Sequence record: NC_048047.1
DNA: 64,000 nucleotides
Direction: 5' to 3' (one strand)
In this document: piece after piece, positions 1-64,000 of the stretch
Position numbering within the stretch: position 1 is the stretch's first letter
How the letters are laid out: every line of letters begins with the position of its first letter
Notes under the pieces: generated by a model
Database searches by the model: none
What the model was told of the DNA's origin: nothing
What the model saw: the letters and a program-made list of their open reading frames with translations, nothing else
Position numbers and translations under genes: made by a program

Positions 1-4
1 GAGC

Positions 5-247
5 ATGGCCCGCATGCCCGAGTATCAGAATCCGCGCAATCCCAACCGCCTTCCCGAAAAGTCGATGTCGTCGACCAAGGTCTTCCCGCCTCGCTACTGG
101 CAGGCGGCCGAACGCCTGATTAAGGAAGGCGCCGTGGTCGCCACTTGCGGCAGCCCTGACATCCGCGACGACTTCAGCAATCCTTTGTTCATGATCGCCG
201 GGCCAAACTACGACAAGGCCATACGCACCTATCTGGGAGACGTCTGA
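5..247 (+). CDS. hypothetical protein (true start may lie upstream of window)
   Basis: ORF with stop overlapping next ATG (TGATG at 245-249). Confidence 0.6.
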   Translation: MARMPEYQNPRNPNRLPEKSMSSTKVFPPRYWQAAERLIKEGAVVATCGSPDIRDDFSNPLFMIAGPNYDKAIRTYLGDV

Positions 248-408
248 TGCTCTACGAAGCTTGCGCCTTCGGTTACGGTGTCGTGACCTTGCGCCCGGCC
301 CCGCTCATTGAACTCCTGGCGTTCGTCGTCGCCCTGGCCGCCGGCGTCGAGTGCTGGCGCGCATGGGCCATGCGCGAGGTCAAGAAGGCCATGCAAGAAA
401 ACGGTTGA
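247..408 (+). CDS. small membrane protein (53 aa, not in ORF track)
   Basis: MLYEACAFGYGVVTLRPAPLIELLAFVVALAAGVECWRAW...; coupled to upstream stop; one hydrophobic segment. Confidence 0.55.
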   Translation: MLYEACAFGYGVVTLRPAPLIELLAFVVALAAGVECWRAWAMREVKKAMQENG

Positions 409-433
409 CTCAATCCTCGAACCCACCTAGAAA
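393..433 (+). promoter_or_regulatory. sigma70-type promoter with TGCAAGAAA upstream element
   Basis: TGCAAGAAAACGG-TTGACT(405-410)-17 nt-TAGAAA(428-433), upstream of acyltransferase. Confidence 0.7.
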
Positions 434-460
434 TCAGGCTCCGCAATCGAGGAGGACCCG

Positions 461-1507
461 ATGAAGAAGGAACGGTTCGAGGTGCTGGACGCCCTGCGCG
501 GCGTCGCTGCCGTGCTGGTGATGCTTTATCACGTTGGCAACACCTTCTCGGCCGAGGCCGGCATTGGTCATCTGGCGATCTTCGCCCAGCACGGCTGGGT
601 GGCGGTCGACTTCTTCTTCATGCTGAGCGGCTTCATCATCGCCCACGCCTATGACGCCAAGCTGGCGACTGGGCTGGGCGCGATGCCGTTCATGAAGGCG
701 CGCATCAAGCGGCTCTATCCCTTGTACTTGGTCGGTGCGGTCCTGGGCGCGTTCGCGACCGTCTGCCTGACCCTGACCAAAGACGTGCCCGTCGGACCCG
801 CCGAGGTGATCGTTGTCCTGACCACGACACTGCTGTTCTGCCCCATCCTGGGTGCGGCTCCCGCCTTCGTTTTCAACGTGCCGGCGTGGTCTCTGTTCTT
901 CGAGATCGTGGCCAATCTCGCCTACGCCGCCGGCTTCAAGTGGACTTCCAAGCGCGTACTGCTGGGCGCCTCGCTGGTGGGTCTCGCGGGGCTGGGCGCC
1001 TGCCATGCTGCTTACGGCACGCTCGACGTGGGCTGGTCCGGCGGCAACTTCCTGGGTGGGCTGGCCCGCATCGCCTTTGCCTTCCCCTTGGGCGCGCTGA
1101 TCTATCGCCTCCACGTCGAAGGCCGTTTCTCCTGGGTCCCCCGCGTCAGCCCGGTCATGCTGATCGCCTTGCTGGTGGCTCTCACCTGCCTGCCGGCGCC
1201 GCGCAACACCATGATCGATCTGCCGATCATCGCCACGATCTTCCCTCTTTACCTGATCCTGGCAGCCCAGTCGCGCTTCGCTAAACCGGCCAAGCTGCTT
1301 CGCCAAGGCGGCGATCTCTCCTACGCGCTCTATGCGACCCACTCGCCGGTCTTGGTCCTGGTCTCGGCGATCCAGGTCGCCGCACATGCCTCGCCCGTCC
1401 TGCTACTGACCTCGGCGCCCTTGGCTATCCTCGTGGCAATGGGCGCGCAGCACCTGACGACGAAATCCTGCAAGAAAGCGGTTGACACCCGTCTGGCGGT
1501 CGCCTAA
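461..1507 (+). CDS. acyltransferase family 3 (OafA/YrhL-like integral membrane O-acyltransferase)
   Basis: LDALRGVAAVLVMLYH, AVDFFFMLSGFII, RIKRLYP, WSLFFE and GDLSYALY motifs; multiple TM helices; SD GGAGG. Confidence 0.92.
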   Translation: MKKERFEVLDALRGVAAVLVMLYHVGNTFSAEAGIGHLAIFAQHGWVAVDFFFMLSGFIIAHAYDAKLATGLGAMPFMKARIKRLYPLYLVGAVLGAFATVCLTLTKDVPVGPAEVIVVLTTTLLFCPILGAAPAFVFNVPAWSLFFEIVANLAYAAGFKWTSKRVLLGASLVGLAGLGACHAAYGTLDVGWSGGNFLGGLARIAFAFPLGALIYRLHVEGRFSWVPRVSPVMLIALLVALTCLPAPRNTMIDLPIIATIFPLYLILAAQSRFAKPAKLLRQGGDLSYALYATHSPVLVLVSAIQVAAHASPVLLLTSAPLAILVAMGAQHLTTKSCKKAVDTRLAVA

Positions 1508-1511
1508 GACT
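1469..1511 (+). promoter_or_regulatory. sigma70-type promoter with TGCAAGAAA upstream element
   Basis: TGCAAGAAAGCGG-TTGACA(1482-1487)-17 nt-TAAGAC. Confidence 0.7.
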
Positions 1512-1542
1512 AGGACATCAACCGCGAAGGGAGCCCCAGCGC

Positions 1543-2058
1543 ATGCCGAAGAAAATCCACACCGTGACTTTCGCCGATGGCACGACCGCCACCCGCGAGT
1601 CCGAGAACCGGACCTACAGCCACGTCGTGGTCGGCAAGCACGACAAGCGGGTCGACATCGACTACGCGCGCAAGCGTTCGCGCAGCGATCGCAGCAACTA
1701 CGACTACTACACGAACATGGCCAACGCCACGCCGGGCGTCCCGGCGACCTACACCTCGCACTCGGACGACCGCCCCTTCACCTTCACCTATACCGCCGCC
1801 GAGATCGCCAACGGCCAGGAAGAAATCGCCGGCCGCGACGCGGACACCTACTGCAAGGACAAGCTGGCCGAACGTCTCGACGAGATCGAGAAGAAAGCCG
1901 CTGAAGGGTACTACGATCGCTGGAACGCCCTGACCTGGGCCTCCCGCGCCGATCTGGCCGCCAAGCAGGTGAACAACTGGGCCAAGACCTTCACCGAGGT
2001 CACCATCCTGCCGGCCGAGTACCGCGAGGTCACCCCGCGCAAGAAGAAGGAGGCCTGA
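1543..2058 (+). CDS. hypothetical phage protein
   Basis: 171 aa ORF, SD AAGGGAG, typical codon bias. Confidence 0.8.
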   Translation: MPKKIHTVTFADGTTATRESENRTYSHVVVGKHDKRVDIDYARKRSRSDRSNYDYYTNMANATPGVPATYTSHSDDRPFTFTYTAAEIANGQEEIAGRDADTYCKDKLAERLDEIEKKAAEGYYDRWNALTWASRADLAAKQVNNWAKTFTEVTILPAEYREVTPRKKKEA

Positions 2059-2062
2059 CGCC

Positions 2063-3992
2063 ATGGGCGAGCCCTACAGGCCCCCTCTCAGCGACGCCAA
2101 CCTCGCCCTGATCGTCAAGGCCCTGGAGCGCTACACGATGGACGAGCGCGCCGTGGCCTTCAACGACCGGATGTCGATGGACATTCGCGCCGCCGCCAAG
2201 ACCAAGGCCGATGAGGCCAGTAAGCTGCGCCTCGACCTGCTGAACAGGACGATAAGCTGATGGCCTGGACCTGGGAGGCCCGCAACTCCAAGACCAAGGA
2301 GTCCCTGGCGGGCACGGCCGCCACGCAAGGCGAAGCTCGCCAGATGGCGGAGCAGGGCAAGGATCGCCTGGGCTTCAAGAACACCGGGGCCTATGTCACC
2401 TCGCCCAAGGGCGTGGTCTGGCACTACGGCCTGCGCAACGACAACCGCTCCGGCTCCGTCTGGCGCCGTCTGGAAAAGGACTGACCCATGACCACCGAAC
2501 TGATCTTCCGGGCCATCGCCGTGACGCTCGCCTTCCAGCAGGTCGTCTCGGGCTTCGGCGCCACGGTCGACCGCACCGAGACCGGCTACGTGGTCGGAGC
2601 CACCTACAACTGGGCCAACCTCTTCTTCGCCGGCGCCTTGATCGCCTTCGCCGTCTACGGCTTCAGCCTCTTCCGCTAGGAGAACACCATGGCTCGACGA
2701 GCCCCTTTCGATTTCGTTCAGCGCACGGCCCTGGCCCGGACCTATCTCGACGATGGCGCCCCGTTCTCGGCCGCGCGCATCCTCGAAGAACTGGCCAAGG
2801 ACATCCGCGAAGCCGGCGAGGCGCGCAACCGTACCATTGAAGCGGAATTGGAGGGCAAGGAGTGAGCCGCCTGCGTCAAGCCGGCGAGATCACCGCCGTC
2901 GTCGTGTTCGGCATCCCGTTTCTGCTGGCCTACCTGCTCACGGGCCTGATCGCCCGGAGCCTCCCCATGGGCGGCGAGGTCCACAACTGGGTCTGGAACA
3001 TCAAGGGTGGCAAGCGCCAGCCCTGGCGCCAGTTCTGGGCTGACACCAAGCAGGCCTATATCGAGCGACGCACCTGGACCAAGGTGCGCAAAAGCTCCGA
3101 TCGGCTGTTCCGTCAAATGCGTAAAGGACTGTAGCCGCTATGAACCATCCTCCAGGCATGATCCAGGCCCTGCGCGGTCTGAAGGGCACCTTTCTGGGTG
3201 AAGGCGGCGGCCGGTTGGCGACCCCGGATGATACCGCCTCGGCCGTCGACACCGTGTGCCGCTACATCGAGGCGACGCTGCCGATGGGCCTCACCGACGC
3301 GATCGGCTACCAGATCGTCCAGGGTGGCAAGAACATCGAGGTCAACGACGCCACGTGGGAGCAACTGGCCCAGGCCGTTGTTGAACTGCTCGACTTCCTG
3401 GAGCACGCCGACAATCTCACCGAGCACATGAGCAGGGCCGTCAGCGCCGCCCGTGACGGCAAGAAGTTGCCGATGCTGTTCGAGGCCGGCTGATGGCTCT
3501 GCGACTGCGCAAGACCAATCCAACGCGCTGGAACGGCAACGGCTTTGGCAGAGACGCCGCCGAGTGGGAGTTGGTCGACTATCCTGGCTGGGCGCTCTAC
3601 AGGTCCGGCGGCTGGTGGTACGCCAAGAATGGTGATCAGGTGGTCCACGCCGACTACCGCGATCAACTCCTGAAAAAGCTCGAACCGATCGTCACGGCGT
3701 CCGCATGAACTACGTCCAGCATCCCGTCCGCTTCATGGGCCAGCCGATTGGCAGGACCGCCACCTCCAAGCTTCAGGCCGCCCTAACGGTCCTGACGTGG
3801 CTCAAGCCTGGGCAGGTCCCGGCCGAATACTGCCCGGTCGAGCGCAAGGTCCGATCCACGGGCCTGAACGCTGGCAAGGTCAGCAACATCCACCTCTACC
3901 CGACTACGGGCCGGCTGGTGAAGAACACCACGTTCGACGGTCAGGGATTCAATGTGGGCATCGGGCTGCCGGATCGGCGCCTGCGTCGCTAA
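2063..3992 (+). CDS. run of small coupled hypothetical genes (2063-2260, 2260-2484, 2488-2679, 2689-2865, 2862-3134, 3140-3493, 3493-3708, 3705-3992)
   Basis: overlapping or adjacent stop and start codons, consistent codon bias; 2689-2865 (MARRAPFDFVQRTALARTYLDDGA...) is not in the ORF track. Confidence 0.75.
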
Positions 3993-4074
3993 TCTTGGCA
4001 TGTGACGTCAAAAACGTCATGCAGCCGTCCTAAAAGTGTGCCATAGAGTTTTCACCATCACTCGGGGAGTACCA

Positions 4075-4644
4075 ATGAGACGTAACATTCTCTTCGCGGG
4101 CGCCGGCCTTGCCCTGGCTGCGCTCACCCTGGCGGCGTGTGATACGCCCCAGCAGCAGGCCATCAATCAGGCAGCCTACAACGCCTCCCAGCGCGCGGCC
4201 TACGTGGCCAAGAACGCCCTGGACTTCGACAACTACAACAAGCGCCAACGGCTGAGCGACAACCCGTCGACCATCATCTGGTGTACGGCCGTCTTCCCGC
4301 AGGCGGGTATGCCGCCGATCACCGTGCCGATCGTCGGCAAGCTGACCTCGGGCGGCAAGCGTCCGTTCGACACCGCCATGGGGCCGGACGGCATGTACGG
4401 CTCATCGGGCGAGTACCGCTACGGCTTCACGCCGGGCGGCAACATGGTCGAATTCGACGGCATCCCGACCTTCTGCTCCAATGAGCCGACGGTCTGGCAG
4501 CGCGAGAAGACCACCATCGTCGTCGAGACCGCCGCCGATCTGTCGGCCGCGACCAAGACCGCCCAGACCCACGTGGCTGGCGGCCAGGGCGCCCGCGCCG
4601 ACGCCATCCTGTCGGCCGCCGTGAAGGGGACCCCCAACCAATGA
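4075..4644 (+). CDS. putative lipoprotein
   Basis: MRRNILFAGAGLALAALTLAA-C lipobox; SD GGGGAG. Confidence 0.8.
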   Translation: MRRNILFAGAGLALAALTLAACDTPQQQAINQAAYNASQRAAYVAKNALDFDNYNKRQRLSDNPSTIIWCTAVFPQAGMPPITVPIVGKLTSGGKRPFDTAMGPDGMYGSSGEYRYGFTPGGNMVEFDGIPTFCSNEPTVWQREKTTIVVETAADLSAATKTAQTHVAGGQGARADAILSAAVKGTPNQ

Positions 4645-5036
4645 AGGTCGTCTCCTCCATCTTCCTCGGCATCCTAACTCTCGTGATCATCCTGCTGGCC
4701 GCCAACGGCCTGGGCTGGCTCGGCGCCGGCTCCAACGTCGTCTCGGCGGGCAACGTCAAGGCCCAATGGGCCGAGGCCTACAAGACCCACGAGTCCCTGG
4801 GCTCGGCCGCCTTCTCGGTGTGCTCGGCGGACAAGGCCCTGGCCAACGCCATCACCGACGGCGAACGCATCCAGCGTCAGACCCAGCTTTCGGCCTATGA
4901 GCAGAACTACGCCCGCATCGCCGGCGAGTACAACGCCCAGATGGCCGACGGCTTCCGGGCCAAGTACGTCAAACCGGGCGACCTGCCCGATCGGGCGGAG
5001 ACGCTGAGCGAAGCCAAGGCGACCTGCGCCGGCTAG
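4641..5036 (+). CDS. membrane-anchored helical protein
   Basis: N-terminal TM helix then helical domain; ATGA overlap with lipoprotein gene. Confidence 0.75.
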   Translation: MKVVSSIFLGILTLVIILLAANGLGWLGAGSNVVSAGNVKAQWAEAYKTHESLGSAAFSVCSADKALANAITDGERIQRQTQLSAYEQNYARIAGEYNAQMADGFRAKYVKPGDLPDRAETLSEAKATCAG

Positions 5037-5058
5037 GCGCAAGACCCTGGACATGACG

Positions 5059-5086
5059 AAGGCCCGGAGGCGCCTCCGGGCCTTTT
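5059..5086. terminator. likely bidirectional rho-independent terminator
   Basis: AAGGCCCGGAGG-CG-CCTCCGGGCCTT-TT perfect inverted repeat between convergent CDS and tRNAs. Confidence 0.85.
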
Positions 5087-5141
5087 GCATGCCATATCAC
5101 TCATAATCGGCATTTTCGCATGATATGTCATGTCAAGGGGA

Positions 5142-5219
5142 TGGCGGCCCCGGCGGGAATCGAACCCGCGACCTCTGCTTTCGGAAAACAGCGCTCTTGT
5201 TCCGCTGAGCTACGGGGCC
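5142..5219 (-). tRNA. tRNA-Arg(CCG)
   Basis: reverse complement GGCCCCGTAGCTCAGCGGAACAAGAGCG CTGTT TTCCGAA AGCAG AGGTCGCGGGTTCGATTCCCGCCGGGGCCGCCA; cloverleaf, anticodon CCG, encoded CCA. Confidence 0.9.
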
Positions 5220-5220
5220 A

Positions 5221-5295
5221 TGGCGTGCCCGGCCGGAATCAAACCGGCATCCGGCGCTTAGAAGGCGCTTGCTCTCTTCGTTGAGCTACGGGCAC
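5221..5295 (-). tRNA. tRNA-Arg(TCT)
   Basis: reverse complement GTGCCCGTAGCTCAACGAAGAGAGCA AGCGC CTTCTAA GCGCC GGATGCCGGTTTGATTCCGGCCGGGCACGCCA; anticodon TCT, encoded CCA, T-loop variant TTTGATT. Confidence 0.85.
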
Positions 5296-5460
5296 GAGGG
5301 GTCAAGGGTCGGCTTAGCGCCGCCGCCTGGAGACCGTTCTGATCGTGGCCGTAAAAGTCATATTCGATCTCTAGCCCATATTTCCTGGGCTGTAAAGAAA
5401 CGTGATTCGTGACACGATGACATCTTGCGCGTCACAGGGAACCCAGGGTATCAAAGACCC

Positions 5461-5845
5461 ATGTCCGATGAGGCCTTCATCAACACGCTGCTGAGCGACC
5501 CGCGCAATGCGGGCCTCACGCGCGGCTGGCTGGAATACGCCCTTGGACTTCTGGGCCGTCACGCGCTGAGCGAAATCCTCTCGCCGGGGAAGCTGACCGC
5601 CGAGGAACTTCGCGCCGTGTCGGCACGCCCCCGCGAGGCCGCCTGAGATGCCCCAGAAGATGCTGAGCGTCTGCACCTGCCGCCAATGCAAGCGCGCCCG
5701 CCGGCGCGGTCGCATCCTGGGCGCGCGCCTGCTCAAACACCTGGGCAGCCGGGCGCATTTCCAATCGGGCGTAGTGCCGTTCGCGCGCTACGCCAAGGGC
5801 AAGCGCATCCGCCGCCCGCAGAACCAGAAGGACCTCGACGAGTGA
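5461..5845 (+). CDS. two small hypothetical proteins (5461-5646; 5648-5845 with CxCxxC motif)
   Basis: adjacent ORFs; second is basic and has CTCRQC. Confidence 0.6.
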
Positions 5846-6198
5846 ACCGCGTCCTCCCGCTCCTTGCGCTCTGCGCCCTAGGCCTATCCGGCTGTCTGGA
5901 CCCCAAGACCAAGGCCGCTATCAAGGCAAACCAGGAGGCCCAGGCGCGCGAATACGACGCCCGGCAGGCCCGCTACCAGCGCGACGTCGATTACCTCTAT
6001 CGCACCAAGGTCGTGCGCGTCTGCACGGCCAAGTCCACCTACATCGTCCAGGGCGTCGATGGTCGCCGTTGGGTCTCCAACGGACCAAACCCCGGCCAAA
6101 ACTGGATGGCCATCCGCGAGACCGCCGGTCACAGCAACCCCTGGGTCACCGTCGATCCGGTCTCCTCCGACATCCCTCTCACGGACATTTGCCAGTGA
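5842..6198 (+). CDS. putative lipoprotein
   Basis: GTG start overlapping upstream stop; MNRVLPLLALCALGLSG-C lipobox. Confidence 0.75.
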   Translation: MNRVLPLLALCALGLSGCLDPKTKAAIKANQEAQAREYDARQARYQRDVDYLYRTKVVRVCTAKSTYIVQGVDGRRWVSNGPNPGQNWMAIRETAGHSNPWVTVDPVSSDIPLTDICQ

Positions 6199-8269
6199 CC
6201 TTCGATCGCGAGCGCCCGCTTTATCGCTATTTCGCGCTGCCCGAGGACGGAGGTCCTGGCTGGTACGAGGTCGGCGCCGACAACCGCCCACTGCCGAAGA
6301 AGGTTCCCGACCTGACCGATTTCGCCTTGCGCCGGTTCTTGTCGGCCGCCGACTGGGGCGACGCCTTCCTGACCGCCTTGGGCGCGTACAAGAAGGCGAC
6401 CATCTACTATGGTCCCGATAGCGTCGAATTGGCTCGGGACGTCAGTGCCGCCCACAAGCTGAACTTCCGCCGAGGCGATTTCGGCCGCTTCATGCCCTAC
6501 TTCTACTACAACGATGGCTCGCGTCAGGCCGGGACCGGCGCGCCTAAGCGTTCCGCCGCCGAGGAGGCCGCGTTCGGCTACGAGATCGTCGGCGCCGACG
6601 GTACGCATAAGCATGTTCTGGACGCCAACCGCGACGAACTGCTCCTGGCGATCGTCAACCTGACCGACTGCATGGAAGCCGTGCGTAGCGACGTGCTTTC
6701 GCGCCTCAATCAGATCGATCGCAGCTACAACACCGGTGATCACATCGCCGATTGCCTGGAGGCCGGCCAGTGACCGAGAACATAGAGCAAGCGATCGTAC
6801 CCAGCCCGCCCAAGGATCGTGATCTCGCCGGCCTGATCAAGGTCCTGGCCGGAGCCCTCTACTACGAGGCCGACGACCCCGCGCCCAGCGGCGACTACTT
6901 CAACTACCATGGTGGTCACGTCAGTTCGGCTGAACGCAAGGACTACAGGGTCAGCGTGGAGGGCAACGTCCTGTCGGTGGGCGCCAACCTGGGCGATGAT
7001 TTCTACAACGTCAACTTCCTGGCGCCGAAACTCTATGACCGCCTGGAAGCGTTCTTCGCCCAGGAGCACGGTCGGCGCATCCATGCTCTGCTCGAACAGG
7101 TGACCGATCACGAGCGCCGCTACGTCGAGCACCTCTTCGGACCGGACGCTGCCAAGTGATCGACATCAAGACCGCAGAGACTGAAGACCTGCTCAAAGTC
7201 GTCGACGTGGCGACCGAGTTCGAGCACGCCCGTCAGCAGGCCTATAGCAAGGCCAAGGTCGACAGCGAATTCCAGCCCTGGTTCGAGCGCGCTGAAGCCC
7301 TCTACCAGGACTTCTGCGCCGCCTATGGCCTCAAGCCTAAACCGGTCTTCGACAGCGAGCAGCACATCCGCCTGCGGATCGCGCAAGGCCACCCCGACTT
7401 CCTCCACTACCATGACCGGCCCGAGTTCGCCGACGTCGTGCCCTACTCCCTGCCGCGTGAAGGCTGGTGATGACCAAGAAGCTGACGCCCTACGAGCGGA
7501 TCGTCGAGGCCGGCCGCAAGGGCGTGGGCGTGCGGCTGTCCGTGGAGGAGTGTCAGGCCCTGATGCTCGACGACGCCATCGCCCAGGCCGCCTACATGGC
7601 CCAGATGCAGCGCTCCGGTAAATACGACTGGGACGATGATGGCCACAACTGGACTCCCCTATGACCGCCAAGCCGCCTAAGCCCCTCAAGACCCTGGCCC
7701 AGAAGGACTCCAAGTTCTGGGACCACACCCTGGCGTTCCTGACGACGTTCAACGAGCGTTTCGATCACCTGCCGGCCGAGGCCTTCGCCGCGCCGCGCTG
7801 GATGGGCCGCTGCCGCCATGACGCCGAGCCGTGGCAGAAGACGGCGCACGAAATCTACATCCAGGCCTATCGGATGTGGCGCAGTTCGCTGGGACCGCGC
7901 ACCGACCCGCTGTTCCCAGGGACGATGAAGTCCTACATCCAGGAACCGCCGTCGGTAGGGTCCGTCGTGTTCGTCGGGAGCATCCGACCGAGCATGAACC
8001 TGTGGAAGGCCGTGGGCATGATCACCCTGATCGAGCCTTGTCACGAGGGACTGAGCGGCGCGCCACGTCTCTACGATAAGGACGGAGGGCCGTTTGGCTA
8101 TTCGCCCATGTGGACCATCAAGCTGTTCGACGGCACGACCATGCGCTGGCACAACTGCGATCCCCACAGGCTTCTCACGCCACGCATGACCAATGCCGTC
8201 CCTGGCTGGAACGAGCCCATGACCCAAGAAGAGGCCAAGCGCCTCGCGCCTGGAGTGCCCAACTGGTGA
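6195..8269 (+). CDS. coupled hypothetical genes (6195-6773, 6770-7159, 7156-7470, 7467-7664, 7661-8269)
   Basis: GTGA/ATGA stop-start overlaps throughout. Confidence 0.75.
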
Positions 8270-9009
8270 GCTACGGTACCGAAATCGCCCTCAACTACGA
8301 GGCCCTGCGCGCCAGTGGCGCGGTGCCTCAGAACTTCGGCTTGGGCTTCATCCAGTTGAAGATCACCGAACATAGCCGTATCCACTTTTGGACCGGCGAG
8401 CCCAACGTCCCCGAGGACGAAATCCACGATCATCGCTACGACTTCACGTCCGAGGTGATCAAGGGCTTCATCGAGCACGAGACGTTTGACTTTAGACCCC
8501 TCCTTTACAGTCTGCTCGATCTGAAGCTGGGCGAACATCTCGATTCCTGGACGATCGAGAACGTCTCCTGCGATCCGAACAATCCCGCGCCCATCGGCGA
8601 GCCGCGCTACGGCCGGGTCGAGCGCACCGGAGCCTATACCCTCCAGCCCAACTCCACCTACTGGTTCCCCAAGGGCGCCTTCCATCGTTCGCGCGGCAGC
8701 CGTGGCGCGATCACCTTCCTGGTCCGCCACTTCACCGAGCCGGCGCCGGACGTGCCCAAGGAAGTTGACTGCTCCGAGTGCGGCGGGACCGGTCTGGCGG
8801 AAATGTACGGCGAATGGCCCGTGCAGTTCGAAACTTGCGAGGTCTGCGGCGGGAACAAGAAGGTCCCCAACCCCGACTACCACTCGCCGCTCTCGGGCCT
8901 CCACGCTCGCGTCATCCGCCGGGCCGGCGCGCCCAAAGTCTGCCCGTTCGCCGACCCTCGGCCGGCTGAAGACCTGTGGGCCATAATCAAGGAATTCATC
9001 GAGCGATGA
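8266..9009 (+). CDS. cupin-like (HxH) protein with inserted DnaJ-type zinc finger
   Basis: RIHFW...EIHDHRYDFTSEVIKG...AFHRS; CSECGGTG...CEVCGGNK insertion. Confidence 0.55.
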   Translation: MSYGTEIALNYEALRASGAVPQNFGLGFIQLKITEHSRIHFWTGEPNVPEDEIHDHRYDFTSEVIKGFIEHETFDFRPLLYSLLDLKLGEHLDSWTIENVSCDPNNPAPIGEPRYGRVERTGAYTLQPNSTYWFPKGAFHRSRGSRGAITFLVRHFTEPAPDVPKEVDCSECGGTGLAEMYGEWPVQFETCEVCGGNKKVPNPDYHSPLSGLHARVIRRAGAPKVCPFADPRPAEDLWAIIKEFIER

Positions 9010-10209
9010 GCAGCCAGATCGAAGCGATGTTCCAGCTTCTGGACGGTCCAAAGATGCTGGACGCCAATCCTCCCAGCGGTCAGCCCAGCGGCCTCTCCGA
9101 TGAGAACTGGTCGGTCCTGAAGGATGCCTTGCGCTGGCCCGCGATCATGACCGTCGACGAAGGCCTGCACCTGACCTCGTGGGACAAGCTCGACGGGATC
9201 ATCAATCTCTGCGTCACCTATCGCGGCGCCAATGCGGACGCGGCGACGGCGCTGATCAAGCAGATCGCCTTCAGCGTCCCGCCCAAGTCGCCCGTGGACG
9301 CGGCTGACGAATATCACCGGGTGCGCCGGCTGTGCCGCGAGTTCGTCGAGATGCAGGCCAAGCGATGATCTACGTCCTGATCGCCGATGACCGCTGGTAC
9401 TCTGACGGTGGCACAAACCCCATCCTGGCCTCGCCGGACAAGGCGCTACTCGACCAGTACGCCGAGCACCTCAATCGCTTCAAGGTCTTTCCCCCGCCGG
9501 CGCCCGGTGTCGCAGGAGAGTTTGTCCGCAAGCCCGCCCTGTCCCATAAAAGCATTGCCGAGCGTAAGCGCCTCCTCCAGGAGGAGGTCGCCAAGATCGC
9601 GCCCGACATGCCTTCCTGGGCGATCAGCGACTGGTCCAGCGTCAGCTTCGAGGTCGAAGAGGTCCCCCTGGCCAAGCCGGGGCTCCTCGACAATATCTAT
9701 GGCGATTTGCTGAAGATTAGTGGCGGCGATATGGATGTCGTCGAGCGCCGGCTGGCGGCGTTCCGCGACTACGTCGACGCCCTCGGAGGAAAGACCTCGT
9801 GACCAGTTACACCGACGCCCTTTCGGCCAGCGATCTCATCGCCTTCATCGCCAACGATCGTCTCGAACTGAGCTTCGACAAGGCCCAATACCAGTTCACC
9901 GCGACGAAGCGCATCTGCGCCGATTGGCTCGCCGCGCGCTACCAGCAAGGCCAGCAAAGCGATCTCATCGGCCGCCGGGCGCGTGATCTCCTGGCCCAGC
10001 ACGATACCGAGCCGGCCGTGTACCCGATCGGCGACGCCACAGACGACCCTGCCGGCGTCGCGGGTACGTCCAGGGACCGTCGCGTCGTGACGATGGCTGC
10101 CCGTATCGCCACACTGGAGGCGCGCCTGGGGCTGCTGGACGAAGAGGCTCGCCTGACCGATGACGAGCCGCAAGGACCTTCCTTTGTGGGGCTGCGAGAC
10201 GATTTCTGA
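9006..10209 (+). CDS. coupled hypothetical genes (9006-9368, 9365-9802, 9799-10209)
   Basis: stop-start overlaps. Confidence 0.7.
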
Positions 10210-10355
10210 TGGAAAAGCCCTACAACCTGGGCCGCTACGCCGCCCGCGATGATCGCCCCATCGACGACAACCCGTTCGATCTCTACAGTGAAGATTGGGC
10301 CGAGTGGCGCGACGGCTGGCGCGATGCAATCCGAGACAGGAAGCCGTACTCATGA
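10209..10355 (+). CDS. Rmf-like small protein (48 aa, not in ORF track)
   Basis: MEKPYNLGRYAARDDRPIDDNPFDLYSEDWAEWRDGW; G..A......NP.....W..GW pattern. Confidence 0.55.
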   Translation: MEKPYNLGRYAARDDRPIDDNPFDLYSEDWAEWRDGWRDAIRDRKPYS

Positions 10356-10675
10356 GCGACGAAGCCGAAACCAAGCGCTTTGCTGAGTACGGCTTCTATG
10401 ACGCTCTCCGCTACAAGGCGCCGTCCATGGACCATCCGGCTTACCGCGCCGAGTACGAGCGCATGGCCGAGCAAAAGATCGACAACCTCGATCCCTGCAA
10501 GTTTTGCGGCGCGAAGATGGCAATCCACGAGCCCAATGGCGCGACCTGGACAGGCATCATGTGCGAGAACCCGCGCTGCGATGGCGATGTGAAGATGGGG
10601 TTCACAGACCCCGACAAGCACAGGCGCTGGGTGATCCTAGCGGGCGCCTGGAACAATCGGGACATGATCGGATAG
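10352..10675 (+). CDS. Lar-like (restriction alleviation) zinc-binding protein
   Basis: LDPCKFCG...CENPRC...AGAWNNR pattern. Confidence 0.5.
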   Translation: MSDEAETKRFAEYGFYDALRYKAPSMDHPAYRAEYERMAEQKIDNLDPCKFCGAKMAIHEPNGATWTGIMCENPRCDGDVKMGFTDPDKHRRWVILAGAWNNRDMIG

Positions 10676-10868
10676 GGAGACACGTCGTGAGCACTGAAGA
10701 CCTGGGCCGGCCGCTCTATGAACGTGAGATGCGCAAGGCGGCCGGCGAGCGGAGCGAGAAGGACCGGCGCGGCGTTTCCCTGCCCGAAGCCTTGGTCTAT
10801 GCCCTGGCGGTCGCAGCCATGCTGATCCTGGCCTGGATCGCCTGGGGACCCCGCGCGTAAGAACCCGG

Positions 10869-10897
10869 TTGACAGGCCGCGTCACGAGGCCTATCAC
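10869..10897 (+). promoter_or_regulatory. sigma70-type promoter
   Basis: TTGACA(10869-10874)-17 nt-TATCAC(10892-10897). Confidence 0.7.
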
Positions 10898-10910
10898 GGT
10901 GTCAACTGCA

Positions 10911-11210
10911 ATGGCACGGAGACCTCTCGTGAAGATGGTCATCAAGAAAGAGACCGGCATCCACTTCCACTGGTTCGCCGTGTTGGTGATCGCCGCGCTT
11001 CTCTGCGGCGCCGGCTATGTCATCGGCGTGCAGGTCACGCCCCAGCAAGTCACTCGTCCCGTTCTTCCGCCGGCCCAGCCGCTGAAGATCACGGTGCTGA
11101 AGGACGGCACCCTGATCGAGGACCCTCGCACCGGTTGCGCCTGGATCGAACGCGGCTGGATGGGCACCTCCACCCTGCGCGGCGCTGACTGCGAAAAGGT
11201 GGTCCGTTGA
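10911..11210 (+). CDS. single-pass membrane protein with DPxxGCAW motif
   Basis: TM helix followed by LIEDPRTGCAWIE; exact start uncertain. Confidence 0.65.
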   Translation: MARRPLVKMVIKKETGIHFHWFAVLVIAALLCGAGYVIGVQVTPQQVTRPVLPPAQPLKITVLKDGTLIEDPRTGCAWIERGWMGTSTLRGADCEKVVR

Positions 11211-11301
11211 GCCCCCTCGATCTCCTCGTCCTGATCGTCTTTGGTATTTTTTGCGTCTGGATGGAAATCCCCGACGACGCTGAGACCGAGAAGGAAGTCC
11301 G

Positions 11302-11960
11302 TTGAACATCATCGGCTACATCGTCCTCGCCGTGGCTATCGCCAGCGTGATCATCTGGTGGGTGAAGACCACCAGCGACTACGAGGCCAAGTTCAAGATC
11401 GCCGTCGACGCCAAGGGCGTGCCGGAAGTCTACTCGCTGGCGTTCTTCATCAAGAACATGCGCCAGGAGTTCGTCACCGATCTGACGAATCCCGAGGAAA
11501 GCCGGATCAGCAACCCGACCGCCTATCAGGCGCGCCTGGGCCAAGCCGCCTCGGCCCTCACTCTGTCGGCCGGCGCCGTCGATCGCGCCATCCGCGCTGA
11601 CAACGGCGAGGTCCTGGCCGCTGCCCTGCTGCTGGCCGAAAGCCTCAAGGCCGTCGCCGAGGTCAAGAAGCACACCAATCCGTGACAAGCTGCGCCTGCT
11701 CCGAGAAGAAGCGACCGCTGCCGACGGCACTGCCGGAGGGCTCAAACGAGCGCCCCCGGCAATGGTTCGTCCTGCGGCGCAACGAGAGCGCCAGCGCCTT
11801 CAACGGCTACCGCCGGCAGTGGTCGGACAAGTCCTATGTGCAGTGTCGCGTCTGTGGCCGCGCCTGGGACACCAAGGCTGCCTACGTGGCCGACCTGCCC
11901 AACTGCGAATACTTCCCCGAGCGGGTCGCTCCCGCTGTCGAACCCTGGACCGACCAATGA
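11302..11960 (+). CDS. membrane-anchored protein (11302-11685) and zinc-finger protein (11682-11960)
   Basis: N-terminal TM; CRVCGRAW motif; overlapping stop and start. Confidence 0.65.
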
Positions 11961-12364
11961 TCACGCTGCCCGAGCCCCTCAAGCCCTGTCCGTTCTGCGG
12001 CGGTCCCTTCGCGATCAGCCAGGAACCTCACGACAATCATCCAATTGCGGGGATGTACTACATCTACCATACCGAGCGCACGACGCCGCAGCGGCAGCAC
12101 TGCCGGATCACCGTCGACAACCACTTCCACTCGGTCGAGGAGGCTGTGACGTTCTGGAACGGCCGCCACGTCTCGGCCGAGCAGATCATCCTGCCCAAGA
12201 TCAAGGTCGCCGAGCTTTGCTACAGCATGGGCTGGACCGCCGGCTATGGGCAGGCCCTGGTCGAGAAGGGCCTGTGCTTGTCCGACGCCTGGGACCTTGA
12301 CAAGCCCGAAGCCATCGCTCGCCTCCAGGCCGGAGGCGAAGACCCTGGAGAGGAGACGCCATGA
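11957..12364 (+). CDS. Lar-like (restriction alleviation) protein
   Basis: LKPCPFCGG...EEAVTFWNGR, characteristic Lar family pattern. Confidence 0.6.
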   Translation: MITLPEPLKPCPFCGGPFAISQEPHDNHPIAGMYYIYHTERTTPQRQHCRITVDNHFHSVEEAVTFWNGRHVSAEQIILPKIKVAELCYSMGWTAGYGQALVEKGLCLSDAWDLDKPEAIARLQAGGEDPGEETP

Positions 12365-13620
12365 CCGCTGCTGAACAGATCGCCGAAGCCGGCAAGCGCT
12401 ACCTCTACTTCAAGAACTGGCGCACCAAGGAAGTCGCGGACAATCCGATCGACGTCACCAACCGCTCCGATCGCGAGATCGAGAAGATCAAGGCCGGCAT
12501 GGCCATCAACATCGGCGGTGACTGGTATATCGGCGACACGCTGTATGACCGCGAGGACGTGGCGTGAAGAAGCCGACCAAGGCTCAACTACGTATCTTTT
12601 CGCGCGCCTATCAGCACCCGCTGAAGCTCGCTGAACCGCATTGGTCCTGGCAGGGCCTCAAGCGCGCCAACTGGCACGCCACCATGAGCCGACTGGTCGC
12701 CCAGGGCTGGTTCAGAACCTATCCTCACGGAGGCGGCTACGAACTCACCGAACTGGGCATTGAGGTGTCGGGCGTAGGCCAGCCGGCGTTCCTGATCGTC
12801 AAAGGCCAGGAGGCGGATATCGAGCATATGCACCGGTCGCTCCAGGAACACATGAAAGACACCTACATCATCCCGCGAGACGAGGAGGACACCGATGGAA
12901 CTGCATGAACTGCGCGAAGAGGTCGAGAGTGGCCGGCGCATGCTTTCGAGCGAAGCAGTCGACCACCTGCGTGAGATCGGCGAGCCCTATGTCAAGCTCC
13001 AGAAGGAACTGGCCCAGGTCGGCGGCCCCTATCTGTCGACCGGCTACGAGTTCCCCATGGACGTTCAAGGCTACGAAGAGTCGCACCACAAGGGTGAGGC
13101 GACGGTCTATGTCTGGGGGTCCTGGACGCGGCGCGGCTGCACCGACAAGGAGTCGTGCCATCTGCCCTCGGCCTACGTCTACGGCACGCTGTCGGAGCAA
13201 GCCAACATCCTGTCGGGCATCCGTCAGCAGATCGCCAACCTCCAGGGCGCCAAGGCCGCTGCCGCCGAGAAGGCCCAGCATGCCGAGTACCTGCGCCTGA
13301 AGCAAATCTACGAGCCCGGTAACGGTTGAGGCAGGAGCATGATTGAGACCAGACGCCAGAAGGCCATCGCCGAGCGCGAGGAGGCCGTCGCCCTCCTGAC
13401 GGTGCTGAAGGAGGCCTGCGAGGACTCCACCATCAGTCTCTCTTCGCTGCGCGCCGAGATCAGCGCCATCACCCATCGGGCGACCAAGGCCCTGATGGAG
13501 GCGCCGCTGCCGCCCTACGACATGTACGACATGGGCGACATCTGGCGGATCGTCAACAAGGTCGCCGACGAAGGCCCGCGCCTTGCGGCCTTCGAAATCG
13601 TCAAGCGGATGCGCCGCTGA
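12361..13620 (+). CDS. coupled hypothetical genes (12361-12567, 12564-12908, 12895-13329, 13339-13620)
   Basis: overlapping starts and stops, SD sequences. Confidence 0.7.
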
Positions 13621-13910
13621 TGAACATCTACAAGGAAAACCGCAGCATGGGCACGCTCGAACGGATCAGCCTCTACGTCGCCATGCCCTTGGCGATCTTC
13701 GCCCTGGTCATCAGCATCGTGGCCATCAACAGCAAGGCAGAGCCGGTCGATCGACCGTCGTTGACGCCCAAGCTGCGGGTCGAGCGCTTGGACGGTGACG
13801 GCCGTAAGCAACTGATCCAAGACCCGCAGTCGGGCTGCGCCTGGGTCTCGTCGGTCGAGAACGTCTACAAGCTGCGTGGCGGCCCGGAGTGCGAGGTCAA
13901 GCGCCTCTAG
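13620..13910 (+). CDS. single-pass membrane protein with DPxxGCAW motif
   Basis: TM helix followed by LIQDPQSGCAWVS; paralogue of 10911-11210. Confidence 0.65.
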   Translation: MNIYKENRSMGTLERISLYVAMPLAIFALVISIVAINSKAEPVDRPSLTPKLRVERLDGDGRKQLIQDPQSGCAWVSSVENVYKLRGGPECEVKRL

Positions 13911-13917
13911 CCACTCC

Positions 13918-13959
13918 ACAAGAAAGCGGTTGACAATCTGATCCAAGCCTCGCTAGATG
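13918..13959 (+). promoter_or_regulatory. sigma70-type promoter with AAGAAA upstream element
   Basis: ACAAGAAAGCGG-TTGACA(13930-13935)-18 nt-TAGATG; SD AAGGAGG downstream. Confidence 0.7.
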
Positions 13960-13984
13960 GGGCCTCGAACCAAGGAGGTCCCTG

Positions 13985-16159
13985 TTGTCCGACCAAAAAC
14001 TCCTGAGCCTGCTCAACGAGCTAGAGTGCCTGGAGACCCCGTCGACCGCGCTCGATCTGGAGCTTTGGGGCCTGCTGTGCGCCAAGCCTGAGTCGCCCGA
14101 TCCCCGTAAGGTTGGCGTCAAGCCGCCGGCCTTCACGGGCAAGTTCGAGGACGCCTGCTGGCTGGCCTGCTACCTGATCAAGCCCAAGGACGCCAGCCTC
14201 CGTGAGGCGGTGATCGAAGAGGCTGTCAGAAGCGCTACCCATCGGCTGGCCGAGGACGACTCAAAGTGTCAGGGCAAGTTCTTCCTGGAGCGTGCCGCCG
14301 TCCATGTCTGCGAGAACACCATCAAGGCGGTCCTCGACCCGGACGCCTTCCGCGCCTTCGCCTATCGCCGCAACCGCGATCGCGCACACGCTGAACTGAT
14401 GGTCGACTGATGAAGCGACCCACCACCTACACCAGCAGCGCCTCCACCAAGGAGGACCTGCGCCTGGAGAGCGTCGATCTCGTCGAGCAGGTCCTGAACA
14501 ACCTCCAGGAACACCGCGCCTCCGAGGTTCGCACCAAGAACCGCAAGGGCCGGCTGCGTGAGATCGATTACGCAACCACCATCATCGAAGGCCAAATCCT
14601 GAAGGTCTTCCAGAACCTTGGCTTCGAGGACAGCAAATGAGCGACTCCGCCATCGTCGAGATCGACGCGCTTCTCGACGCCCTCAATCATCCGATCCCCC
14701 TGGGCGACCGTCTGCTCTACAACGCCCGCATCGCCATAGCCATCGCACCGCACCGGCAGTGGACCTCGGGCGTCGTCGAGCAGAAGATCGCCAGGACCAA
14801 TCCACGCAAGATCGTCACGACCTATCGCCAGACCGACGGTTCGCTGAGCTACGGCACCGCCTGGGCGCCGGAATGGATCGAGGACGGCGACAAGGCCTTG
14901 GCCTTCATCCGCCAGTCGTTCCCGCATGCGCGCCTGACGATCCACACGCCCTGCGACCTGGACGAGCCGGTCGTCACCGCCGAGGCCGATATCGGCCACG
15001 CGCGCATGTCGACCTTCGGTCCCACCCTGGCCCAGGCCGTGACCGGCGCGGCGCTGATGCTCATCCGCAATCGCTTGACGGATCGCACATGACCCCAACA
15101 GAACAGGTGCTCAAGAACGCCCGCCACATCTTCCAGGCCGAGCGGCACGTCTATGCGGTCGGCGATGAGTGCTGGCGCGCGGATCACGACCGCATCGAGC
15201 GCGGTGAGGTCGTGCGCCTCCTGCCCTGCGACTACGACAGCCAGGGCAACATCATTCGCCGGGGCGTGGAAGGCGGCCCCTACACCCTGACGATCGCCAA
15301 GTTCCCTTCGGGGCATCAGGAGCAGACCTACGGGTGGAAGTTCTTTCCGACCAAGGAACTGGCGGTCTACGAACTCCAGCAGGTCATCGAGCGGCGGATC
15401 AACGACACTAAGCGCGATCTCCAGAAGCTGGAGGACCTGCGAGCCGCCGTCCTGGCCCACGACGTGAAGGTTCGCGAATGACGTGTGAGCATCATCAAGG
15501 CCCTTGGAAGTGCTTCCACTGCGGCTATGTCGCCGAAACCATCCGTGATGGCCTGGACCATTTCGGCTACGACGAGACCGAGGCGCCGGCGTGCCTCCAG
15601 GTCCTGACCGAGACCGAGAAGGCCATCGTCGAGGACCGGCGTTTCTGGCGCCACCGCGCGCTTACCGCCGAAGATCAACTGGAGCAGGCCGAGCATCAAT
15701 TGCACATGGCCCGCTACGACATCCACCACCACTTCCGGGTTCATACCCTGGCCGAGGCCGGCAGCGCCTTCGACAGCCTTCAGGGCGAGGTCCTGGCACT
15801 GAAAGAGCGCGTCAAGTGGGTGCCAGCCTGGATCAGGCGCATCTTCCTGCCCAAGGGGCATTACGATGTGTAGCCGGGGCTATGTGTTCCAGCCGGCGAT
15901 CTGGGAACGGGTGACCAACACCCGATGGGTGGGCCGCGCCGACGAGCATTACCGGCACATCCCGCTAGCCCGCTGCTTTGGCGGCTACATGCCGGGGCAT
16001 GTCGAAGCCAAGGACATGTCGACCTCGATCGGTAACCGCTACCGCATCATGGATCGGCGTACAGGGGAACTCAGTCCCAATCGCCTGCCGCTCCATCGCG
16101 TCTTTGGCGGCTATGCACCGGCCGTGGTTCGCAGCGGCCCCAAGCCCTGGGAAAAGTGA
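13985..16159 (+). CDS. coupled hypothetical genes (13985-14410, 14410-14640, 14637-15092, 15089-15481, 15478-15873, 15866-16159)
   Basis: stop-start overlaps; 15478 has WKCFHCG...HFG...PAC zinc motif. Confidence 0.7.
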
Positions 16160-16171
16160 TCCATGACGCGG

Positions 16172-16200
16172 TTGACGGCGCCGTGTCATCCTGAGATGAT
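16172..16200 (+). promoter_or_regulatory. sigma70-type promoter upstream of NadE-like gene
   Basis: TTGACG(16172-16177)-17 nt-GATGAT. Confidence 0.55.
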
Positions 16201-16219
16201 CCAAGCCTAGCCATAACGA

Positions 16220-16990
16220 GTGACCATGACCGACTTCGACGCCGCTGAGGCCAAGTTCAATAAGCTGATCAAGCGCCTCGCCATCAAGATCGGCCAGTCC
16301 CAGACGCCCGTGCCCGGCTTTGCCGTTGGGCTGTCGGGAACCGACTCGGCCCTGGCCTTCCTGGCGATCAACGCCGCCATCAAAATCGCCTGGGCCGACT
16401 ATGGCCTCAAGCCGCGTCTGATGGGCATCCACTACGTCACCCAGAACCGGCTCCGTCAGGGCACCTTCGAGAAGGTCGCCATCCCGTGGCTGCGTCGCGA
16501 GGTTCCTGAGGCGATCATCCAGGTGATCTCCCCTCCAGGCGGCAATCATGACCAATACCGCTGGGCGGACCTGCATGTGCGCGCCCTGAAGGCGATCGAC
16601 CCGGCGAGCGGCGACCTCACGGCGCTGCCCGTCGAGGAGAGCTTCTGGGTCGCCGGCACGATCAACGCCACAGAGCATGCCCTGGGCAAGTACAGCGTCT
16701 TCGCCAACGCCGTCTCGATCCAGCCGATCCGCTCGATGTGGAAGTCGGAGATCATGGCCCTGGCCAAGCAATGGATGCCCGAGGAGATCGTCGAAGCCGC
16801 GCGCATCCCTGACTGTCTCTGCGGGCGGGACGAGGCGGCGGCCGAGAACATCGAACTGCTCGATGCGGTCCTGCGCAACGACTATGATCCCTCGAAGGTC
16901 GACCGCAAGCTGCTCAAGACCATCATCGACTACATCCGCGTGACCAAGGCCGAGCACGGCTTTCGCGCGCGCATCCCCTACGTGGTCTGA
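16220..16990 (+). CDS. NH3-dependent NAD+ synthetase-like PP-loop ATP pyrophosphatase
   Basis: FAVGLSGTDSALA PP-loop; VAGTINATEHALGKY and IQPIRSMWKSEIMALAK...PEEIV match NadE segments. Confidence 0.7.
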   Translation: MTMTDFDAAEAKFNKLIKRLAIKIGQSQTPVPGFAVGLSGTDSALAFLAINAAIKIAWADYGLKPRLMGIHYVTQNRLRQGTFEKVAIPWLRREVPEAIIQVISPPGGNHDQYRWADLHVRALKAIDPASGDLTALPVEESFWVAGTINATEHALGKYSVFANAVSIQPIRSMWKSEIMALAKQWMPEEIVEAARIPDCLCGRDEAAAENIELLDAVLRNDYDPSKVDRKLLKTIIDYIRVTKAEHGFRARIPYVV

Positions 16991-16992
16991 CC

Positions 16993-17608
16993 ATGCAAGA
17001 CATCTTGGACATTGAGACCTCGGGCCTGGACTGGCCGATGACGCCGCGCAAGACGCTGACCATGAACGTGATCGGCGCCGACAAGACCATTCGCACCCTG
17101 CAACTGGCCGGCAAGCGGCTGGAAGGCCTCCAGTCCTTCGTGCGGTCGGTCAAGGCCGAGCAGGAGCGCTCGCGCAAGCAGTTCGCCGCCCGTCGGCGAC
17201 GCTACATCGAGACCGTCGGACACCGCGATCGCGGCGCGGGCGGACCGCTGCGCAAGGTCGCGCGCCTGACGCGGGAGGCCCACAAGCTGCGTCGCCAGTT
17301 CCGGGGCGCCCATGGCTGATCATCGCTTCAACGTCCTGACGCCCATCGTCCAGAAGGTTCGCGAGAAGACCGACCTCAAGCCGGTGCGCAAGGAGCCGTG
17401 GTTCAAGCACGTCGAGCGCCTGGAGGCGTGGACGCGAGAGGAGACGCCATATGGTCCAGCCAGCGATCCGATGAAACGCGGCTACTTCTCTGGCGACATT
17501 GATATCGCCGCCTATCTGGTTCGCCACTCGGATGTTGGTGGCAAACAACTTCGGGCTGACACATGGCGTCGGCTCCAATATCTGAGGAGCTATTTCCAGT
17601 GCAACTGA
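16993..17608 (+). CDS. two hypothetical proteins (16993-17319, 17312-17608)
   Basis: coupled ORFs. Confidence 0.65.
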
Positions 17609-18036
17609 CCGTCACCACCGTCGAAAGCGTCGAGGCCTGGGGCGACACGCTGTCCCTTGTCAAGGTCAAGGGCATCGACAAGACCGTCGTCGCCAACCGC
17701 AAGGAAGACGGCTCGTTCCGCTGGACCGTCGGTGAGCCCGTGGTCTACGTGCCCGAAAACGCCGTCCTGCCCGAAGACGTCCTCAAGGCCCGAGGCTACT
17801 GGGACGAGAGCAAGAACAAGGGCCTGCTGGGCGCCTCCAAGGGTAACCGGGTCAAGAACCGTGTCTTCGGCCGCACCGAGGACAACCCCGGCGTGGAGTC
17901 CAGCGGCCTGCTGTTCAAGATCGTCGTCGAGCAGGGCTATGAGTGGTTCGTGATCGGTGGCGCGCTGGGCAACAAGCGCGTCTTCGAGGGCGACGACGTC
18001 GCCGACTTCCTGGGCGTCACGGAGTATGTGGCATGA
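17599..18036 (+). CDS. stand-alone N-terminal domain of DRB0094-family RNA ligase
   Basis: GTG start with SD GAGGAG; VGEPVVYVPENAVLP, SSGLLF and GDDVADFLGVTEY patterns; no KxDG ligase motif. Confidence 0.55.
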   Translation: MQLTVTTVESVEAWGDTLSLVKVKGIDKTVVANRKEDGSFRWTVGEPVVYVPENAVLPEDVLKARGYWDESKNKGLLGASKGNRVKNRVFGRTEDNPGVESSGLLFKIVVEQGYEWFVIGGALGNKRVFEGDDVADFLGVTEYVA

Positions 18037-20435
18037 CCGAAGCTGCCGAACACGCCTTCCTTCACGCCAAGATCAAGCACGCCATCCTCGACATCGATAT
18101 CGTCGGCGGGCGTGTCGTGGGCCTAGACCCGATCGTCGACAACGTCATCAAGATCATGGAGGAAGAGGTCCTGATCAGCAACGACGCGCGACGCTACGAC
18201 CTGCCGCCGACGATCATCCGGGCGCTGTCCAAGTGCGGCTTCGTGATCCTGGGCGTCTGCAAGGGCGAGCACCCTTCCATTTACCGCATCGACTGCACGG
18301 GCCAGAAGACGGTGTCCCTGGTGTGGACCCGCTATCCGCAAGAGTCGTGGGCGGTTCTGGGCGCCAGCTTCCAGGTTGAGGAGGACGTGCTGTCCACCCT
18401 GGCCACCACGATCGCCAAGGACTGGGCCGACCACATGGCCCGCGTCAAGCTCGCCAACGACAAGGCCGCCGCATGAGCCTCCTCGATCTCATCAGCCACA
18501 AGGACATCGAAAACGCCATCGTGGCCGCCCAGGGTTCCAGACAGCCCGTCCAGGCCGGCGCCAGGGCGATCGCGGACCTGATCCTCAAGGCCGAGAGCCG
18601 GCTGGATTTGGCCGAGCAATACGACATCCCCGTGGCCGTCCTAGACGCCTTCGCCAAGGCCGATCTGCCGATCACCGAGATTGCGAGGGGCACGTCCTAT
18701 AGGTTCATCTGGGAGATCAACGTCCGCGTGGTCTTCGGCGATGACTTCCGCGAGAGCGAGCCCTTGGTCTATCTGGTCCAGGGCGCGCATGGCGGCTGGC
18801 TCCTGGCCAATGACCGGTATGACGTCCCCAACGACAAGCTTGAAGCGCTGTCCCAGGCGCTCGGAAAGATCAAGGACCATGGCTAAGAAGTTCGATCCGA
18901 CCCTAAAGGCCGTCCTGATCGGCGCGGCGATAGCCGTGGCGCCGTTCTTGGGGATGGCCTACTACGCCGGCGCGCAGGCTGCGGCCTTCACCCCCAGGAC
19001 CGAGCCGGGCGGCTTTCGCTGGCGCGGCCTGACCGGGGCGGTCAAGCTGACCAAGGTCGCCGAACTGCCCAACAACACCTGCACGATCTACCGGGTCGAC
19101 ACCGAAGGTCAACGCCTCTACGTCACCTCCAGCGGCGCCTATTCGTCGTGCTCGCTGACCAACGTGTCCTCGGACCAGGAGTAGCCATGCACGCCAAGAT
19201 CACCGCCTATAAGGGCCTGCTCGTCATCGAGATGACGACCCTGGAATCGATCCAAGGCGAGGTCACCTGCTCGCTGGACACGCCCGGCACCTTCGGCCAA
19301 GTCATCAACGACACCGCCAAGCACCTGGGCATCTCCGTAGAGGGCGTGGCCCTCATGAAGGCCTTCAAGACCAACGGCAGCAGCCTGGGCGACATCGACT
19401 GGTTCGCCACCGGCGAGGGCAAGCACGCCTTCGGCTGGATCGGCGGGCCGTTCGCCCTCAAGGACCCGGCGACCGACTCGGGCTCTCGCGACTATCGCGT
19501 GTTCGACGGCGCCTATGTCTCGATCCCCAACGATGTGCCCGAAGGCGCCCGCGAAGCCATCGACGCCCAGGCGGGTCAAGCCTGATGGATCGCAAAGACC
19601 TCGACGCCATCCTGCATCTGGCCGGCATCAAGCCGCTGGGTGTGTGGGAGACCGTCAACGGCTACTCCAAGACCCGCGAGGACCCTTGGTACCTCGTCCA
19701 CACTGACTTCGGCATGATCCACATCGGCTGGCGCAAGCGCGTGATCAGCATCGACTGGGAGCAGACCAAGGTCCGCACGATCGTCACCGAGGACGACGTG
19801 ACCAAGGACGAGACCCAGGTCCATGCCTACAGCATGGCGAACGCCGCCGTCTACCTGCGCACGTGGCGCATGTTTGCTGAACACACTACCGCCGTGGCGC
19901 GTCGCGATGCGATCGACGGCGCCGTGGATGCGGCTAACGAGCGCCTGGATAAGGCCGGCTTCCAGGCGGGCGGAGCCCCGGTGACCTCATGCTAGACCTC
20001 AACCTCTCCGTCAAAGACATCGTCGACATCCTCGATCGTGAACTGAGCGCGCACGACGACATCATTTATGGCGAGGACAGCGCCGCTGTACGCATCATGG
20101 ACTACGTCCAGGCCAAGGCCCTGATCGCGACGCAGCATGCCGCCTACGGCCTGCCGCTGTCGATCCTGGAGACCTTCCGCAAGCACAACCTGACCGCTGA
20201 GCATGTCAGCCGCAAGGATGAGATGCCGGACGCCATGGACGTCTATTTCGAGGGCGGCCGGGAAATCACGCTCTGTCGTATCGAGGTCCCGTTCGAGTCC
20301 TGGGTGATCGTCTCCTGGAACGGCAAGTTCAAGCGCCCCGACGTGGAGCTTCTCGCCACCGACATGGCCAAGGCCTGGGGCGCGGAACTGAAGGCCAAGG
20401 AAGCTGCCCAGCCCAAGGCCAAGAAGGTCCGCTAG
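18033..20435 (+). CDS. coupled hypothetical genes (18033-18476, 18473-18886, 18879-19184, 19187-19585, 19585-19995, 19989-20435)
   Basis: stop-start overlaps, consistent codon bias. Confidence 0.75.
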
Positions 20436-20441
20436 GCATCG

Positions 20442-20484
20442 TGCGAGAAAGTTGTTGACACAAGACTTCGGGCTGCCCTAGATG
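20442..20484 (+). promoter_or_regulatory. sigma70-type promoter with TGCGAGAAA upstream element
   Basis: TGCGAGAAAGTTG-TTGACA(20455-20460)-18 nt-TAGATG. Confidence 0.7.
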
Positions 20485-20509
20485 AGGCCATCGACAACCC
20501 GGAGGCCTG

Positions 20510-21060
20510 ATGCCCTCTCTCGCCGAAGCCACTGACCTGATGCTGCTCAAGCAGGGTCTCGCCTCCTTGGAGGTCCTGGAGCGCAGCCCGACGCTGCGTC
20601 CGTCGGCGTGCTATGTGCTTTTCATCGAGACCTTCAACCTCGGCTCCAACCATGACTGGTCCCTCCCCTTCCTGGAGAAGACCGCCTGGGGCCACCTGGA
20701 GGTCCAGACCTGCCACGCCTGCGGCGCCGTGCGTCGCCCGCGCTTTGGCCCCTACTATGGGGTGGCCTCCGCGCCGATGGCGCCTCTTCAGATCGAAGGA
20801 CGTGCTGCATGATCCCCGCCATTCGCCGGTTCTTCGGCCTCTGTGAGCACGTCTGGGAACGGATGCCCCAGACCGTTTCCAAGACTCTGGTCCCGGCCAA
20901 TCCGCGCGTCGATACCTGCCTTGGCTTCGACGTCGTGGTCGTCAAGACCTTCCACCAGCGCTGCTGCCTGCGGTGCGCCAAGGTCGAGGTCACCTGCATC
21001 GGCCATGAAACCTTCCCCCTCTCCACCTGGAAGGGCGACCGCTCGGAGCTTTCGATTTGA
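20510..21060 (+). CDS. two Cys-containing hypothetical proteins (20510-20812, 20809-21060)
   Basis: CHACG and CCLRC motifs; coupled. Confidence 0.6.
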
Positions 21061-21809
21061 ACGTCCACATCACCCACTGCTTCCAGGGCGAGTACGAGGG
21101 CTCGTGCAAGTACGGCGACGAGGACTGCCCCGCGCGGTTCGTCGCGCCGGCGCTCGCCCGCCGGATGCTGGAGGATTCGCGCTACTTCGGCGACGAAGAG
21201 GCCCCGTTCAACGGAAAGGCCTTTGATGGCGACAATCGCCTGCTGCTGATCGTCGGCGAGAACGCCTCGGGCAAGAGCCTGTTGTTCCGAATCCTGGCCG
21301 CCGTCGCGCGCCGCGATCATGGACTGACGGGCATCACCATCTCGATCCGCGAACGCACCGATTCCACCGTGCCGTTCCGCCGCATGTTCATGTTTGGCGA
21401 CGAAGCGGAGCAATCGACCGGCGCCACCTCGTTCGGCACCATCGAGATGGGCTTCAAGACGGCCAGCGGCGAGAGCCAGGGCAAGAACCTGCTGATGATC
21501 GACGAGCCCGAGATGGGCCTGTCGGACGGCTACGCCCGCGCCTTGGGCGAATACCTGGGTCAGAACGCCCGTGACCTTCCCGACGCCTGTCATGGCCTTG
21601 TTGTGGTGACCCACAACCGCCCGTTGGTGCAAGGCATCCTGATGGGCCTCAACGCCGCGCCGGCCTTTGCCCACCTGGGCGCATCGACGCCGCTATACGA
21701 CTGGCTGGAGCACCGCGAGACCCGCACGGTCAACGACCTGCGCGCCCTCAAGGAGACCGCCTCCGCACGTCGGAAGCAGACCCAGAAACTGATGGACCAA
21801 AAGGACTGA
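21057..21809 (+). CDS. stand-alone ABC-type ATPase with N-terminal His/Cys motif
   Basis: Walker A GENASGKS, Walker B LMIDEPE, D-loop GLSD, H-loop VVTHN; N-terminal HITHC...SCKYGDEDCP. Confidence 0.8.
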   Translation: MNVHITHCFQGEYEGSCKYGDEDCPARFVAPALARRMLEDSRYFGDEEAPFNGKAFDGDNRLLLIVGENASGKSLLFRILAAVARRDHGLTGITISIRERTDSTVPFRRMFMFGDEAEQSTGATSFGTIEMGFKTASGESQGKNLLMIDEPEMGLSDGYARALGEYLGQNARDLPDACHGLVVVTHNRPLVQGILMGLNAAPAFAHLGASTPLYDWLEHRETRTVNDLRALKETASARRKQTQKLMDQKD

Positions 21810-21810
21810 C

Positions 21811-23216
21811 ATGCCCAAGCCGACGAAAGCCGACGCCTACGAGAACATCCGCTTTGTGGTGTTCGACGCCCTGATCGCCAGGATGCCGCGCGGGTCGTAC
21901 GACTACCTGGAGGAGGCCGCCGTTGTCGCTGCCGAGGCCCTGAAGAACCCGGCCTTCGCCTGGGTGTTCGAAGTCCTGGCCGAGAAAGAGGACGCGCCGT
22001 CGTGAGCGAAGACCGCCTCGATCCGCCGGTCCTCCAGAAGCTGATCTACAAGCACTTCTACAACGGACCCGTCGGCGGCGCCGCGCTGCGTCTGGCCAAG
22101 ATCATCAATCGGCACGCCCAGGGTTTGCCGATCATGGCCTTCGAGGAGGTCCTGCAAGAGTTCTTGGTCCGGCGCCTGGGCCTCAACGAGACGACCGATC
22201 CCAAGCTGGCGGCCGAAAACAAGGAAGCCCTGGCGGCCGAGCGGGCGACCTTCTGGAAAGCCCTGAACGGCAAGGGCGGTGGCGGCATCGTCTTCGACCT
22301 GATCGCCTATGCGCGCGCCAAGGACCTCTACGAGTGCCTGACCGAGAAGGTCCAGCAGTTCGACCAGCCCGCCACCAACGCCCTGGGCATGACCGTCGAC
22401 GAGACGATCGCGCACCTGCAAGGCGTGATCGCCGACCGCACCGCCGATCTGGCTGTGGAGTCCGACCCCGACAGGCGCGCCAACCTGGAGGCGGTGATCG
22501 CCGACGTCCAGGCGGCCCTGGCCAAGCTGCAACAGGACGAAGGAACCCGCCCATGAGCCAGGACATCGCCACCTCGACCCTGCCCTTCTTCCTGGGCTCG
22601 CTGGTCAAGTACGCCAAGGACGGCCCCAGCGCGTGGCTGCTCTGCGAGCGCGCCGAGGATCAGCAATACCTGCCTGAGATGATCAAGGGCACCTGGAACA
22701 TCGAAGGCCATCCCAATTCCAGCCACTTCACGCCGGAATTCGTCTACGGCTTCTTCGCCACCAGGGAAGAGGCCGCGAGAGCCTGGGCTGTCGCCGGCGC
22801 CTCGTGGCAGACCAACGCGCTGCTGCTGGCTAAGCTGCGGAGGCAACTGGCGCAAGGCGAGGTCGAACAACGCCAAGCGGCCATCGCCATTGCCCAGGAA
22901 TTGGCCACCCTCATCGAAACCGTTCGCGGCGAGGACATCGACGCGACCATCAAACTCGTGGACGTCTGACATGGGCCGCAAGCTGATCCTCACCCGCCTC
23001 AATCCCGAGCGTGAACTGTCCCGCGCCGACCAGCGCACCTTCGAGGACATCCAGGACCTGCTGGGCAAGGCCGGGCAACTGGCCGATCGCCTCGGCCCGG
23101 ACGTCTCGGTGGTCATGGAACTCTGGGACGCCGAGGAGACCGGCAACACCGTGCGCGGCCGTCTCCAGTACGGTTGCTCGGGCGCCTCGATCTGCTCCTC
23201 GCGCGTCGCCTCTTGA
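21811..23216 (+). CDS. coupled hypothetical genes (21811-22005, 22002-22556, 22553-22969, 22971-23216)
   Basis: stop-start overlaps. Confidence 0.7.
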
Positions 23217-23242
23217 CGCCATTCATGACGCCGTGCTACGAC
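23213..23242 (+). promoter_or_regulatory. sigma70-type promoter, probably giving a leaderless mRNA
   Basis: TTGACG(23213-23218)-18 nt-TACGAC(23237-23242); ATG 7 nt later at 23250 with no SD. Confidence 0.55.
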
Positions 23243-23249
23243 CGGCGTC

Positions 23250-24348
23250 ATGAAAGAGCTTCACCACCAGGACCTGCACGCGGTAACCTCCGCCACCGGC
23301 AAGAGCCGTCTCGTGTTCGGCTCGCCAGCCGACGCCAAGGCGCGCGCCGAGCAGCTATCGCGCCTGGAAGACGGCTCCTTGGTCCAGACGTGGCAGGTCA
23401 GCGACGTCTATCACATCCTGCACGACCTCGATCCAGGCCCCGCTGAGCGCCGGCGCGCGATCAACACCGTCACCATCCTGGGGCAGGTGGCCAAGGCCTC
23501 TCCGCTCACCGTCTATAGGGCTCCTGGCGATGCGCGTCCGGTTGAGTCAGACGCCTCGCGCGACGTCGCCGAGGCGGGCCTGCGCATCGACGCTGGCATG
23601 ATCATCCATAAGCTCAAGAACGGCCTCTCGCCCGCGACCCTGTCCCAGCGGCAGATCAACACCCTTGTCGACGCCTGGGCTCTGATGATCCGCGACATGG
23701 GCCGCCTGCACGACCTGGAACTGATGCAGGACGCCTAAGGCGCCGCGTCGCTCCGCCCCGGCATTAACCTTAACGAGAGACGCCCCGTGACCAACAGCTT
23801 CTACACCGAAGACGGCGACTACGATGACGAGCGTGAGGCCCACCGCGAGGGCATGCTGGGCTTCTTCCGCGAGGCCGAACAGGAGATCGCCAAGCTGGCC
23901 CCGCCGATCGGCCGCGCGCTGAACGAGGCCAGCTACACCATGGGCGAGATCAATCTGTGGATTGATCAGGAAGGCGGCATCTCCACCCCCGCCATCATCC
24001 AGGCCTGGGCTTTGGTGGAGACCCTGCGCCGCAACGGTGGCCAGTTCCCCGCCAAGCTGCGGATGTAGTCCCATGAGCAACGCCCGCACCAGCGGCTACG
24101 TCCAGGAGATCGAGGACGCCCGCGCCACGCTGTTGATCGCCGAACGTGACGCCTTCAACACCGACCTCTTCGAAGACGCCTTGGCCGACGACAACCTCAA
24201 GCGCGAGGTCGCCAAGGGCATCGACGCGATGGTCCAGTCTGGCATCTGGTTCAGCGACGCGGGGCTTCACGACGCCATCCAGGCGTGGTCCCTGGTCGAG
24301 GCCATCCGACGCAACGGCGGCGTCTATCCGCCGGAGCTTGAGGCATGA
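23250..24348 (+). CDS. hypothetical proteins (23250-23738, 23787-24068, 24073-24348); last two are tandem paralogues
   Basis: IIQAWALVETLRRNGGQFP versus AIQAWSLVEAIRRNGGVYP. Confidence 0.75.
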
Positions 24349-25928
24349 TGTCCTGGCCCGAGACCTACAGCCTCACCCGTGAGGAGATGTTGGCCTTCGT
24401 CAAGCAGCATGACGCCTATTCGGAGGCCTTCCGCTCGGCCTTTCTGGGCATCCTGGCCGCCAGCGCCAGTGATCTGCGCGTGAATATCTTGGGCCTGTCA
24501 CGCACCGGGCGCCGCGCCGACGGCCTCTGCTATCTGGGCCACATCACCGGCGCCGACGAGCGCCTACTGATCCGCTGCTTCCATGGCGTGCGCTTTGGCG
24601 ATACCCCGCCGGTGCTGACCGAAGAGGGCAGCAACGTGCTGCACTTCATCGCCCAGTTCTATCCCGACGAGATCAACGACCACATCGGTCCCTTCAGCAA
24701 GGTCTATGCGCACCTACGCGCGCCGCCCAAGCCCAAGGCCGAGAAGAAGCCCAAGAAGGATAAGACCGATGTCGTGGTTTGACGACTTCAAGGCGTGGCT
24801 GAGCTACACCCGTCAGCACAACAACCCCAGCCAGGGCGAATTTCGCATCCACCAGTTCGCTCCCGATCGCTTCGTGGTCCAGCTTCACAATGGTGAAGCC
24901 TGGAAGGGGCTGACCGAGGAAGGCAAAATCTCCGGCTACCGTTTCATCAAGCACTACGAGACCCTGGCCCAGGCTGTCGAGGCCCTGGCTTTGCAGCGCG
25001 CCCGCTGGTCGTCCCTGTTCGAGGGTGAGATCGAACGTCTGCTGGGCAGCGAGGTCTCCTACTATCCCGAGGGCCTGCATCCCGTGCGCAAGCACCGGGG
25101 GCGCTCCTGGAAGGTCGAAAAGCGCGCTTTGGAAGTGGCCCTCAAGGGCTTCGAGTAAGTTCCCGCGTTGACGCCCATCGTGGCGCCATGATAGCCAAGA
25201 CGTCATAGAAAAGGAATCGTCATGCCCTGGTGGTGGCCCTTCAAAAGCCGGTTGGAAGTGCAGGAGTTTGTCCACGTCCGCACGCCCCAATCCTACGATG
25301 TCCGGGTCGTTCAGGTCGACGACGAGACCTTCTACGTCGAGGCCTATGTCAACGGCGTCTGGCGGCGTCTGCTCTCCATGCGCCACACCGACTGGCGTCT
25401 GACCCTGGCCAGCGGCAAGGCCTGGAAAACCTTCGAGGAGGCCAAGGCCGCCGCCGAGGCCTTTACGGCCTATCGTGTCGCTTGGATCGCCAAGGAAACC
25501 TCCAGGCTGCGCGAGCACTGCAACACCTTCTATCCGACCGAATACGTGCGCGAGCCTGATTACGCGCATGTCAACCATGAGGCCCAGGCGGTCGACAACT
25601 TCCGTCTGAGCTACGGATGAGGAACCGCGCTCACCAAGTCCTGGCCCTGCTCGCCGACGCCTCCGATGAAGGTTTCGACGACATCCTGTGCGACGGCGCC
25701 TGCTATGTCGGACACGTGCGCATCAGCCGAGGCACGGTGACAGAGCTTCTGATCCACATGGCCATCTCGCGCTCCGATGAGGAGACCGAGCGCTACACGA
25801 TCAACAGCACGGGCCTTGCCATTCACCGTCGGCCGGCCCTGGCGCCAGACATCCTCAAGGCGATCGGCCAGGGCATCGCGTTCACGATCGACGCCGAGGA
25901 CCAGATCAAGGTCCTGGACTATCCTTAA
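24345..25928 (+). CDS. hypothetical genes (24345-24782, 24769-25158, 25222-25620, 25617-25928)
   Basis: coupled ORFs; promoter TTGACG at 25168 upstream of 25222. Confidence 0.7.
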
Positions 25929-25946
25929 ACCCTGCAAGGAGCACGC

Positions 25947-26684
25947 ATGCCCCAGACCATGAACGACCTGCTTGAAGCCGTCCCTGCCGGATCGCTGGAA
26001 CGCCATCTGCTCAACCAGATGCAGGACAAATCGATGCTGCTGCGCGAGGCGACCTATCTGAAGCTGGCGGGTGATCAGTACACCTACATTCAGGAAGGCT
26101 GGCTGCCCGGCGTGGCGTTCATGGGCGCCTCGGAGACGCCCTCGTCCGGCGATGGCGTACTGAACCCCCGCTCCGAGACCCTGATCCCCTACGTTCAACG
26201 CGACGAACATCTGCCCCGCCTGATCGAACGCGATGTGATCATCGGCGGTAACGGCGATGGTTTCGGCCTCTATGACCGCCTGCTTCCGCTCCAGATCATC
26301 AAGGCCCCCGACAACGTCTTCACGCCGGCCGACCTCCAGGCGACGATCGACGCGGTCGACGGCCCCACTCACGTCTACATGACGCAAGGCAAGTTCGACG
26401 CCCTGGTCGCCGCCGAGGTGATCGTCGATGGACGATTGGTCGACAACGAAGACCTGGGCATCCTGATCGCGTCCGATGGCCTTGGCCTCAACTATGCCGA
26501 GATCGACCACGCGATCGTGGTGCTCAACATGGGCGAAGCCGGCGTCGTCATCCTCTACAACGATCCGCCGTACGTCGAAGACCAGTTCGCCGCCTGGGAC
26601 GTGTCGCTGGCCGTGATGAGCGGGCGGGCGGTGGCGCGCTACGAGGACGTCAAGATCATCGAGCCGGCGGTCGCGCTGGTCTGA
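25947..26684 (+). CDS. shortened major-capsid-protein-like paralogue (HK97 fold)
   Basis: ordered motifs GDQYTYIQEGWLPGVAF, GVLNPRSETL, IDAVDGPTHVYM, IVVLNMGEAGV, WDVSLAVMSGRAVARYEDVK resemble a phage MCP family (recalled, not searched); SD AAGGAG. Confidence 0.6.
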   Translation: MPQTMNDLLEAVPAGSLERHLLNQMQDKSMLLREATYLKLAGDQYTYIQEGWLPGVAFMGASETPSSGDGVLNPRSETLIPYVQRDEHLPRLIERDVIIGGNGDGFGLYDRLLPLQIIKAPDNVFTPADLQATIDAVDGPTHVYMTQGKFDALVAAEVIVDGRLVDNEDLGILIASDGLGLNYAEIDHAIVVLNMGEAGVVILYNDPPYVEDQFAAWDVSLAVMSGRAVARYEDVKIIEPAVALV

Positions 26685-26686
26685 TC

Positions 26687-28751
26687 ATGACCAAGATGCT
26701 GGTGCTCGAACAGGCGATCGAACGCTTCCCCGTCCTGCTCCTCCTGGCGCAGGGCGTGGGACGCTGGACGCGTCTGCGCGACACTAGCATTGACGAGCCC
26801 ACCCTGTCGGCGCTGGTGACCGAGGGCGTCGTCGAGGTTGGGCGCTACAAGCCTGACCAGCGGGTGCGTGGCCGCACGCGGACCTTCCGGGCGCTGGCCC
26901 TCACCGCCAAGGGCGAACTGCTGTCGGCCATGCTGCGCGACGCCTTCCGCGAGCACAATCTGGCCTGGAGCTATGGTCCTGACGACGGCGTGGGGCGTGT
27001 GGCCATGCGCGCCGACTGGGGCCAGCCCAAGATCGAGTACGTCGCTGACGGATACCTGGGTCACCGGCGCAAGGTGATCACCGCCCGGCCCGACAATCAC
27101 AAGACCAAGATGAAGAAAGCCGCCCAACAGGCCCTGGCCAAGTGGCGTCTATGGCAGAGAGCACCGACATGAGCGATTACGAGCGTCAATTCGAGGAACA
27201 GTTCGACGACCTGGAGGTCGACCGTCGCCGTGCGCGCAGCCTGATCGACGACTTCGCCACGCACGCCGTGCCCGAGGACAAGAAGGATGCGGTCGACAAG
27301 CTGATCGGGCTGGCCAACTACTTCGATCACCTGGAGATCAAGCTGGACCTGGAGACGGCGATCGCCGCCTGGGCGCTCGTTGAGGAGGCGCTGCTGTGCG
27401 GCCCCGAGGAGATCGACGACCTCATCCAAGACATCGCGGCGGGCTAAGATGCAGACCGGTATCGTCGATCGCACCTATGAGACCCGCAAGGAATACTGGG
27501 TCGTGCGAGGCTTCTCCAAGAGGTCCAACTGCTACGTCTACCCCAATCATGGCTGGTCCTATACCTCCTGGACCCGCACCGTCGGCGACACCTATGACAC
27601 CCTGGAACAGGCCCGCAGGGGCATCCAGGGCGGCTATATCGAGGACATGATCGAGACCCAGCAGGTCGTCGACATCGAGTTCCTGCACTACAAGCGCGTC
27701 CGCCAGATCGCCGAGCACGTCGAGGTCTTCGCCTTCCGCGCCGATGGCGAGCCATCGACCCTGGCCACGCCAACCGTGGTCGTCGAGAACTGGACGCTAC
27801 GGCCGGACGACTACATCGGCATCGGAAGCGAAGACAACAGCGACGTCGCCATCTATGGTCGCGTCACCGCCTTGCGCGACGGCAAGGCCTATATCGACGT
27901 CATCAACGGCGGTTGGATCATGGTTGTGCGCATGGACGGCGACCAGACCGTCATCGACGCCGAATCCGGCTGCTGCCAGGGCGCCGATGAAGGCGAAGAC
28001 ACCAGGGTCGGCAGACCCGTGCGCGTCCTATTCCAGGGCGTGCCCGACCCGCATCAAGACCCCGAGTGCTACACCACTCAGATGGACGCGTGGCGTGACC
28101 AGCAGGAGGCGAAGGGCGCATGATCGAGATCGCTCACTATCGGCATCCCGCGCAAAGCACCCGCTGGGAAACGGATTTCTATGTCTTCGCCAGGGTCGAG
28201 TTCCCTTCGAGCCAGGGCAAGCCGATCTTCGAGGAAGTCGTCTGGGGCGCCGACTTCGCCAGGACCGGATGGCGCAAGGTCAATGCTGAAGGCGTCAGTC
28301 CGGTCGGGTTCCAGCGCCGTGAAGATGCCGACAAGGACGTGATGTCCGATCGCGCGCGCTGGTTCAACGGCCAGGAACTCACCGCCGTCCATGATCTGCG
28401 CTTCCTCAAGCGCACCGTCGTCACCGCCACCTATTATGAGGACGTGCAATGATCGACGAGATCGAGGTGATCCTGCGCACCTACCACAAGTCCGGCCGCG
28501 ATGGCGATCGGGCCACACGCGACAAGCCCTATCGCGACTACGAGATCGTGCTGCGGCGCCCCGTCGCCGAACTCGAAGTCCCCGTCCGCCTCTTCGATGG
28601 ATATGACAGTTTCAACGTTTCGATCCGCTCTGATCAGTACCGCCTCGCCGAGGCCCTGGCAAACCAGTTGGCCGACCTCTTCCAGTCAGCCGTCATCCGC
28701 GAAGACTATGAGCCTCAGGTCACGACAACCTGGGTCAAACGAGAACAATAA
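26687..28751 (+). CDS. hypothetical genes (26687-27172, 27169-27447, 27449-28123, 28120-28452, 28449-28751)
   Basis: coupled ORFs. Confidence 0.7.
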
Positions 28752-28761
28752 GGGAAACCCC

Positions 28762-29367
28762 ATGGACCGTCGTTCATTCCTCGCCGCCGGCTTTGCCGCC
28801 GCCCTGGCGCCGGCGATCGCCCAGGCCTATCCGCTCACCGATCCAACCAAGCTGATCGACAGCTTCCTGATCGACCGCGTCACCAGCGGTGATCTGGCCT
28901 TCAAGCCCACGACGCCGGCCATGCTCTCGCTGGCCCGCAACATGACCAGCCGTCTGTTCATGCAGCCGGTCGACACCACCTCCTACCGCCTCTCGGACTG
29001 GGGTGTGCGGCGCGGCCATTTCTTGCTGGTGGATCGTTTGTTCGACCCCTCCAAGGGTGGCGCCAAGAAGCTGATCCGCGACGTCTACGAGCTTAGCGAG
29101 GAACACCACCGTGATCCCACCGGGCGACGGTTCATGTCCGTCGCCGTGGGCAAGGATCGCGATGTGATCGCCCGTATGCAGTCGCGTGATCGCGCGCCGG
29201 GCGGCATCGTCACCACCACCCTGACCCGCACCCAGGCCAAGCAGAACGACTGGCGCATGGCCTATCTGCGCGCTGGCCGCCTGCGCCCGTCGGGCTACCT
29301 GCACACCAGCGACATCCTGCTGCTGGAGCCGACGGCGGCCTTCCCAAAGCTGACGCGTGTGGCATGA
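28762..29367 (+). CDS. Tat-signal protein, paralogue family member 1
   Basis: MDRRSFLAAGFAAALAPAIAQA; C-terminal TLTRTQAKQNDWRMAYLRAGRLRP. Confidence 0.7.
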   Translation: MDRRSFLAAGFAAALAPAIAQAYPLTDPTKLIDSFLIDRVTSGDLAFKPTTPAMLSLARNMTSRLFMQPVDTTSYRLSDWGVRRGHFLLVDRLFDPSKGGAKKLIRDVYELSEEHHRDPTGRRFMSVAVGKDRDVIARMQSRDRAPGGIVTTTLTRTQAKQNDWRMAYLRAGRLRPSGYLHTSDILLLEPTAAFPKLTRVA

Positions 29368-29920
29368 TCCCGCTCCCGATCGTCCAGGATACGCATGAGA
29401 CCAAGACCTACTTCGTCGTCCACGCCCAGGCCCGGTCGACCAAGAGCGGCGCTGTCTGGCCGATCTATCTGGCCGGCGACCGCGCGTTGCGCGGCTGGGC
29501 GCAGTATCCCTACCACATGACCGGAGACCAACCGTTTCGGTTTAAGGCTGTGGAGGAGGCCTGGGCCGCCGCCGCCAAGGACACCGTCGGCTACAAGGTC
29601 GAGGGCGTCGTGGTCACCGAGCACATCGTGGAAACCCGCACCACCCACAAAACGATCGATCACCGATGCACCTAGATGTAAAACCCGAACTCTGCCTCAT
29701 GGGCGAGGATGTGGAACGCGACCTCGACGTCCACGGCGGCTTCGACTGGATGGTGCTGTCCTATGCCCAGACCATCTTCTCCCATCCCGTCTTCGTCGAG
29801 CGTTTCGACACCGAGGAGATGGCGATCTTCGCTGGCCGTCAGCGGCTCGAAGAGGGCTATCGCCATGTCGACGTCGTCAAGCAAGTCGCCTATTCCTGCA
29901 TGCCCTGGATCGAGGACTGA
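29364..29920 (+). CDS. two hypothetical proteins (29364-29675, 29666-29920)
   Basis: coupled ORFs. Confidence 0.65.
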
Positions 29921-29923
29921 CCC

Positions 29924-30676
29924 ATGAACCTCACTCGTCGCGCCATTCTCGCCTCCGCTGGCATCGCCGGCGCCTTCTTTGTCATGCCGGCCATCGCCAA
30001 GGCGCCGATCAGCGAGCGCGTTGAAAAGTGGCTGGCCCAGATGGTCTATGGCGGCAACTTCTCGGTGCATGTCCAGGCGGTCGATCCCGAAGTGCTGGAA
30101 GCCTTGCGCGCTGGCGCGCTCGCCGAGCAGCATGACGCCTGGGTCCCGGACAGCCCCTCCAACGTCGTCACCATCTCCCGCCGCGACATGGTCCGCCTGA
30201 CGCCGCGCGGCGTCGAGATGGGGCAGGTGTTCCTGGCCGCCCGCCTGGGCCGGCATGCACGCTTCCTGATGGCCCAGGCGATCGACTCCAAGCCCGCCAA
30301 ACAAGGCTACGCCTACAAGGTCCTGCGCGGCAGCGAGGCTGAGAACGCCAACTTCAAGCGCGTGTTCGGCAAGCCATATTCCAACGGCGCCCTGCCGCGC
30401 ACGGTGTTGACGCAAGAGCAGGCGGCCAGGGGCGACTGGCGCATGGTCCTGCTGCGCGAGGCCTATCTGCGGCCCGCCGCCGCCGGTTCGACCCTCATCG
30501 CCCTGGAGCGCACGCCGGCAGGCGAGGACTGGTATCAGGCTTGCCTGATCGACCAGCAATACGATCGAGTCGAGGCGCGCCTGAAGAAGATGGGCATCAA
30601 ACCCGTCTTCGACATGAACAGGGCCGAGGCCTTCGCGGTCAACTTTGGTCGCGGCAAGATCGTGGCCGCCGGATGA
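29924..30676 (+). CDS. Tat-signal protein, paralogue family member 2
   Basis: MNLTRRAILASAGIAGAFFVMPAIAKA; VLTQEQAARGDWRMVLLREAYLRP. Confidence 0.7.
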   Translation: MNLTRRAILASAGIAGAFFVMPAIAKAPISERVEKWLAQMVYGGNFSVHVQAVDPEVLEALRAGALAEQHDAWVPDSPSNVVTISRRDMVRLTPRGVEMGQVFLAARLGRHARFLMAQAIDSKPAKQGYAYKVLRGSEAENANFKRVFGKPYSNGALPRTVLTQEQAARGDWRMVLLREAYLRPAAAGSTLIALERTPAGEDWYQACLIDQQYDRVEARLKKMGIKPVFDMNRAEAFAVNFGRGKIVAAG

Positions 30677-30996
30677 TCGATCGTCGCACCCTCCTGGCAG
30701 GCCTCTTCACCGCGCCCGTCGCCCTGCCGGCCATCGCCCAGGCCCTACCTGTCGATCCTAATCCTGGTCCGGGCAAGATGCTCCTGGGCATCGATCCGGG
30801 CGCCCCTGGCGGCGGCACGGCGGTGTGGATGATGCGTGACCCGCGCGGATATCTGGTCACCTGCTACAAGTCCCAAGGCGGGACCTGGGACGACGCCGTC
30901 TATCTGTCGACCGACGGTCTCAATCAAGCCAAGTTGCTGCCCGGCGAGAGCCTGATCCTGCGTGGCGATGGCGTCATGGAGCATCTGCGTCGATGA
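30673..30996 (+). CDS. short Tat-signal protein
   Basis: MIDRRTLLAGLFTAPVALPAIAQA. Confidence 0.65.
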   Translation: MIDRRTLLAGLFTAPVALPAIAQALPVDPNPGPGKMLLGIDPGAPGGGTAVWMMRDPRGYLVTCYKSQGGTWDDAVYLSTDGLNQAKLLPGESLILRGDGVMEHLRR

Positions 30997-32321
30997 CCGA
31001 TCAGTTCACCGTCGAGGAGATCGACCGCTTCCGCCAGTGGTACAACCACATGGAGGACAGCAACCTGGAATTCGTCGAGCCCGAGGACGCCAAGTTGGCG
31101 ATCAAGGTCCATGACCTTGTCGGCCGCCGGGTCAGCAGCCGCACGCGTGATATCGCCACGCCGCAAAAGCACTTCCTGCTCTCCTTCGACGAGGAGGACA
31201 TGAGCGCCCAGGACTCGGTGTCGTCGACCCTGACGCTCGTCAACGTCCTGATGCGGCGCGGCGTGGCCTTCGACATCACCTCCGAAACCACCATCATGCT
31301 GGTCTGCGCCCCCGAGGTTCTGGAGAAGGTCATGCCCGACCTGCCCGGCTGGCGTCATGCGCCACTCTACGAGACGGAAGAGAGTCCTCGCCCGTGAATG
31401 TCACCATCTACCAAGCCAATCCCGCCACCGCACAGGCGTCGCTTTTGGTGATCTGCCTGACGCCGGCCAACAAGGACTTTCCGTTCGTCTATGAGACGCG
31501 CCCCACCTTGAAGGAGGCCGAAGAGTTCGCCTATGCCAGCCTGAGCCGAGGCTACCGCCGCGCCGACGTCTTCGAGCAGGTCCCCATCGTTTCCTATAGG
31601 ATCGACGAATGAGCGCGCCTCAGCCGCCCGGCGATCTCGTAGGCGCCGGCGACGCCGTCTGGGATTGGGCCGATCGCCTCTCCACCTACACCCAGGACCT
31701 ACACCGCAGTCGTGAGCTTTGGCAGCAGATCGTCCGGGGCGACATGTTCTGTGGCTCTTGCCGGCTGTGGATGACCAAGTCCTGTCCCCGCGAACACAAT
31801 GACGGCCTCTCGGGCTACAGCCGAGGCCCTTCCAGCGAAGCCTTGAAATGCAGCCAGTACCAGATCACCCATTCGTCGGCGAAACTCTTGGAGGACCGCA
31901 AGACGGAGTACCAGCAAGTGGCTGGGCGCCTTCGCAGCGCTGGGTAGACTGGTCGTTCGAGGACGGCCTTCGCCAGCAGGAGGCTCGCCGCGAGAAGTGG
32001 TTCCAAAAGCTCCTGATCAATGCCTCCTGGGAGGCCTTGGCCAAGATCGCCTGTCCCGATGAGGGGCTGCGCGGCATCGTCTATGAAGGCCAACTCTTGT
32101 GGTGGAGCCCGTGGTTGGCCACCCACGGCGACGCCATGCACTGGCTGAACAAGCGTGGCTTCGAAGGCCGTGACGCCTGCATCGAGATGCACTTCGACGA
32201 GGCTGGCAAGCTCTACCTGACGGCCTGGGACCAGTCATCCTATGACGAGGCCCTGGCCCATCCGTCCCTGAACGGTAAAGACTGCAAGCCCTTCAGGCTG
32301 CGACGAGGCCTGCCGCACTGA
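30993..32321 (+). CDS. hypothetical genes (30993-31397, 31394-31612, 31609-31947, ~31848-32321 with uncertain start)
   Basis: coupled ORFs. Confidence 0.6.
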
Positions 32322-32366
32322 GGCCGGCTTGACGCACCCTAAGCACCGTGCGAGAAAGCCGTTGCC

Positions 32367-33446
32367 ATGACCCGACCTGTCGACACCAACGCCAAGCTCC
32401 TCACCCGCGACCAGTTCCGCGAGGGCGTCTTCGCCCGCGATGGGCATGCCTGCGTCTTTTGCCAGCGCAAGGCCGAGGAGACGAACGAAGGCAAGCTCGA
32501 CGCCCACCACATCTTGGAGCGCCGACTGTTCCAGGCGCCGCACGAGAAGGGCGGCTATTTCCTGGGCAACGGCGCCACGGTCTGCGAGCACCATCACCGC
32601 CTATGCGAGTCGACCCAAATCTCCACCGACGAGGTCTATGCCGCCTGCGGGCTGACCAAGCGTGTCCTGCCCGACCACCTCTACAGCGACTTCGACTACG
32701 ACAAGTGGGGCAACATCGTCCTGCCCACCGGCGAGCGCCTGAAGGGCGAACTGTTCGGTGATGAGTCGGTTCAGAAGATCATGGCCGAGGCCTCGCCGCT
32801 GCCGGTCTTCAAGCACTACGTCAAGTACCCTCGCACCAACCACCTGCCTTGGTCGCCCGGCCTCAACGATGACGACCGGGTGCTCAAGGACATGCTGTCG
32901 TTCGTCGGCGAGCGCGTGATCGTAACCACCAAGATGGACGGCGAGCAGACCAACATGTACCGGGATCACTTCCACGCCCGATCGGTCGAGAGCGCCCACC
33001 ACGAGAGCCAGGGCTGGGCCAAGAACTTCTGGTCGCAGATTTGCGGCGACATTCCCGAGGAATGGCGCGTCTGCGGCGAGAACCTCTACGCCAAGCACTC
33101 GATCGCCTATGACAACCTGCCCACCTACTTCATGGGCTTTGGCATCTGGACCGACCTCAATGTCTGCCTGTCGTGGGACGACACCCTGGAATGGTTCGAG
33201 CTTCTGGGCGTCACGCCCGTGCCGGTGATCTACGACGGCGTCTATGACGAAAAGCTGATCCGGGAACTCTACGACGAGAAGACCTGGGACACCTGTGAGG
33301 GCTATGTCATGCGCGTGGCGCGGTCGTTCTCCTATGGCGAGTTCCGCTCCTGCGTGGGCAAGTTCGTCCGCGCCGGCCACGTCCAGACCACCAAGCACTG
33401 GAAGCACGGCCAGCGGGTCGAGAAGAACGGTCTCGTGCCCGCATGA
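32367..33446 (+). CDS. HNH endonuclease - RNA ligase fusion
   Basis: N-terminal RDGHACVFC...LDAHHILER...GNGATVCEHHH (HNH); C-terminal KYPRTNHLPWSPG, TKMDGEQT (motif I), CGENLYAKHSI, EGYVMR. Confidence 0.85.
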   Translation: MTRPVDTNAKLLTRDQFREGVFARDGHACVFCQRKAEETNEGKLDAHHILERRLFQAPHEKGGYFLGNGATVCEHHHRLCESTQISTDEVYAACGLTKRVLPDHLYSDFDYDKWGNIVLPTGERLKGELFGDESVQKIMAEASPLPVFKHYVKYPRTNHLPWSPGLNDDDRVLKDMLSFVGERVIVTTKMDGEQTNMYRDHFHARSVESAHHESQGWAKNFWSQICGDIPEEWRVCGENLYAKHSIAYDNLPTYFMGFGIWTDLNVCLSWDDTLEWFELLGVTPVPVIYDGVYDEKLIRELYDEKTWDTCEGYVMRVARSFSYGEFRSCVGKFVRAGHVQTTKHWKHGQRVEKNGLVPA

Positions 33447-33628
33447 CCGCCAACGGCAAGTTCATCGTCGTACCCACTGCCTCCGGCTATGCAGTGCGGC
33501 ACCTTTCGCATCTGGGCGAGTCTAATACGATCGCCTTTTACGGCTATGGTGATTACCCCACCAACGAGGCGGCCAGAAACCTCATAGCCGAACTCAACGC
33601 GGCGCTGGAGCGCCGGCTTCTCGCGTGA
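33443..33628 (+). CDS. hypothetical protein
   Basis: ATGA overlap with ligase stop. Confidence 0.6.
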   Translation: MTANGKFIVVPTASGYAVRHLSHLGESNTIAFYGYGDYPTNEAARNLIAELNAALERRLLA

Positions 33629-33906
33629 AGCCGCCAAAGCCGCAGGACTTTGAGTCGCGCCACGCCCGCAAGGCCGCCGCCATCCAGGCCCGCAAGGATC
33701 GGCAGGCGGCCTTCAAGGCCAAGCGCGACGCCGACGGTTTCAAGCGATATGATATCGCCAAGGCTCGCGCCCTCTATCTGGAGGGCCTGTCTCAATCCGA
33801 GGTCGCCCGCCGCGTCGGCGTCCACTTCATGACCATCCACCACATGGTCCATCGCGACTTTCCCGAGATCGTCGCCGAACGCGCCCGCCTGCGAAAGAAG
33901 GCTTGA
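33625..33906 (+). CDS. helix-turn-helix DNA-binding protein
   Basis: ARALYLEGLSQSEVARRVGVHFMTIHHMV. Confidence 0.75.
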   Translation: MKPPKPQDFESRHARKAAAIQARKDRQAAFKAKRDADGFKRYDIAKARALYLEGLSQSEVARRVGVHFMTIHHMVHRDFPEIVAERARLRKKA

Positions 33907-33971
33907 CCTTGCTCCGACATCGTGCGAGAACCCTGTTGACACGCCGACAGGCGCCAACGGAGGGCAAGACC

Positions 33972-34145
33972 ATGAAGACCGCAGACCTGGGCCAAGGCTG
34001 GTACGCCAACGCCAATGACGACGGCAGCTTCACGATCCGCAACCCCGACAAGGGCCAGCGCATCAACCTGACGGGCGAGGAAGCCGAGCGCTTCGTGGCC
34101 CTCTACCGCGCCGCCGAGGCCGAGGTCGCCGTCAAGGCGGGCTGA
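33972..34145 (+). CDS. small hypothetical protein
   Basis: SD GGAGGG; downstream of stacked TTGAC/TGCGAGAA promoter at 33903-33941. Confidence 0.65.
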   Translation: MKTADLGQGWYANANDDGSFTIRNPDKGQRINLTGEEAERFVALYRAAEAEVAVKAG

Positions 34146-34149
34146 TCCC

Positions 34150-34590
34150 ATGAAGCTCGGCCCCAACGACATGTTCGTCATCCGCGATATCATGGGCGGC
34201 GTCGCCGTGGCCTTCCGCACGGAAAGCGTCAGCGGCAACCAAAGCTGTAGCCTGGACATCGCCCGCTTCGCCTTCGCCACCTACCCGACGATCGGCGCGG
34301 CCCAAGACGCCGCCCAGGCCCTGCGCAACAAGCTCAACGAGGCCCTGGTCAGCGAACGGCTGGCCAGTCTCGTCCTGACGACGCCCAAGTGGGACCCCGA
34401 CCTCGTCTACATCACGGGCGATCAGGTCGCCTATAAGGGCGAAGTCTTCGAATACTGCTCGGCCGAGCCCACCCGACCGGGGAGCGCGCGCCCGGACTGG
34501 TCCTCCCGCTGGGAGAACGTCAAGCACATCGGCCGGCTCAACCATCGCCGCGCTGAACTGGTGCGCCAAGCCGCCCAGGCGAAGGCCTGA
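34150..34590 (+). CDS. hypothetical protein with C-terminal CBM5/12-like module
   Basis: PKWDPDLVYITGDQVAYKGEVFE...PDWSSRWE. Confidence 0.55.
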   Translation: MKLGPNDMFVIRDIMGGVAVAFRTESVSGNQSCSLDIARFAFATYPTIGAAQDAAQALRNKLNEALVSERLASLVLTTPKWDPDLVYITGDQVAYKGEVFEYCSAEPTRPGSARPDWSSRWENVKHIGRLNHRRAELVRQAAQAKA

Positions 34591-34667
34591 GATCGGTGTG
34601 CTAGAAAACAGTTGACAACGTCGTCTGCGCGCGGTCTATAGGCGCAAGACCTGAAGAGGAGTCCCGC

Positions 34668-35861
34668 TTGCGCTGGTTGAAAGAACTGTTCGTCCCGTCC
34701 TGCAAATGCGAGCGCCTCGGGCATCGCTGCCGCACCGAGTGGCGCGCAGGCTATGTCGAGCGGATCGAAGGCAATATCTGGAACAACTCCTACGTCGCCT
34801 TCTTCGTCCGTCAGGAACGCGTGGTCTGCACGCGCTGCAAGTTCGAAGTCAAGCCCTGGACGGTCGTCAAGCACGAGGGCCTTAGCGGGTTTGGTACCTC
34901 CCGCGAAAACTGGGAGCAAACCCAGAATGGTGGCTATTGGACCGAGTGGGGTCACAAGCCTTTTTTGAAGGAATCTGCGTCGTGAACCACAACGAAATGG
35001 CCGTCCTCTATGTCAGCGACCGCTGCGATGACGATGGCGACACCTACATCTTCCTGACCTTCGACAACGAAGACGAGGCCAACGCCCTGGAGCGCCGGCT
35101 GTCGTCGGCCATCGCGCGCACCCAGCGTGACGATGGCCTGTCGTACGAGGCCTATCGTCGCCGGCGCCTCGCCGCGCTCGTCGAGGTCGAACCGACCCTG
35201 GACAGCTTCTCGCCCTTCCACGAGATGAACCACCAGCGCATGTCGTTCCACGTCGATGTGGTCCCGCTGCGACGGGCGCCACGCGAGCGCATGCAGGTCA
35301 GCGACCACCAGCCCTCGGCCATCGCCCAGGATACCGGCCGCGACGAGATCAAGTCGATGCAGCGCGCCGGCATGGACGTCAAGCGCGGGCTGCTGGAACA
35401 CGCCTACTTCCTCCTGCTGGCGGACATGCCCCGGCACGAGATCAACGACAGCGCCACCATGGCCGCCATCCGCGCGGTCATTGTCGACAAGGCCGCTTGA
35501 CACGGACTTGAAAGCATCAACTTAAGGTTTCACAATGATCTTCTTCGATTCTGATCCGATCGCCAACCTGTCCTTGAACGTGCTGATGTGGTGGGCCGGC
35601 GTGGGCCTCTCCTACATGGTCCTGATGTGGATCGCCGTCATGCTCGACAACGCCATCTGCGCGACCTTCGGCTGGCGCCCTCATGTCGAGCGGCTGCTGT
35701 TCAAGAGCTTTGATCGCTTCGACCTGCCGCCTATGTGCGTGGTCGGCTTCTGGTTCATCGCCATCCCGTTCCAGGTGTTGTGGGCGGTCATCGGCTTGGT
35801 GCAGATGGCGCACAAGCCCAGGTCCGTCAAAAACGAGCGCCCCTATCAAGGCTGCGTCTGA
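34668..35861 (+). CDS. hypothetical genes (34668-34985, 34982-35500, 35535-35861 membrane protein)
   Basis: promoter TTGACA at 34612; coupled ORFs; two TM segments in the last. Confidence 0.65.
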
Positions 35862-35864
35862 TCC

Positions 35865-36044
35865 ATGATCACCGCGCAGGAAGAACGAGACGCCCGCGAG
35901 GAGGGCTGGCAGGCGGCCAAGGCTGGCAAGCGCAAGTCCTCCAATCCCCACTTTGGCAAGCGCGGGCGCGCCTGGGACCAAGGCTGGATCGCCGGCAAGG
36001 ATGATAGCGAGACGCCGCAGCGGCCTGACCTCGACGAGGCGTGA
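35865..36044 (+). CDS. Rmf-like small protein (59 aa, not in ORF track)
   Basis: MITAQEERDAREEGWQAAKAGKRKSSNPHFGKRGRAWDQGWIAG. Confidence 0.6.
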   Translation: MITAQEERDAREEGWQAAKAGKRKSSNPHFGKRGRAWDQGWIAGKDDSETPQRPDLDEA

Positions 36045-36142
36045 CGATGTGAGATCGCGATGGTCTGAGGCCGTGACGAAGTGAGAGTTTGAAGTCGCGA
36101 GCGGGTCGCCGAAGGCGGCGCGTGATGCGTATAAGGAAGACC

Positions 36143-36424
36143 ATGGCCAAGCCTCCCTACCGGATCGCGATGATCTACGACATCAACGGCGTGCTCTGGC
36201 ACCGCTGTGAGAAGTTCGTCAAGATCGCCGGCGTGTCTGACTACTTCCCGCTGGAGATCGGCTGGAGTGGCGTGGGTGTGCGCCAGGATGCCGTGTTCTC
36301 CGAATACGAAGATGCCTTCCGCTACCTGAAGCGCTACATCGCCGCCAGCAATGGAAGCTACCAGCCCAAGGTCGTCGTCTACTTCGACGACAACGGCAAT
36401 CCTATCCCTGAAGAGGACCTATGA
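36143..36424 (+). CDS. hypothetical protein
   Basis: SD AAGGAAG; ATG at 36143. Confidence 0.65.
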   Translation: MAKPPYRIAMIYDINGVLWHRCEKFVKIAGVSDYFPLEIGWSGVGVRQDAVFSEYEDAFRYLKRYIAASNGSYQPKVVVYFDDNGNPIPEEDL

Positions 36425-37158
36425 CCCAGCCGCCCATCACGCCGCTCGACCGCGACATCGTCGATCTCTTCCAGGAAGAAGGCGCCGAAACGATCCTGGA
36501 GATCGTGCCGCTTCTCTTCGACATGGTCCTGTCGATCGCCCGCGCGCAAAAGCTCTCCTCCAAGGTCCAGCGCTTCGGCAACGTCAAGAACCCGTTCGCC
36601 GGCGAGGGCGTCAAGCCTAACTTTGAACTGCTGGAGGACGAGCTTGGCGACCTGCTGGCCATCGCCGGCATCCTGGGTTCGCGCGGCATCCTCAACAAGG
36701 AGCGCGTCGACGCCCGCGTCGCCTGGAAGACCGGGATGCTCACGACCCACGGCTCGATCGACTGGACCAAGCTCGATCTGCCCGAGAACCAGCCGCGCAC
36801 CTTGAAGGACGCCACCGACGAGGACTTGGCCGGCCCGAACTTCGGCGGCTACGTCAACAAGGCGCCATACCAGGAAATGCGCCTGCGCCAAGCCATGACT
36901 GGCTCCAACGCGCCGACCGAGAAGGACTGGGTCGAGGCGCTGAAGGTTCTGAACGCCTTCCTGCGCCTGACGCCCGAGGAACTGGGCCACCGCCAGGAAA
37001 TGGCTATGGTCCGTAAGGTTGGTGGTTCGGTGGCCCTGGACTTTGGCGACTACCGCCCGGAGTATCAGGGGACTCTGAAGCACCGAGGCGCGGCGATCCT
37101 GGACATGCTGTTCGACCGCAACGTCGCCGATGCGCTGGGCCTGTCCGCCGACGCATGA
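36421..37158 (+). CDS. MazG-like nucleotide pyrophosphohydrolase with C-terminal extension
   Basis: FQEEGAE...SKVQRFG...LLEDELGDLLAIA acidic motifs. Confidence 0.7.
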   Translation: MTQPPITPLDRDIVDLFQEEGAETILEIVPLLFDMVLSIARAQKLSSKVQRFGNVKNPFAGEGVKPNFELLEDELGDLLAIAGILGSRGILNKERVDARVAWKTGMLTTHGSIDWTKLDLPENQPRTLKDATDEDLAGPNFGGYVNKAPYQEMRLRQAMTGSNAPTEKDWVEALKVLNAFLRLTPEELGHRQEMAMVRKVGGSVALDFGDYRPEYQGTLKHRGAAILDMLFDRNVADALGLSADA

Positions 37159-37904
37159 AGTCGCCCAAGGCCGTCGAGGTGATCCTGGCCAAGCACGGCG
37201 CCAGGATCGCCGAGGTCGTCACCAAGTACATCACCGGCTTTGAGGGTGAGTCCGATCCGGCCGCCCTGGCGCGCCGCGTGCTCGACGCCCTGATCGCGGC
37301 CGACCCCTCGCCCAACTCGATCTATGTCGACCGCATGATCCTGTGGATGCAGCGCGGCGCCTGGGTCTATGCCGACGATCTGGAGCATGCCCTATGCGTG
37401 CTCGAAATCTACACCCGCCTCAAGCCTAGCCTGCCGCAGGCGCAGCGTGATGTCGGCCGCTTCGACTACTGGTGGCAGTTCGAGGATTTTGTCGGCAGTC
37501 TGCCGGGCGTCGACATCATGGCCTATATCCGGTCCAAGGACATCGCCGCCTACGAGCAGTCCCTGTTCGACGCCGGCGAGGCCTCGCTGTTCCTCGACAC
37601 TGACGCGATGCGGATCGTCATCCCCCATACCCTGGCGACCAGCATCTATTTTGGCAAGGGCGCCAAGTGGTGTACGGCCATGGAAGGAAGCCGCCATTTC
37701 GAGGTCTATAACCGATCGGGCTACCTCTACATCGTCACCTTCAAGGACACCGGCGCGCGCTGGCAGCTTCACCTGGAGACGAACTCATACTGCGATGAGC
37801 GCGACAGGCCTGTCTTCAACTACCATGAGGTCCTGGCGTTGATCGAGGCGCGGCGACAGACCTGGGTCAGGCTTGCGAGAAAACAGTTGACATCCTCCTA
37901 TTAG
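37155..37904 (+). CDS. phage protein with KWCT motif, function unknown
   Basis: FGKGAKWCTAM...YLYIV...WQLHLETNSYCDERDRP. Confidence 0.65.
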   Translation: MKSPKAVEVILAKHGARIAEVVTKYITGFEGESDPAALARRVLDALIAADPSPNSIYVDRMILWMQRGAWVYADDLEHALCVLEIYTRLKPSLPQAQRDVGRFDYWWQFEDFVGSLPGVDIMAYIRSKDIAAYEQSLFDAGEASLFLDTDAMRIVIPHTLATSIYFGKGAKWCTAMEGSRHFEVYNRSGYLYIVTFKDTGARWQLHLETNSYCDERDRPVFNYHEVLALIEARRQTWVRLARKQLTSSY

Positions 37905-37946
37905 CGCGGGACAACGGCGCATCGCTGAAGAACCAAGGAGACGCCC

Positions 37947-40137
37947 GTGCTGCAAATGGTGAAACTGGACCCGCGCATCGGCGTGCTTCAGACCGAACGC
38001 GGCATGGCGTTCTACGCCTATCCGAACGGCTATGACGCGCCGGCCGTGCGCGGCAGCCGCGAGAAGGTCGAGTACGCCCTGGGCGTGCGCCGGCGCTTCA
38101 ACGCCCTGGGTGATGTCCCCTTCGGCCCCTACCTGACCGTCTATGACGTCGAGGTCACGGTGCGCTCCTGGTCGCATGGCTATCTGCGTTTCACCCGCGA
38201 GCCCATCCGGTTCGAAGGCATCCGGGCGCCGTCCAAGTCGGCCGCCAACCAGGAGGCCCGTCGCCTGCTCAAGCACGGTCGCGGCGGCCTGCCGTCGTGC
38301 AAGGCCACCTTGCGAGAAAACGGTTGACAGCCTGCTAGGCCTATGCGAGAACACCTCGAAGACGGCGCCTGCGCCGCCCGCAAGGACCCCTAAGATGACC
38401 TTCGACCGCACCATCACCGCCGAGTTGGGCCAGTATGCCGAGGGCGAGTTCGAGCGCTACGGCACGCGCCACTACAACCTGCGCGCCGACGACTATGGCT
38501 ATGCCCTCGGCTATCTCAAGCACGAAGCCGACGGGACCTGGATCGTCTACAACTTCCACCGCGATGCGATCGGCATGCCGTCGTGCCCGATCACGCCCTT
38601 CCCGACGCAGGAAGCCGCGCTGGCGTGGTGCAACGAACGCTACCTTGCCGCCCACGCGCGCGCCGAGGCCATGGTCGCCCAGGCCATGGAAATCATTCGC
38701 GCCGATCTGTCGCCGGTTGAACGCTACGAGAAGGACTGGGGCAACTCCGCCTTGACCATCGTGGTGTCGCTGATCTTCCCCTGCGAGCCGGGTGAAGGCG
38801 TCTCGCTGGCCCACGTCGTCCATGCCCGCATGACCATCGTCGAGGCGCTGACCGCGCTCGACATCCTGGCCGAGAGCAAAATCTACCCGTCGATCGTCGG
38901 CCGCGTCATGGACTTTGACCCGGTGGGCAAGCACCTGGGCGGCGCCTTCTGGCGACGTGACGCCTTCGGCAGCCATCCGGGCGACTACCACCTGCTGGGC
39001 TGGCGCTCGATGCGCAACTGGAACGCCTACCTGCAAAAGAAGAAGGAGAAGGCCGCGTGAAAAAGACCCACAAGCTCACCAAGGAAGAAGCCGACCTGAT
39101 CCGGCGCGTGGCCTGCAACAATGTCGGCCGAGGCCGCGTCAAGCTCGAAGTCAACCTGCGCGAGGACAATCACGGCAACGCCGGCTACAACATCCTGTCC
39201 ATGGTCGGCGATCACGACATGACCGACACCGCGCCCTGGGGCCGGTTCCGCAGCCGTGTCTTCCCGCTGGTCGACGGCGCCGCTATGCTCGACGTAGCGA
39301 TCCAGTCCTCGCACGAAGATGGCGACGGTCCCGAACTCCTCTCCCATGTCAAGCCGGTCTGGGAGGCCGGCGTGCTGGTGCGGATCGAAGGCTATGATCG
39401 GGTCCTATGGCAGCGCGCCGCGTGACCGAACCCGTCATCCCGACCCTGACGCTCCTGGCCATGCTGCGCGACGCCCAGACGAGCGTGATCCTGTCGTCGG
39501 GCCGCGAACTCAGCTACATCGACGCCGACGTGCTGATCAAGGGCGTGGCCGAGTACGTCAGCGACTACACCGTCCTCTGGCTGGAAAAGCTGCTGCTCGG
39601 CGTCCACATCACCGAGGCCGAGCACATCCTGTCGGCCGCGCAGAACGACCCGGAATTTCCGAACTATGTCGCCCTGCGCGTCTGGGCGCATCGGGTCAAC
39701 GGCAAGTGGAACCGCGACTTCATCAAGATGCTGCGCGCCCGCGCCACCACCCAGCCGCCCGGCGTCACCGACATGCTGGCCCAGGCCGATCCCGATGACT
39801 GGGCGGTCAAGCGCTACCTGGGCAACGGCGACGTCATCGTGCGCCTCACCACCAGCGGCGTGATCGCCGACGTCGAAGCCGTCAAGCTGGTCTGACCATG
39901 GCTCGCAAGCCCAGGCTCGTCAGCGTGCGCGGCAAGGCCGAACTGGTCGAGGGAACCAAGGTGCGCTTCATCTGCCCGCTGGGCCACACCCAGGTCGAGG
40001 ACCTGGGCCGAAAATCCCTGCCGCTACCCAGGCGCTACTCGGCCGAGGCGGTCAAGCGGCTGGCCCACTGGTGGCGCCAGGGCGTGACCTTCGACTGCAA
40101 GCGCTGCACCAAGGATCAGGCCGCTTCGAGACAGTAG
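37947..40137 (+). CDS. hypothetical genes (37947-38327, 38395-39060, 39057-39425, 39422-39895, 39898-40137)
   Basis: promoters TTGACA at 37887 and 38324; coupled ORFs. Confidence 0.7.
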
Positions 40138-40349
40138 CGCTTGCGCAGCACGTCCTTGTAAAAGGTCATCGCCTCGGCTTCGGTGGGATAGCGCTTGAGG
40201 CTGGTCCCGTCCTCGAACTGGTAACGGGCGCGGACCTCCCAGCCCTGGCCATCATGCGAGGCCGAGCAGAAGAAGTTGTTGCCCTCGTCCTGCCACTTGC
40301 GGCTGGCCGCGTTCCAGAAGATCACGTCGTCGACGGTGCTGCGGTTCAT
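40116..40349 (-). CDS. hypothetical protein (minus strand)
   Basis: good codon bias on minus strand; follows 40353-40550. Confidence 0.7.
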   Translation of the reverse strand: MNRSTVDDVIFWNAASRKWQDEGNNFFCSASHDGQGWEVRARYQFEDGTSLKRYPTEAEAMTFYKDVLRKRYCLEAA

Positions 40350-40352
40350 GTC

Positions 40353-40550
40353 CTAGAAACTCCAGAGATGCTGGGCGCCGTGCTCGGTCGCCAGCCATTC
40401 GCGCAGGCTCTCGTCGTCCTCGATCTCATCGGGGAGTTCCAGGCCCACGAGCATGAGCGCTTTGTCGCAGTCCTCCTTGACGTCGCCCAGGTTGTCAGCC
40501 AGCAGGATGCTGTGGACGAGGCTTATCAAGACGTGCTTGGGATCAGGCAT
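40353..40550 (-). CDS. acidic hypothetical protein (minus strand, probably leaderless)
   Basis: ATG lies 6 nt after a TAATCT -10 element. Confidence 0.7.
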   Translation of the reverse strand: MPDPKHVLISLVHSILLADNLGDVKEDCDKALMLVGLELPDEIEDDESLREWLATEHGAQHLWSF

Positions 40551-40556
40551 GCCGTG

Positions 40557-40585
40557 AGATTAGGACCGCAGGCACCGTTGGTCAA
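40557..40585 (-). promoter_or_regulatory. leftward sigma70-type promoter
   Basis: minus strand TTGACC-17 nt-TAATCT. Confidence 0.75.
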
Positions 40586-40688
40586 GCTAATTGGCGCGCC
40601 TGTAAAAGATCGCGTCACGGTGACATTCCCACTTGCATGTCCATTAACCACCCCATAAAGTGAGCCCACGTCATCACGAGGGTTTCCC

Positions 40689-41477
40689 ATGACCACGCGC
40701 CGCGATCTCTTCGTCTCCGGTTTGGCCCTGGCCGCCGCCTCCGCCTCGGCCATACCGGGTATGGCTGCCGCCAAGGCCCTGAAAAACAAGGACGATTTCG
40801 ACAAACGCGTCCTCGACGTCCTGGCGCAGGGCGCCGCGACCGGCGGCGGATTCCAGCAAGGCCTGGACCAAGACGTCGCCGACTATCTGGTCAAGCACAA
40901 GCTGGCTTTCGGCATCACCCTCAAGAGCTTTGGCGACATCCACGTCTCCAACCCGGCCAAGCCCGCGACCGTCGACACCTACGGCCCCACCAAGGAAGGC
41001 CTCCAGGCGGGCAACATCGTCCTGGCCGATCGCCTCTCGCCTGACGCCGGCGCCATGCTACGCAAGGCCTTCGCCACCCGCGCGCCCGCCAGTGAAACCC
41101 GCAGGGGTTCGCGCGCCGAGGTCGAGCGTCGCCTGTACGCCCACCTGACCGGCCGCGCCTTCAAGGATCGCCTGCCGGTCGCGCCGCTGGTCCTGAACGA
41201 GACCTCCCACCGCCAGGACTTCATCCTCGCCGGCCTGGAACAAGGCTCCCTGCGGCCGGCCTCGTGGTCGGGGAATTCCTATACCGAAGGCGGCGTCCTC
41301 TGGGTCGAGCGCACCCCCACCTTCCTGATCGGCCTGGACTTCTCCTACGGCATGACCTGGGAGATCGACAAGGTGGCGATGAACAACGACATCGTCCAGT
41401 TCCAATCCCTGCCATCCCACGAGCGCGACGTCTTCACGCGCCTCGTCTCCAGTCACCTCACCGACGTCTTCGGCTAG
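40689..41477 (+). CDS. Tat-signal protein, paralogue family member 3
   Basis: MTTRRDLFVSGLALAAASASAIPGMAAA; VLNETSHRQDFILAGLEQGSLRP. Confidence 0.7.
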   Translation: MTTRRDLFVSGLALAAASASAIPGMAAAKALKNKDDFDKRVLDVLAQGAATGGGFQQGLDQDVADYLVKHKLAFGITLKSFGDIHVSNPAKPATVDTYGPTKEGLQAGNIVLADRLSPDAGAMLRKAFATRAPASETRRGSRAEVERRLYAHLTGRAFKDRLPVAPLVLNETSHRQDFILAGLEQGSLRPASWSGNSYTEGGVLWVERTPTFLIGLDFSYGMTWEIDKVAMNNDIVQFQSLPSHERDVFTRLVSSHLTDVFG

Positions 41478-41673
41478 CAGCGCAGCCCGCGACGCGGTTC
41501 GCTCCCCCTAGGGTCGAAGTGTGCCGCGCGAAGCGCTCGCGTTATGGTATTTCAAAGTTGCCTGACGGTTGCCGTATCAACAGGTTTTCTCAATTTCTGA
41601 GAGTCATCGCCTAGGCTGCGTTTCGGCACGCCCCCGCGAGGCGATCTCTCATGCCCAGCCACCCAGGAGCCCC

Positions 41674-41934
41674 ATGCCCATCGGCAGTCACCATCGCTAT
41701 GTGATCGGCCAGCGCTGGTACACCTCCAGCGAGGTCCAGAGCCTGATCGTCCAGACCCTGCCCCGCCTGCCGGCCGGCAAGACCGCCGTGCGCCTGGACC
41801 TGGAGTTCGGCAGCGCCGATCTCTCCCAGAAGCGCATCAGCGCCATGCTCCAGGCGCTCGCCAAACAAGGCCGCGTGCGCAAGGTGCGCCATGGCCACTT
41901 CGAAGCCGTCCCCAGGAAACCCATCCATGACTGA
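41674..41934 (+). CDS. small winged-helix-like protein
   Basis: SD AGGAG; RISAMLQALAKQGRVRKVRHGHFEA wing motif. Confidence 0.6.
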   Translation: MPIGSHHRYVIGQRWYTSSEVQSLIVQTLPRLPAGKTAVRLDLEFGSADLSQKRISAMLQALAKQGRVRKVRHGHFEAVPRKPIHD

Positions 41935-43075
41935 ACCCAAGCGCAAGGGCCGCCCGCCCGGTGAGAGCAACCTGAAGCGCCGCGTCGCCGGCAAGCTCTA
42001 CGGCACGCGCGAGTTCAAGAACCTGATGATGGAGACCATCGCCAAAATCCCCAAGGGCGAGCCGACCGTCGCGGGCATCATCAAGCTGTGGGGCGACCCG
42101 GACTGGGACACCCCGCCGGCCAAGCTCGACCTGCGCTCCTGCATCGACCGCTATACCCGCCAGGGCACGCTGGTGCCCATGGAGCGAGGCGTCTACGAGG
42201 TCAGCGAAATCCCACGCCTGACGCCCTCGCATGATTTCCAGCTTCTGGCCGAGCGCGCCATCCGCGCCAACGGCGGCTTCATGAAGGCCAAGGACCTGCG
42301 CCGCGCCCTGGGCTATAGCTCCGAGGACGCCCGCAACACCACCCTGTGGAAGTCCCTGCGCATGGAGGGCTCGAAGGTCCGGCGCGACTGCTTCAAGCTC
42401 TACCTCTACAACCTGCCCGAAGACGATCTGCGCAACCTCGTGCTCCAGGGACGCTGGGCCTTGCCCTACTTCCGGGGCGTCTATCTGGGCATGGCCCCCA
42501 TGCCGGCCGATCCCAGCGCCCGGCCCTGGCGCGCCCTGCTCGATCAGCATCTCTACAGCGTCGGCGCCGCCCTGGCCCAGGCGCGCGAAGCCAATGGCGT
42601 CGACATCGAAGAGGTCCTGTCCTTCCCCGAGATCGTCGCCGCGCTCGATGTCGCCCGCCTGCGCAATCCCGCCCGCCTGTCCAATCGCGATCTGGCCCGG
42701 CAGGTCGAGGAGATGCCCGACAACGTCATCATCGTGGGCCAGCGCGAGACCCGCACCGGCCGGCTCGTCGACATCAAGGTCACCACGCCGCGCGACGAGT
42801 CCGATCCCAAGCACCTCCTGATCCGCGACGTGCGCCTGGATCAACTGGTCCGCCTGGAGAACCCGCCGGCCGATCCGCTGAGCGAGTTCCTCGACTATCA
42901 CGACTATGCCAGCCTCGGCGCGGACTTCTTCGAGGCCTGGGCCAAGGCCTTCAATGTCGATCCGATCGCCCTGTCGTGGGGGCGCCTTGGTCTGCGTCCC
43001 GACAGCGGCTGGCATGTGGGCGCCGGCGATGGGGATGAAAGCGGCTGGGCCGATGACGCCCAGGATGAGGACTAA
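41927..43075 (+). CDS. multi-HTH DNA-binding protein (candidate replication initiator or regulator)
   Basis: RYTRQGTLVPMERGVYEV wing; GGFMKAKDLRRALGYS HTH; VGAALAQAREANGVDIEEV XRE-like helix. Confidence 0.55.
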   Translation: MTEPKRKGRPPGESNLKRRVAGKLYGTREFKNLMMETIAKIPKGEPTVAGIIKLWGDPDWDTPPAKLDLRSCIDRYTRQGTLVPMERGVYEVSEIPRLTPSHDFQLLAERAIRANGGFMKAKDLRRALGYSSEDARNTTLWKSLRMEGSKVRRDCFKLYLYNLPEDDLRNLVLQGRWALPYFRGVYLGMAPMPADPSARPWRALLDQHLYSVGAALAQAREANGVDIEEVLSFPEIVAALDVARLRNPARLSNRDLARQVEEMPDNVIIVGQRETRTGRLVDIKVTTPRDESDPKHLLIRDVRLDQLVRLENPPADPLSEFLDYHDYASLGADFFEAWAKAFNVDPIALSWGRLGLRPDSGWHVGAGDGDESGWADDAQDED

Positions 43076-43204
43076 GGCGCGCCTCACCATCAAAAATCAC
43101 CAAGCCAATTGGTAGGGTGATTTAATGGTATAGATAAAGAACAGGCCTGGAACCCTTGCGCTGCTTGGGTTCTGGGCCTGAGTGCTGCCTGGGCCGCCGC
43201 CCGA

Positions 43205-43427
43205 GGGCACAGGCTTGCCTACTACAGCTAACGCATAATAAGGCTGCTTTAATAGGGTGCATAAAGAATAGCTCCCATGAGGATGCAGGACCTCCCCTGG
43301 AAAAGCTACCGCATAATAAGGCTGCTTATATGCACATCATAAAGAACACCCACAGACAGGGCACATAGGGCTTGCCCATAAAAGCTACTGCATAATAAGG
43401 TAGCTTATATGCATACCATAAAGAACA
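43205..43427. repeat. three degenerate ~45-bp direct repeats, 78-79 bp period, in an AT-rich island
   Basis: AGCTAxxGCATAATAAGG...CATAAAGAA with cores at 43233, 43311 and 43390. Confidence 0.85.
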
Positions 43428-44005
43428 CATGGCTTGCCATGCACATAACCATTCTCCCTCACTATTCTCACCACTAACACTTTTATTATCTATATAAATA
43501 ACCTTATTTTCCATCTATTGGGGTAGTAAAGAAGGAATCTAGTAGATAAGAGAGTAGAAAGGGTTGTGCAGCGTCTGGTTGTATGGTTGCCAGATCGAAT
43601 GGGCGACAGGGAGACACAGATGAGGCCCGCTCCGCGTAGGACGACACTGAAGGGTCGGTTTGAACCTCCATCCGAATGATCACTCTGAGTGCTCTGGACG
43701 GTTCGAGGATAAACCCCGCGACCGGCGAATGGACGACCCCGGAGAAACAATCGCGACTGACGAAGGAGGGCGCAGCCCGAGTGAGGCAGGACGCGTAGCA
43801 AACCTATGGACCTTGAGCTTCCAACCTACGGACCTCCTGGCGTAGCGCCGCTCGAAAATGAGAGGCCCGACCGGCGATCGAGGCGCAGCCGAGGAGACGG
43901 GATGGGAAAGGATTCATGACCCGATGTCGCGTTTCTTGACGTGTGTCACGTGACGTGTCATGAAGGTCCTCGAAGATGGTTAATGCGCCATCCAGGACCC
44001 ACCCG

Positions 44006-44731
44006 ATGTTCACCTCCATCCGCGCCGCTGATCCGCAAGACCCCCGTCCTCAACTGACGGACGATGCGACGCTGTGCGCCTCGGTCGCCACGACCCTGCC
44101 GCTCTATGCGGCCCTGGCCAAGAAGCGCGGCTCCGACCTCACCGACGACCAGATCGGCTTCGCCCTCGAAGTGGCCCTCAAGAAGGCCCGTTACTCGGAG
44201 GGCGACTGGGCCTGGAACGCCGCGCGTCTGATGGAGGACGCCTTCGGTCTGCCGGGCGATGGCAAGCTCCTGGCCCTGGTCGAGACGACCATCGCCCGGC
44301 TGAAGATCGAATGGGAGAGCCTGACCCGCGCCTGGGTCATGCGCACCGGCTATCGCATCCCCGCCGCGCTCGACGAAAAGGTCGAGGCCGTGGTCAATGG
44401 GGCGCCGACGGTGGGCAAGATCGTCGGCGTCTCCCGCGCGCTCGGCGTGGCCTACATGGACAACGAGGCCCACACCGAGACCTACCGCATCGACGGCGAG
44501 GACATCATCGCCAACTACACCCAAGGCCGGTTCGCGCCCGAGACCCCGATCCTGGGCTCGCGCTATGAGAACGCGCCGGCGCTGGCCGCCGCCGCGCAAG
44601 GCACGATGGGCAAGGCCCGCAAGCTGCCGGCCGCCGCGTCTGACGACGCCGCCTCGCGCCAGCAACGCATCGCCGACGCCTACAAGACCGGCAGCTTCGG
44701 CGCTGATCTCGACGGGCCGGGAGCGGCCTGA
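44006..44731 (+). CDS. hypothetical protein
   Basis: strong codon bias; TTGACG at 43936 upstream. Confidence 0.75.
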   Translation: MFTSIRAADPQDPRPQLTDDATLCASVATTLPLYAALAKKRGSDLTDDQIGFALEVALKKARYSEGDWAWNAARLMEDAFGLPGDGKLLALVETTIARLKIEWESLTRAWVMRTGYRIPAALDEKVEAVVNGAPTVGKIVGVSRALGVAYMDNEAHTETYRIDGEDIIANYTQGRFAPETPILGSRYENAPALAAAAQGTMGKARKLPAAASDDAASRQQRIADAYKTGSFGADLDGPGAA

Positions 44732-46919
44732 TGCTCGGGACCGTGCTGATGGTCGTCTACTGCGTCGCGATCGTCGCCCTCTTCGGCGTCCTCCTGGCGC
44801 TGGCCTTCACCCCGTACCCGGCCCACCGTGATTGGTTCCTGGACTGATGATCGACACCGACACCTTCCTGCTGAGCATGGGCTTGATGGCCATCGTCGTC
44901 ATCGGCCTGACCCTACTGATCCGCGCCGCCGACGCCCGCTACGACTATGAGCGAGGTGTCAAGTGATCGGCCTGGGGTTCCTAGCCGCCCTGGCGTTCGG
45001 CGCCTTTTTCATGTGGCTGCTCGGCTTTGATTTCGAGTTCACCGGACCGGACTGCGCCTGATGCTGACCGGCTTCCTCATCACCCTGGGCGTCTTCGCCC
45101 TGATCTGCGTCGGAGCCGTTGCCGCCTTCTGGGTGGGCGTCATGTTCGTCATCTCCACGGCGATGTCGATCCTCACCTCGGGCCGCGCCGGCTACACCGA
45201 CGCCAGCGCCTATACACCCAAGCCCTGGCCCGCCCGGCTGCATCTGGAAACCCTCTGATGGACACCCTTGGCCTCATCCTGCTGCTGATCGTCGGGGTGC
45301 TGATCCTGACCATCGCGCTCGGCTTCTGGGCCACCATCGCCATGGTCAACATCCTGGCCAAGGAGGTGCGCGTCGTCGTCGCCGACCAGCGCCATCTGCC
45401 CAAGGAGGCCTCGTGATCAACGCCCTGCTGATCCTGGCCATCCTCTGCCTGGGGCCGTTCGCCCTGCTGGCGGCGATCCTGCTGTTCTCGGCGCTGTTTT
45501 CCTGGGCCGCCTTCCGCCACGCCGACGTGCAGAAGACCCTGACCGTCAAGGTGGGGCCTTAAGGTGGAAATCCTGGTGCTGATGGGCGCGATCTTCGGCG
45601 TGGCCTTCGTCCTTTTGTTGGGCGCGGCGGCGATCTATCTGGCCCTGCTGCTGGGCGCGCTGATCCTGGGCTTTCTCGCCCTCCTCCTTTCGGGGTTCGC
45701 CATGATGCTCGACGCCATCGTCGACATGGTGCGCGACACCCTCCGCCGGTGAGCATCGTCACGGCCCTGATGGCCGCGTCCCTGATCGCCATCCTCTACC
45801 ACCTCAAGCCGGGGTCTCACCGATGAGCACCTTCCTGCAAGTTACCCTGGTGCTGATCGGCGTCCTCCTGGTCATCGGCCTGTCCTGGGCCATGGGCCAT
45901 TTCGAGGAGTTCATGCGCGGCCAACTGGGCGCGTCGGAGCTTCCGGCCCACGACCTGCCCGACGAGAAAAACGAGAGCGGCGAGCCCGAGTTCGGATCGG
46001 AGCGCCCGTGACCGAGATCATCTTCCCCGCCTGTGTGGCGCTGGGTCTGGTCATCGCGATCTTCCGCCTGATCGACCACTACGACGGGACCTGAAGGTCA
46101 TGAGCCTGCTTCTCGTCGCCGCCTTCATCGTCTGGCTGGCCTATGCCAGCGCCCGCAACCTCAGGGTCTGATCCCATGACTTTCATCGCTCTCGTCCTGG
46201 CCGCCTCGCTGGTCAACACCGGCGCCCAGATCACCAAGGCCCTCGGCGACTACGAAGAAGGCGCCGTGGCCTGGGGCGTGCTGCTGGCGATCCTCCAGGC
46301 GATCGCACTGGTGGTGCTGTTCAACCTCAAGACCGGAGCCGCCTGATGCTCGCCGCCGCCCTGACCATCACCTTGGACCTCGTCGTCCTGACCATCCTCA
46401 CCGCCTACGCGGTGAAGATTTCCCGCAGCGAGCAAAAGCCCGGCTCGATCACCACCGGCACGCTCTACGTGTCGATCCTGGCCTGGGCCGCCTTCTTCTT
46501 CGTCGACTTCCTGGCCATCTACAAGGCGCCCGCATGACCGGCTTCGTCGTCACCCTGCTGATCGCCGCCATCGTCTACCACGTCCTGATCGTGCGCGACG
46601 CCTGCTGCGAGTTCGAAGGCGAAGAGGGCAAGCAGGTCTTCCACGGCGTGACGGCCGGCATCCTGGTCATGCTGGAGATCATGGCCGTGGGCGCGCTGTG
46701 GAGCGGCAAGCTGTGATCGCCTCGATCCTGATCGACCTCCTGGCCATCGCCGCCGGCGTCTATGGCGCGACCACCGGCGCCGTGCAAGCCATGGAATCCT
46801 CGCTCGATCGCGAGCCCGACCTGCTCGTCGCGCTGTGGGTTTTCATCAGCCTGGGCTCGGCCGCCATCGCCAGTCTCGGCGCGATCGACCTGTTCATGAG
46901 GCTGTTGCCCGCGTCATGA
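44731..46919 (+). CDS. array of 15 tiny hydrophobic membrane-protein genes
   Basis: 44731-44847, 44847-44966, 44963-45061, 45061-45258, 45258-45416, 45413-45562, 45564-45752, 45749-45826, 45823-46011, 46008-46094, 46100-46171, 46176-46346, 46346-46537, 46534-46716, 46713-46919; each has 1-2 TM helices; most overlap the previous stop. Confidence 0.75.
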
Positions 46920-47434
46920 CCCGTATCCTGGGCGTGGACCCTGGCGTCAAGGGCGCCCTGGCCCTGCTCGACACCAACAACTGGACCATCGCCATCCGCG
47001 ACATGCCCCTGGAGATAGGCACCAAGGGCAAGGAGAAGGTCTCCGCGCGCGGCCTGCTCGATGCGATCGCCGCCGCCAAGCCCGACGCGTCCTTCCTCGA
47101 AGAGGTCTTCGCCTCGCCGCAGATGGGCGTGACCTCGGCCTTCTCGTTCGGGGACGGCTTTGGCTGCACCCGCACCGCGATCCTGGCCTATGGCTGCGTT
47201 CTGTGGCCGATCCGCCCCCAGGTGTGGAAGGCGGCCATGAAGGTCCCCAAGGACAAGAAGCAGGCCACCACCCGCGCCAGCCAGCTAATCCCCGCCGCCC
47301 ACAGCCTGTTCTTTGGCCCGCGCGGCGGCGCCTTCGATGGCCGGGCCGAGGCGGCCTTGCTCGCCCTCTACGGCTGCTTCCACCTCAAATCCACGCCACC
47401 CAGACCCCTCAAGGTCGTCGAGTTCCCTGAGTAG
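46916..47434 (+). CDS. ruvC: RuvC-like Holliday junction resolvase
   Basis: ILGVDPGVKGALA, FLEEV, SAFSFGDGFG, PQVWK, DGRAEAALLA. Confidence 0.85.
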   Translation: MTRILGVDPGVKGALALLDTNNWTIAIRDMPLEIGTKGKEKVSARGLLDAIAAAKPDASFLEEVFASPQMGVTSAFSFGDGFGCTRTAILAYGCVLWPIRPQVWKAAMKVPKDKKQATTRASQLIPAAHSLFFGPRGGAFDGRAEAALLALYGCFHLKSTPPRPLKVVEFPE

Positions 47435-47442
47435 CACCCAGT

Positions 47443-48499
47443 ATGACCTTTTTCACCGTCCAGCCCTACCGGGTCCGTCAGCGCAAGACGCGGCTGAAGA
47501 TCACCAGCGCGCTCGACCGCGTCGACCTGATGCCGCGCCCGACCGCCACCGTCCACCCGTTCGCGCCCAAGAAAAAGCGCGCCCGCCTGACGGGGCCATA
47601 CCAGCCGGTGGCTGGCCATACTCAGCCATACCGCGTCATCGGCGGGGTCCACCCGGTCTATGACGAGTGCTTCGCCACCGCCGACCACGTCTACGAGGAG
47701 CCGCGTGGTCCGCAGATCGTCCCGACCGGCATCCTCGACGAACGCGGCGTCATGCTCTGCCGCGTCACCATGCCGATCAAGCAGCAATTGGGCATCAACA
47801 CCGGCGGCAACGCCTGGACGGGTGAGTTCGAGGACGAGGTCGAGGCCCTGATGCCGGCCGACATGCTGCGCATCTCCACCGGCGGTGGCGGGGTCAGCGA
47901 GATCGACGCCTCGGAATTCGACGAAGACTTCGAAGACGAGGACGAGGACTGATGGCCTATTTCAACGACCGCGACTGGCAGATGGCTGGCCTGATGCTGG
48001 CCCTGGGCATGGTCACCCTGTTCGCCATCATCGGCGCGCTAATCGCCGCCGGCCTCGCCCTGCCGTTCATGCTCTGGTGGCACGACTTCTCGGTGCTGCC
48101 GACCTTCCTGGCCGTGGGCGCGGGGGCCGGCGTGGTCTTCACCGGCGTGGCCCTGCGCCCCTGGGATATGCTGGCATGACCCGCGCCACCGACGAGATGC
48201 TGAAGCTGGCGGCCGAGATCGAGGAGGCCGAGGCGCGCCTGTCGGCCGCCACCGATTACTGGGCCGATCGCCAGAAGGACTATCTCAACGCCACCGAGGA
48301 GACCGACGACGCCAAGGTCCTGGCCGACATCCAGTTGAAGGCCCTGGTCGCCTATGAGCAGGTCGTCGACGCCATCGCCTTCAGGGGCGTCATGACCGTC
48401 CAGCTTCGCCGGCTCCAGAAGGCGCGCAGCGACCAGATCACCCGCCGAGGCCAAGCCCGCAAGCGCATGGGCGGCGCCGACGATCGCGAGGCCGCATAA
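47443..48499 (+). CDS. hypothetical (47443-47952, acidic tail), membrane protein (47952-48179), coiled-coil protein (48176-48499)
   Basis: coupled ORFs. Confidence 0.7.
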
Positions 48500-49222
48500 A
48501 TGCCGGTGCTCGCCAACGCCAAGCAGGAGCTTTACTGCAAGCACCGCGCCAACGGCTTTGTCCCCAAGAAGGCCGCCCAGGCCGCAGGCTACGCCACCGG
48601 CAGCGCCGTCTACCAGGGCCTGGAGGAAGACGCCGACGTCGTCGCCCGCATCCATGAACTGATCGACGAGCGCAATGAGGCCAAGGCCGCGCGCATGGCC
48701 GCCGCCCAGGCCAAGGCCCTGGCCGAAGGACACACCGTCGGCACCATGACCGGCGTCTCCCACGCCTGGGTCATCGAGCAGTTGAAGATGAACGCCGAGG
48801 ACGCGCGCGAGAGCGGCGACTTCAAGGAAAGCAACGCCTCCCTGAAGCTGATCGGCGAAGCCCTAGGCATGTGGGGCGGCGGGCTCGCCGGCAAGGACGG
48901 CGCAGGACCGGGCCTGCTCAACGGTTCGGGCGATGGCCCGATGCTGATCGACCTGGACTCGATCGACAAGCTGATCGGCGTCACCGACCAGTTTCACCAG
49001 ATCGCCCTGGCTCCGCCCGGCGAACTGTCCGTCGAGGACCGCGACATCGCCATGAACCTGATCGCCGGCCAAGGCTCCAAGAATCTGGCGGGCGATCGCC
49101 AGCTTTCCACCGGCAGTGAGACCGACGTGGCTCTGCAACTGCTCGACGCCCTCGACGATGGCGAGAGCGAAATCCCGGCGCGCGAGATCATCCCGCCGCC
49201 GCCTTACCAAGACGAGGACTAA
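48500..49222 (+). CDS. terS: terminase small subunit
   Basis: N-terminal KQELYCKHRANG...KAAQAAGYA HTH typical of TerS; upstream of TerL. Confidence 0.7.
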   Translation: MPVLANAKQELYCKHRANGFVPKKAAQAAGYATGSAVYQGLEEDADVVARIHELIDERNEAKAARMAAAQAKALAEGHTVGTMTGVSHAWVIEQLKMNAEDARESGDFKESNASLKLIGEALGMWGGGLAGKDGAGPGLLNGSGDGPMLIDLDSIDKLIGVTDQFHQIALAPPGELSVEDRDIAMNLIAGQGSKNLAGDRQLSTGSETDVALQLLDALDDGESEIPAREIIPPPPYQDED

Positions 49223-49615
49223 GACCCATGGGCCAGCCCAACTTCGCTCCCAACTCGCCGCTGGTCGGCTTCAAGAAGTTCCTGCTCGGCGGCACCGCCG
49301 TCTACCGCGTCGCCATGCAGGAGACCACCGTCAAGTCGGCCTATGGTCCGATCCAGGCCTGGGGCGTGCTGGGCTGATGCGCGCGCGCCTCGCCCTGCTG
49401 CTGGCCGGCGTCACCGGCGCCCTGGTCCTGTCGCTCACCCGTCCGGTCAGCGCCAGGACCAAGCTGATCTCCCTGGCGGCGCGTCCGCCGTGGGTGGGCA
49501 GAAAGCTCTCCGTTCCCGTCTAAGCCGACCCCTCAAGGCCCGCCCGATCAACGAGGCGGGCCAATCCCATTTTCGATGACGAGTAGCCCTTTTCCAACCT
49601 GGACTGCTCAATCCT

Positions 49616-52432
49616 GTGACCCTCGCTTCCCATAAGACCGCCCTCTCGCCCTATCCCCATGAGGAGCGCGCCAAGCGCCGCGCCGGTGTGCGCCGTATGC
49701 GCAAGCTCGCCGAGGACATCCGGGCCGATCACGTCCGGGACCGCGAGCAGGACCCCCAGCGCGCGGCTGCCGCCACCGCCATCACCGGCGTGACCGAGCC
49801 CCATCACCAAGTCGCCCTGCTGGAGCAGATCGCCGACAAAATCCAGACCGAGCACCTGGACAAGCTTTATCCGCTGGCCCGTGACGACTTCTCCGCCTTC
49901 TGCGAGGTCATCAGCCCCGAGGAGCCGCCCGAGAGCCCCTGGCACATCTGGCTGACCAACTTCCTGCAAGAGGTCGAGCTTTCGCCCGATCTCAACAAGG
50001 TGGTGCTCAACGTGCCGCCCGGCCACGCCAAGCCCCTGCACGAGGACACCCTGGTGCTGATGGGCGATGGCGCCTATCGGCCGCTCAAGGACATCCAGGT
50101 CGGCGACCGCGTCTGGACCCACGCCGGCCGCGCCCGTCCCGTCACCGCCGTCCACGAGCAGGGCAAGCTCTCCACCGTCGAGATCGTCACCGAGGCGGGC
50201 CGCATTGTGCGCGCCGCCCCCGACCACCCGTTCCTGGTCAAGCTGGGGACCAAGGACGACGGGACCCCGATCGCCGAATGGATCAACGCCGGCGACCTGC
50301 GGCCGGGCATGCCCGTGGTGATATCGGCCCACAAGCCGCCGAGCGTCGAGCACCGTCACTATGACGGCGACCACACCACGGCCGAGACCTACAACAAGCC
50401 CCTGCGCCGGGCCGAGGCCCTGGGCTACATGGCGCTGGGCGGGGCGCTGCACTGGCAGAAGTCCAAGACCCAGGTCACCCCCTCGCCCGACTTCCGTCTG
50501 TCGACCCACAAGCGCGCGCTGATGAAGCACATCGTCAAGCTGGTCAAGACCGGCCTTGGCCACCACATCAGCGTCTGCAAGGTCGCCTCCCAGAACACCT
50601 TCGTCGCCCGCCTGGGCGTCAAGGGTTTCCGTGATCTCAACGCCGGCGACTGGTTCACCTACGAGCCGGAGAAGCGCCGCGTCCCGCCGTGCATCTTCAC
50701 CGCCAGCAAGGACGAGATCGCCGCCTTCCTGGGCGCGGCCTTCTCCCTGCGCGGCGAGGTCATCCGCCGGCTGCGGGGCAAGAACCTGCGCCTCTACCAT
50801 CGCTCTATGGACCTGCTTCTGGACGTGCAGAAGTTGTGCGCCACGCTAGGGGCCGCAGGAAGCCTCGACAGGGGCGATCCTGACTTCGGGGGCCGACCCT
50901 GCTTGAACCTCGACTTCGCCGCTGTGGCAGCCCTCCAGGCGGCCGGAGTGAGCTTCGATGGCGAGACCGACACCGACCTCGTCAATCAGCCGCCCTTCAC
51001 CATGCTGATCCCGCGTCCGAGCGACACCGACGCGGTCGTCTCGGTGCTGCCGGCCAAGAAGGCCCGCTGCCTGTGCCTGACCGTCGAGGAGGACCACAGC
51101 TTCACCGCCGAGACCCTGGTGGTCAAGAACTCCACCTATGCCTCGCGCCTGTTCGTGGCGTGGCGCCTGGGGCGTGACCCCAACCAGCGCATCATCGGCG
51201 GCGGCCACAGTCAGAACTTCGTCGAGAACGAGTTCTCCTCGAAAATCCGCAACATCGTCACCTCGCCGGAATTCCAGCGCGTCTTCCCTGGCATCACCGT
51301 CGACCACCAGACCAACGCCAAGCAGCAGTGGGCGATCGCCGGCTACAAGGGCCAGTACGTGGCGCGCGGCGTGGGCCAGGGCATCCACGGTTTCCGCGCC
51401 ACCTTCATCTGCGTCGATGACCCCTACTCCAAGATCGAGGACGCCAACAGCCCGGTTCACCGGCGCAAGGTCGAGCAGTGGTTCGACGCCGACATTGGTT
51501 CGCGCGCCCTGCCCAACTGCAAGACCTTCCTGATCATGACCCGCTTCCATGGTGAGGATTTGACTAATCACCTGGAGGAGATGAACAAGGTCCTCCCCGA
51601 CAATGCAAAGTGGAAGATCGTTACTGTTCCGGCCATCTGCTTTGATGAAGAAACAGACCTTCTAGGCCGCAAAATCGGTGAGTTTTTGTGGGATTACTAT
51701 CCGTTGTCCTACTTCGTTGACAAGAAGATTCAGTTTGGATTTCTGGGTTTCGCCCTCACCTACCAACAGGTGTCGTCTGCCGCAAATCCCGACAACATCG
51801 CCAGCAAGTTCAACTTCTACGATTCCCTGCCCCACGAGTCGCCTGAAGTTAAGGCCCGCGCCCCTCGCGACCAGTTCGGCAGGCCGCAGATTAACGAGGG
51901 TGATTTTTACCGGCGCACCATCGTCTCGGTCGATACCGCCTCCAAGACCACCGAACGCGCCGACTACACGGTCGTGCAGGTCTGGCGCGAGGATTTCCGG
52001 GGCAAGCACTACCTCGTCCACCAGGACCGCCGGAAGGTCGAGTTCAACGACCTGATCTCGATGATCGAGGCGCCGGCCATCAAGTACCGGGCCGACCAAA
52101 TCCTCGTCGAGGACAAGGGCTCGGGCACCCAGTACCTGCAAAACCGGGGCTCGACCGACAATCAGAAGCGTCAGGCGCCCTGTCCGCTGGTGGCGGTCAA
52201 TCCTGGCGTGGCCGGCAAGAGCTTCCGTTTTGACGGTGTCACGCCCATGATCGAGGGCGGCGATGTCTGGCTGCCCAAGGATGCGCCCTGGATCGAGCAG
52301 CTTCTGGTCGAGATCGGCCAGTTCCCCGACAGCGCTCACGATGACCAAGTCGACGCCATGAGCCAGTACCTCAACCACGCCAAGAAGAACCGCACCCGCT
52401 ACGGCAGTCGCAAGATCACCAAGCACACGTAA
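49616..52432 (+). CDS. terL: terminase large subunit containing an intein
   Basis: Walker A PPGHAK/ST split by the intein; GVGQGIHGFRA, ICVDDP Walker B, LIMTRFH, nuclease SVDTA, LVEDKGSG, HDDQVDAMSQ. Confidence 0.95.
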   Translation: MTLASHKTALSPYPHEERAKRRAGVRRMRKLAEDIRADHVRDREQDPQRAAAATAITGVTEPHHQVALLEQIADKIQTEHLDKLYPLARDDFSAFCEVISPEEPPESPWHIWLTNFLQEVELSPDLNKVVLNVPPGHAKPLHEDTLVLMGDGAYRPLKDIQVGDRVWTHAGRARPVTAVHEQGKLSTVEIVTEAGRIVRAAPDHPFLVKLGTKDDGTPIAEWINAGDLRPGMPVVISAHKPPSVEHRHYDGDHTTAETYNKPLRRAEALGYMALGGALHWQKSKTQVTPSPDFRLSTHKRALMKHIVKLVKTGLGHHISVCKVASQNTFVARLGVKGFRDLNAGDWFTYEPEKRRVPPCIFTASKDEIAAFLGAAFSLRGEVIRRLRGKNLRLYHRSMDLLLDVQKLCATLGAAGSLDRGDPDFGGRPCLNLDFAAVAALQAAGVSFDGETDTDLVNQPPFTMLIPRPSDTDAVVSVLPAKKARCLCLTVEEDHSFTAETLVVKNSTYASRLFVAWRLGRDPNQRIIGGGHSQNFVENEFSSKIRNIVTSPEFQRVFPGITVDHQTNAKQQWAIAGYKGQYVARGVGQGIHGFRATFICVDDPYSKIEDANSPVHRRKVEQWFDADIGSRALPNCKTFLIMTRFHGEDLTNHLEEMNKVLPDNAKWKIVTVPAICFDEETDLLGRKIGEFLWDYYPLSYFVDKKIQFGFLGFALTYQQVSSAANPDNIASKFNFYDSLPHESPEVKARAPRDQFGRPQINEGDFYRRTIVSVDTASKTTERADYTVVQVWREDFRGKHYLVHQDRRKVEFNDLISMIEAPAIKYRADQILVEDKGSGTQYLQNRGSTDNQKRQAPCPLVAVNPGVAGKSFRFDGVTPMIEGGDVWLPKDAPWIEQLLVEIGQFPDSAHDDQVDAMSQYLNHAKKNRTRYGSRKITKHT
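50033..51130 (+). mobile_element. 366-aa intein (Pro1 start, block-F Cys, class-3-like) with degenerate LAGLIDADG region
   Basis: PLHEDTLVLMGDG...IQVGDRV (block A), APDHPF (block B), CLCLTVEEDHSF (block F), VVKN/S end. Confidence 0.9.
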
Positions 52433-52607
52433 CCGCCCCAAGTCGACGATAGCCGACATCTCCAGGTGTCGCCGATCGACGACTTTGACGCCTGCGGGGC
52501 GCGTTAACCATGTTTGTTTACCCTCTTTGGCCCGTTAACCTTAATAAAATCCCAGGTAGTACCAGGTATGGCCGGTACTACCAGCGGTAATACCGGAGAA
52601 AAGCCCT

Positions 52608-53177
52608 GTGTTTCGCTATCTGACCGCCCTTTTCGACCACATCGTCCACTACAAGCTCGCCCCGGCCCATCGCCGCATCGCCCCCGAGGGGCAGGCGGCC
52701 CTCGACCGCCTCAAGGCGGTTGATCGCCAGATCGAGGCCGGCGTCTACCAAGGCAGCGACGTGCGCGGCACCCGCGCCTACGCCTTCCACCACATCCCGC
52801 CGCGCGAGCGCCTGATCGCCGCCAACAAGGGCCGCGACGTCACCGGCCTTACCCCGCGTCGCGAGCGGCGCCTGTCGGTGGCGGGCAAGAAGCCCTGGCA
52901 GCCGCTGCTGGTCACCGAGCCGCCGCGTGATCCCGAGGAACTGGCCCGTGAGCGTGAGGATGAGGCCAGCACGTTGCGCGCCAGCGCCGAGCATCTGGCC
53001 AAGCGCGCGGCCTCGCGCCTGATGCGCCAGCGGCTGGGCGAGCGCTATGCGCCTTACCGTAGCCTGGGCCAGGAGGTGCTGAGCAATGTCGGCCTGGACG
53101 CCACCTGGGTGAGGGCCGGCTATCAGCAGGCCATCGACGATGCTCACCCGATCGCCGCCACGCCGGACGAGGTCTAG
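52608..53177 (+). CDS. hypothetical basic protein
   Basis: 189 aa ORF with typical codon bias after TerL. Confidence 0.65.
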   Translation: MFRYLTALFDHIVHYKLAPAHRRIAPEGQAALDRLKAVDRQIEAGVYQGSDVRGTRAYAFHHIPPRERLIAANKGRDVTGLTPRRERRLSVAGKKPWQPLLVTEPPRDPEELAREREDEASTLRASAEHLAKRAASRLMRQRLGERYAPYRSLGQEVLSNVGLDATWVRAGYQQAIDDAHPIAATPDEV

Positions 53178-53286
53178 GGACCCTGCGTCCAAGCCCTTGG
53201 GGACCCTGGCTGAAAAACCGCCAGGGACCCTGGACAAAACAGGTCAGGGACCCTGCGCCAAAACGGTCGGGGACCCTGGCCAAAAT
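53177..53286. repeat. five GGGACCCTG repeats, 23-24 bp period
   Basis: copies at 53177, 53200, 53224, 53247, 53270; last four followed by an A4-5 tract. Confidence 0.9.
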
Positions 53287-53664
53287 CGCTTCCAGCCCAG
53301 CCGGAAATTCACATCCCCATGCTCCTTTCCCTCACCAGCCTGATCGGCGCCCTGCTGATCGCCGCCGTCGCGGTCTTCGCCCTGTGCGGCGAGATCGACT
53401 GGTGCATTGACGGCCAGTGCGGCTCCTGGCGCGGCCCCTTTGCCCCGCCCGGTCCTAGTTCATCGCTTTCGTGACAGGTCTTGATTTCCTTGGGCTTTTT
53501 GGCCTGCTGTCACGATTCAAAAGGTTTCACGCGTGCCCCGAGCCCTGAAAATCCACCCAAAATGGGCGATTTTGATCGATCTCTGGCTCTGGGCGGCGGT
53601 CCGCGTCTACGCATGGGTCCACAATGCGAGGCCGGAGGCCGGTGCGCCACCCACCAAGTCGTGA

Positions 53665-53694
53665 GACATGTCAAGCCCCCTCGCTTGACATGTC
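53665..53694. repeat. perfect 11-bp inverted repeat
   Basis: GACATGTCAAG-8 nt-CTTGACATGTC. Confidence 0.8.
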
Positions 53695-54103
53695 ATAGTT
53701 TGTCCGAAAGGTGACAGCGTCGGCGCAAAAGAAATCGCGTTGACTCCGCAAACCCAGGCCAGCCTTGACGTTGCGCCATTCTCCGCAGGTTTTGCGGTGA
53801 TTGCCCCGGCTATTCGCCGCACGTGTCAGCAAAACCGCCTATGTGACGTCCTGCTTGACATGGCTCAAGTTCCGTGGCACGGGAAAGGCTCGGGCGTGTG
53901 CTCGGATGGAAAGCTCCGCTGTCGGCTTCAAGCCAAGGCCTGGGTGGAACACCAGCGCTAGACCTGCCCGCCGACGCCCTCGACCCCATGCGATCGCCGG
54001 CGGGGGACCACCGCCTTCGCCTGCCACACCCGGCGAGGATCGAAGGCGAGAAACGCCCACCAGAGCCCGCCGCCCTGGTGGGCGTTTTGGTGTCCGGCCT
54101 TGA

Positions 54104-54298
54104 ACTTGACGTCGGGCCATTTCGCCGCCGACTTGACGTCGGATCATTTGCCCGGCCGACTTGATGATCGCCCATTTCGCCTGGACTTGACGCCGGCGCA
54201 TTTCAAATTTGACGCGAGCGCATTTCCTTCCCAAATTTGACGAAAGGCCATTTCAAACTTGACTTGACGTCATTTCATTTCTTGACCTGACGCCATTC
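54104..54298. repeat. array of TTGACG-N6-CATTT units
   Basis: units at 54106, 54133, 54161, 54187, 54209, 54237, 54259, 54264, 54282, plus an outlier at 53765. Confidence 0.9.
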
Positions 54299-54314
54299 CA
54301 TCCCGCTGGCCGGG

Positions 54315-54530
54315 TAAGGTTAACGGCCGATTAACCATGTGGCGAGTAAGGTTAATTTTCAAGGTTAACGCGCATGGTGAACGAACAGGGTTAACGCGCC
54401 TTAAGGTTACCCGTTAAGGTTAACAGGCGTTAAGGTTAACGGTTAGGGTTGAAAATTAAGGTTAACCCGGCTCAAGGCCCTACCGGCGGCCGTTAAGGTT
54501 AACGCCAGGGGCAAAATCGTTAAGGTTAAC
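54315..54530. repeat. cluster of TTAAGGTTAAC-like repeats including a TTAA-N7-TTAA box
   Basis: full copies at 54414, 54430, 54456, 54493, 54520 plus partial copies; TTAA-N7-TTAA at 54320-54334. Confidence 0.85.
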
Positions 54531-54533
54531 GCC

Positions 54534-54620
54534 CAAAACAGCGAAAATCAGCAAAAATCGTCCAAAAATAGCGAAAATCAGCGCAAAATAGCGCTTTTTA
54601 GGCCGAAAATCACCGAAAAT
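54534..54620. other. phased A-tract region (predicted bent DNA)
   Basis: repeated A4-5 tracts about every 10-11 bp (CAAAACAGCGAAAATCAGCAAAAATCGTCCAAAAATAGCGAAAATCAGCGCAAAATAG...). Confidence 0.75.
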
Positions 54621-54929
54621 CCGGTTTTCTGACCCATTTTAGGGTTAATGTCGCGCCCTAACCCGATTTTGGGCGACACCCAGGCGAACGGGCGCCGGCC
54701 GGGTCGTGATCCCCGGCCGGTGGGTCAGTGGAGCAGCCAGAGCAGAAACGCCAGCGCCGCCAGTGACCAGCCGTTCAGCAATTTCAGGGTGGGCGCCTCT
54801 CTCGTCTGCCGTGGCCGCTCGCCACCCCTCATTCATCGCATACAAGAAAACTGTTGCCAAGCCCCAAAGATCGCTTGACAGCATAAAAGCCCAATGCGAC
54901 AAGAGGCCATCCAAACGGGAGACACCCCA

Positions 54930-55502
54930 ATGACCGAGCAAACCCTAGACCTTCTCTATCCGGCCCTGATGCTGGAGCAGAAGATTCCCCACCGCGAAGG
55001 CATGTTGCGGCTGGCCATCGTCCTGCGCGACTTTGGCCCCAAGGCGCCCCATCGCTACGTCACCCACCTGCGGATCGAAAACCCCGTACCGGGCTCGGAA
55101 CACGCCTTCACCTACAGCTATGACCACGGCACCTATTCGGCCGACCTGCGCCGCGCCACCACGGTCTATTTCGAGCGCGTCGCCGAGCGGGTCATGACCG
55201 CCATGGTCGCCCTTCACGACCTGCCCGAAGTCGCCCCGCCCCCGCCGACCGTCACCATGCCGCTCGAACTGGCCCAGACCGCCTATGGCCTGATCGATGA
55301 CAACGAACTGGACCTGTCCAAGGCCTGCGGCAACGTCACCTTGGTCGAGGCCGCCATTACCGGGCTGGCGGGCGTCCTGGGCTCGCTCAAATACTTCCGC
55401 GACGTCGAGGAAGGCAACGCCAAGCTTCTGGAGGCCTATGAAGCCGCCCAGGCCGCCCGTGACGCCGCCCTGGAGGCCGAATCCGAGGCCGAAGAGGCCT
55501 AA
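54930..55502 (+). CDS. early-type hypothetical protein, cassette 1
   Basis: promoter TTGACA at 54875, RBS GGGAGACACCCC. Confidence 0.8.
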   Translation: MTEQTLDLLYPALMLEQKIPHREGMLRLAIVLRDFGPKAPHRYVTHLRIENPVPGSEHAFTYSYDHGTYSADLRRATTVYFERVAERVMTAMVALHDLPEVAPPPPTVTMPLELAQTAYGLIDDNELDLSKACGNVTLVEAAITGLAGVLGSLKYFRDVEEGNAKLLEAYEAAQAARDAALEAESEAEEA

Positions 55503-55509
55503 AAGGACG

Positions 55510-55536
55510 CGCCCAGGCCTCCCCGGCCTGGGCGTT
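55510..55536 (+). terminator. hairpin terminator
   Basis: CGCCCAGGCC-TCCCC-GGCCTGGGCG-TT. Confidence 0.65.
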
Positions 55537-55573
55537 GCCCATTCACCAGGCGTTAAGGTTAACCGCGAAATTA

Positions 55574-55617
55574 GTGCGAGAAATCTGTTGACACGCATTG
55601 AGGCCCTATGCGAGAAC
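55574..55617 (+). promoter_or_regulatory. cassette promoter
   Basis: GTGCGAGAAATCTG-TTGACA(55588)-CGCATTGAGGCCCTATGCGAGAAC. Confidence 0.85.
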
Positions 55618-55646
55618 AAAGCTCCACTTCATGAGGAGCGCCAAGC

Positions 55647-56303
55647 ATGGCCCTGCCCGATCGCCTCTTTGTTTCCACCGACGGCGCGCTTTACGACACG
55701 GCCGCAGAGGACTGGAGCCGCCGCGCGCCCGTGCGCCGCCGCTACAATATCCTGACCAGCGAGGTCACCGATATGCAGGACGTCAAGGCCGCCCTGCGCC
55801 ATGGCCCCTACGCCTTCCCCGGCGGCTATCCGCACTATTTCGTCACCCGCGACGGCGTGGCCCTGTCCTTCGACAGCGTGCGCAAGATGCTCTATCAGGT
55901 CGCGGACGATTTTCAGCATGACGCCTCGACCGGCTGGCGCATCGCCGCCATCGTCCCCAATTTCGAAGACGACGATCTCGTCTGCGACCACAGCGGCGAG
56001 AAAATCCCCTCGGCCTATGGCGCGGGCGATGAGTCGCAAGACGATGACGCCCCCATGGCCTGGGCGGTCGGCGCCAACGTCTCGGGCTTCATGCCCGACA
56101 GCGAGCCGGTGCATTATGCCGATTGGACCGACGCGCGGCGCGGCCTGATCGACCTAATCGGACAAGCCCGCGAGGCCTACGAGGAAGACTCCGCCGAGGA
56201 CGCAGCTTTCCAGACCATGCTGGACGCCTTGCGCGCCGTGCCCGATGAGGCTGAGTTCAATTGGGGCGCGGTCGGCTATCGCTGGTGGCTTGAGCGCCTG
56301 TAA
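55647..56303 (+). CDS. early-type hypothetical protein (PGGYP motif)
   Basis: SD GAGGAG; FPGGYPHYFVTRDG...NFEDDDLVCDHSG. Confidence 0.8.
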   Translation: MALPDRLFVSTDGALYDTAAEDWSRRAPVRRRYNILTSEVTDMQDVKAALRHGPYAFPGGYPHYFVTRDGVALSFDSVRKMLYQVADDFQHDASTGWRIAAIVPNFEDDDLVCDHSGEKIPSAYGAGDESQDDDAPMAWAVGANVSGFMPDSEPVHYADWTDARRGLIDLIGQAREAYEEDSAEDAAFQTMLDALRAVPDEAEFNWGAVGYRWWLERL

Positions 56304-56308
56304 CCGCG

Positions 56309-56334
56309 AGCCCAGGCCTTCGCGCCTGGGCTTT
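56309..56334 (+). terminator. hairpin terminator
   Basis: AGCCCAGGC-CTTCGC-GCCTGGGCT-TT. Confidence 0.7.
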
Positions 56335-56485
56335 GCCCCGCCCCCTGGGCGTTAAGGTTACCCGCGAAAATAGTGCAAGAAACCTGTTGACTCGCTTTGC
56401 CGCCCATGCGAGAACAGGGCTCAGACGAAACGACGAGACCACAAAGGAGGCCGCCATGAAGTAGCGACAATCTGGAGCACATCTC

Positions 56486-56959
56486 ATGGAAATCTACGTT
56501 GGCCTGCGTGACGATCTGGTTCAGGTCGGGACTCATTGGGAGGACGGGGAACCGGAGTTTGCCCGTGTCATCACGGTCTATCTCCAGGCGCCTGACGGCT
56601 CCCGGATCATCCACGATTACCGGTTCACCACGCGCGGCCCCCAAACCCAGGATGGGGATGGGATGCCATGTTGGCCACAACTCGATATCGAGGCTGTCGT
56701 CACCGAGGCGCAAGCCTTCCGCGACAAGGTGGAAGCCCATCTCAAGGCTGGTGGCCGCATCAAGCGCGAGCATTGGCGCGAGATCGATCCGGCCTACGGG
56801 TCCAGGGCCTATGCCGATCTCGACCAGTTCGGCTATTGGCGCGCCATCGAACGTCAAGGCTGGCGCGACCATGGCGAGAACGTTCCGCCCGATCAGTGGG
56901 ACGCCATCGCCGGTTTTGCCGAACCCAACGGCTGGCCCTTGCCAGACCTCTTTGCCTGA
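56486..56959 (+). CDS. early-type hypothetical protein
   Basis: promoter TTGACT at 56387; SD GGAG. Confidence 0.75.
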   Translation: MEIYVGLRDDLVQVGTHWEDGEPEFARVITVYLQAPDGSRIIHDYRFTTRGPQTQDGDGMPCWPQLDIEAVVTEAQAFRDKVEAHLKAGGRIKREHWREIDPAYGSRAYADLDQFGYWRAIERQGWRDHGENVPPDQWDAIAGFAEPNGWPLPDLFA

Positions 56960-56963
56960 TCCC

Positions 56964-56993
56964 AAGGCCCGCCTCCCCGGCGGGCCTTTTCTT
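56964..56993 (+). terminator. rho-independent terminator
   Basis: AAGGCCCGCC-loop-GGCGGGCCTT-TTCTT. Confidence 0.85.
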
Positions 56994-57006
56994 GACCACC
57001 GCCTGG

Positions 57007-57037
57007 GGTTAACCTTAACGTCGCCTTAAGGTTAACC
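57007..57037. promoter_or_regulatory. palindromic operator containing CtrA-type TTAA-N7-TTAA
   Basis: GGTTAACCTTAA-CGTCGCC-TTAAGGTTAACC. Confidence 0.85.
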
Positions 57038-57145
57038 CGCCCAGGCCGGCGCCCAGGCGAAAAAGATTGCGAGAAACCTGTTGACACGCATGGAAGCCCT
57101 ATGCGAGAACAGGGCACCAATTCAACGCCAGCCGGGAGACACCCC

Positions 57146-58148
57146 ATGGCCCTTGTCACCGAGTCCTTTGTCGTCGATATCGACTGCACCCGCGCCCTGA
57201 CTGCCGCCGAGCGGCGAGGACTGGCCGGCGCCATCGCCCAGGTCCTGGGCGTCAATATTGATCGTGTCGAGCCCGAACCGGGCGGTTTCCTGACCGCCAA
57301 TATCGGCCGCGTGCGCCCGGCCGGCATGGTCGGCGCCTCAGGTCAAGAGGCTCGGATCAAGACCGAGGCCCTGACCAGCCGCGACCATGACGCGCCCGTC
57401 GCCCTGACCCTGGAGGCTGGCGAGCGCGTCGATGTCATCGCCCGCTTCTACTGCATGGCCGATGCTGAGACCTATCTGAACGAAAACCCCGACATCGACC
57501 CGGTGTCGCTGAACCTGGGCTGCTATGGCATTGACGCGCCGTTTGGCGTGGCCAGCGACGCGGACGGCGACAAGCTCCTCTATGAGCTGGGCTATCGCCT
57601 GCACGCCACGGGCGGCGGGTCGTGGTCCTTCACCGATCCGAAGGGCTATCTCTGGGACGGCGGCGGCAAGCGTGAGGCCGTGGTCATGATCGCCCTGAAA
57701 CAAGCCGCCGACGCCGAGGAGGCCTAAGACCATGACCGGTTACACGATCAAGCTCGAAGTTCAGGTCAACCCGGCTGACAGCCTGGAGCAGGCGCGCAAG
57801 GACGTCGAGACCGCCATTATCAAGGCCGATCTTCCGGCCTGGATGGAATGGATGATCATCGACGCCGCGCCCCTGGCGCCGGTGATCGCGCCGGCCACGC
57901 GCTGGGCGACCTTCGTCGGTCAGGCCTGGATCAACGGCCACACGATGGAAGTGGACGACAGCCGCGTGAGCTACGGTGTCACTGACGAGGAGTTTGACGA
58001 AAACGGCGGGGACGAGCCGGCCGACTTCGACGCCCTGGCCCAGGCCGCCCGCGCTCCCGACTGGGTGCGCAACTGGTCAGGCCCCTTCGACATCTACATC
58101 TCGGACATTCCAGACGGGCAGGACCCGGATATTCCGGTTTTCGGCTAA
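57146..58148 (+). CDS. two early-type hypothetical proteins (57146-57727, 57732-58148)
   Basis: promoter TTGACA at 57081, RBS GGGAGACACCCC. Confidence 0.8.
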
Positions 58149-58217
58149 GGGTGCAAGAAAGCTGTTGACAGCATAACAGCCCTATGCGAGAAAGGGTCAT
58201 AGCAAGGAGACACCGCT

Positions 58218-58448
58218 ATGACCCCCAACCCGACCGAAGAGGGCAAGGCCGCCGCCCGCCAATGGCTGGCCAACTCGACCAGCGAATGGGCGCCCGAGCC
58301 CAAGAACCCCTATCGCACCCTGGCCCGGTCGATGACCGCCCGCACCGACGAGGAACGCCGCTGGGACGCGGGCTATCAGCACATCCTCGACCTGGAATTC
58401 CCCGACGACGGCGCCGAGCAGCGCGCCGAACGCGCCTTTGGCTGCTAG
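58218..58448 (+). CDS. small early-type protein, Rmf-like pattern
   Basis: own promoter at 58165; EEGKAAA...KNPY...RRWDAGY. Confidence 0.75.
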   Translation: MTPNPTEEGKAAARQWLANSTSEWAPEPKNPYRTLARSMTARTDEERRWDAGYQHILDLEFPDDGAEQRAERAFGC

Positions 58449-58494
58449 AGAGGTCCGCCGGCTCACCCCGGCGGACTTTCCACCACCGCCCGGC

Positions 58495-58522
58495 GTTAAC
58501 CTTAACGCCGCCTTAAGGTTAC
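58495..58522. promoter_or_regulatory. CtrA-type operator after hairpin at 58451-58480
   Basis: GTTAACCTTAA-CGCCGCC-TTAAGGTTAC. Confidence 0.8.
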
Positions 58523-58601
58523 CCGCGAAAATAGTGCAAGAAAGCTGTTGACAGCATAGAGGCCCTATGCGAGAAAGGCTCATCGAAACGGGAGACACCC
58601 C

Positions 58602-59111
58602 ATGGACGACACCTATCCGCCCCTGACCCCCGGCCAGCAGGACGCCCTGGTCGCCTTCGCTGACCAGCATGGCGGCCTGGGCGAGGCCTGGAAGGAAGCC
58701 CTCGGCGACGCCTGGAGGACGTGCAGCGAGCCCGAGGCGCTCAAGGCCGACCTGCGGACCATCCGCAACACCTATGGCCCCTCCTGGCTCTATGATGAAT
58801 ACGCCTGGGGCTGGCGCCCGACCCTGCCGGCCTGGGAGCGCGCCGGGCGCTGGACCGACACCCCGCCCGAGCCGACGCCGGGCAAGGCCCGCTGGAGCGC
58901 CGCCTTCGACCCGCCGGCCATCGGCGAGCGCGTCCGGGTGACCACCAACGGCCTGGGCTGGGCCAAGGTCACCGGCTACTTCGTCGAAGGCGACTGGCTG
59001 GGCGTGATCGTCAAGCTGGAGGCCCCGGCCGACTGGTATGTCAAACAGAACGGCGGCAACGTCCCCGGCCACAGCTTCGGGACCGAGATCGCCCTGACCG
59101 ACCCCGCGTGA
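58602..59111 (+). CDS. early-type hypothetical protein
   Basis: promoter TTGACA at 58548, RBS GGGAGACACCCC. Confidence 0.8.
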   Translation: MDDTYPPLTPGQQDALVAFADQHGGLGEAWKEALGDAWRTCSEPEALKADLRTIRNTYGPSWLYDEYAWGWRPTLPAWERAGRWTDTPPEPTPGKARWSAAFDPPAIGERVRVTTNGLGWAKVTGYFVEGDWLGVIVKLEAPADWYVKQNGGNVPGHSFGTEIALTDPA

Positions 59112-59162
59112 CCTGGGCGGCCCTGGCTGGGAGACCAGCCGGGGCGACGCCTTGGCCGGCGC

Positions 59163-59193
59163 GGTTAACCTTAAGGCCGCGTTAAGGTTAACC
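59163..59193. promoter_or_regulatory. palindromic CtrA-type operator
   Basis: GGTTAACCTTAA-GGCCGCG-TTAAGGTTAACC. Confidence 0.85.
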
Positions 59194-59292
59194 GCCCGCG
59201 CCCTCCGCCCGGCGAAAGAAAATGCAAGAAAGCTGTTGACACGCATCCGAGACCTATGCGAGAAAGGCGCATCGAACAACGGAGGCCCTTCC

Positions 59293-60371
59293 ATGGCCAA
59301 GCTTTTCAGCGATCTCCAAGACCTTGCCACCTCGACCTATGTCGTGCGCATCGTCGACAATGGCGGCGAGAGCGCCGACCGTTACACGATCGTCACCGCC
59401 GATGGCGACTATTACGCCTACAGCGCCAATCCCTCCCATCCCCAAGGCGTGGGCCTGAGCGGCGAGGGCATCGACCCGCAAGTTCTGGCCGACTGGGTAG
59501 AGCGCGGGCAGGCCATCGACCTGACCATCGGCGAACTACCCGAGGGCGCCGCCCGCTGCCTGCTGGCGTCGATCAACGCCAGCGTCGAGGACTTCCTGGC
59601 CGCTGTCCTGGACCCGACGTCCAACGCCGTGGCCCCGACCCGCGAAAAGGCGGAGATCAACGAGGGCGTCATGGATTGCTTCGGCAAGGGCATCTATCGT
59701 GTCGGCGAGGGTTTCGCCGTGCGTATGGATGGCATGGACGCGGGCGATGATCGCGGACCGTTCATGACCGCTGTCGATGCGGTCAAGGCCACCCTCCCCG
59801 ATGAATACGCCTGGGCGGGCGAGGAATACCTGTCGCCGCGCGACATGACCAAGGTCACGCCCGAAGCCAAGCCGCTCGTCTTGGTTCACGCCCTGGAGGC
59901 CATTCGCGACTATGAATATCAGCGCGACACACCCGGCGCGTTTTTCGACGGCCTGCACAAGGACGACACTGACGCGGGCCTGGGCATCGTGCGCCGCACG
60001 CGCTACCTGTCCAAGGTCACCGGTGATGCGACCATCGTCGGGCTGATCGGCGAGGCGCCGGCTTTCGCCCTGGCCCATGCGTGCCTCGACCAACTGTGGA
60101 CCCTGGCGCAAGAGCGTTGGGAGGCGGGCCAGTGAGCGCCCGCGAACGCCGCGCCCTCGCCGAACTGCTGGCCCTCTTCCATGCCGTCAATAGCGGCCAT
60201 GTCAAGGGCCGCAACCCCTACGCCTTCCCGGCCGTCAAGCTCGCCAACGCGGCGTTGACGGGCGATCCGCTGGACGGGGGATTCCACGTCGCCGAAGCGC
60301 TGGACACCCTGCGCACGTCCGATGGCAAGGCGCTGCTATTCGACACCGAATTTCCCGAAGAAAGCGGTTGA
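59293..60371 (+). CDS. early-type hypothetical proteins (59293-60135 with DNGG..DRYT motif; 60132-60371)
   Basis: promoter TTGACA at 59236; SD GGAGG. Confidence 0.75.
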
Positions 60372-60422
60372 CAGCATAAGGGGCCTATGCGAGAAAGGGT
60401 CATCAACGGAGACACCCCGCCC

Positions 60423-60766
60423 ATGTGGACCGACAAGACGTTCAAGACCCGGACCGCCAAGGAGGCCTGGATCGCCCGCAACGAAGACCGCTATCAGATC
60501 GTCGAGATCGTGGTCTGCAACGCTTACGGCGTGTCCTACAAGCCCCTGCGACGCGTCTACTAGGAGACCCGCCCATGATCCCCGACTCGGTCCGCAACCC
60601 CAAGGACCACTGGACCCCCATCGCCACCCGCGCCGAGGCGGACGCCCTGGCCTTCCGCTACAACCAAGACGACGACGGCCCCGGCCTCTACGAGGTCCAC
60701 GAAAAGGGCGCGACCTTCGCCATCGCCTACTATGACGAAGACGGCGTGTTCTGCGCCTACGTCTAG
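60423..60766 (+). CDS. two small early-type proteins (60423-60563, 46 aa, not in ORF track; 60575-60766)
   Basis: promoter TTGACA at 60368; RBS GGAGACACCCC and AGGAGACCC. Confidence 0.7.
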
Positions 60767-60785
60767 CCGTCACCTCGTCACCTTG

Positions 60786-60823
60786 AAGGCCGGCGCCGCT
60801 CTCCTGGCGCCGGCCTTTTCTTT
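60786..60823 (+). terminator. rho-independent terminator
   Basis: AAGGCCGGCGCC-loop-GGCGCCGGCCTT-TTCTTT. Confidence 0.85.
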
Positions 60824-60837
60824 GCGCCCGGCCGCCC

Positions 60838-60868
60838 GGTTAATCTTAAGGCGGCGTTAAGGTTAACC
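60838..60868. promoter_or_regulatory. palindromic CtrA-type operator
   Basis: GGTTAATCTTAA-GGCGGCG-TTAAGGTTAACC. Confidence 0.85.
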
Positions 60869-60955
60869 CGCCGCATCCCGCCCTGATGCAAAAAACCTGT
60901 TGACACGCATGGAAGCCCTATGCGAGAAAGACGACGAACACGGGAGACACCCCTT

Positions 60956-62402
60956 ATGACCACCGCCACCATCGCCGGCGCCGAACACACGATGATCGGA
61001 CAAGCCGCCTACCGCTCCACCCAGCGCCCGCATCAAGTGCAGGACATGGCCTATGGCGCGTTCCCGGCCGCCACGTCGGACTCGCCCTTCGCCGTCAAGC
61101 CTGCCTGCGGCAAGACCCCGAGCGCGCGCGTGCTGGAGGACTTCGACCCCGCCGACGTCTTCACCATCAAGCCGCGTGATCGCGGCGACGGCTTCCTTGC
61201 GGTCGCCAACTTCGGCGGCTCTGAGGTGTCGTGGATCAGCGTCGCCGGCTATGGCGACACCGAAGACGCCGCGCGCGCCAACCTCATGGCCAAGTTCATC
61301 GACGATCGCGACGGCAAGAGCAAGTTTGGCCCCCATGAGCCGCTCAAGGGCTATGACTGGTCCTATAAGCTGGCGCCCTATTGGGACATGCTGGAGCGCG
61401 AGGCCGCCATTCGCCAGCCCTTCAAGCGCACGCTCTACCTGGGCAAGCTGAAGTCGGGCCGCCCCAATCCCAAGGGCTTTGACGTGTTCGTCGATGTCGA
61501 ATGGACCGGCGAGCGCCTGAGTCTGTCGGGCGTCATCGGCCCCAAGGCCAATGGCAACGCCTGGGGCGGCTGTGGTCAGATCGTCGGCAGTCTTGCGCGC
61601 AAGGACTTTCTGGAGTTCGCCCCGTCCTGGCATTATGGCTCGGCCCTTGACGGTCTGGTCAAGGCCTGGACCCGCTGGCACCTGAACGACATGCGCGCCG
61701 GCACGCCTCGCCAGCAAGAACACCTGCGAGGCTATCAGGCCAAGCGCAACATTGAGCAGGCCAAGGCCGCCGGCGCCCACCATCTCGACGCCACCCGCGC
61801 CGAACTGGCGCGCGTCCATCTGGAGCCCGACACCTGGGAGCGCCGCAACGGCCGGCCCTATAGCTACGGCTCCGCATGGTTGCGCGAGGAGGTCCCCACC
61901 TTCGTTCTCGACTTCCTGCGCAATCTCCCCGCCCCCGTCAAAACCAGCCCCTGGAGGTAACCCGCCCATGGCCATCAACACCGCCGGCCTCGTCGGCAAG
62001 CTCAAGGAAGCCCTGGCCAGCGCGCCGAACCTGACCCTTTGGGCCAAGGAACGCGGCCTCTTCCACCAGAACGTTTCGGCCGCCGCGCGCGGCGACACCG
62101 TGCCGCAAGACAGCATCGCCAAGGCCCTGGGCTATCGGCGCGTCCACGTCCAAGCCTATCTGGCGCCCGGCGAGGCCCTGCCGCTTCTGCCGCCCGGCTG
62201 GGAGGAAGTGGTTCCGGGCTCGGCGACCCCGGTCGACTGGAAGCCGCGCGACAAGACCGCCGAGCCGGCTCATCGCCGCGTTGGCTCGCCTGAGCAAATG
62301 GCGCGCGCCCGCTCGCTTCGCCGGCAGGAAGACCCCGAGGCCGTGGCGGCGGTGCAGGAAGCCCTTGCCGACGCCAAGGCCAAGCTGCGAAAAACCGGTT
62401 GA
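60956..62402 (+). CDS. early-type proteins (60956-61960; 61968-62402 with HTH-like segment)
   Basis: promoter TTGACA at 60900, RBS GGGAGACACCCC; LTLWAKERGLFHQNVSAAARG. Confidence 0.75.
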
Positions 62403-62453
62403 CAGCATAAGGCGGCTATGCGAGAAAGGCTCATCACTTTCTGGAGCAAGCCC

Positions 62454-62891
62454 ATGGCCGCCTTCCTGATCAACACCGATCTCAACGCCCTGGTCGAGGA
62501 CATCGCCTATGACGTCGAGATGGAAGACCGCGCCGCCGAGGAACTCGATGGCATGGACTTTGGCGACCGCTGCTATTACGGCGACCGCGCCTATCATGGC
62601 CAGCTTGAGCTTGCCCGGATCATCGAAGCGGCCACCGCCGCCCATCCCATCCTGTACGCCTAGCAGAGGAGGCGCCGCTTGACCCGTTACCGCACCGACT
62701 ACAGCCAAGACGACGGCAAGACCGTCATTATCGAGGAAGGCCTGACCCGGACCGAGGCCATGCAAAAGGCCGCGATCCTGTCGCGCAAGCACGGGACCGC
62801 CTACGCCGTCGCCTCCGACGACAAGGGCCGCGACACTGGCCAAAGGGTCTATGCTGACGGCCGGTTCAGCTACCAAGACGACAAGTTCTAA
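62454..62891 (+). CDS. two small early-type proteins (62454-62663, 62679-62891)
   Basis: promoter TTGACA at 62399; SD GGAG and GAGGAGG. Confidence 0.7.
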
Positions 62892-62893
62892 GG

Positions 62894-62923
62894 CAAGAGG
62901 CCCGGAGCGATCCGGGCCTCTTG
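62894..62923 (+). terminator. hairpin terminator
   Basis: CAAGAGGCCCGGA-GCGA-TCCGGGCCTCTTG perfect stem. Confidence 0.8.
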
Positions 62924-63050
62924 TCTGTCCCGAGCCGCCCGTTAACCTTAACCCCCTGGGACGGGGCGTTAACCGAACAATCTGCAAGAAACCTGTTGAC
63001 ACGCATCTGAGGCCTATGCGAGAAAGGCTCATCGAACAACGGAGGACGTC

Positions 63051-63758
63051 ATGTCCAAAACGTCTATTGATCCTGTGATCGCCCAAGCCCTCGCCGAACT
63101 GCGCCAAGGCCCGGTCATGGTCGATCATGGCCCCCAAGACCGCACCCAAGTCGTGAGCTTCGGCGCGACCCAAGCCCGGATGGCCAATGTCGCCCTCACG
63201 ATCGAACAAGCCCTGTCGCAAAGCCCCGCGCCCTACGCCCTGGGCTGGTTGCTGGTCACTGAATATGACCGCCTGGGCGACAATTGGGGTGGCTTTCTGG
63301 GCGGCCCTCTCGATGAGGGGCAAACCCTCAAGGACGCTGACGAGGTGCTGGCGTGGTTCCGCGCCACCTTCCCCGAGGACCCGGAAGGCTTTGCCGGGCA
63401 GATGGCCGGCGCCCTGCCCAATGACGAGACCCGCGCCAAGATCGAAGCCGGCTACGCCGAGGCCCTGGCCATCAAGGACACGGTCGCGCCCCTGGCCAAT
63501 ATCGGTTCGGCCGAGGCGGTCGCCGACATGATGTCCACCATGTTCGGCTCTGCTGTCAACGCTGCTCAGGCCCTGGGCTATCTCGTCACCACCCTGGGCG
63601 CGGGCCGCTTCGGCGTCACCCATGACGACGGCGCCACCCTGGCCACGCGCCTGGAAATCGACCACCCGACCCAAGAGGCCGCCGCCCGCGCCGCCCTGGT
63701 CTACCATGTCCAGCACCTGCAAGCCGACACCCTGGCGCTGGCCAATCTGAAGGACTGA
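63051..63758 (+). CDS. early-type hypothetical protein
   Basis: promoter TTGACA at 62996; SD GGAGG. Confidence 0.8.
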   Translation: MSKTSIDPVIAQALAELRQGPVMVDHGPQDRTQVVSFGATQARMANVALTIEQALSQSPAPYALGWLLVTEYDRLGDNWGGFLGGPLDEGQTLKDADEVLAWFRATFPEDPEGFAGQMAGALPNDETRAKIEAGYAEALAIKDTVAPLANIGSAEAVADMMSTMFGSAVNAAQALGYLVTTLGAGRFGVTHDDGATLATRLEIDHPTQEAAARAALVYHVQHLQADTLALANLKD

Positions 63759-63760
63759 CC

Positions 63761-64000
63761 ATGACCGCCGCCGCCTCTCTCTTCGAACAAGCCCAGATCG
63801 AAGCCGCGCAAGCCGCGATCGATCTCAACACCGCCAAGGTCGGGCTGGAAACCGAGGACTCCAGCCCTGGAACCGACCTCTTCCACCTGCTGGGCTCGCT
63901 GCTGACCTGGGCGGACGCCTGGGGCGTGGACTTCGACGACATCCTGTCTCAGGTCCGCGAGCCGGTGAACGTCACCACGACCCTGACCCGCAATGATCCG
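63761..64000 (+). CDS. hypothetical protein, truncated by window end
   Basis: MTAAASLFEQAQIEAAQAAID... open to the end of the window. Confidence 0.7.
   Translation, partial: MTAAASLFEQAQIEAAQAAIDLNTAKVGLETEDSSPGTDLFHLLGSLLTWADAWGVDFDDILSQVREPVNVTTTLTRNDP

Follow-up and report, generated by a model that had tools for sequence, protein, structure and literature searches.

A conserved array of TTGACG-N6-CATTY repeats in the terminal repeat of Caulobacter phage CcrBL9 is probably a protein-binding iteron array rather than a promoter field

Introduction

What is the function of a field of −35-like boxes that lies in the terminal repeat of a large Caulobacter phage and is accompanied by no −10 boxes? 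The Caulobacter sigma-73 promoter has the form TTGACGS-N10-14-GCTANAWC, with TTGACG as its −35 consensus. An initial annotation of a stretch of the genome of phage CcrBL9, made from the letters of the DNA, described ten TTGACG-N6-CATTY units and read them either as iterons for a packaging or replication protein, or as an array that captures host RNA polymerase or sigma factor at the first-injected end. Research on the Caulobacter cell cycle uses phiCbK-type phages as standard tools, and to our knowledge no cis-acting packaging, replication or DNA-entry site has been defined for them. No description of the array was found in the literature that we searched (on phiCbK, CcrBL9, Lacusarx, CtrA, Bertelyvirus and Dolichocephalovirinae).

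Results

Position of the array in the genome

We analyzed a window of 64,000 nucleotides, corresponding to positions 248001–312000 in the record of Caulobacter phage CcrBL9 (NC_048047.1; MH588546.1), a Bertelyvirus with a record length of 322,272 bp. A 2-kb query around the array was 100% identical to CcrBL9 MH588546.1. Positions given below are those of the window unless noted, and adding 248000 yields the record position. The record annotates identical direct terminal repeats (DTRs) of 22,260 bp each, and the right copy begins at record position 300013 (window 52013), within the 3' end of terL. This annotated boundary does not agree with the one given for CcrSC, a relative with 95.6% identity. 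For motif counts, the 300,012 bp unit genome was rebuilt from the record.

The array sits in the right DTR copy, roughly 1.7 kb downstream of terL, in a gap of 1.45 kb without annotated genes that extends from gp519 (53319..53474) to gp520 (54930..55502). It lies 2.1 kb inside the inner DTR boundary, and the right physical end is about 20 kb off. The suggested placement at a first-injected end is doubtful, because the array is not at the genome tip; if the right end does enter first, the array would lie at the inner edge of the 22 kb that lead the way. A search for matching repeats at the right boundary of the terminal repeat found none.

Ten bipartite units on one strand

All ten units listed in the initial annotation were recovered, every one of them on the + strand. 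Seven match TTGACG-N6-CATTY exactly (starting at 53765, 54106, 54133, 54187, 54209, 54237 and 54264), and the other three carry one mismatch in the first box (TTGATG at 54161, TTGACT at 54259 and TTGACC at 54282). Start-to-start spacings of the units are 341, 27, 28, 26, 22, 28, 22, 5 and 18 bp. The first unit is thus isolated: this TTGACG-N6-CATTC copy (53765..53781, + strand) stands 341 bp before the core array, and the same distance is found in CcrSC. The core array (54106..54298, + strand) consists of nine head-to-tail units with the extended consensus cGAyTTGACG-N6-CRTTTy.

This number of exact matches greatly exceeded the chance expectation. In 100 dinucleotide-preserving shuffles of the window, the mean was 0.05 exact matches and the maximum was 2, and none of the shuffles (0/100) reached 7. 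Elsewhere in the 300-kb unit genome there was no exact copy and just seven copies with one mismatch, which were scattered and on either strand. Because no other exact copy exists in the unit genome, we concluded that the array is a single-locus element and not a motif dispersed among promoters.

Each unit is a bipartite, asymmetric direct repeat of 17 bp. The centers of its TTGACG and CATTT boxes lie about 11.5 bp apart, or approximately one helical turn, so that both boxes face the same side of the helix. The units contain no DnaA, GANTC or CtrA sites and no TTAA. An Rfam search of the region gave no match above noise, and no unusual single-strand fold was predicted (z = −1.3).

At its distal end the array holds a composite unit in overlapping registers (54254..54293, + strand), which contains TGACGTCA. 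The initial annotation had noted that the N6 spacing is kept here even though the units at 54259 and 54264 overlap; both registers are indeed present. In an alignment of Bertelyviruses with about 70% identity in this region, the composite was 100% invariant, and it recurs in Kikimora and phiCbK.

Neighboring elements of the hub

The array belongs to a longer series of elements that begins at the terminase genes. The small subunit gene terS (gp513; 48500..49222, + strand) was identified by annotation and by a match to PHROG 11494 (E = 1e-42), and alignment with relatives placed a helix-turn-helix-like block at the N-terminus of its product. The annotated large subunit gene terL (gp517; 49616..52432, + strand) contains the DTR start at 52013. 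A sequence match also located a single copy of TTTTGTGGGAYTACTAT (51684..51700, + strand), the motif at the left terminus that was mapped experimentally in phiCbK (Gill et al., 2012; PMC3556154); the annotated start of the CcrBL9 repeat lies about 330 bp further downstream. Beyond terL lies the left arm of a 25-nt inverted repeat (52498..52522, + strand), which contains TTAACCAT and is 88% complementary to 54376–54400; the two arms bracket the control region, and the TTAACCAT element also occurs in Colossus and BL47-type phages.

The first conserved array of the region consists of five GGGACCCT units (53177..53290, + strand) with a 23-bp period and an A-tract after each unit. This GGGACCC array is common to Colossus, Karma, Kikimora, Bajun, Lacusarx, RXM and L02. 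Between it and the TTGACG-N6-CATTY array, gp519 (annotated on the + strand) encodes a hydrophobic protein of 51 amino acids that has no family match. A strong intrinsic terminator, predicted from an inverted-repeat pair with a 16-bp stem and a T-run (54051..54092, + strand), stands directly upstream of the core array, and an equivalent terminator is annotated in phiCbK at 1745–1774.

On the downstream side, a repeat search found about 12 direct TTA(A/G)GGTTAAC units that resemble extended CtrA half-sites (54314..54533, + strand). This array includes one canonical TTAA-N7-TTAA site (54320–54334) as well as the right arm of the inverted repeat (54376–54400). It is followed by AAAATC-type A-tracts phased at 10 bp (54535..54625, + strand; identified from a period-10 signal), in a stretch that is among the lowest in GC of the genome (record 2440–2639, GC 0.45). 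The A-tract, AT-rich stretch is a feature of the Bertelyviruses, and its position is not kept in phiCbK, Kikimora or Colossus. The promoter of the first terminal-repeat gene comprises TTGACA, a 10-nt spacer and CCAATGCG (54875..54898, + strand), a module that recurs through the terminal repeat. The first gene after the arrays is gp520 (annotated on the + strand), which is identical to gp004 and has no family match; the gene in this position varies among genera. The proteins encoded next to the array had no Pfam match, nor any PHROG family indicating an initiator or DNA-binding protein, and no DnaA boxes (at most one mismatch) were detected in the hub.

Promoters and transcription around the array

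No sigma-70-type promoter was called between 52400 and 55200, in line with the earlier description of the field as lacking −10 boxes. A workable spacing between the −35 and −10 boxes of sigma-70 promoters is 16–18 bp. At the −10 distance from the units we found variable linker or the next unit, and no −10 box. The actual promoters of the DTR consist of TTGACA followed by a CCTATGC-like −10 box, in a repeated module. All of the canonical TTAA-N7-TTAA sites of CcrBL9 lie in the DTR (10/10), and most are 31-bp palindromes upstream of the TTGACA...CCTATGC module. These findings agree with the work of Mascolo et al. (2022; PMC9437464), who described clusters of CtrA sites in the DTRs and CtrA-dependent activation of two phiCbK DTR promoters. 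The TTGACG-N6-CATTY unit was absent from all of the roughly ten near-identical CtrA-plus-promoter modules in the DTR.

None of the public sequencing runs contained more than 13% of the CcrBL9 sampled words. Four RNA-seq runs contained a phiCbK-type relative, and its assembled contigs were placed on the left end of Karma. In all four runs (4/4) a long upstream contig stopped at 1724–1766 of the Karma locus, which is the terminator before the array, and in all four (4/4) the next contig started at 2190–2237, where the first DTR gene has its CtrA-box promoter. Depth was 0 over both arrays versus about 115–270 on the flanks, as measured on assembled contigs of the relative, where repeats can break assemblies. 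The ends of the contigs varied from run to run, a pattern that resembles coverage fading out where transcripts really end rather than a repeat-induced break at one fixed place. A gap of this kind in a relative's contigs is, however, weak evidence.

Conservation of the array in related phages

We found the array in the same slot and the same orientation in every Dolichocephalovirinae phage checked. Carriers include the Bertelyviruses CcrSC, BL47, J4 and C1, the Colossusviruses Colossus and PW, the Shapiroviruses phiCbK and Karma, and also BL10 and RBC63. The Brevundimonas phages Kikimora and Bajun, which have TerL proteins about 45–47% identical, carry the array as well. The order of the elements is constant: terL, the GGGACCC array, the TTGACG-N6-CATTY array, the TTA(A/G)GGTTAAC array and the first early promoter. 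When IMG/VR was scanned for a pattern of three units, two more viral contigs were found. Each carries a terL homologue on the same strand as the array and 1.1–1.3 kb upstream of it, and the array that comes next on the downstream side is TTAACCTTAA-like or TAAGGTAAC-like. In three-unit scans of genome and metagenome contigs, the matches listed were mostly unrelated tandem repeats and included no Caulobacter locus; among the metagenome loci examined, none had a terL homologue.

Arrays of the relatives contain 5–10 units. The initial annotation had made its reading depend in part on conservation of the N6 spacing in related phages, and the gap proved to be constant in 76 units from eleven genomes. 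Spacing from unit to unit varied from 16 to 38 bp, and units can abut at a 16-bp period in phiCbK, Kikimora and two metagenomic contigs. We compared alignment columns among Bertelyviruses that are about 70% identical in the region. Invariant columns made up 83/93 (89%) of the boxes versus 62/102 (61%) of the N6 gaps and linkers (Fisher p = 6e-6; one stretch of the BL47-group alignment was out of register). This comparison points to boxes kept by selection and spacers that drift.

Several open reading frames overlap the array, for example 53839..54234 (− strand), and BL47 has an annotated gene across it (gp005c). Two + strand ORFs that enter the core array start from upstream and have no family match. 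Alignment gaps of 2 nt and an insertion of about 56 nt inside the array indicate that no coding constraint acts on it, which rules out a conserved coding sequence. A CRISPR-like array was rejected on sight, as the 'spacers' would be just 5–11 bp long and the conserved boxes dominate.

Distant relatives replace the first box and keep the second

An array was also present in the same slot of Sphingobium phage Lacusarx, Erythrobacter phage vB_EliS-L02 and Citromicrobium phage vB_CbaS-RXM, in which TerL identity is 34–39% over the C-terminal half. Their order is terL, the TTAACCAT element, the GGGACCC array, the array of units, the TTAAGGTTAAC array and the promoter. The units have the form (CT)ATCGAGCG-N3-GCCATTTT or ATGGATCGAGG-CCATTTT and are mostly about 22 bp apart. 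That is, these phages keep box 2 (GCCATTTT) and have TCGAGCG-like boxes in place of TTGACG. Because CCATTTT is kept where TTGACG is swapped, box 2 is the deeply conserved half of the unit, TTGACG is the version of box 1 found in phages of Caulobacterales, and its resemblance to a −35 box is specific to that lineage. In the hosts of Lacusarx, L02 and RXM, −35 boxes of the TTGAC type are in use as well. TerS proteins of the TTGACG group and those of the TCGAG group have different helix-turn-helix-like blocks, a difference that is confounded by phylogeny. Roseobacter phage DSS3P8, whose TerL is comparably distant, carries none of the arrays.

Discussion

An iteron-like array in a non-coding hub

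We consider it probable that the array is an untranscribed, protein-binding iteron array and not a promoter field. The units would serve as iteron-like docking sites on double-stranded DNA, each perhaps recognized by a single subunit of a protein that binds DNA sequence-specifically, and nine such sites arranged head to tail could promote cooperative loading of the protein into a large nucleoprotein complex. The complex would occupy a transcript-free stretch, insulated by the terminator upstream and with the promoter about 580 bp downstream. The array is one of four ordered arrays in a non-coding hub, which has the terminase genes on one side and the CtrA-driven early genes of the DTR on the other. 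We infer that the binder is phage-encoded, since box 1 differs among phage lineages; a host factor other than sigma-70 could also fill this role. The likeness of TTGACG to the Caulobacter −35 consensus would then be a lineage-specific coincidence. Two features fit the iteron reading less well: no recognizable gene for a DNA-binding protein lies beside the array, and the spacing is irregular (16–38 bp across phages) in comparison with the even period of about 22 bp in classical plasmid iterons.

The generic half of the initial interpretation, iterons for a packaging or replication protein, fits all of the findings, and its other half is not supported. That other half proposed that naked −35 boxes load or titrate host holoenzyme. 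It drew on the match of TTGACG to the sigma-73 −35 consensus, and it would account for the invariance of TTGACG in all arrays of Caulobacter and Brevundimonas phages. We judge it very improbable. Lacusarx, L02 and RXM retain CCATTTT but carry TCGAGCG-like sequences as box 1, although their hosts use −35 boxes of the TTGAC type. Recognition of a −35 box does not involve the constant N6-CATTT partner, and no −10 box lies at a workable distance. In addition, the real promoters of the DTR are built from TTGACA and CCTATGC, and no transcript covered or arose in the array of the phiCbK-type relative, as judged from assembled contigs. A related proposal, that the array is a transcriptional operator or insulator acting with CtrA on the first early promoter, would suit its place between a terminator and that promoter, beside CtrA-type sites, and CtrA activates nearby promoters in phiCbK (PMC9437464). 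It is weakened by the finding that none of the roughly ten other CtrA-plus-promoter modules of the terminal repeat carries the motif; moreover, the promoter is some 580 bp away in CcrBL9 and nine sites are excessive for an operator. We therefore regard this proposal as unlikely.

If the array is a docking site for protein, what would the complex do? Our own preference is a function at the genome end, and three jobs of the complex, which we weigh from position and comparison, may be considered. The array could be a packaging site of the pac or cosB kind, in which a TerS oligomer, bound to the repeats on the side of the left terminus that is packaged first, would place TerL for the cut that starts packaging. 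This is possible, and we hold it tentatively. The array is found at a single locus per genome unit and always downstream of terS-terL on the same strand, even at TerL identities of 35–47%, and the helix-turn-helix-like block of TerS changes with the box 1 group, in a comparison confounded by phylogeny. In known pac and cos systems the sites are no more than a few hundred bp away from the cut. The array, however, is 1.4–2.9 kb from the annotated or mapped left terminus, at a distance that varies between phages: 2.1 kb (annotated) or about 2.4 kb (phiCbK-type motif) in CcrBL9, about 1.8 kb in phiCbK and Karma, and 1.4 kb in Colossus. TerS might equally well bind the GGGACCC array, which is closer to the end, and a packaging role would leave the tight pairing with CtrA-type sites unexplained. 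The PDB family 3zqp_A is TerS of the SPP1/SF6 G1P type, which is known to bind repeated boxes. In favor of packaging, Gill et al. (2012; PMC3556154) reported an HHpred match of TerS to this family. The same authors mapped the phiCbK terminus inside terL and read its sharp left boundary as the start of packaging (PMC3556154); the array is on the first-packaged side of this left end.

The array could instead be an iteron-type origin or control element of replication. In that case an initiator made by the phage would occupy the repeats, and host CtrA would control initiation through the TTAAGGTTAAC array next to them, as it does at the Caulobacter chromosomal origin. The 5–10 direct, bipartite 17-bp repeats (nine on the same strand in the core array, where iteron origins have at least three) resemble those of iteron origins. 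They form a single locus that, judged from contigs of the relative, appears free of transcripts, with a terminator and a promoter on its flanks; an array of CtrA type adjoins them, and in the Bertelyviruses there are 10-bp phased A-tracts in a low-GC stretch. Against this, there are no DnaA boxes and no adjacent initiator-like gene, the AT-rich segment has no conserved position in phiCbK, Kikimora and Colossus, the replication genes are 125–155 kb away, and replication machinery of the T7/T5 type usually works without iteron initiators. Cumulative GC skew is uninformative on this point, as it falls nearly steadily across the whole genome, from the left end to the right, with no internal origin marked. 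An origin would suit the idea of 'lytic deferment' (PMC9437464), and on balance we find it doubtful.

A protein on the hub could also pause or anchor the incoming genome while CtrA-driven early genes are expressed, in the manner of the injection stop signal (iss) of T5. The architecture matches the repeat region of the T5 terminal repeat, and a long-range inverted repeat brackets the hub. With packaging inferred to run from the left end, the right repeat would enter first if the last-packaged DNA is ejected first, and the hub would lie at its inner edge. The literature that we searched, though, reports no two-step transfer for these phages. In addition, the A1 homologue of CcrBL9 (gp186, record 127588–129375) lies outside the terminal repeat, DnaA boxes are absent, and even the function of the T5 region has only been proposed. 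We think a role in entry improbable.

Significance of the hub

Phages of Caulobacter, Brevundimonas, Sphingobium, Erythrobacter and Citromicrobium share the conserved four-array hub, and the genes around it turn over. That the hub is kept while its surroundings turn over would mark it as essential. In the literature that we searched, its CtrA-type sites are the only part described previously. The hub may tie the phage genome to the cell cycle of the host, either as a phage origin that resembles the Caulobacter origin or as a T5-like entry stop outside the T5 family, a notion to which we give a rather low probability. If the hub is an origin, with phage iterons beside CtrA sites, then replication would wait for the clearance of CtrA. 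Were either version true, the 'lytic deferment' that has been proposed for phages dependent on pili and flagella would have a concrete DNA element, and the array of units would be the part of the hub bound by the phage's own protein. If the protein that reads the units were found, a function at the genome end would be defined for an entire clade of large phages of alphaproteobacteria, and the identity of the protein would also test whether the hub couples phage to host cell cycle.

Comparison with known systems

Several known systems share features with the array. The iterons of RK2, R6K, P1 and lambda ori are, like the units of the array, direct repeats of 17–22 bp that are bipartite, in one orientation and confined to a single locus, and iteron origins likewise have AT-rich or bent DNA nearby. 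The array differs from them in its irregular spacing, in having no adjacent initiator gene and no DnaA boxes, and in its great distance from the replication module. The R-sites of lambda cosB and the pacL/pacR boxes of SPP1 are, as here, short boxes repeated beside the terminase genes, on the side of the end that is packaged first, and with bent DNA nearby. They are at most a few hundred bp away from the cut, in contrast to the variable 1.4–2.9 kb of the array. The CtrA-site clusters of phiCbK-like DTRs (PMC9437464) occur in the same genomes and the same repeat and are immediately adjacent to the array, whose units lack the TTAA dyad and are not part of that description.

The closest known architecture, by analogy, appears to be that of the repeat regions in the T5 terminal repeat (Repeat Region 3, or the injection stop signal region). 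There is no sequence similarity between the two. DnaA boxes occur in pairs in the T5 region and are absent from the CcrBL9 hub; the hub abuts terL, whereas a long distance separates the T5 region from the terminase genes of T5; and the T5 genes A1 and A2 are in the repeat, whereas the A1 homologue of CcrBL9 is outside it. In T5, a gene-free region of 1.2 kb with nine DR-D copies is conserved in T5-like phages and has been proposed as the injection stop signal. Both T5 and CcrBL9 are siphoviruses with long direct terminal repeats, and both have, at the inner boundary of the repeat and after terminators, a gene-free stretch of more than 1 kb. In each case that stretch holds several ordered direct-repeat arrays together with long-range inverted repeats, and the order of the arrays is conserved while the neighboring genes vary.

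Repeat arrays downstream of terL

The TTGACG-N6-CATTY array is accompanied at window positions 53177–53290 by a second array, in which GGGACCCT is repeated five times at a period of 23 bp, with an A-tract after each unit, and which lies nearer to the genome end. The GGGACCCT array was also found 3' of terL in Colossus, Karma, Kikimora, Bajun, Lacusarx, RXM, and L02. Because it is shared by these phages, the GGGACCCT array is conserved at least as deeply as the TTGACG-N6-CATTY array. The hub of ordered repeat arrays is flanked on both sides by the arms of a 25-nt inverted repeat with TTAACCAT (52498–52522 and 54376–54400), which are 88% complementary and 1.85 kb apart. This 25-nt element was likewise present 3' of terL in Colossus, and a perfect copy was found in BL47-type phages.

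Also in this region is a 600-bp unannotated stretch (53475–54090) with a strong terminator at its end, which may encode a small ORF or RNA. Within this stretch, a perfect 12-bp palindromic pair surrounds TTGACATGTC (53665–53694), and a third copy lies at 53853–53867. In BL47, the TTGACG-N6-CATTY array is spanned by an annotated minus-strand gene, gp005c (1655–2188 of the BL47 locus L004). The gaps in the array alignment were not multiples of three; thus, gp005c is probably not a real gene.

CtrA-type sites and low-GC stretches

Directly after the TTGACG-N6-CATTY array, ~12 direct TTA(A/G)GGTTAAC units occupy 54314–54533. Such motifs were concentrated in the terminal repeat (record positions 1–22260), which held 31 of the 34 genome copies of TTARGGTTAA and all ten canonical TTAA-N7-TTAA sites. 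Most of these canonical sites are palindromic over 31 bp and lie upstream of a promoter module, TTGACA...CCTATGC, that is itself repeated.

Window positions 54535–54625, among the genome's five lowest-GC 200-bp windows, carry AAAATC-type A-tracts repeated every 10 bp, a pattern from which intrinsic DNA bending is predicted. GC content reaches its genome-wide minimum, 0.36, in an island at 43300–43560 (record about 291300–291560), versus 64% otherwise in this phage; the island contains two copies of a ~50-bp repeat, AAAAGCTAC..GCATAATAAGG..TATATGCA..CATAAAGAACAC.

Comparison with phiCbK-type phages

In phiCbK, the TTAGGGTTAAC array is separated from gp004 by an additional tandem array of five GGCGGAGGCCAGGGACCGCCCC units (L158, 2165–2285), which is absent from Karma. 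The phage of the four RNA-seq runs X10–X13 carried 111 other bases instead of Karma's 112 bp at 1406–1519 of Karma's left end (L013). Because a few percent of positions in this stretch differed from Karma, this phage is a different phiCbK-type strain.

The annotated terminal-repeat boundaries of BL9, SC, and BL47 all fall within terL, at three different positions; therefore, some of these annotations are probably imprecise. The motif of the experimentally mapped phiCbK terminus has a single copy in CcrBL9 (51684–51700), ~330 bp upstream of the annotated terminal-repeat start (52013), and the CcrSC record begins with this same motif.

Follow-up and report, generated by a model that had tools for sequence, protein, structure and literature searches.

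The window analysed here (the whole stretch of 64,000 nt) comes from Caulobacter phage CcrBL9 (100% identity to NC_048047.1; record position = window position + 248000), and its last part (52013–64000, + strand) is the first 11,988 bp of the right direct terminal repeat (DTR; annotated repeat_region 300013–322272). This repeat has a full length of 22,260 bp, its left boundary falls inside the large terminase gene, and a promoter array lies within it; the array runs past the window end, with 11 modules in the window and 13 more following in the record. The first promoter is preceded by a non-coding leader of about 1.45 kb (53475–54859, +), which contains arrays of TTGAC..CATTT units (54104–54301, +), of TTAAGGTTAAC units (54314–54530, +) and of AAATCAGCGA-type units (54535–54621, +). 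The same three array kinds are found in the same place in the DTR of Ccr2 (Shapirovirus).

All modules and cargo genes of the window are on the + strand. Module 1 (54860–54929; TTGAC at 54875), the weakest copy with 36.8 bits, consists of a promoter and a leader with GGGAGACACCCC and stands before gp004 (54930–55502; 190 aa, orphan). Module 2 (55503–55646; TTGAC at 55588) comprises a hairpin at about 55509–55535, TTAAGGTTAAC at 55553–55563 and the promoter at 55565–55626, followed by gp005 (55647–56303; 218 aa), for which the RefSeq label 'DNA ligase' was not supported. In module 3 (56304–56485; TTGAC at 56387), a hairpin at about 56306–56336, TTAAGGTTACC at 56352–56362 and the promoter at 56364–56425 are joined by a longer leader (99 nt from TTGAC to ATG) to gp006 (56486–56959; 157 aa, orphan). 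Module 4 (56960–57145; TTGAC at 57081) has a hairpin at 56964–56988, a palindrome with four TTAA at 57008–57036, the promoter at 57061–57120 and GGGAGACACCCC at 57134, and precedes the two-gene operon gp007–gp008 (57146–58148; 193 and 138 aa). Module 5 (58149–58217; TTGAC at 58165) is a promoter only, before gp009 (58218–58448; 76 aa), a cassette missing from CcrSC, RB23 and BL47. Module 6 (58449–58601; TTGAC at 58548) was mapped with hairpin 58450–58479, palindrome 58495–58523, promoter 58524–58586 and GGGAGACACCCC at 58590, and its cargo gp010 (58602–59111; 169 aa, orphan) has 93–95% identity in relatives.

Module 7 (59112–59292; TTGAC at 59236; hairpin 59115–59152, palindrome 59164–59192, promoter 59218–59275) is followed by gp011–gp012 (59293–60371; 280 and 79 aa), and the stop codon of gp012 lies within the TTGAC of module 8 (60347–60422; TTGAC at 60368), which is a promoter only and overlaps the gp012 3' end. 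Its cargo gp013–gp014 (60423–60766; 46 and 63 aa) forms the cassette that stands first in the arrays of RB23, BL47 and C1. Module 9 (60767–60955; TTGAC at 60900; hairpin 60785–60818, palindrome 60839–60867, promoter 60880–60932, GGGAGACACCCC at 60942) precedes gp015–gp016 (60956–62402; 334 and 144 aa), and here again the stop codon of the second gene lies within the next TTGAC, that of module 10 (62380–62453; TTGAC at 62399), a promoter-only copy overlapping the gp016 3' end, before gp017–gp018 (62454–62891; 69 and 70 aa). Module 11 (62892–63050; TTGAC at 62996) has a hairpin at 62892–62925, TTAA boxes at 62941–62951 and about 62968 and the promoter at 62974–63035, and is followed by gp019 (235 aa) and by gp020, of which only the start falls within the window (63051–64000); the operon continues in the record.

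Seven of the 11 units (modules 2, 3, 4, 6, 7, 9 and 11) are composite, in the order GC-rich hairpin, TTAA boxes, promoter, leader of about 20 nt, start codon; three (modules 5, 8 and 10) have neither hairpin nor TTAA, and the first follows the non-coding leader. Composite hairpins stand directly after a stop codon, and their 60-nt folds have energies of −27 to −38 kcal/mol (z −2.8 to −5.0). Across the array, about two-thirds of the modules show a GC-rich hairpin after the previous stop codon and then clusters of the TTAAGGTTAAC 11-mer. The original prediction that most units follow a hairpin and a TTAA element was thereby confirmed for the window, and its term 'insulated' applies to only 7 of the 11 units. 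Cargo genes were, as predicted, mutually unrelated (BLASTP of the cargo proteins against each other, no paralogues), and Pfam gave no real match and no recombinase domain among the 30 DTR proteins. Amino-acid identity to CcrSC is mosaic gene by gene, from 39% to 98%. Judged from this layout, each module drives 1–4 orphan genes, and the region appears, in agreement with the original reading, to be a series of transcription units, each with a promoter of its own and many closed off by a hairpin that resembles a terminator. The orphan genes make up a defined set of candidate host-takeover or counter-defence genes in a model bacterium.

Sequence and distribution of the promoter module

The module (about 65 bp) contains, in this order, an upstream A-rich block, TTGAC, a spacer opening with GCAT, and ATGCGA with an A-rich stretch, and ends with a leader of about 20 nt carrying a GGAG-type ribosome site before the start codon. 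In the window, ATGCGA lies 10–16 nt 3' of TTGAC in 11/11 copies, and a strict 31-nt promoter pattern gave 6 matches against 0.04 expected. With a profile made from the 11 window copies, nhmmer recovered each of the near-identical promoters that had been listed beforehand, with E = 5e-10 to 8e-19. The shared ribosome site also stood: GGGAGACACCCC occurs exactly 4 times and GGAGACACC 6 times in the window, all on the + strand and confined to the array region, and the distance from TTGAC to ATG is 53–59 nt in 9 of the 11 units. Modules share exact-match runs of up to 36 bp. Conservation was counted over 105 copies from 4 phages with module 6 as reference copy; TTGAC is conserved in 100%, GCAT in 97–100% and ATGCGA in 97–98%, and 5 spacer positions agree with the reference in only 28–45%. 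The −35 of the module fits the Caulobacter RpoD motif as quoted in PMC8144410; the best −10 candidate is a non-canonical GCGAGAAA-type stretch 14–15 nt after the 7-mer, and a scan for E. coli-type promoters found none. The invariant GCAT beside the −35 is not accounted for by a plain promoter.

Profile search of the full record yielded 24 co-oriented copies in the DTR (DTR coordinates 2848–22374, about 19.5 kb), so that the predicted repetition of about ten times describes the window (11 copies) and falls short of the array. In the flanks (about 70 kb in total), no copy was found in the 17.6 kb beyond the DTR and a single strong copy in the 52 kb upstream of it, at the gp214/gp213 junction (38310–38353, +). 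A stringent pattern scan of IMG/VR gave 14 matches in the whole 322-kb CcrBL9 genome, and since 14 is 2 × 7, all of these lie in the two DTR copies. In IMG/VR the module was present only in CcrBL9 and CcrSC; the profile additionally matched RB23 and BL47, and it had no match in the DTR of the related Shapirovirus.

TTAA boxes and predicted regulation of the array

The predicted TTAA operator corresponds to a box cluster of host CtrA type, already published for these phages (PMC9437464). It is built from the 11-mer TTAAGGTTAAC, often as palindromic pairs whose inner halves form the CtrA spacing TTAA-N7-TTAA. TTAAGGTTAAC had 21 matches (0.07 expected), 20 of them in the DTR, and 20/20 of the DTR copies lie in the leader or between genes; TTAA-N7-TTAA was found 5 times (0.01 expected), and TTAA density per 2 kb was 3–19 in the DTR versus 0–3 outside. 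For 10 of the 24 modules there is no TTAA within 160 bp. In CcrBL9 the −35 is the TTGAC of the module, with TTAA boxes 19–117 bp upstream or absent, whereas the repeated DTR module of Ccr2 (11 copies) has a TTAA box at the −35 place. PMC9437464 reports that phiCbK-like DTRs are rich in CtrA sites and that two phiCbK DTR promoters are bound and controlled by CtrA; its position-weight scan predicts 32 CtrA sites in CcrBL9, placed in the clustered-site class. At the host promoter of pilA, upstream CtrA sites lower and delay expression (PMC11264516).

The region is probably the front half of an early-gene regulon in the DTR of the phiCbK-like jumbo phage CcrBL9, with recombining modules. Host RNA polymerase with its main sigma factor would read the promoters once a genome end enters the cell, so that all cassettes would fire together, in double dose and whichever end enters first; hairpins would limit read-through, and CtrA, the host cell-cycle regulator, would bind at the TTAA boxes and tune some of the units. 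Because the CcrBL9 boxes lie upstream of a sigma-type −35 and do not replace it, modulation or delay by CtrA is likelier than a requirement for it. That these are early genes, as originally proposed, is plausible by analogy of position, since phages with long terminal repeats carry their early or pre-early genes there. The proposal that the units are independently switched did not hold: all carry the same promoter, and they therefore look like one regulon. With one portable combination of promoter, leader and ribosome site in front of every gene set, any cassette landing in the array would be expressed at once and with the rest; this would be a clear natural example of how many rapidly changing orphan early genes can be kept ready for expression in a jumbo phage.

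A further switch may be built into the module itself. GCAT after the −35 and ATGC/ATGCGA 10–11 nt on form an inverted repeat of 4–6 bp, which could be the operator of a dimeric phage or host regulator that switches the whole array off or on in one step, much as the pre-early genes of T5 are shut off, with promoter and operator in one module. We regard this as possible but rather doubtful. GCAT and ATGC are conserved in 97–100% of the 105 copies, the 5 positions after GCAT vary, and the inverted repeat reaches 6 bp in copies reading TTGACTCGCAT; moreover, phiCbK-like phages encode an early XRE regulator (PMC10688885) as well as a T5 A1 homologue that may modify host polymerase (PMC3556154). Against this, the one copy with an altered left arm (56387) has no compensating change, the right arm overlaps the likely extended −10 and would be constrained anyway for that reason, and the regulator is only postulated.

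On a tentative and broader reading, two sister genera wired their terminal-repeat early array differently to the host cell-cycle regulator, the modules being portable, recombining promoter cassettes. In Shapirovirus (Ccr2 was examined; phiCbK is the type member) the CtrA box would replace the −35, so that the regulator would be required, and the position of the Ccr2 box fits the CtrA-dependent activation measured in phiCbK. In Bertelyvirus (CcrBL9) the module is of sigma type and the CtrA-type 11-mers upstream would, by analogy with pilA, delay or damp expression; the invariant GCAT...ATGC may be an additional array-wide switch. The different promoter positions of the boxes in the two related genera sharpen the published hypothesis of CtrA-timed infection, and this difference predicts different responses.

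Both views take the boxes as CtrA sites. Alternatively, the TTAAGGTTAAC units could be the target of some other factor (phage-encoded, or a host protein preferring AT-rich DNA) or have a DNA-level role such as packaging, entry or replication, with the dense leader arrays as the primary site and the intergenic copies secondary. In the unit, a fixed 11-mer, the half-sites are separated by 2 nt and not by N7, and TTAA-N7-TTAA arises only from the inner pair of the palindrome; about 9 units lie within 220 bp of the leader beside other arrays in a layout common to Ccr2, and the phiCbK sites with demonstrated CtrA binding differ in layout from the CcrBL9 pairs. This alternative is nevertheless unlikely in our estimate: the scan of PMC9437464 classes CcrBL9 with its 32 sites among phages of shown binding, and CtrA layouts at host promoters are likewise irregular and multi-site, including 6-bp half-site spacing (PMC11264516).

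Rearrangement of cassettes among relatives

Comparison of relatives for cassette indels showed that cassette order varies, as expected from the original prediction, with some breakpoints in modules and many elsewhere. Order is unlike between CcrBL9 and RB23, and of six blocks moved between them five start in or ≤10 bp from a promoter match and the sixth 30 bp upstream of one. Two junctions were resolved at base level, with the crossover within the promoter core in both. BL47 carries a 1.43-kb tandem duplication with its crossover within the promoter core, and the first-cassette swap between CcrBL9 and RB23 has its partner change within the promoter core as well, at a different point of the shared homology. 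At gene level, most lineage differences are of another kind: at least 12 gains or losses between CcrBL9 and RB23 lie within operons, away from any module. A recent 454-bp duplication in BL47, in which a stop codon is joined to the base before a start codon, also has its junction in no module. All recent duplication events come from one deposited assembly (BL47), and motif-bounded and other events comprise too few independent ones for a rate.

These differences could be ascribed to illegitimate recombination filtered by viability, with modules alike only through selection for strong co-regulated expression and without a mechanistic part in gain, loss or shuffling. The within-operon events and the 454-bp junction accord with this, as does the distribution of block ends: about 70% of intergenic DNA (estimated from lengths) is taken up by modules plus 30 bp, and 6/6 ends at modules are for that reason not significant against an intergenic-only null, so that breakpoints at modules may partly represent survival of viable junctions and not a hotspot. 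It is difficult to reconcile with the hybrid module of the BL47 1.43-kb duplication, which changes parent type in the promoter spacer amid near identity, with the partner change inside the promoter core in the first-cassette swap, and with an 884-bp amplified unit that extends from one promoter-plus-gene copy to its 82%-identical paralogue, and we consider selection alone an improbable explanation. Read from these junctions, whole cassettes have been duplicated, moved and exchanged through ordinary homologous recombination at the modules, which act as dispersed repeats, and many other gene gains and losses evidently occurred without them. The predicted role of the regulatory blocks as recombination joints is thus retained for the 1.43-kb duplication, the first-cassette swap and the moved blocks, and is not exclusive.

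Comparison with known systems

The array resembles an integron in being an ordered series of small unrelated cassettes with repeated boundaries. This likeness is superficial, and an integron-like site-specific system can practically be dismissed: CcrBL9 has no integrase (no recombinase domain in the DTR proteins), attI, attC or common promoter, every cassette carries its own promoter, boundaries are promoter homology and not attC-like folded sites, and junctions fall at different points of ordinary homology of ≤36 bp, so that exchange looks like general homologous and illegitimate recombination. The original image of an integron without an integrase was accordingly given up.

Terminal-repeat early modules of the SPO1/T5 type are likewise long DTRs packed with small genes, mostly of no assigned function, with many strong host-polymerase promoters and strong ribosome sites (PMC6873191; PMC3556154), and CcrBL9 matches them at sequence level with multiple host-type promoters and ribosome sites before small genes. 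They have no sequence relationship to CcrBL9 and are not known for one near-identical module at every unit; early timing and host shut-off are demonstrated there, whereas in CcrBL9 they are inferred. CtrA-site clusters and 'lytic deferment' (Mascolo et al. 2022, PMC9437464) concern the same phage group, with CcrBL9 in the data set; the sites are intergenic, in the DTR and upstream of orphan genes as here, and their gain and loss accompanies DTR rearrangements; in the sections consulted, neither a repeated promoter module nor junctions within one are described.

The closest kind are the PeSL (promoter-early stem-loop) modules of T4-type phages (Arbiol et al. 2010, PMC2839356; Comeau et al. 2014, PMC4122927). 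In both systems there are dozens of short composite copies with host-sigma promoter, stem-loop and ribosome site, concentrated in regions full of orphan genes (all but one strong CcrBL9 copy lie in the DTR). In the T4-type phages, modules recombine with each other and bound the differences between close relatives; in CcrBL9 and its relatives this pattern is seen for the whole-cassette moves and two duplications, and not for the at least 12 within-operon gains or losses and one duplication. The CcrBL9 module is unrelated in sequence, so the likeness is functional and not homology; CcrBL9 is a siphophage of a high-GC host, its array is one contiguous block in the terminal repeat whereas PeSLs occupy several hyperplastic regions, its hairpin lies about 45–110 bp upstream of the −35 whereas the PeSL stem-loop is within or beside the promoter, and it adds the host-regulator (TTAA) boxes. 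Promoter and terminator activity and mini-circles have been demonstrated for PeSLs (PMC2839356; PMC4122927), whereas the CcrBL9 modules are known from sequence alone. At that level, the array looks like a co-regulated early regulon with PeSL-resembling modules, a variant of described phage early-gene architectures and not integron-like. It would extend the idea of recombining promoter–terminator modules beyond T4-type phages and, if the modules of both sister genera are indeed portable, recombining promoter cassettes as tentatively proposed, would mean that the PeSL principle arose independently, by convergence, in a high-GC siphophage.

Predicted promoter modules in the terminal repeat

The region at window 54840–64000 was 100% identical to Caulobacter phage CcrBL9 (NC_048047.1/MH588546.1), a phiCbK-like jumbo siphophage of the genus Bertelyvirus with a genome of 322,272 bp; record positions are window positions plus 248,000. 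Left and right terminal repeats, identical and 22,260 bp each, are annotated in the record. The right direct terminal repeat (DTR) begins at window 52013 within the large terminase gene, the gene inside which the phiCbK repeat likewise starts (PMC3556154); the region therefore corresponds to DTR coordinates 2828–11988, and the window ends mid-repeat. Modules were located by scanning with a profile HMM of the 11 window copies and with short degenerate patterns. Every one of the 11 TTGAC positions in the original prediction was correct, all on the + strand; a strict pattern gave 6 matches against 0.04 expected, and the profile recovered each copy at E = 5e-10 to 8e-19. Profile search of the full repeat added 13 copies, bringing the total to 24 (DTR 2848 to 22374), so that the array is larger than first described. 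By profile, no copy was found in the 17.6 kb past the DTR, and a single strong one was found in the 52 kb ahead of it (window 38310–38353, at the gp214/gp213 junction). A stringent pattern scanned against IMG/VR matched 14 times in the CcrBL9 genome (2 × 7, seven per DTR) and not at all in its 278-kb unique part, with CcrSC the only other genome matched; profile counts were 23 in CcrSC, 24 in RB23 and 34 in BL47. Intergenic DNA accounts for about 21% of the 19.5-kb array by our sum of lengths. The stretch immediately past the DTR (positions 22600–36700 of sequence L002) is a block organised differently from the DTR: about 37 small genes packed closely together on the other strand, with zero module copies and almost no TTAA. 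Two tRNA-Arg genes (anticodons CCG and TCT) stand side by side on the − strand at window 5142–5295; no tRNA gene was found in the DTR, and an Rfam search of window 52000–64000 gave no match.

The distance from TTGAC to ATG was 53–59 nt in nine of 11 units, and the proposed common ribosome site was recovered, GGGAGACACCCC being exact in four units and GGAGACACC in six. A hairpin and TTAA box ahead of the promoter, also proposed, were present in seven units; those at 58165, 60368 and 62399 are promoter-only. In the seven, the stop codon of the gene before is followed immediately by a GC-rich hairpin of 10–15 bp (−27 to −38 kcal/mol when folded in 60-nt segments, with z from −2.8 to −5.0), and TTAA boxes lie about 20 nt beyond it. 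Custom folding was used for the hairpins because their U-tracts are weak, the module −10 is not TATAAT-like and the standard scan was empty (0 sites for E. coli-type promoters, terminators not in excess). The TGA stops of gp012 (60369–60371) and gp016 (62400–62402) are the TGA within the TTGAC of the next module, whose upstream block thus doubles as coding sequence for the C-terminal residues of both proteins. Over 105 copies from four phages, TTGAC was invariant, the GCAT directly after it was 97–100% conserved, ATGCGA 97–98% and the A-rich block upstream of the promoter 76–100%, whereas the five positions following GCAT agreed with the reference copy in only 28–45% of copies, which argues that the conserved letters are under constraint and not merely young. 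A one-base spacer variant was seen in 5/7 promoter-only modules and 4/16 others, an association too weak to use.

The −35 7-mer matches the Caulobacter RpoD motif (as quoted in PMC8144410) at six of seven places, and in our reading the best −10 candidate, starting GCGAGAA 14–15 nt past the 7-mer, fits five of seven specified places. Host polymerase would read these predicted promoters. The units had been proposed to be independently switched; one promoter type serves them all, and this part of the proposal therefore falls. Timing, promoter use and CtrA action in CcrBL9 we infer from sequence, and a literature search on Bertelyvirus returned unrelated papers only.

In unit 3 (TTGAC at 56387), a two-codon mini-ORF (ATG AAG TAG, window 56456–56464) with a strong AAGGAGG site begins 69 nt past TTGAC, at least 10 nt beyond the usual distance, and the annotated gp006 start is 30 nt downstream of it; the mini-ORF may be a scar of cassette exchange. 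Copies reading TTGACTCGC (window 56387–56395; positions 19365, 20784, 21493 and 22337 of sequence L002) contain GACTC, a GANTC site that overlaps the −35. GANTC is methylated by the host enzyme CcrM. A GcrA homologue is encoded by phiCbK-like phages (PMC3556154, as cited in PMC9437464).

TTAA boxes and the non-coding leader

An 11-mer, TTAAGGTTAAC, is the repeat unit of the proposed TTAA operator; with up to one mismatch allowed, it matched 21 times where 0.07 matches were expected, and 20 of these lie inside the DTR. Two copies frequently stand in inverted orientation, and their inner halves then form TTAA-N7-TTAA (5 matches, 0.01 expected), which is the CtrA consensus given in PMC11264516. 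The boxes lie at variable distances, 19–117 bp upstream of TTGAC, and 10/24 modules have none inside 160 bp. In Mascolo et al. 2022 (PMC9437464), phiCbK-like DTRs are described as rich in predicted CtrA sites, two phiCbK DTR promoters are bound by CtrA, which their activity needs, sites are gained and lost alongside DTR rearrangements, and CcrBL9 is tabulated in the clustered class, its site count being 32; the CtrA-site part of the finding is therefore already known. The CcrBL9 module had no match in Ccr2, of the sister genus Shapirovirus, which carries its own repeated module (11 copies) with a TTAA box in the −35 position, whereas CcrBL9 has a sigma-type −35 with boxes upstream. In the host, CtrA sites that occupy the −35 position drive expression, and upstream sites lower and delay it (PMC11264516); given their position, the CcrBL9 boxes would by analogy modulate expression rather than switch it on.

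The first promoter is preceded by a non-coding leader (window 53475–54859, DTR 1463–2847), which is the 1,455-bp gp003–gp004 intergenic region minus the first promoter module. It contains a TTGAC..CATTT array (window 54104–54301, about 10 units), a TTAAGGTTAAC array (54314–54530, about 9 units) and a AAATCAGCGA-type array (54535–54621), and the same three kinds occur at the corresponding place in the Ccr2 DTR (1702–2323); possible roles are entry, packaging, replication or regulator titration. In the leader (window 53665–53694), the terminator scan picked out GACATGTCAAGC...GCTTGACATGTC, an inverted repeat of 12 bp with perfectly matched arms and a loop of 6 nt. The gp002/gp003 gap (window 53200–53285) holds 3.7 copies of a 23-bp unit around the palindrome CCAGGGACCCTGG, with 7–8 similar units in the Ccr2 DTR (780–1025); these units may form an array for protein binding close to where packaging starts.

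Cassette order and breakpoints

As expected for cassettes that are gained, lost and shuffled, neither gene order nor content was invariant among the relatives compared. The order in CcrBL9 is gp004, gp005, gp006, gp007–008, gp009, gp010, gp011–012, gp013–014, gp015, etc.; that in RB23, BL47 and C1 begins with 013–014, 005, 004, 007–008 plus one further gene, and 006, followed by a cassette missing from CcrBL9 and then by 010, 011, 015, etc. Between CcrBL9 and RB23, five of six moved blocks have their start inside a promoter match or no more than 10 bp from one, and the sixth begins 30 bp upstream of one. For the first cassette, the flank upstream in CcrBL9 matches one RB23 module and the leader and gene downstream match another, the switch of partner being located within the promoter core. 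Against CcrSC, amino-acid identity changes abruptly from one gene to the next, between 39% and 98%, and several replaced gene bodies are flanked by conserved modules.

At about 99% identity, RB23 and BL47 are set apart by three tandem duplications; C1 and C2 showed no new DTR structural variants. In the hybrid module of the 1.43-kb BL47/RB23 duplication, the sequence up to and including the −35 follows one parent and that from late in the spacer onward follows the other, so the crossover lies within the promoter. An 884-bp unit, present in five copies in BL47 and one in RB23, C1 and C2, spans between two 82%-identical promoter-plus-gene copies. In BL47 (25283–30167) this unit, of two promoters and three small genes, lies along the right-hand edge of a DTR of 30,174 bp, and its amplification could be real or an assembly effect in the repeat. 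Exact runs shared between modules reach 36 bp, with at least 20 bp in 29/276 pairs. The regulatory blocks had been proposed as recombination joints, with breakpoints in the repeats: whole-cassette moves, the starts of the six moved blocks and promoter-core crossovers agree with this, whereas the 454-bp duplication fuses a stop codon to the base preceding a start codon, outside any module, and a minimum of 12 gains or losses of genes between lineages fell elsewhere, inside operons. Because modules make up most of the intergenic DNA and events are few, these data do not distinguish an excess at modules from the survival of viable junctions.

Cargo genes and comparison with known systems

The cargo genes, predicted to be mutually unrelated, are so, with no paralogy found among DTR proteins, and are also orphans. 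Pfam gave no real match for 30 DTR proteins (one sub-threshold chance match), PDB sequence searches were empty, and PHROGs returned families of unknown function, plus a 'DNA ligase' family for gp005 (window 55647–56303). This ligase label, from which alone the RefSeq product name derives, was rejected because gp005 had neither Pfam support nor a PDB sequence match, its homologues were confined to related jumbo phages and metagenome contigs, and its AlphaFold model (pLDDT 73.5) matched no PDB structure in Foldseek at E ≤ 0.001.

The array is confirmed as an observation, and its first interpretation is partly supported. The likeness to an integron was not upheld: no integrase was found among 30 DTR proteins, attC sites are lacking, and every cassette carries a promoter of its own. 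In placement, the array corresponds to the host-takeover module of SPO1 and the pre-early genes of T5, which lie in terminal repeats. The closest functional match is the promoter-early stem-loop (PeSL) of T4-type phages, a strong early promoter with a stem-loop that is concentrated among orphan genes and mediates modular shuffling (PMC2839356).
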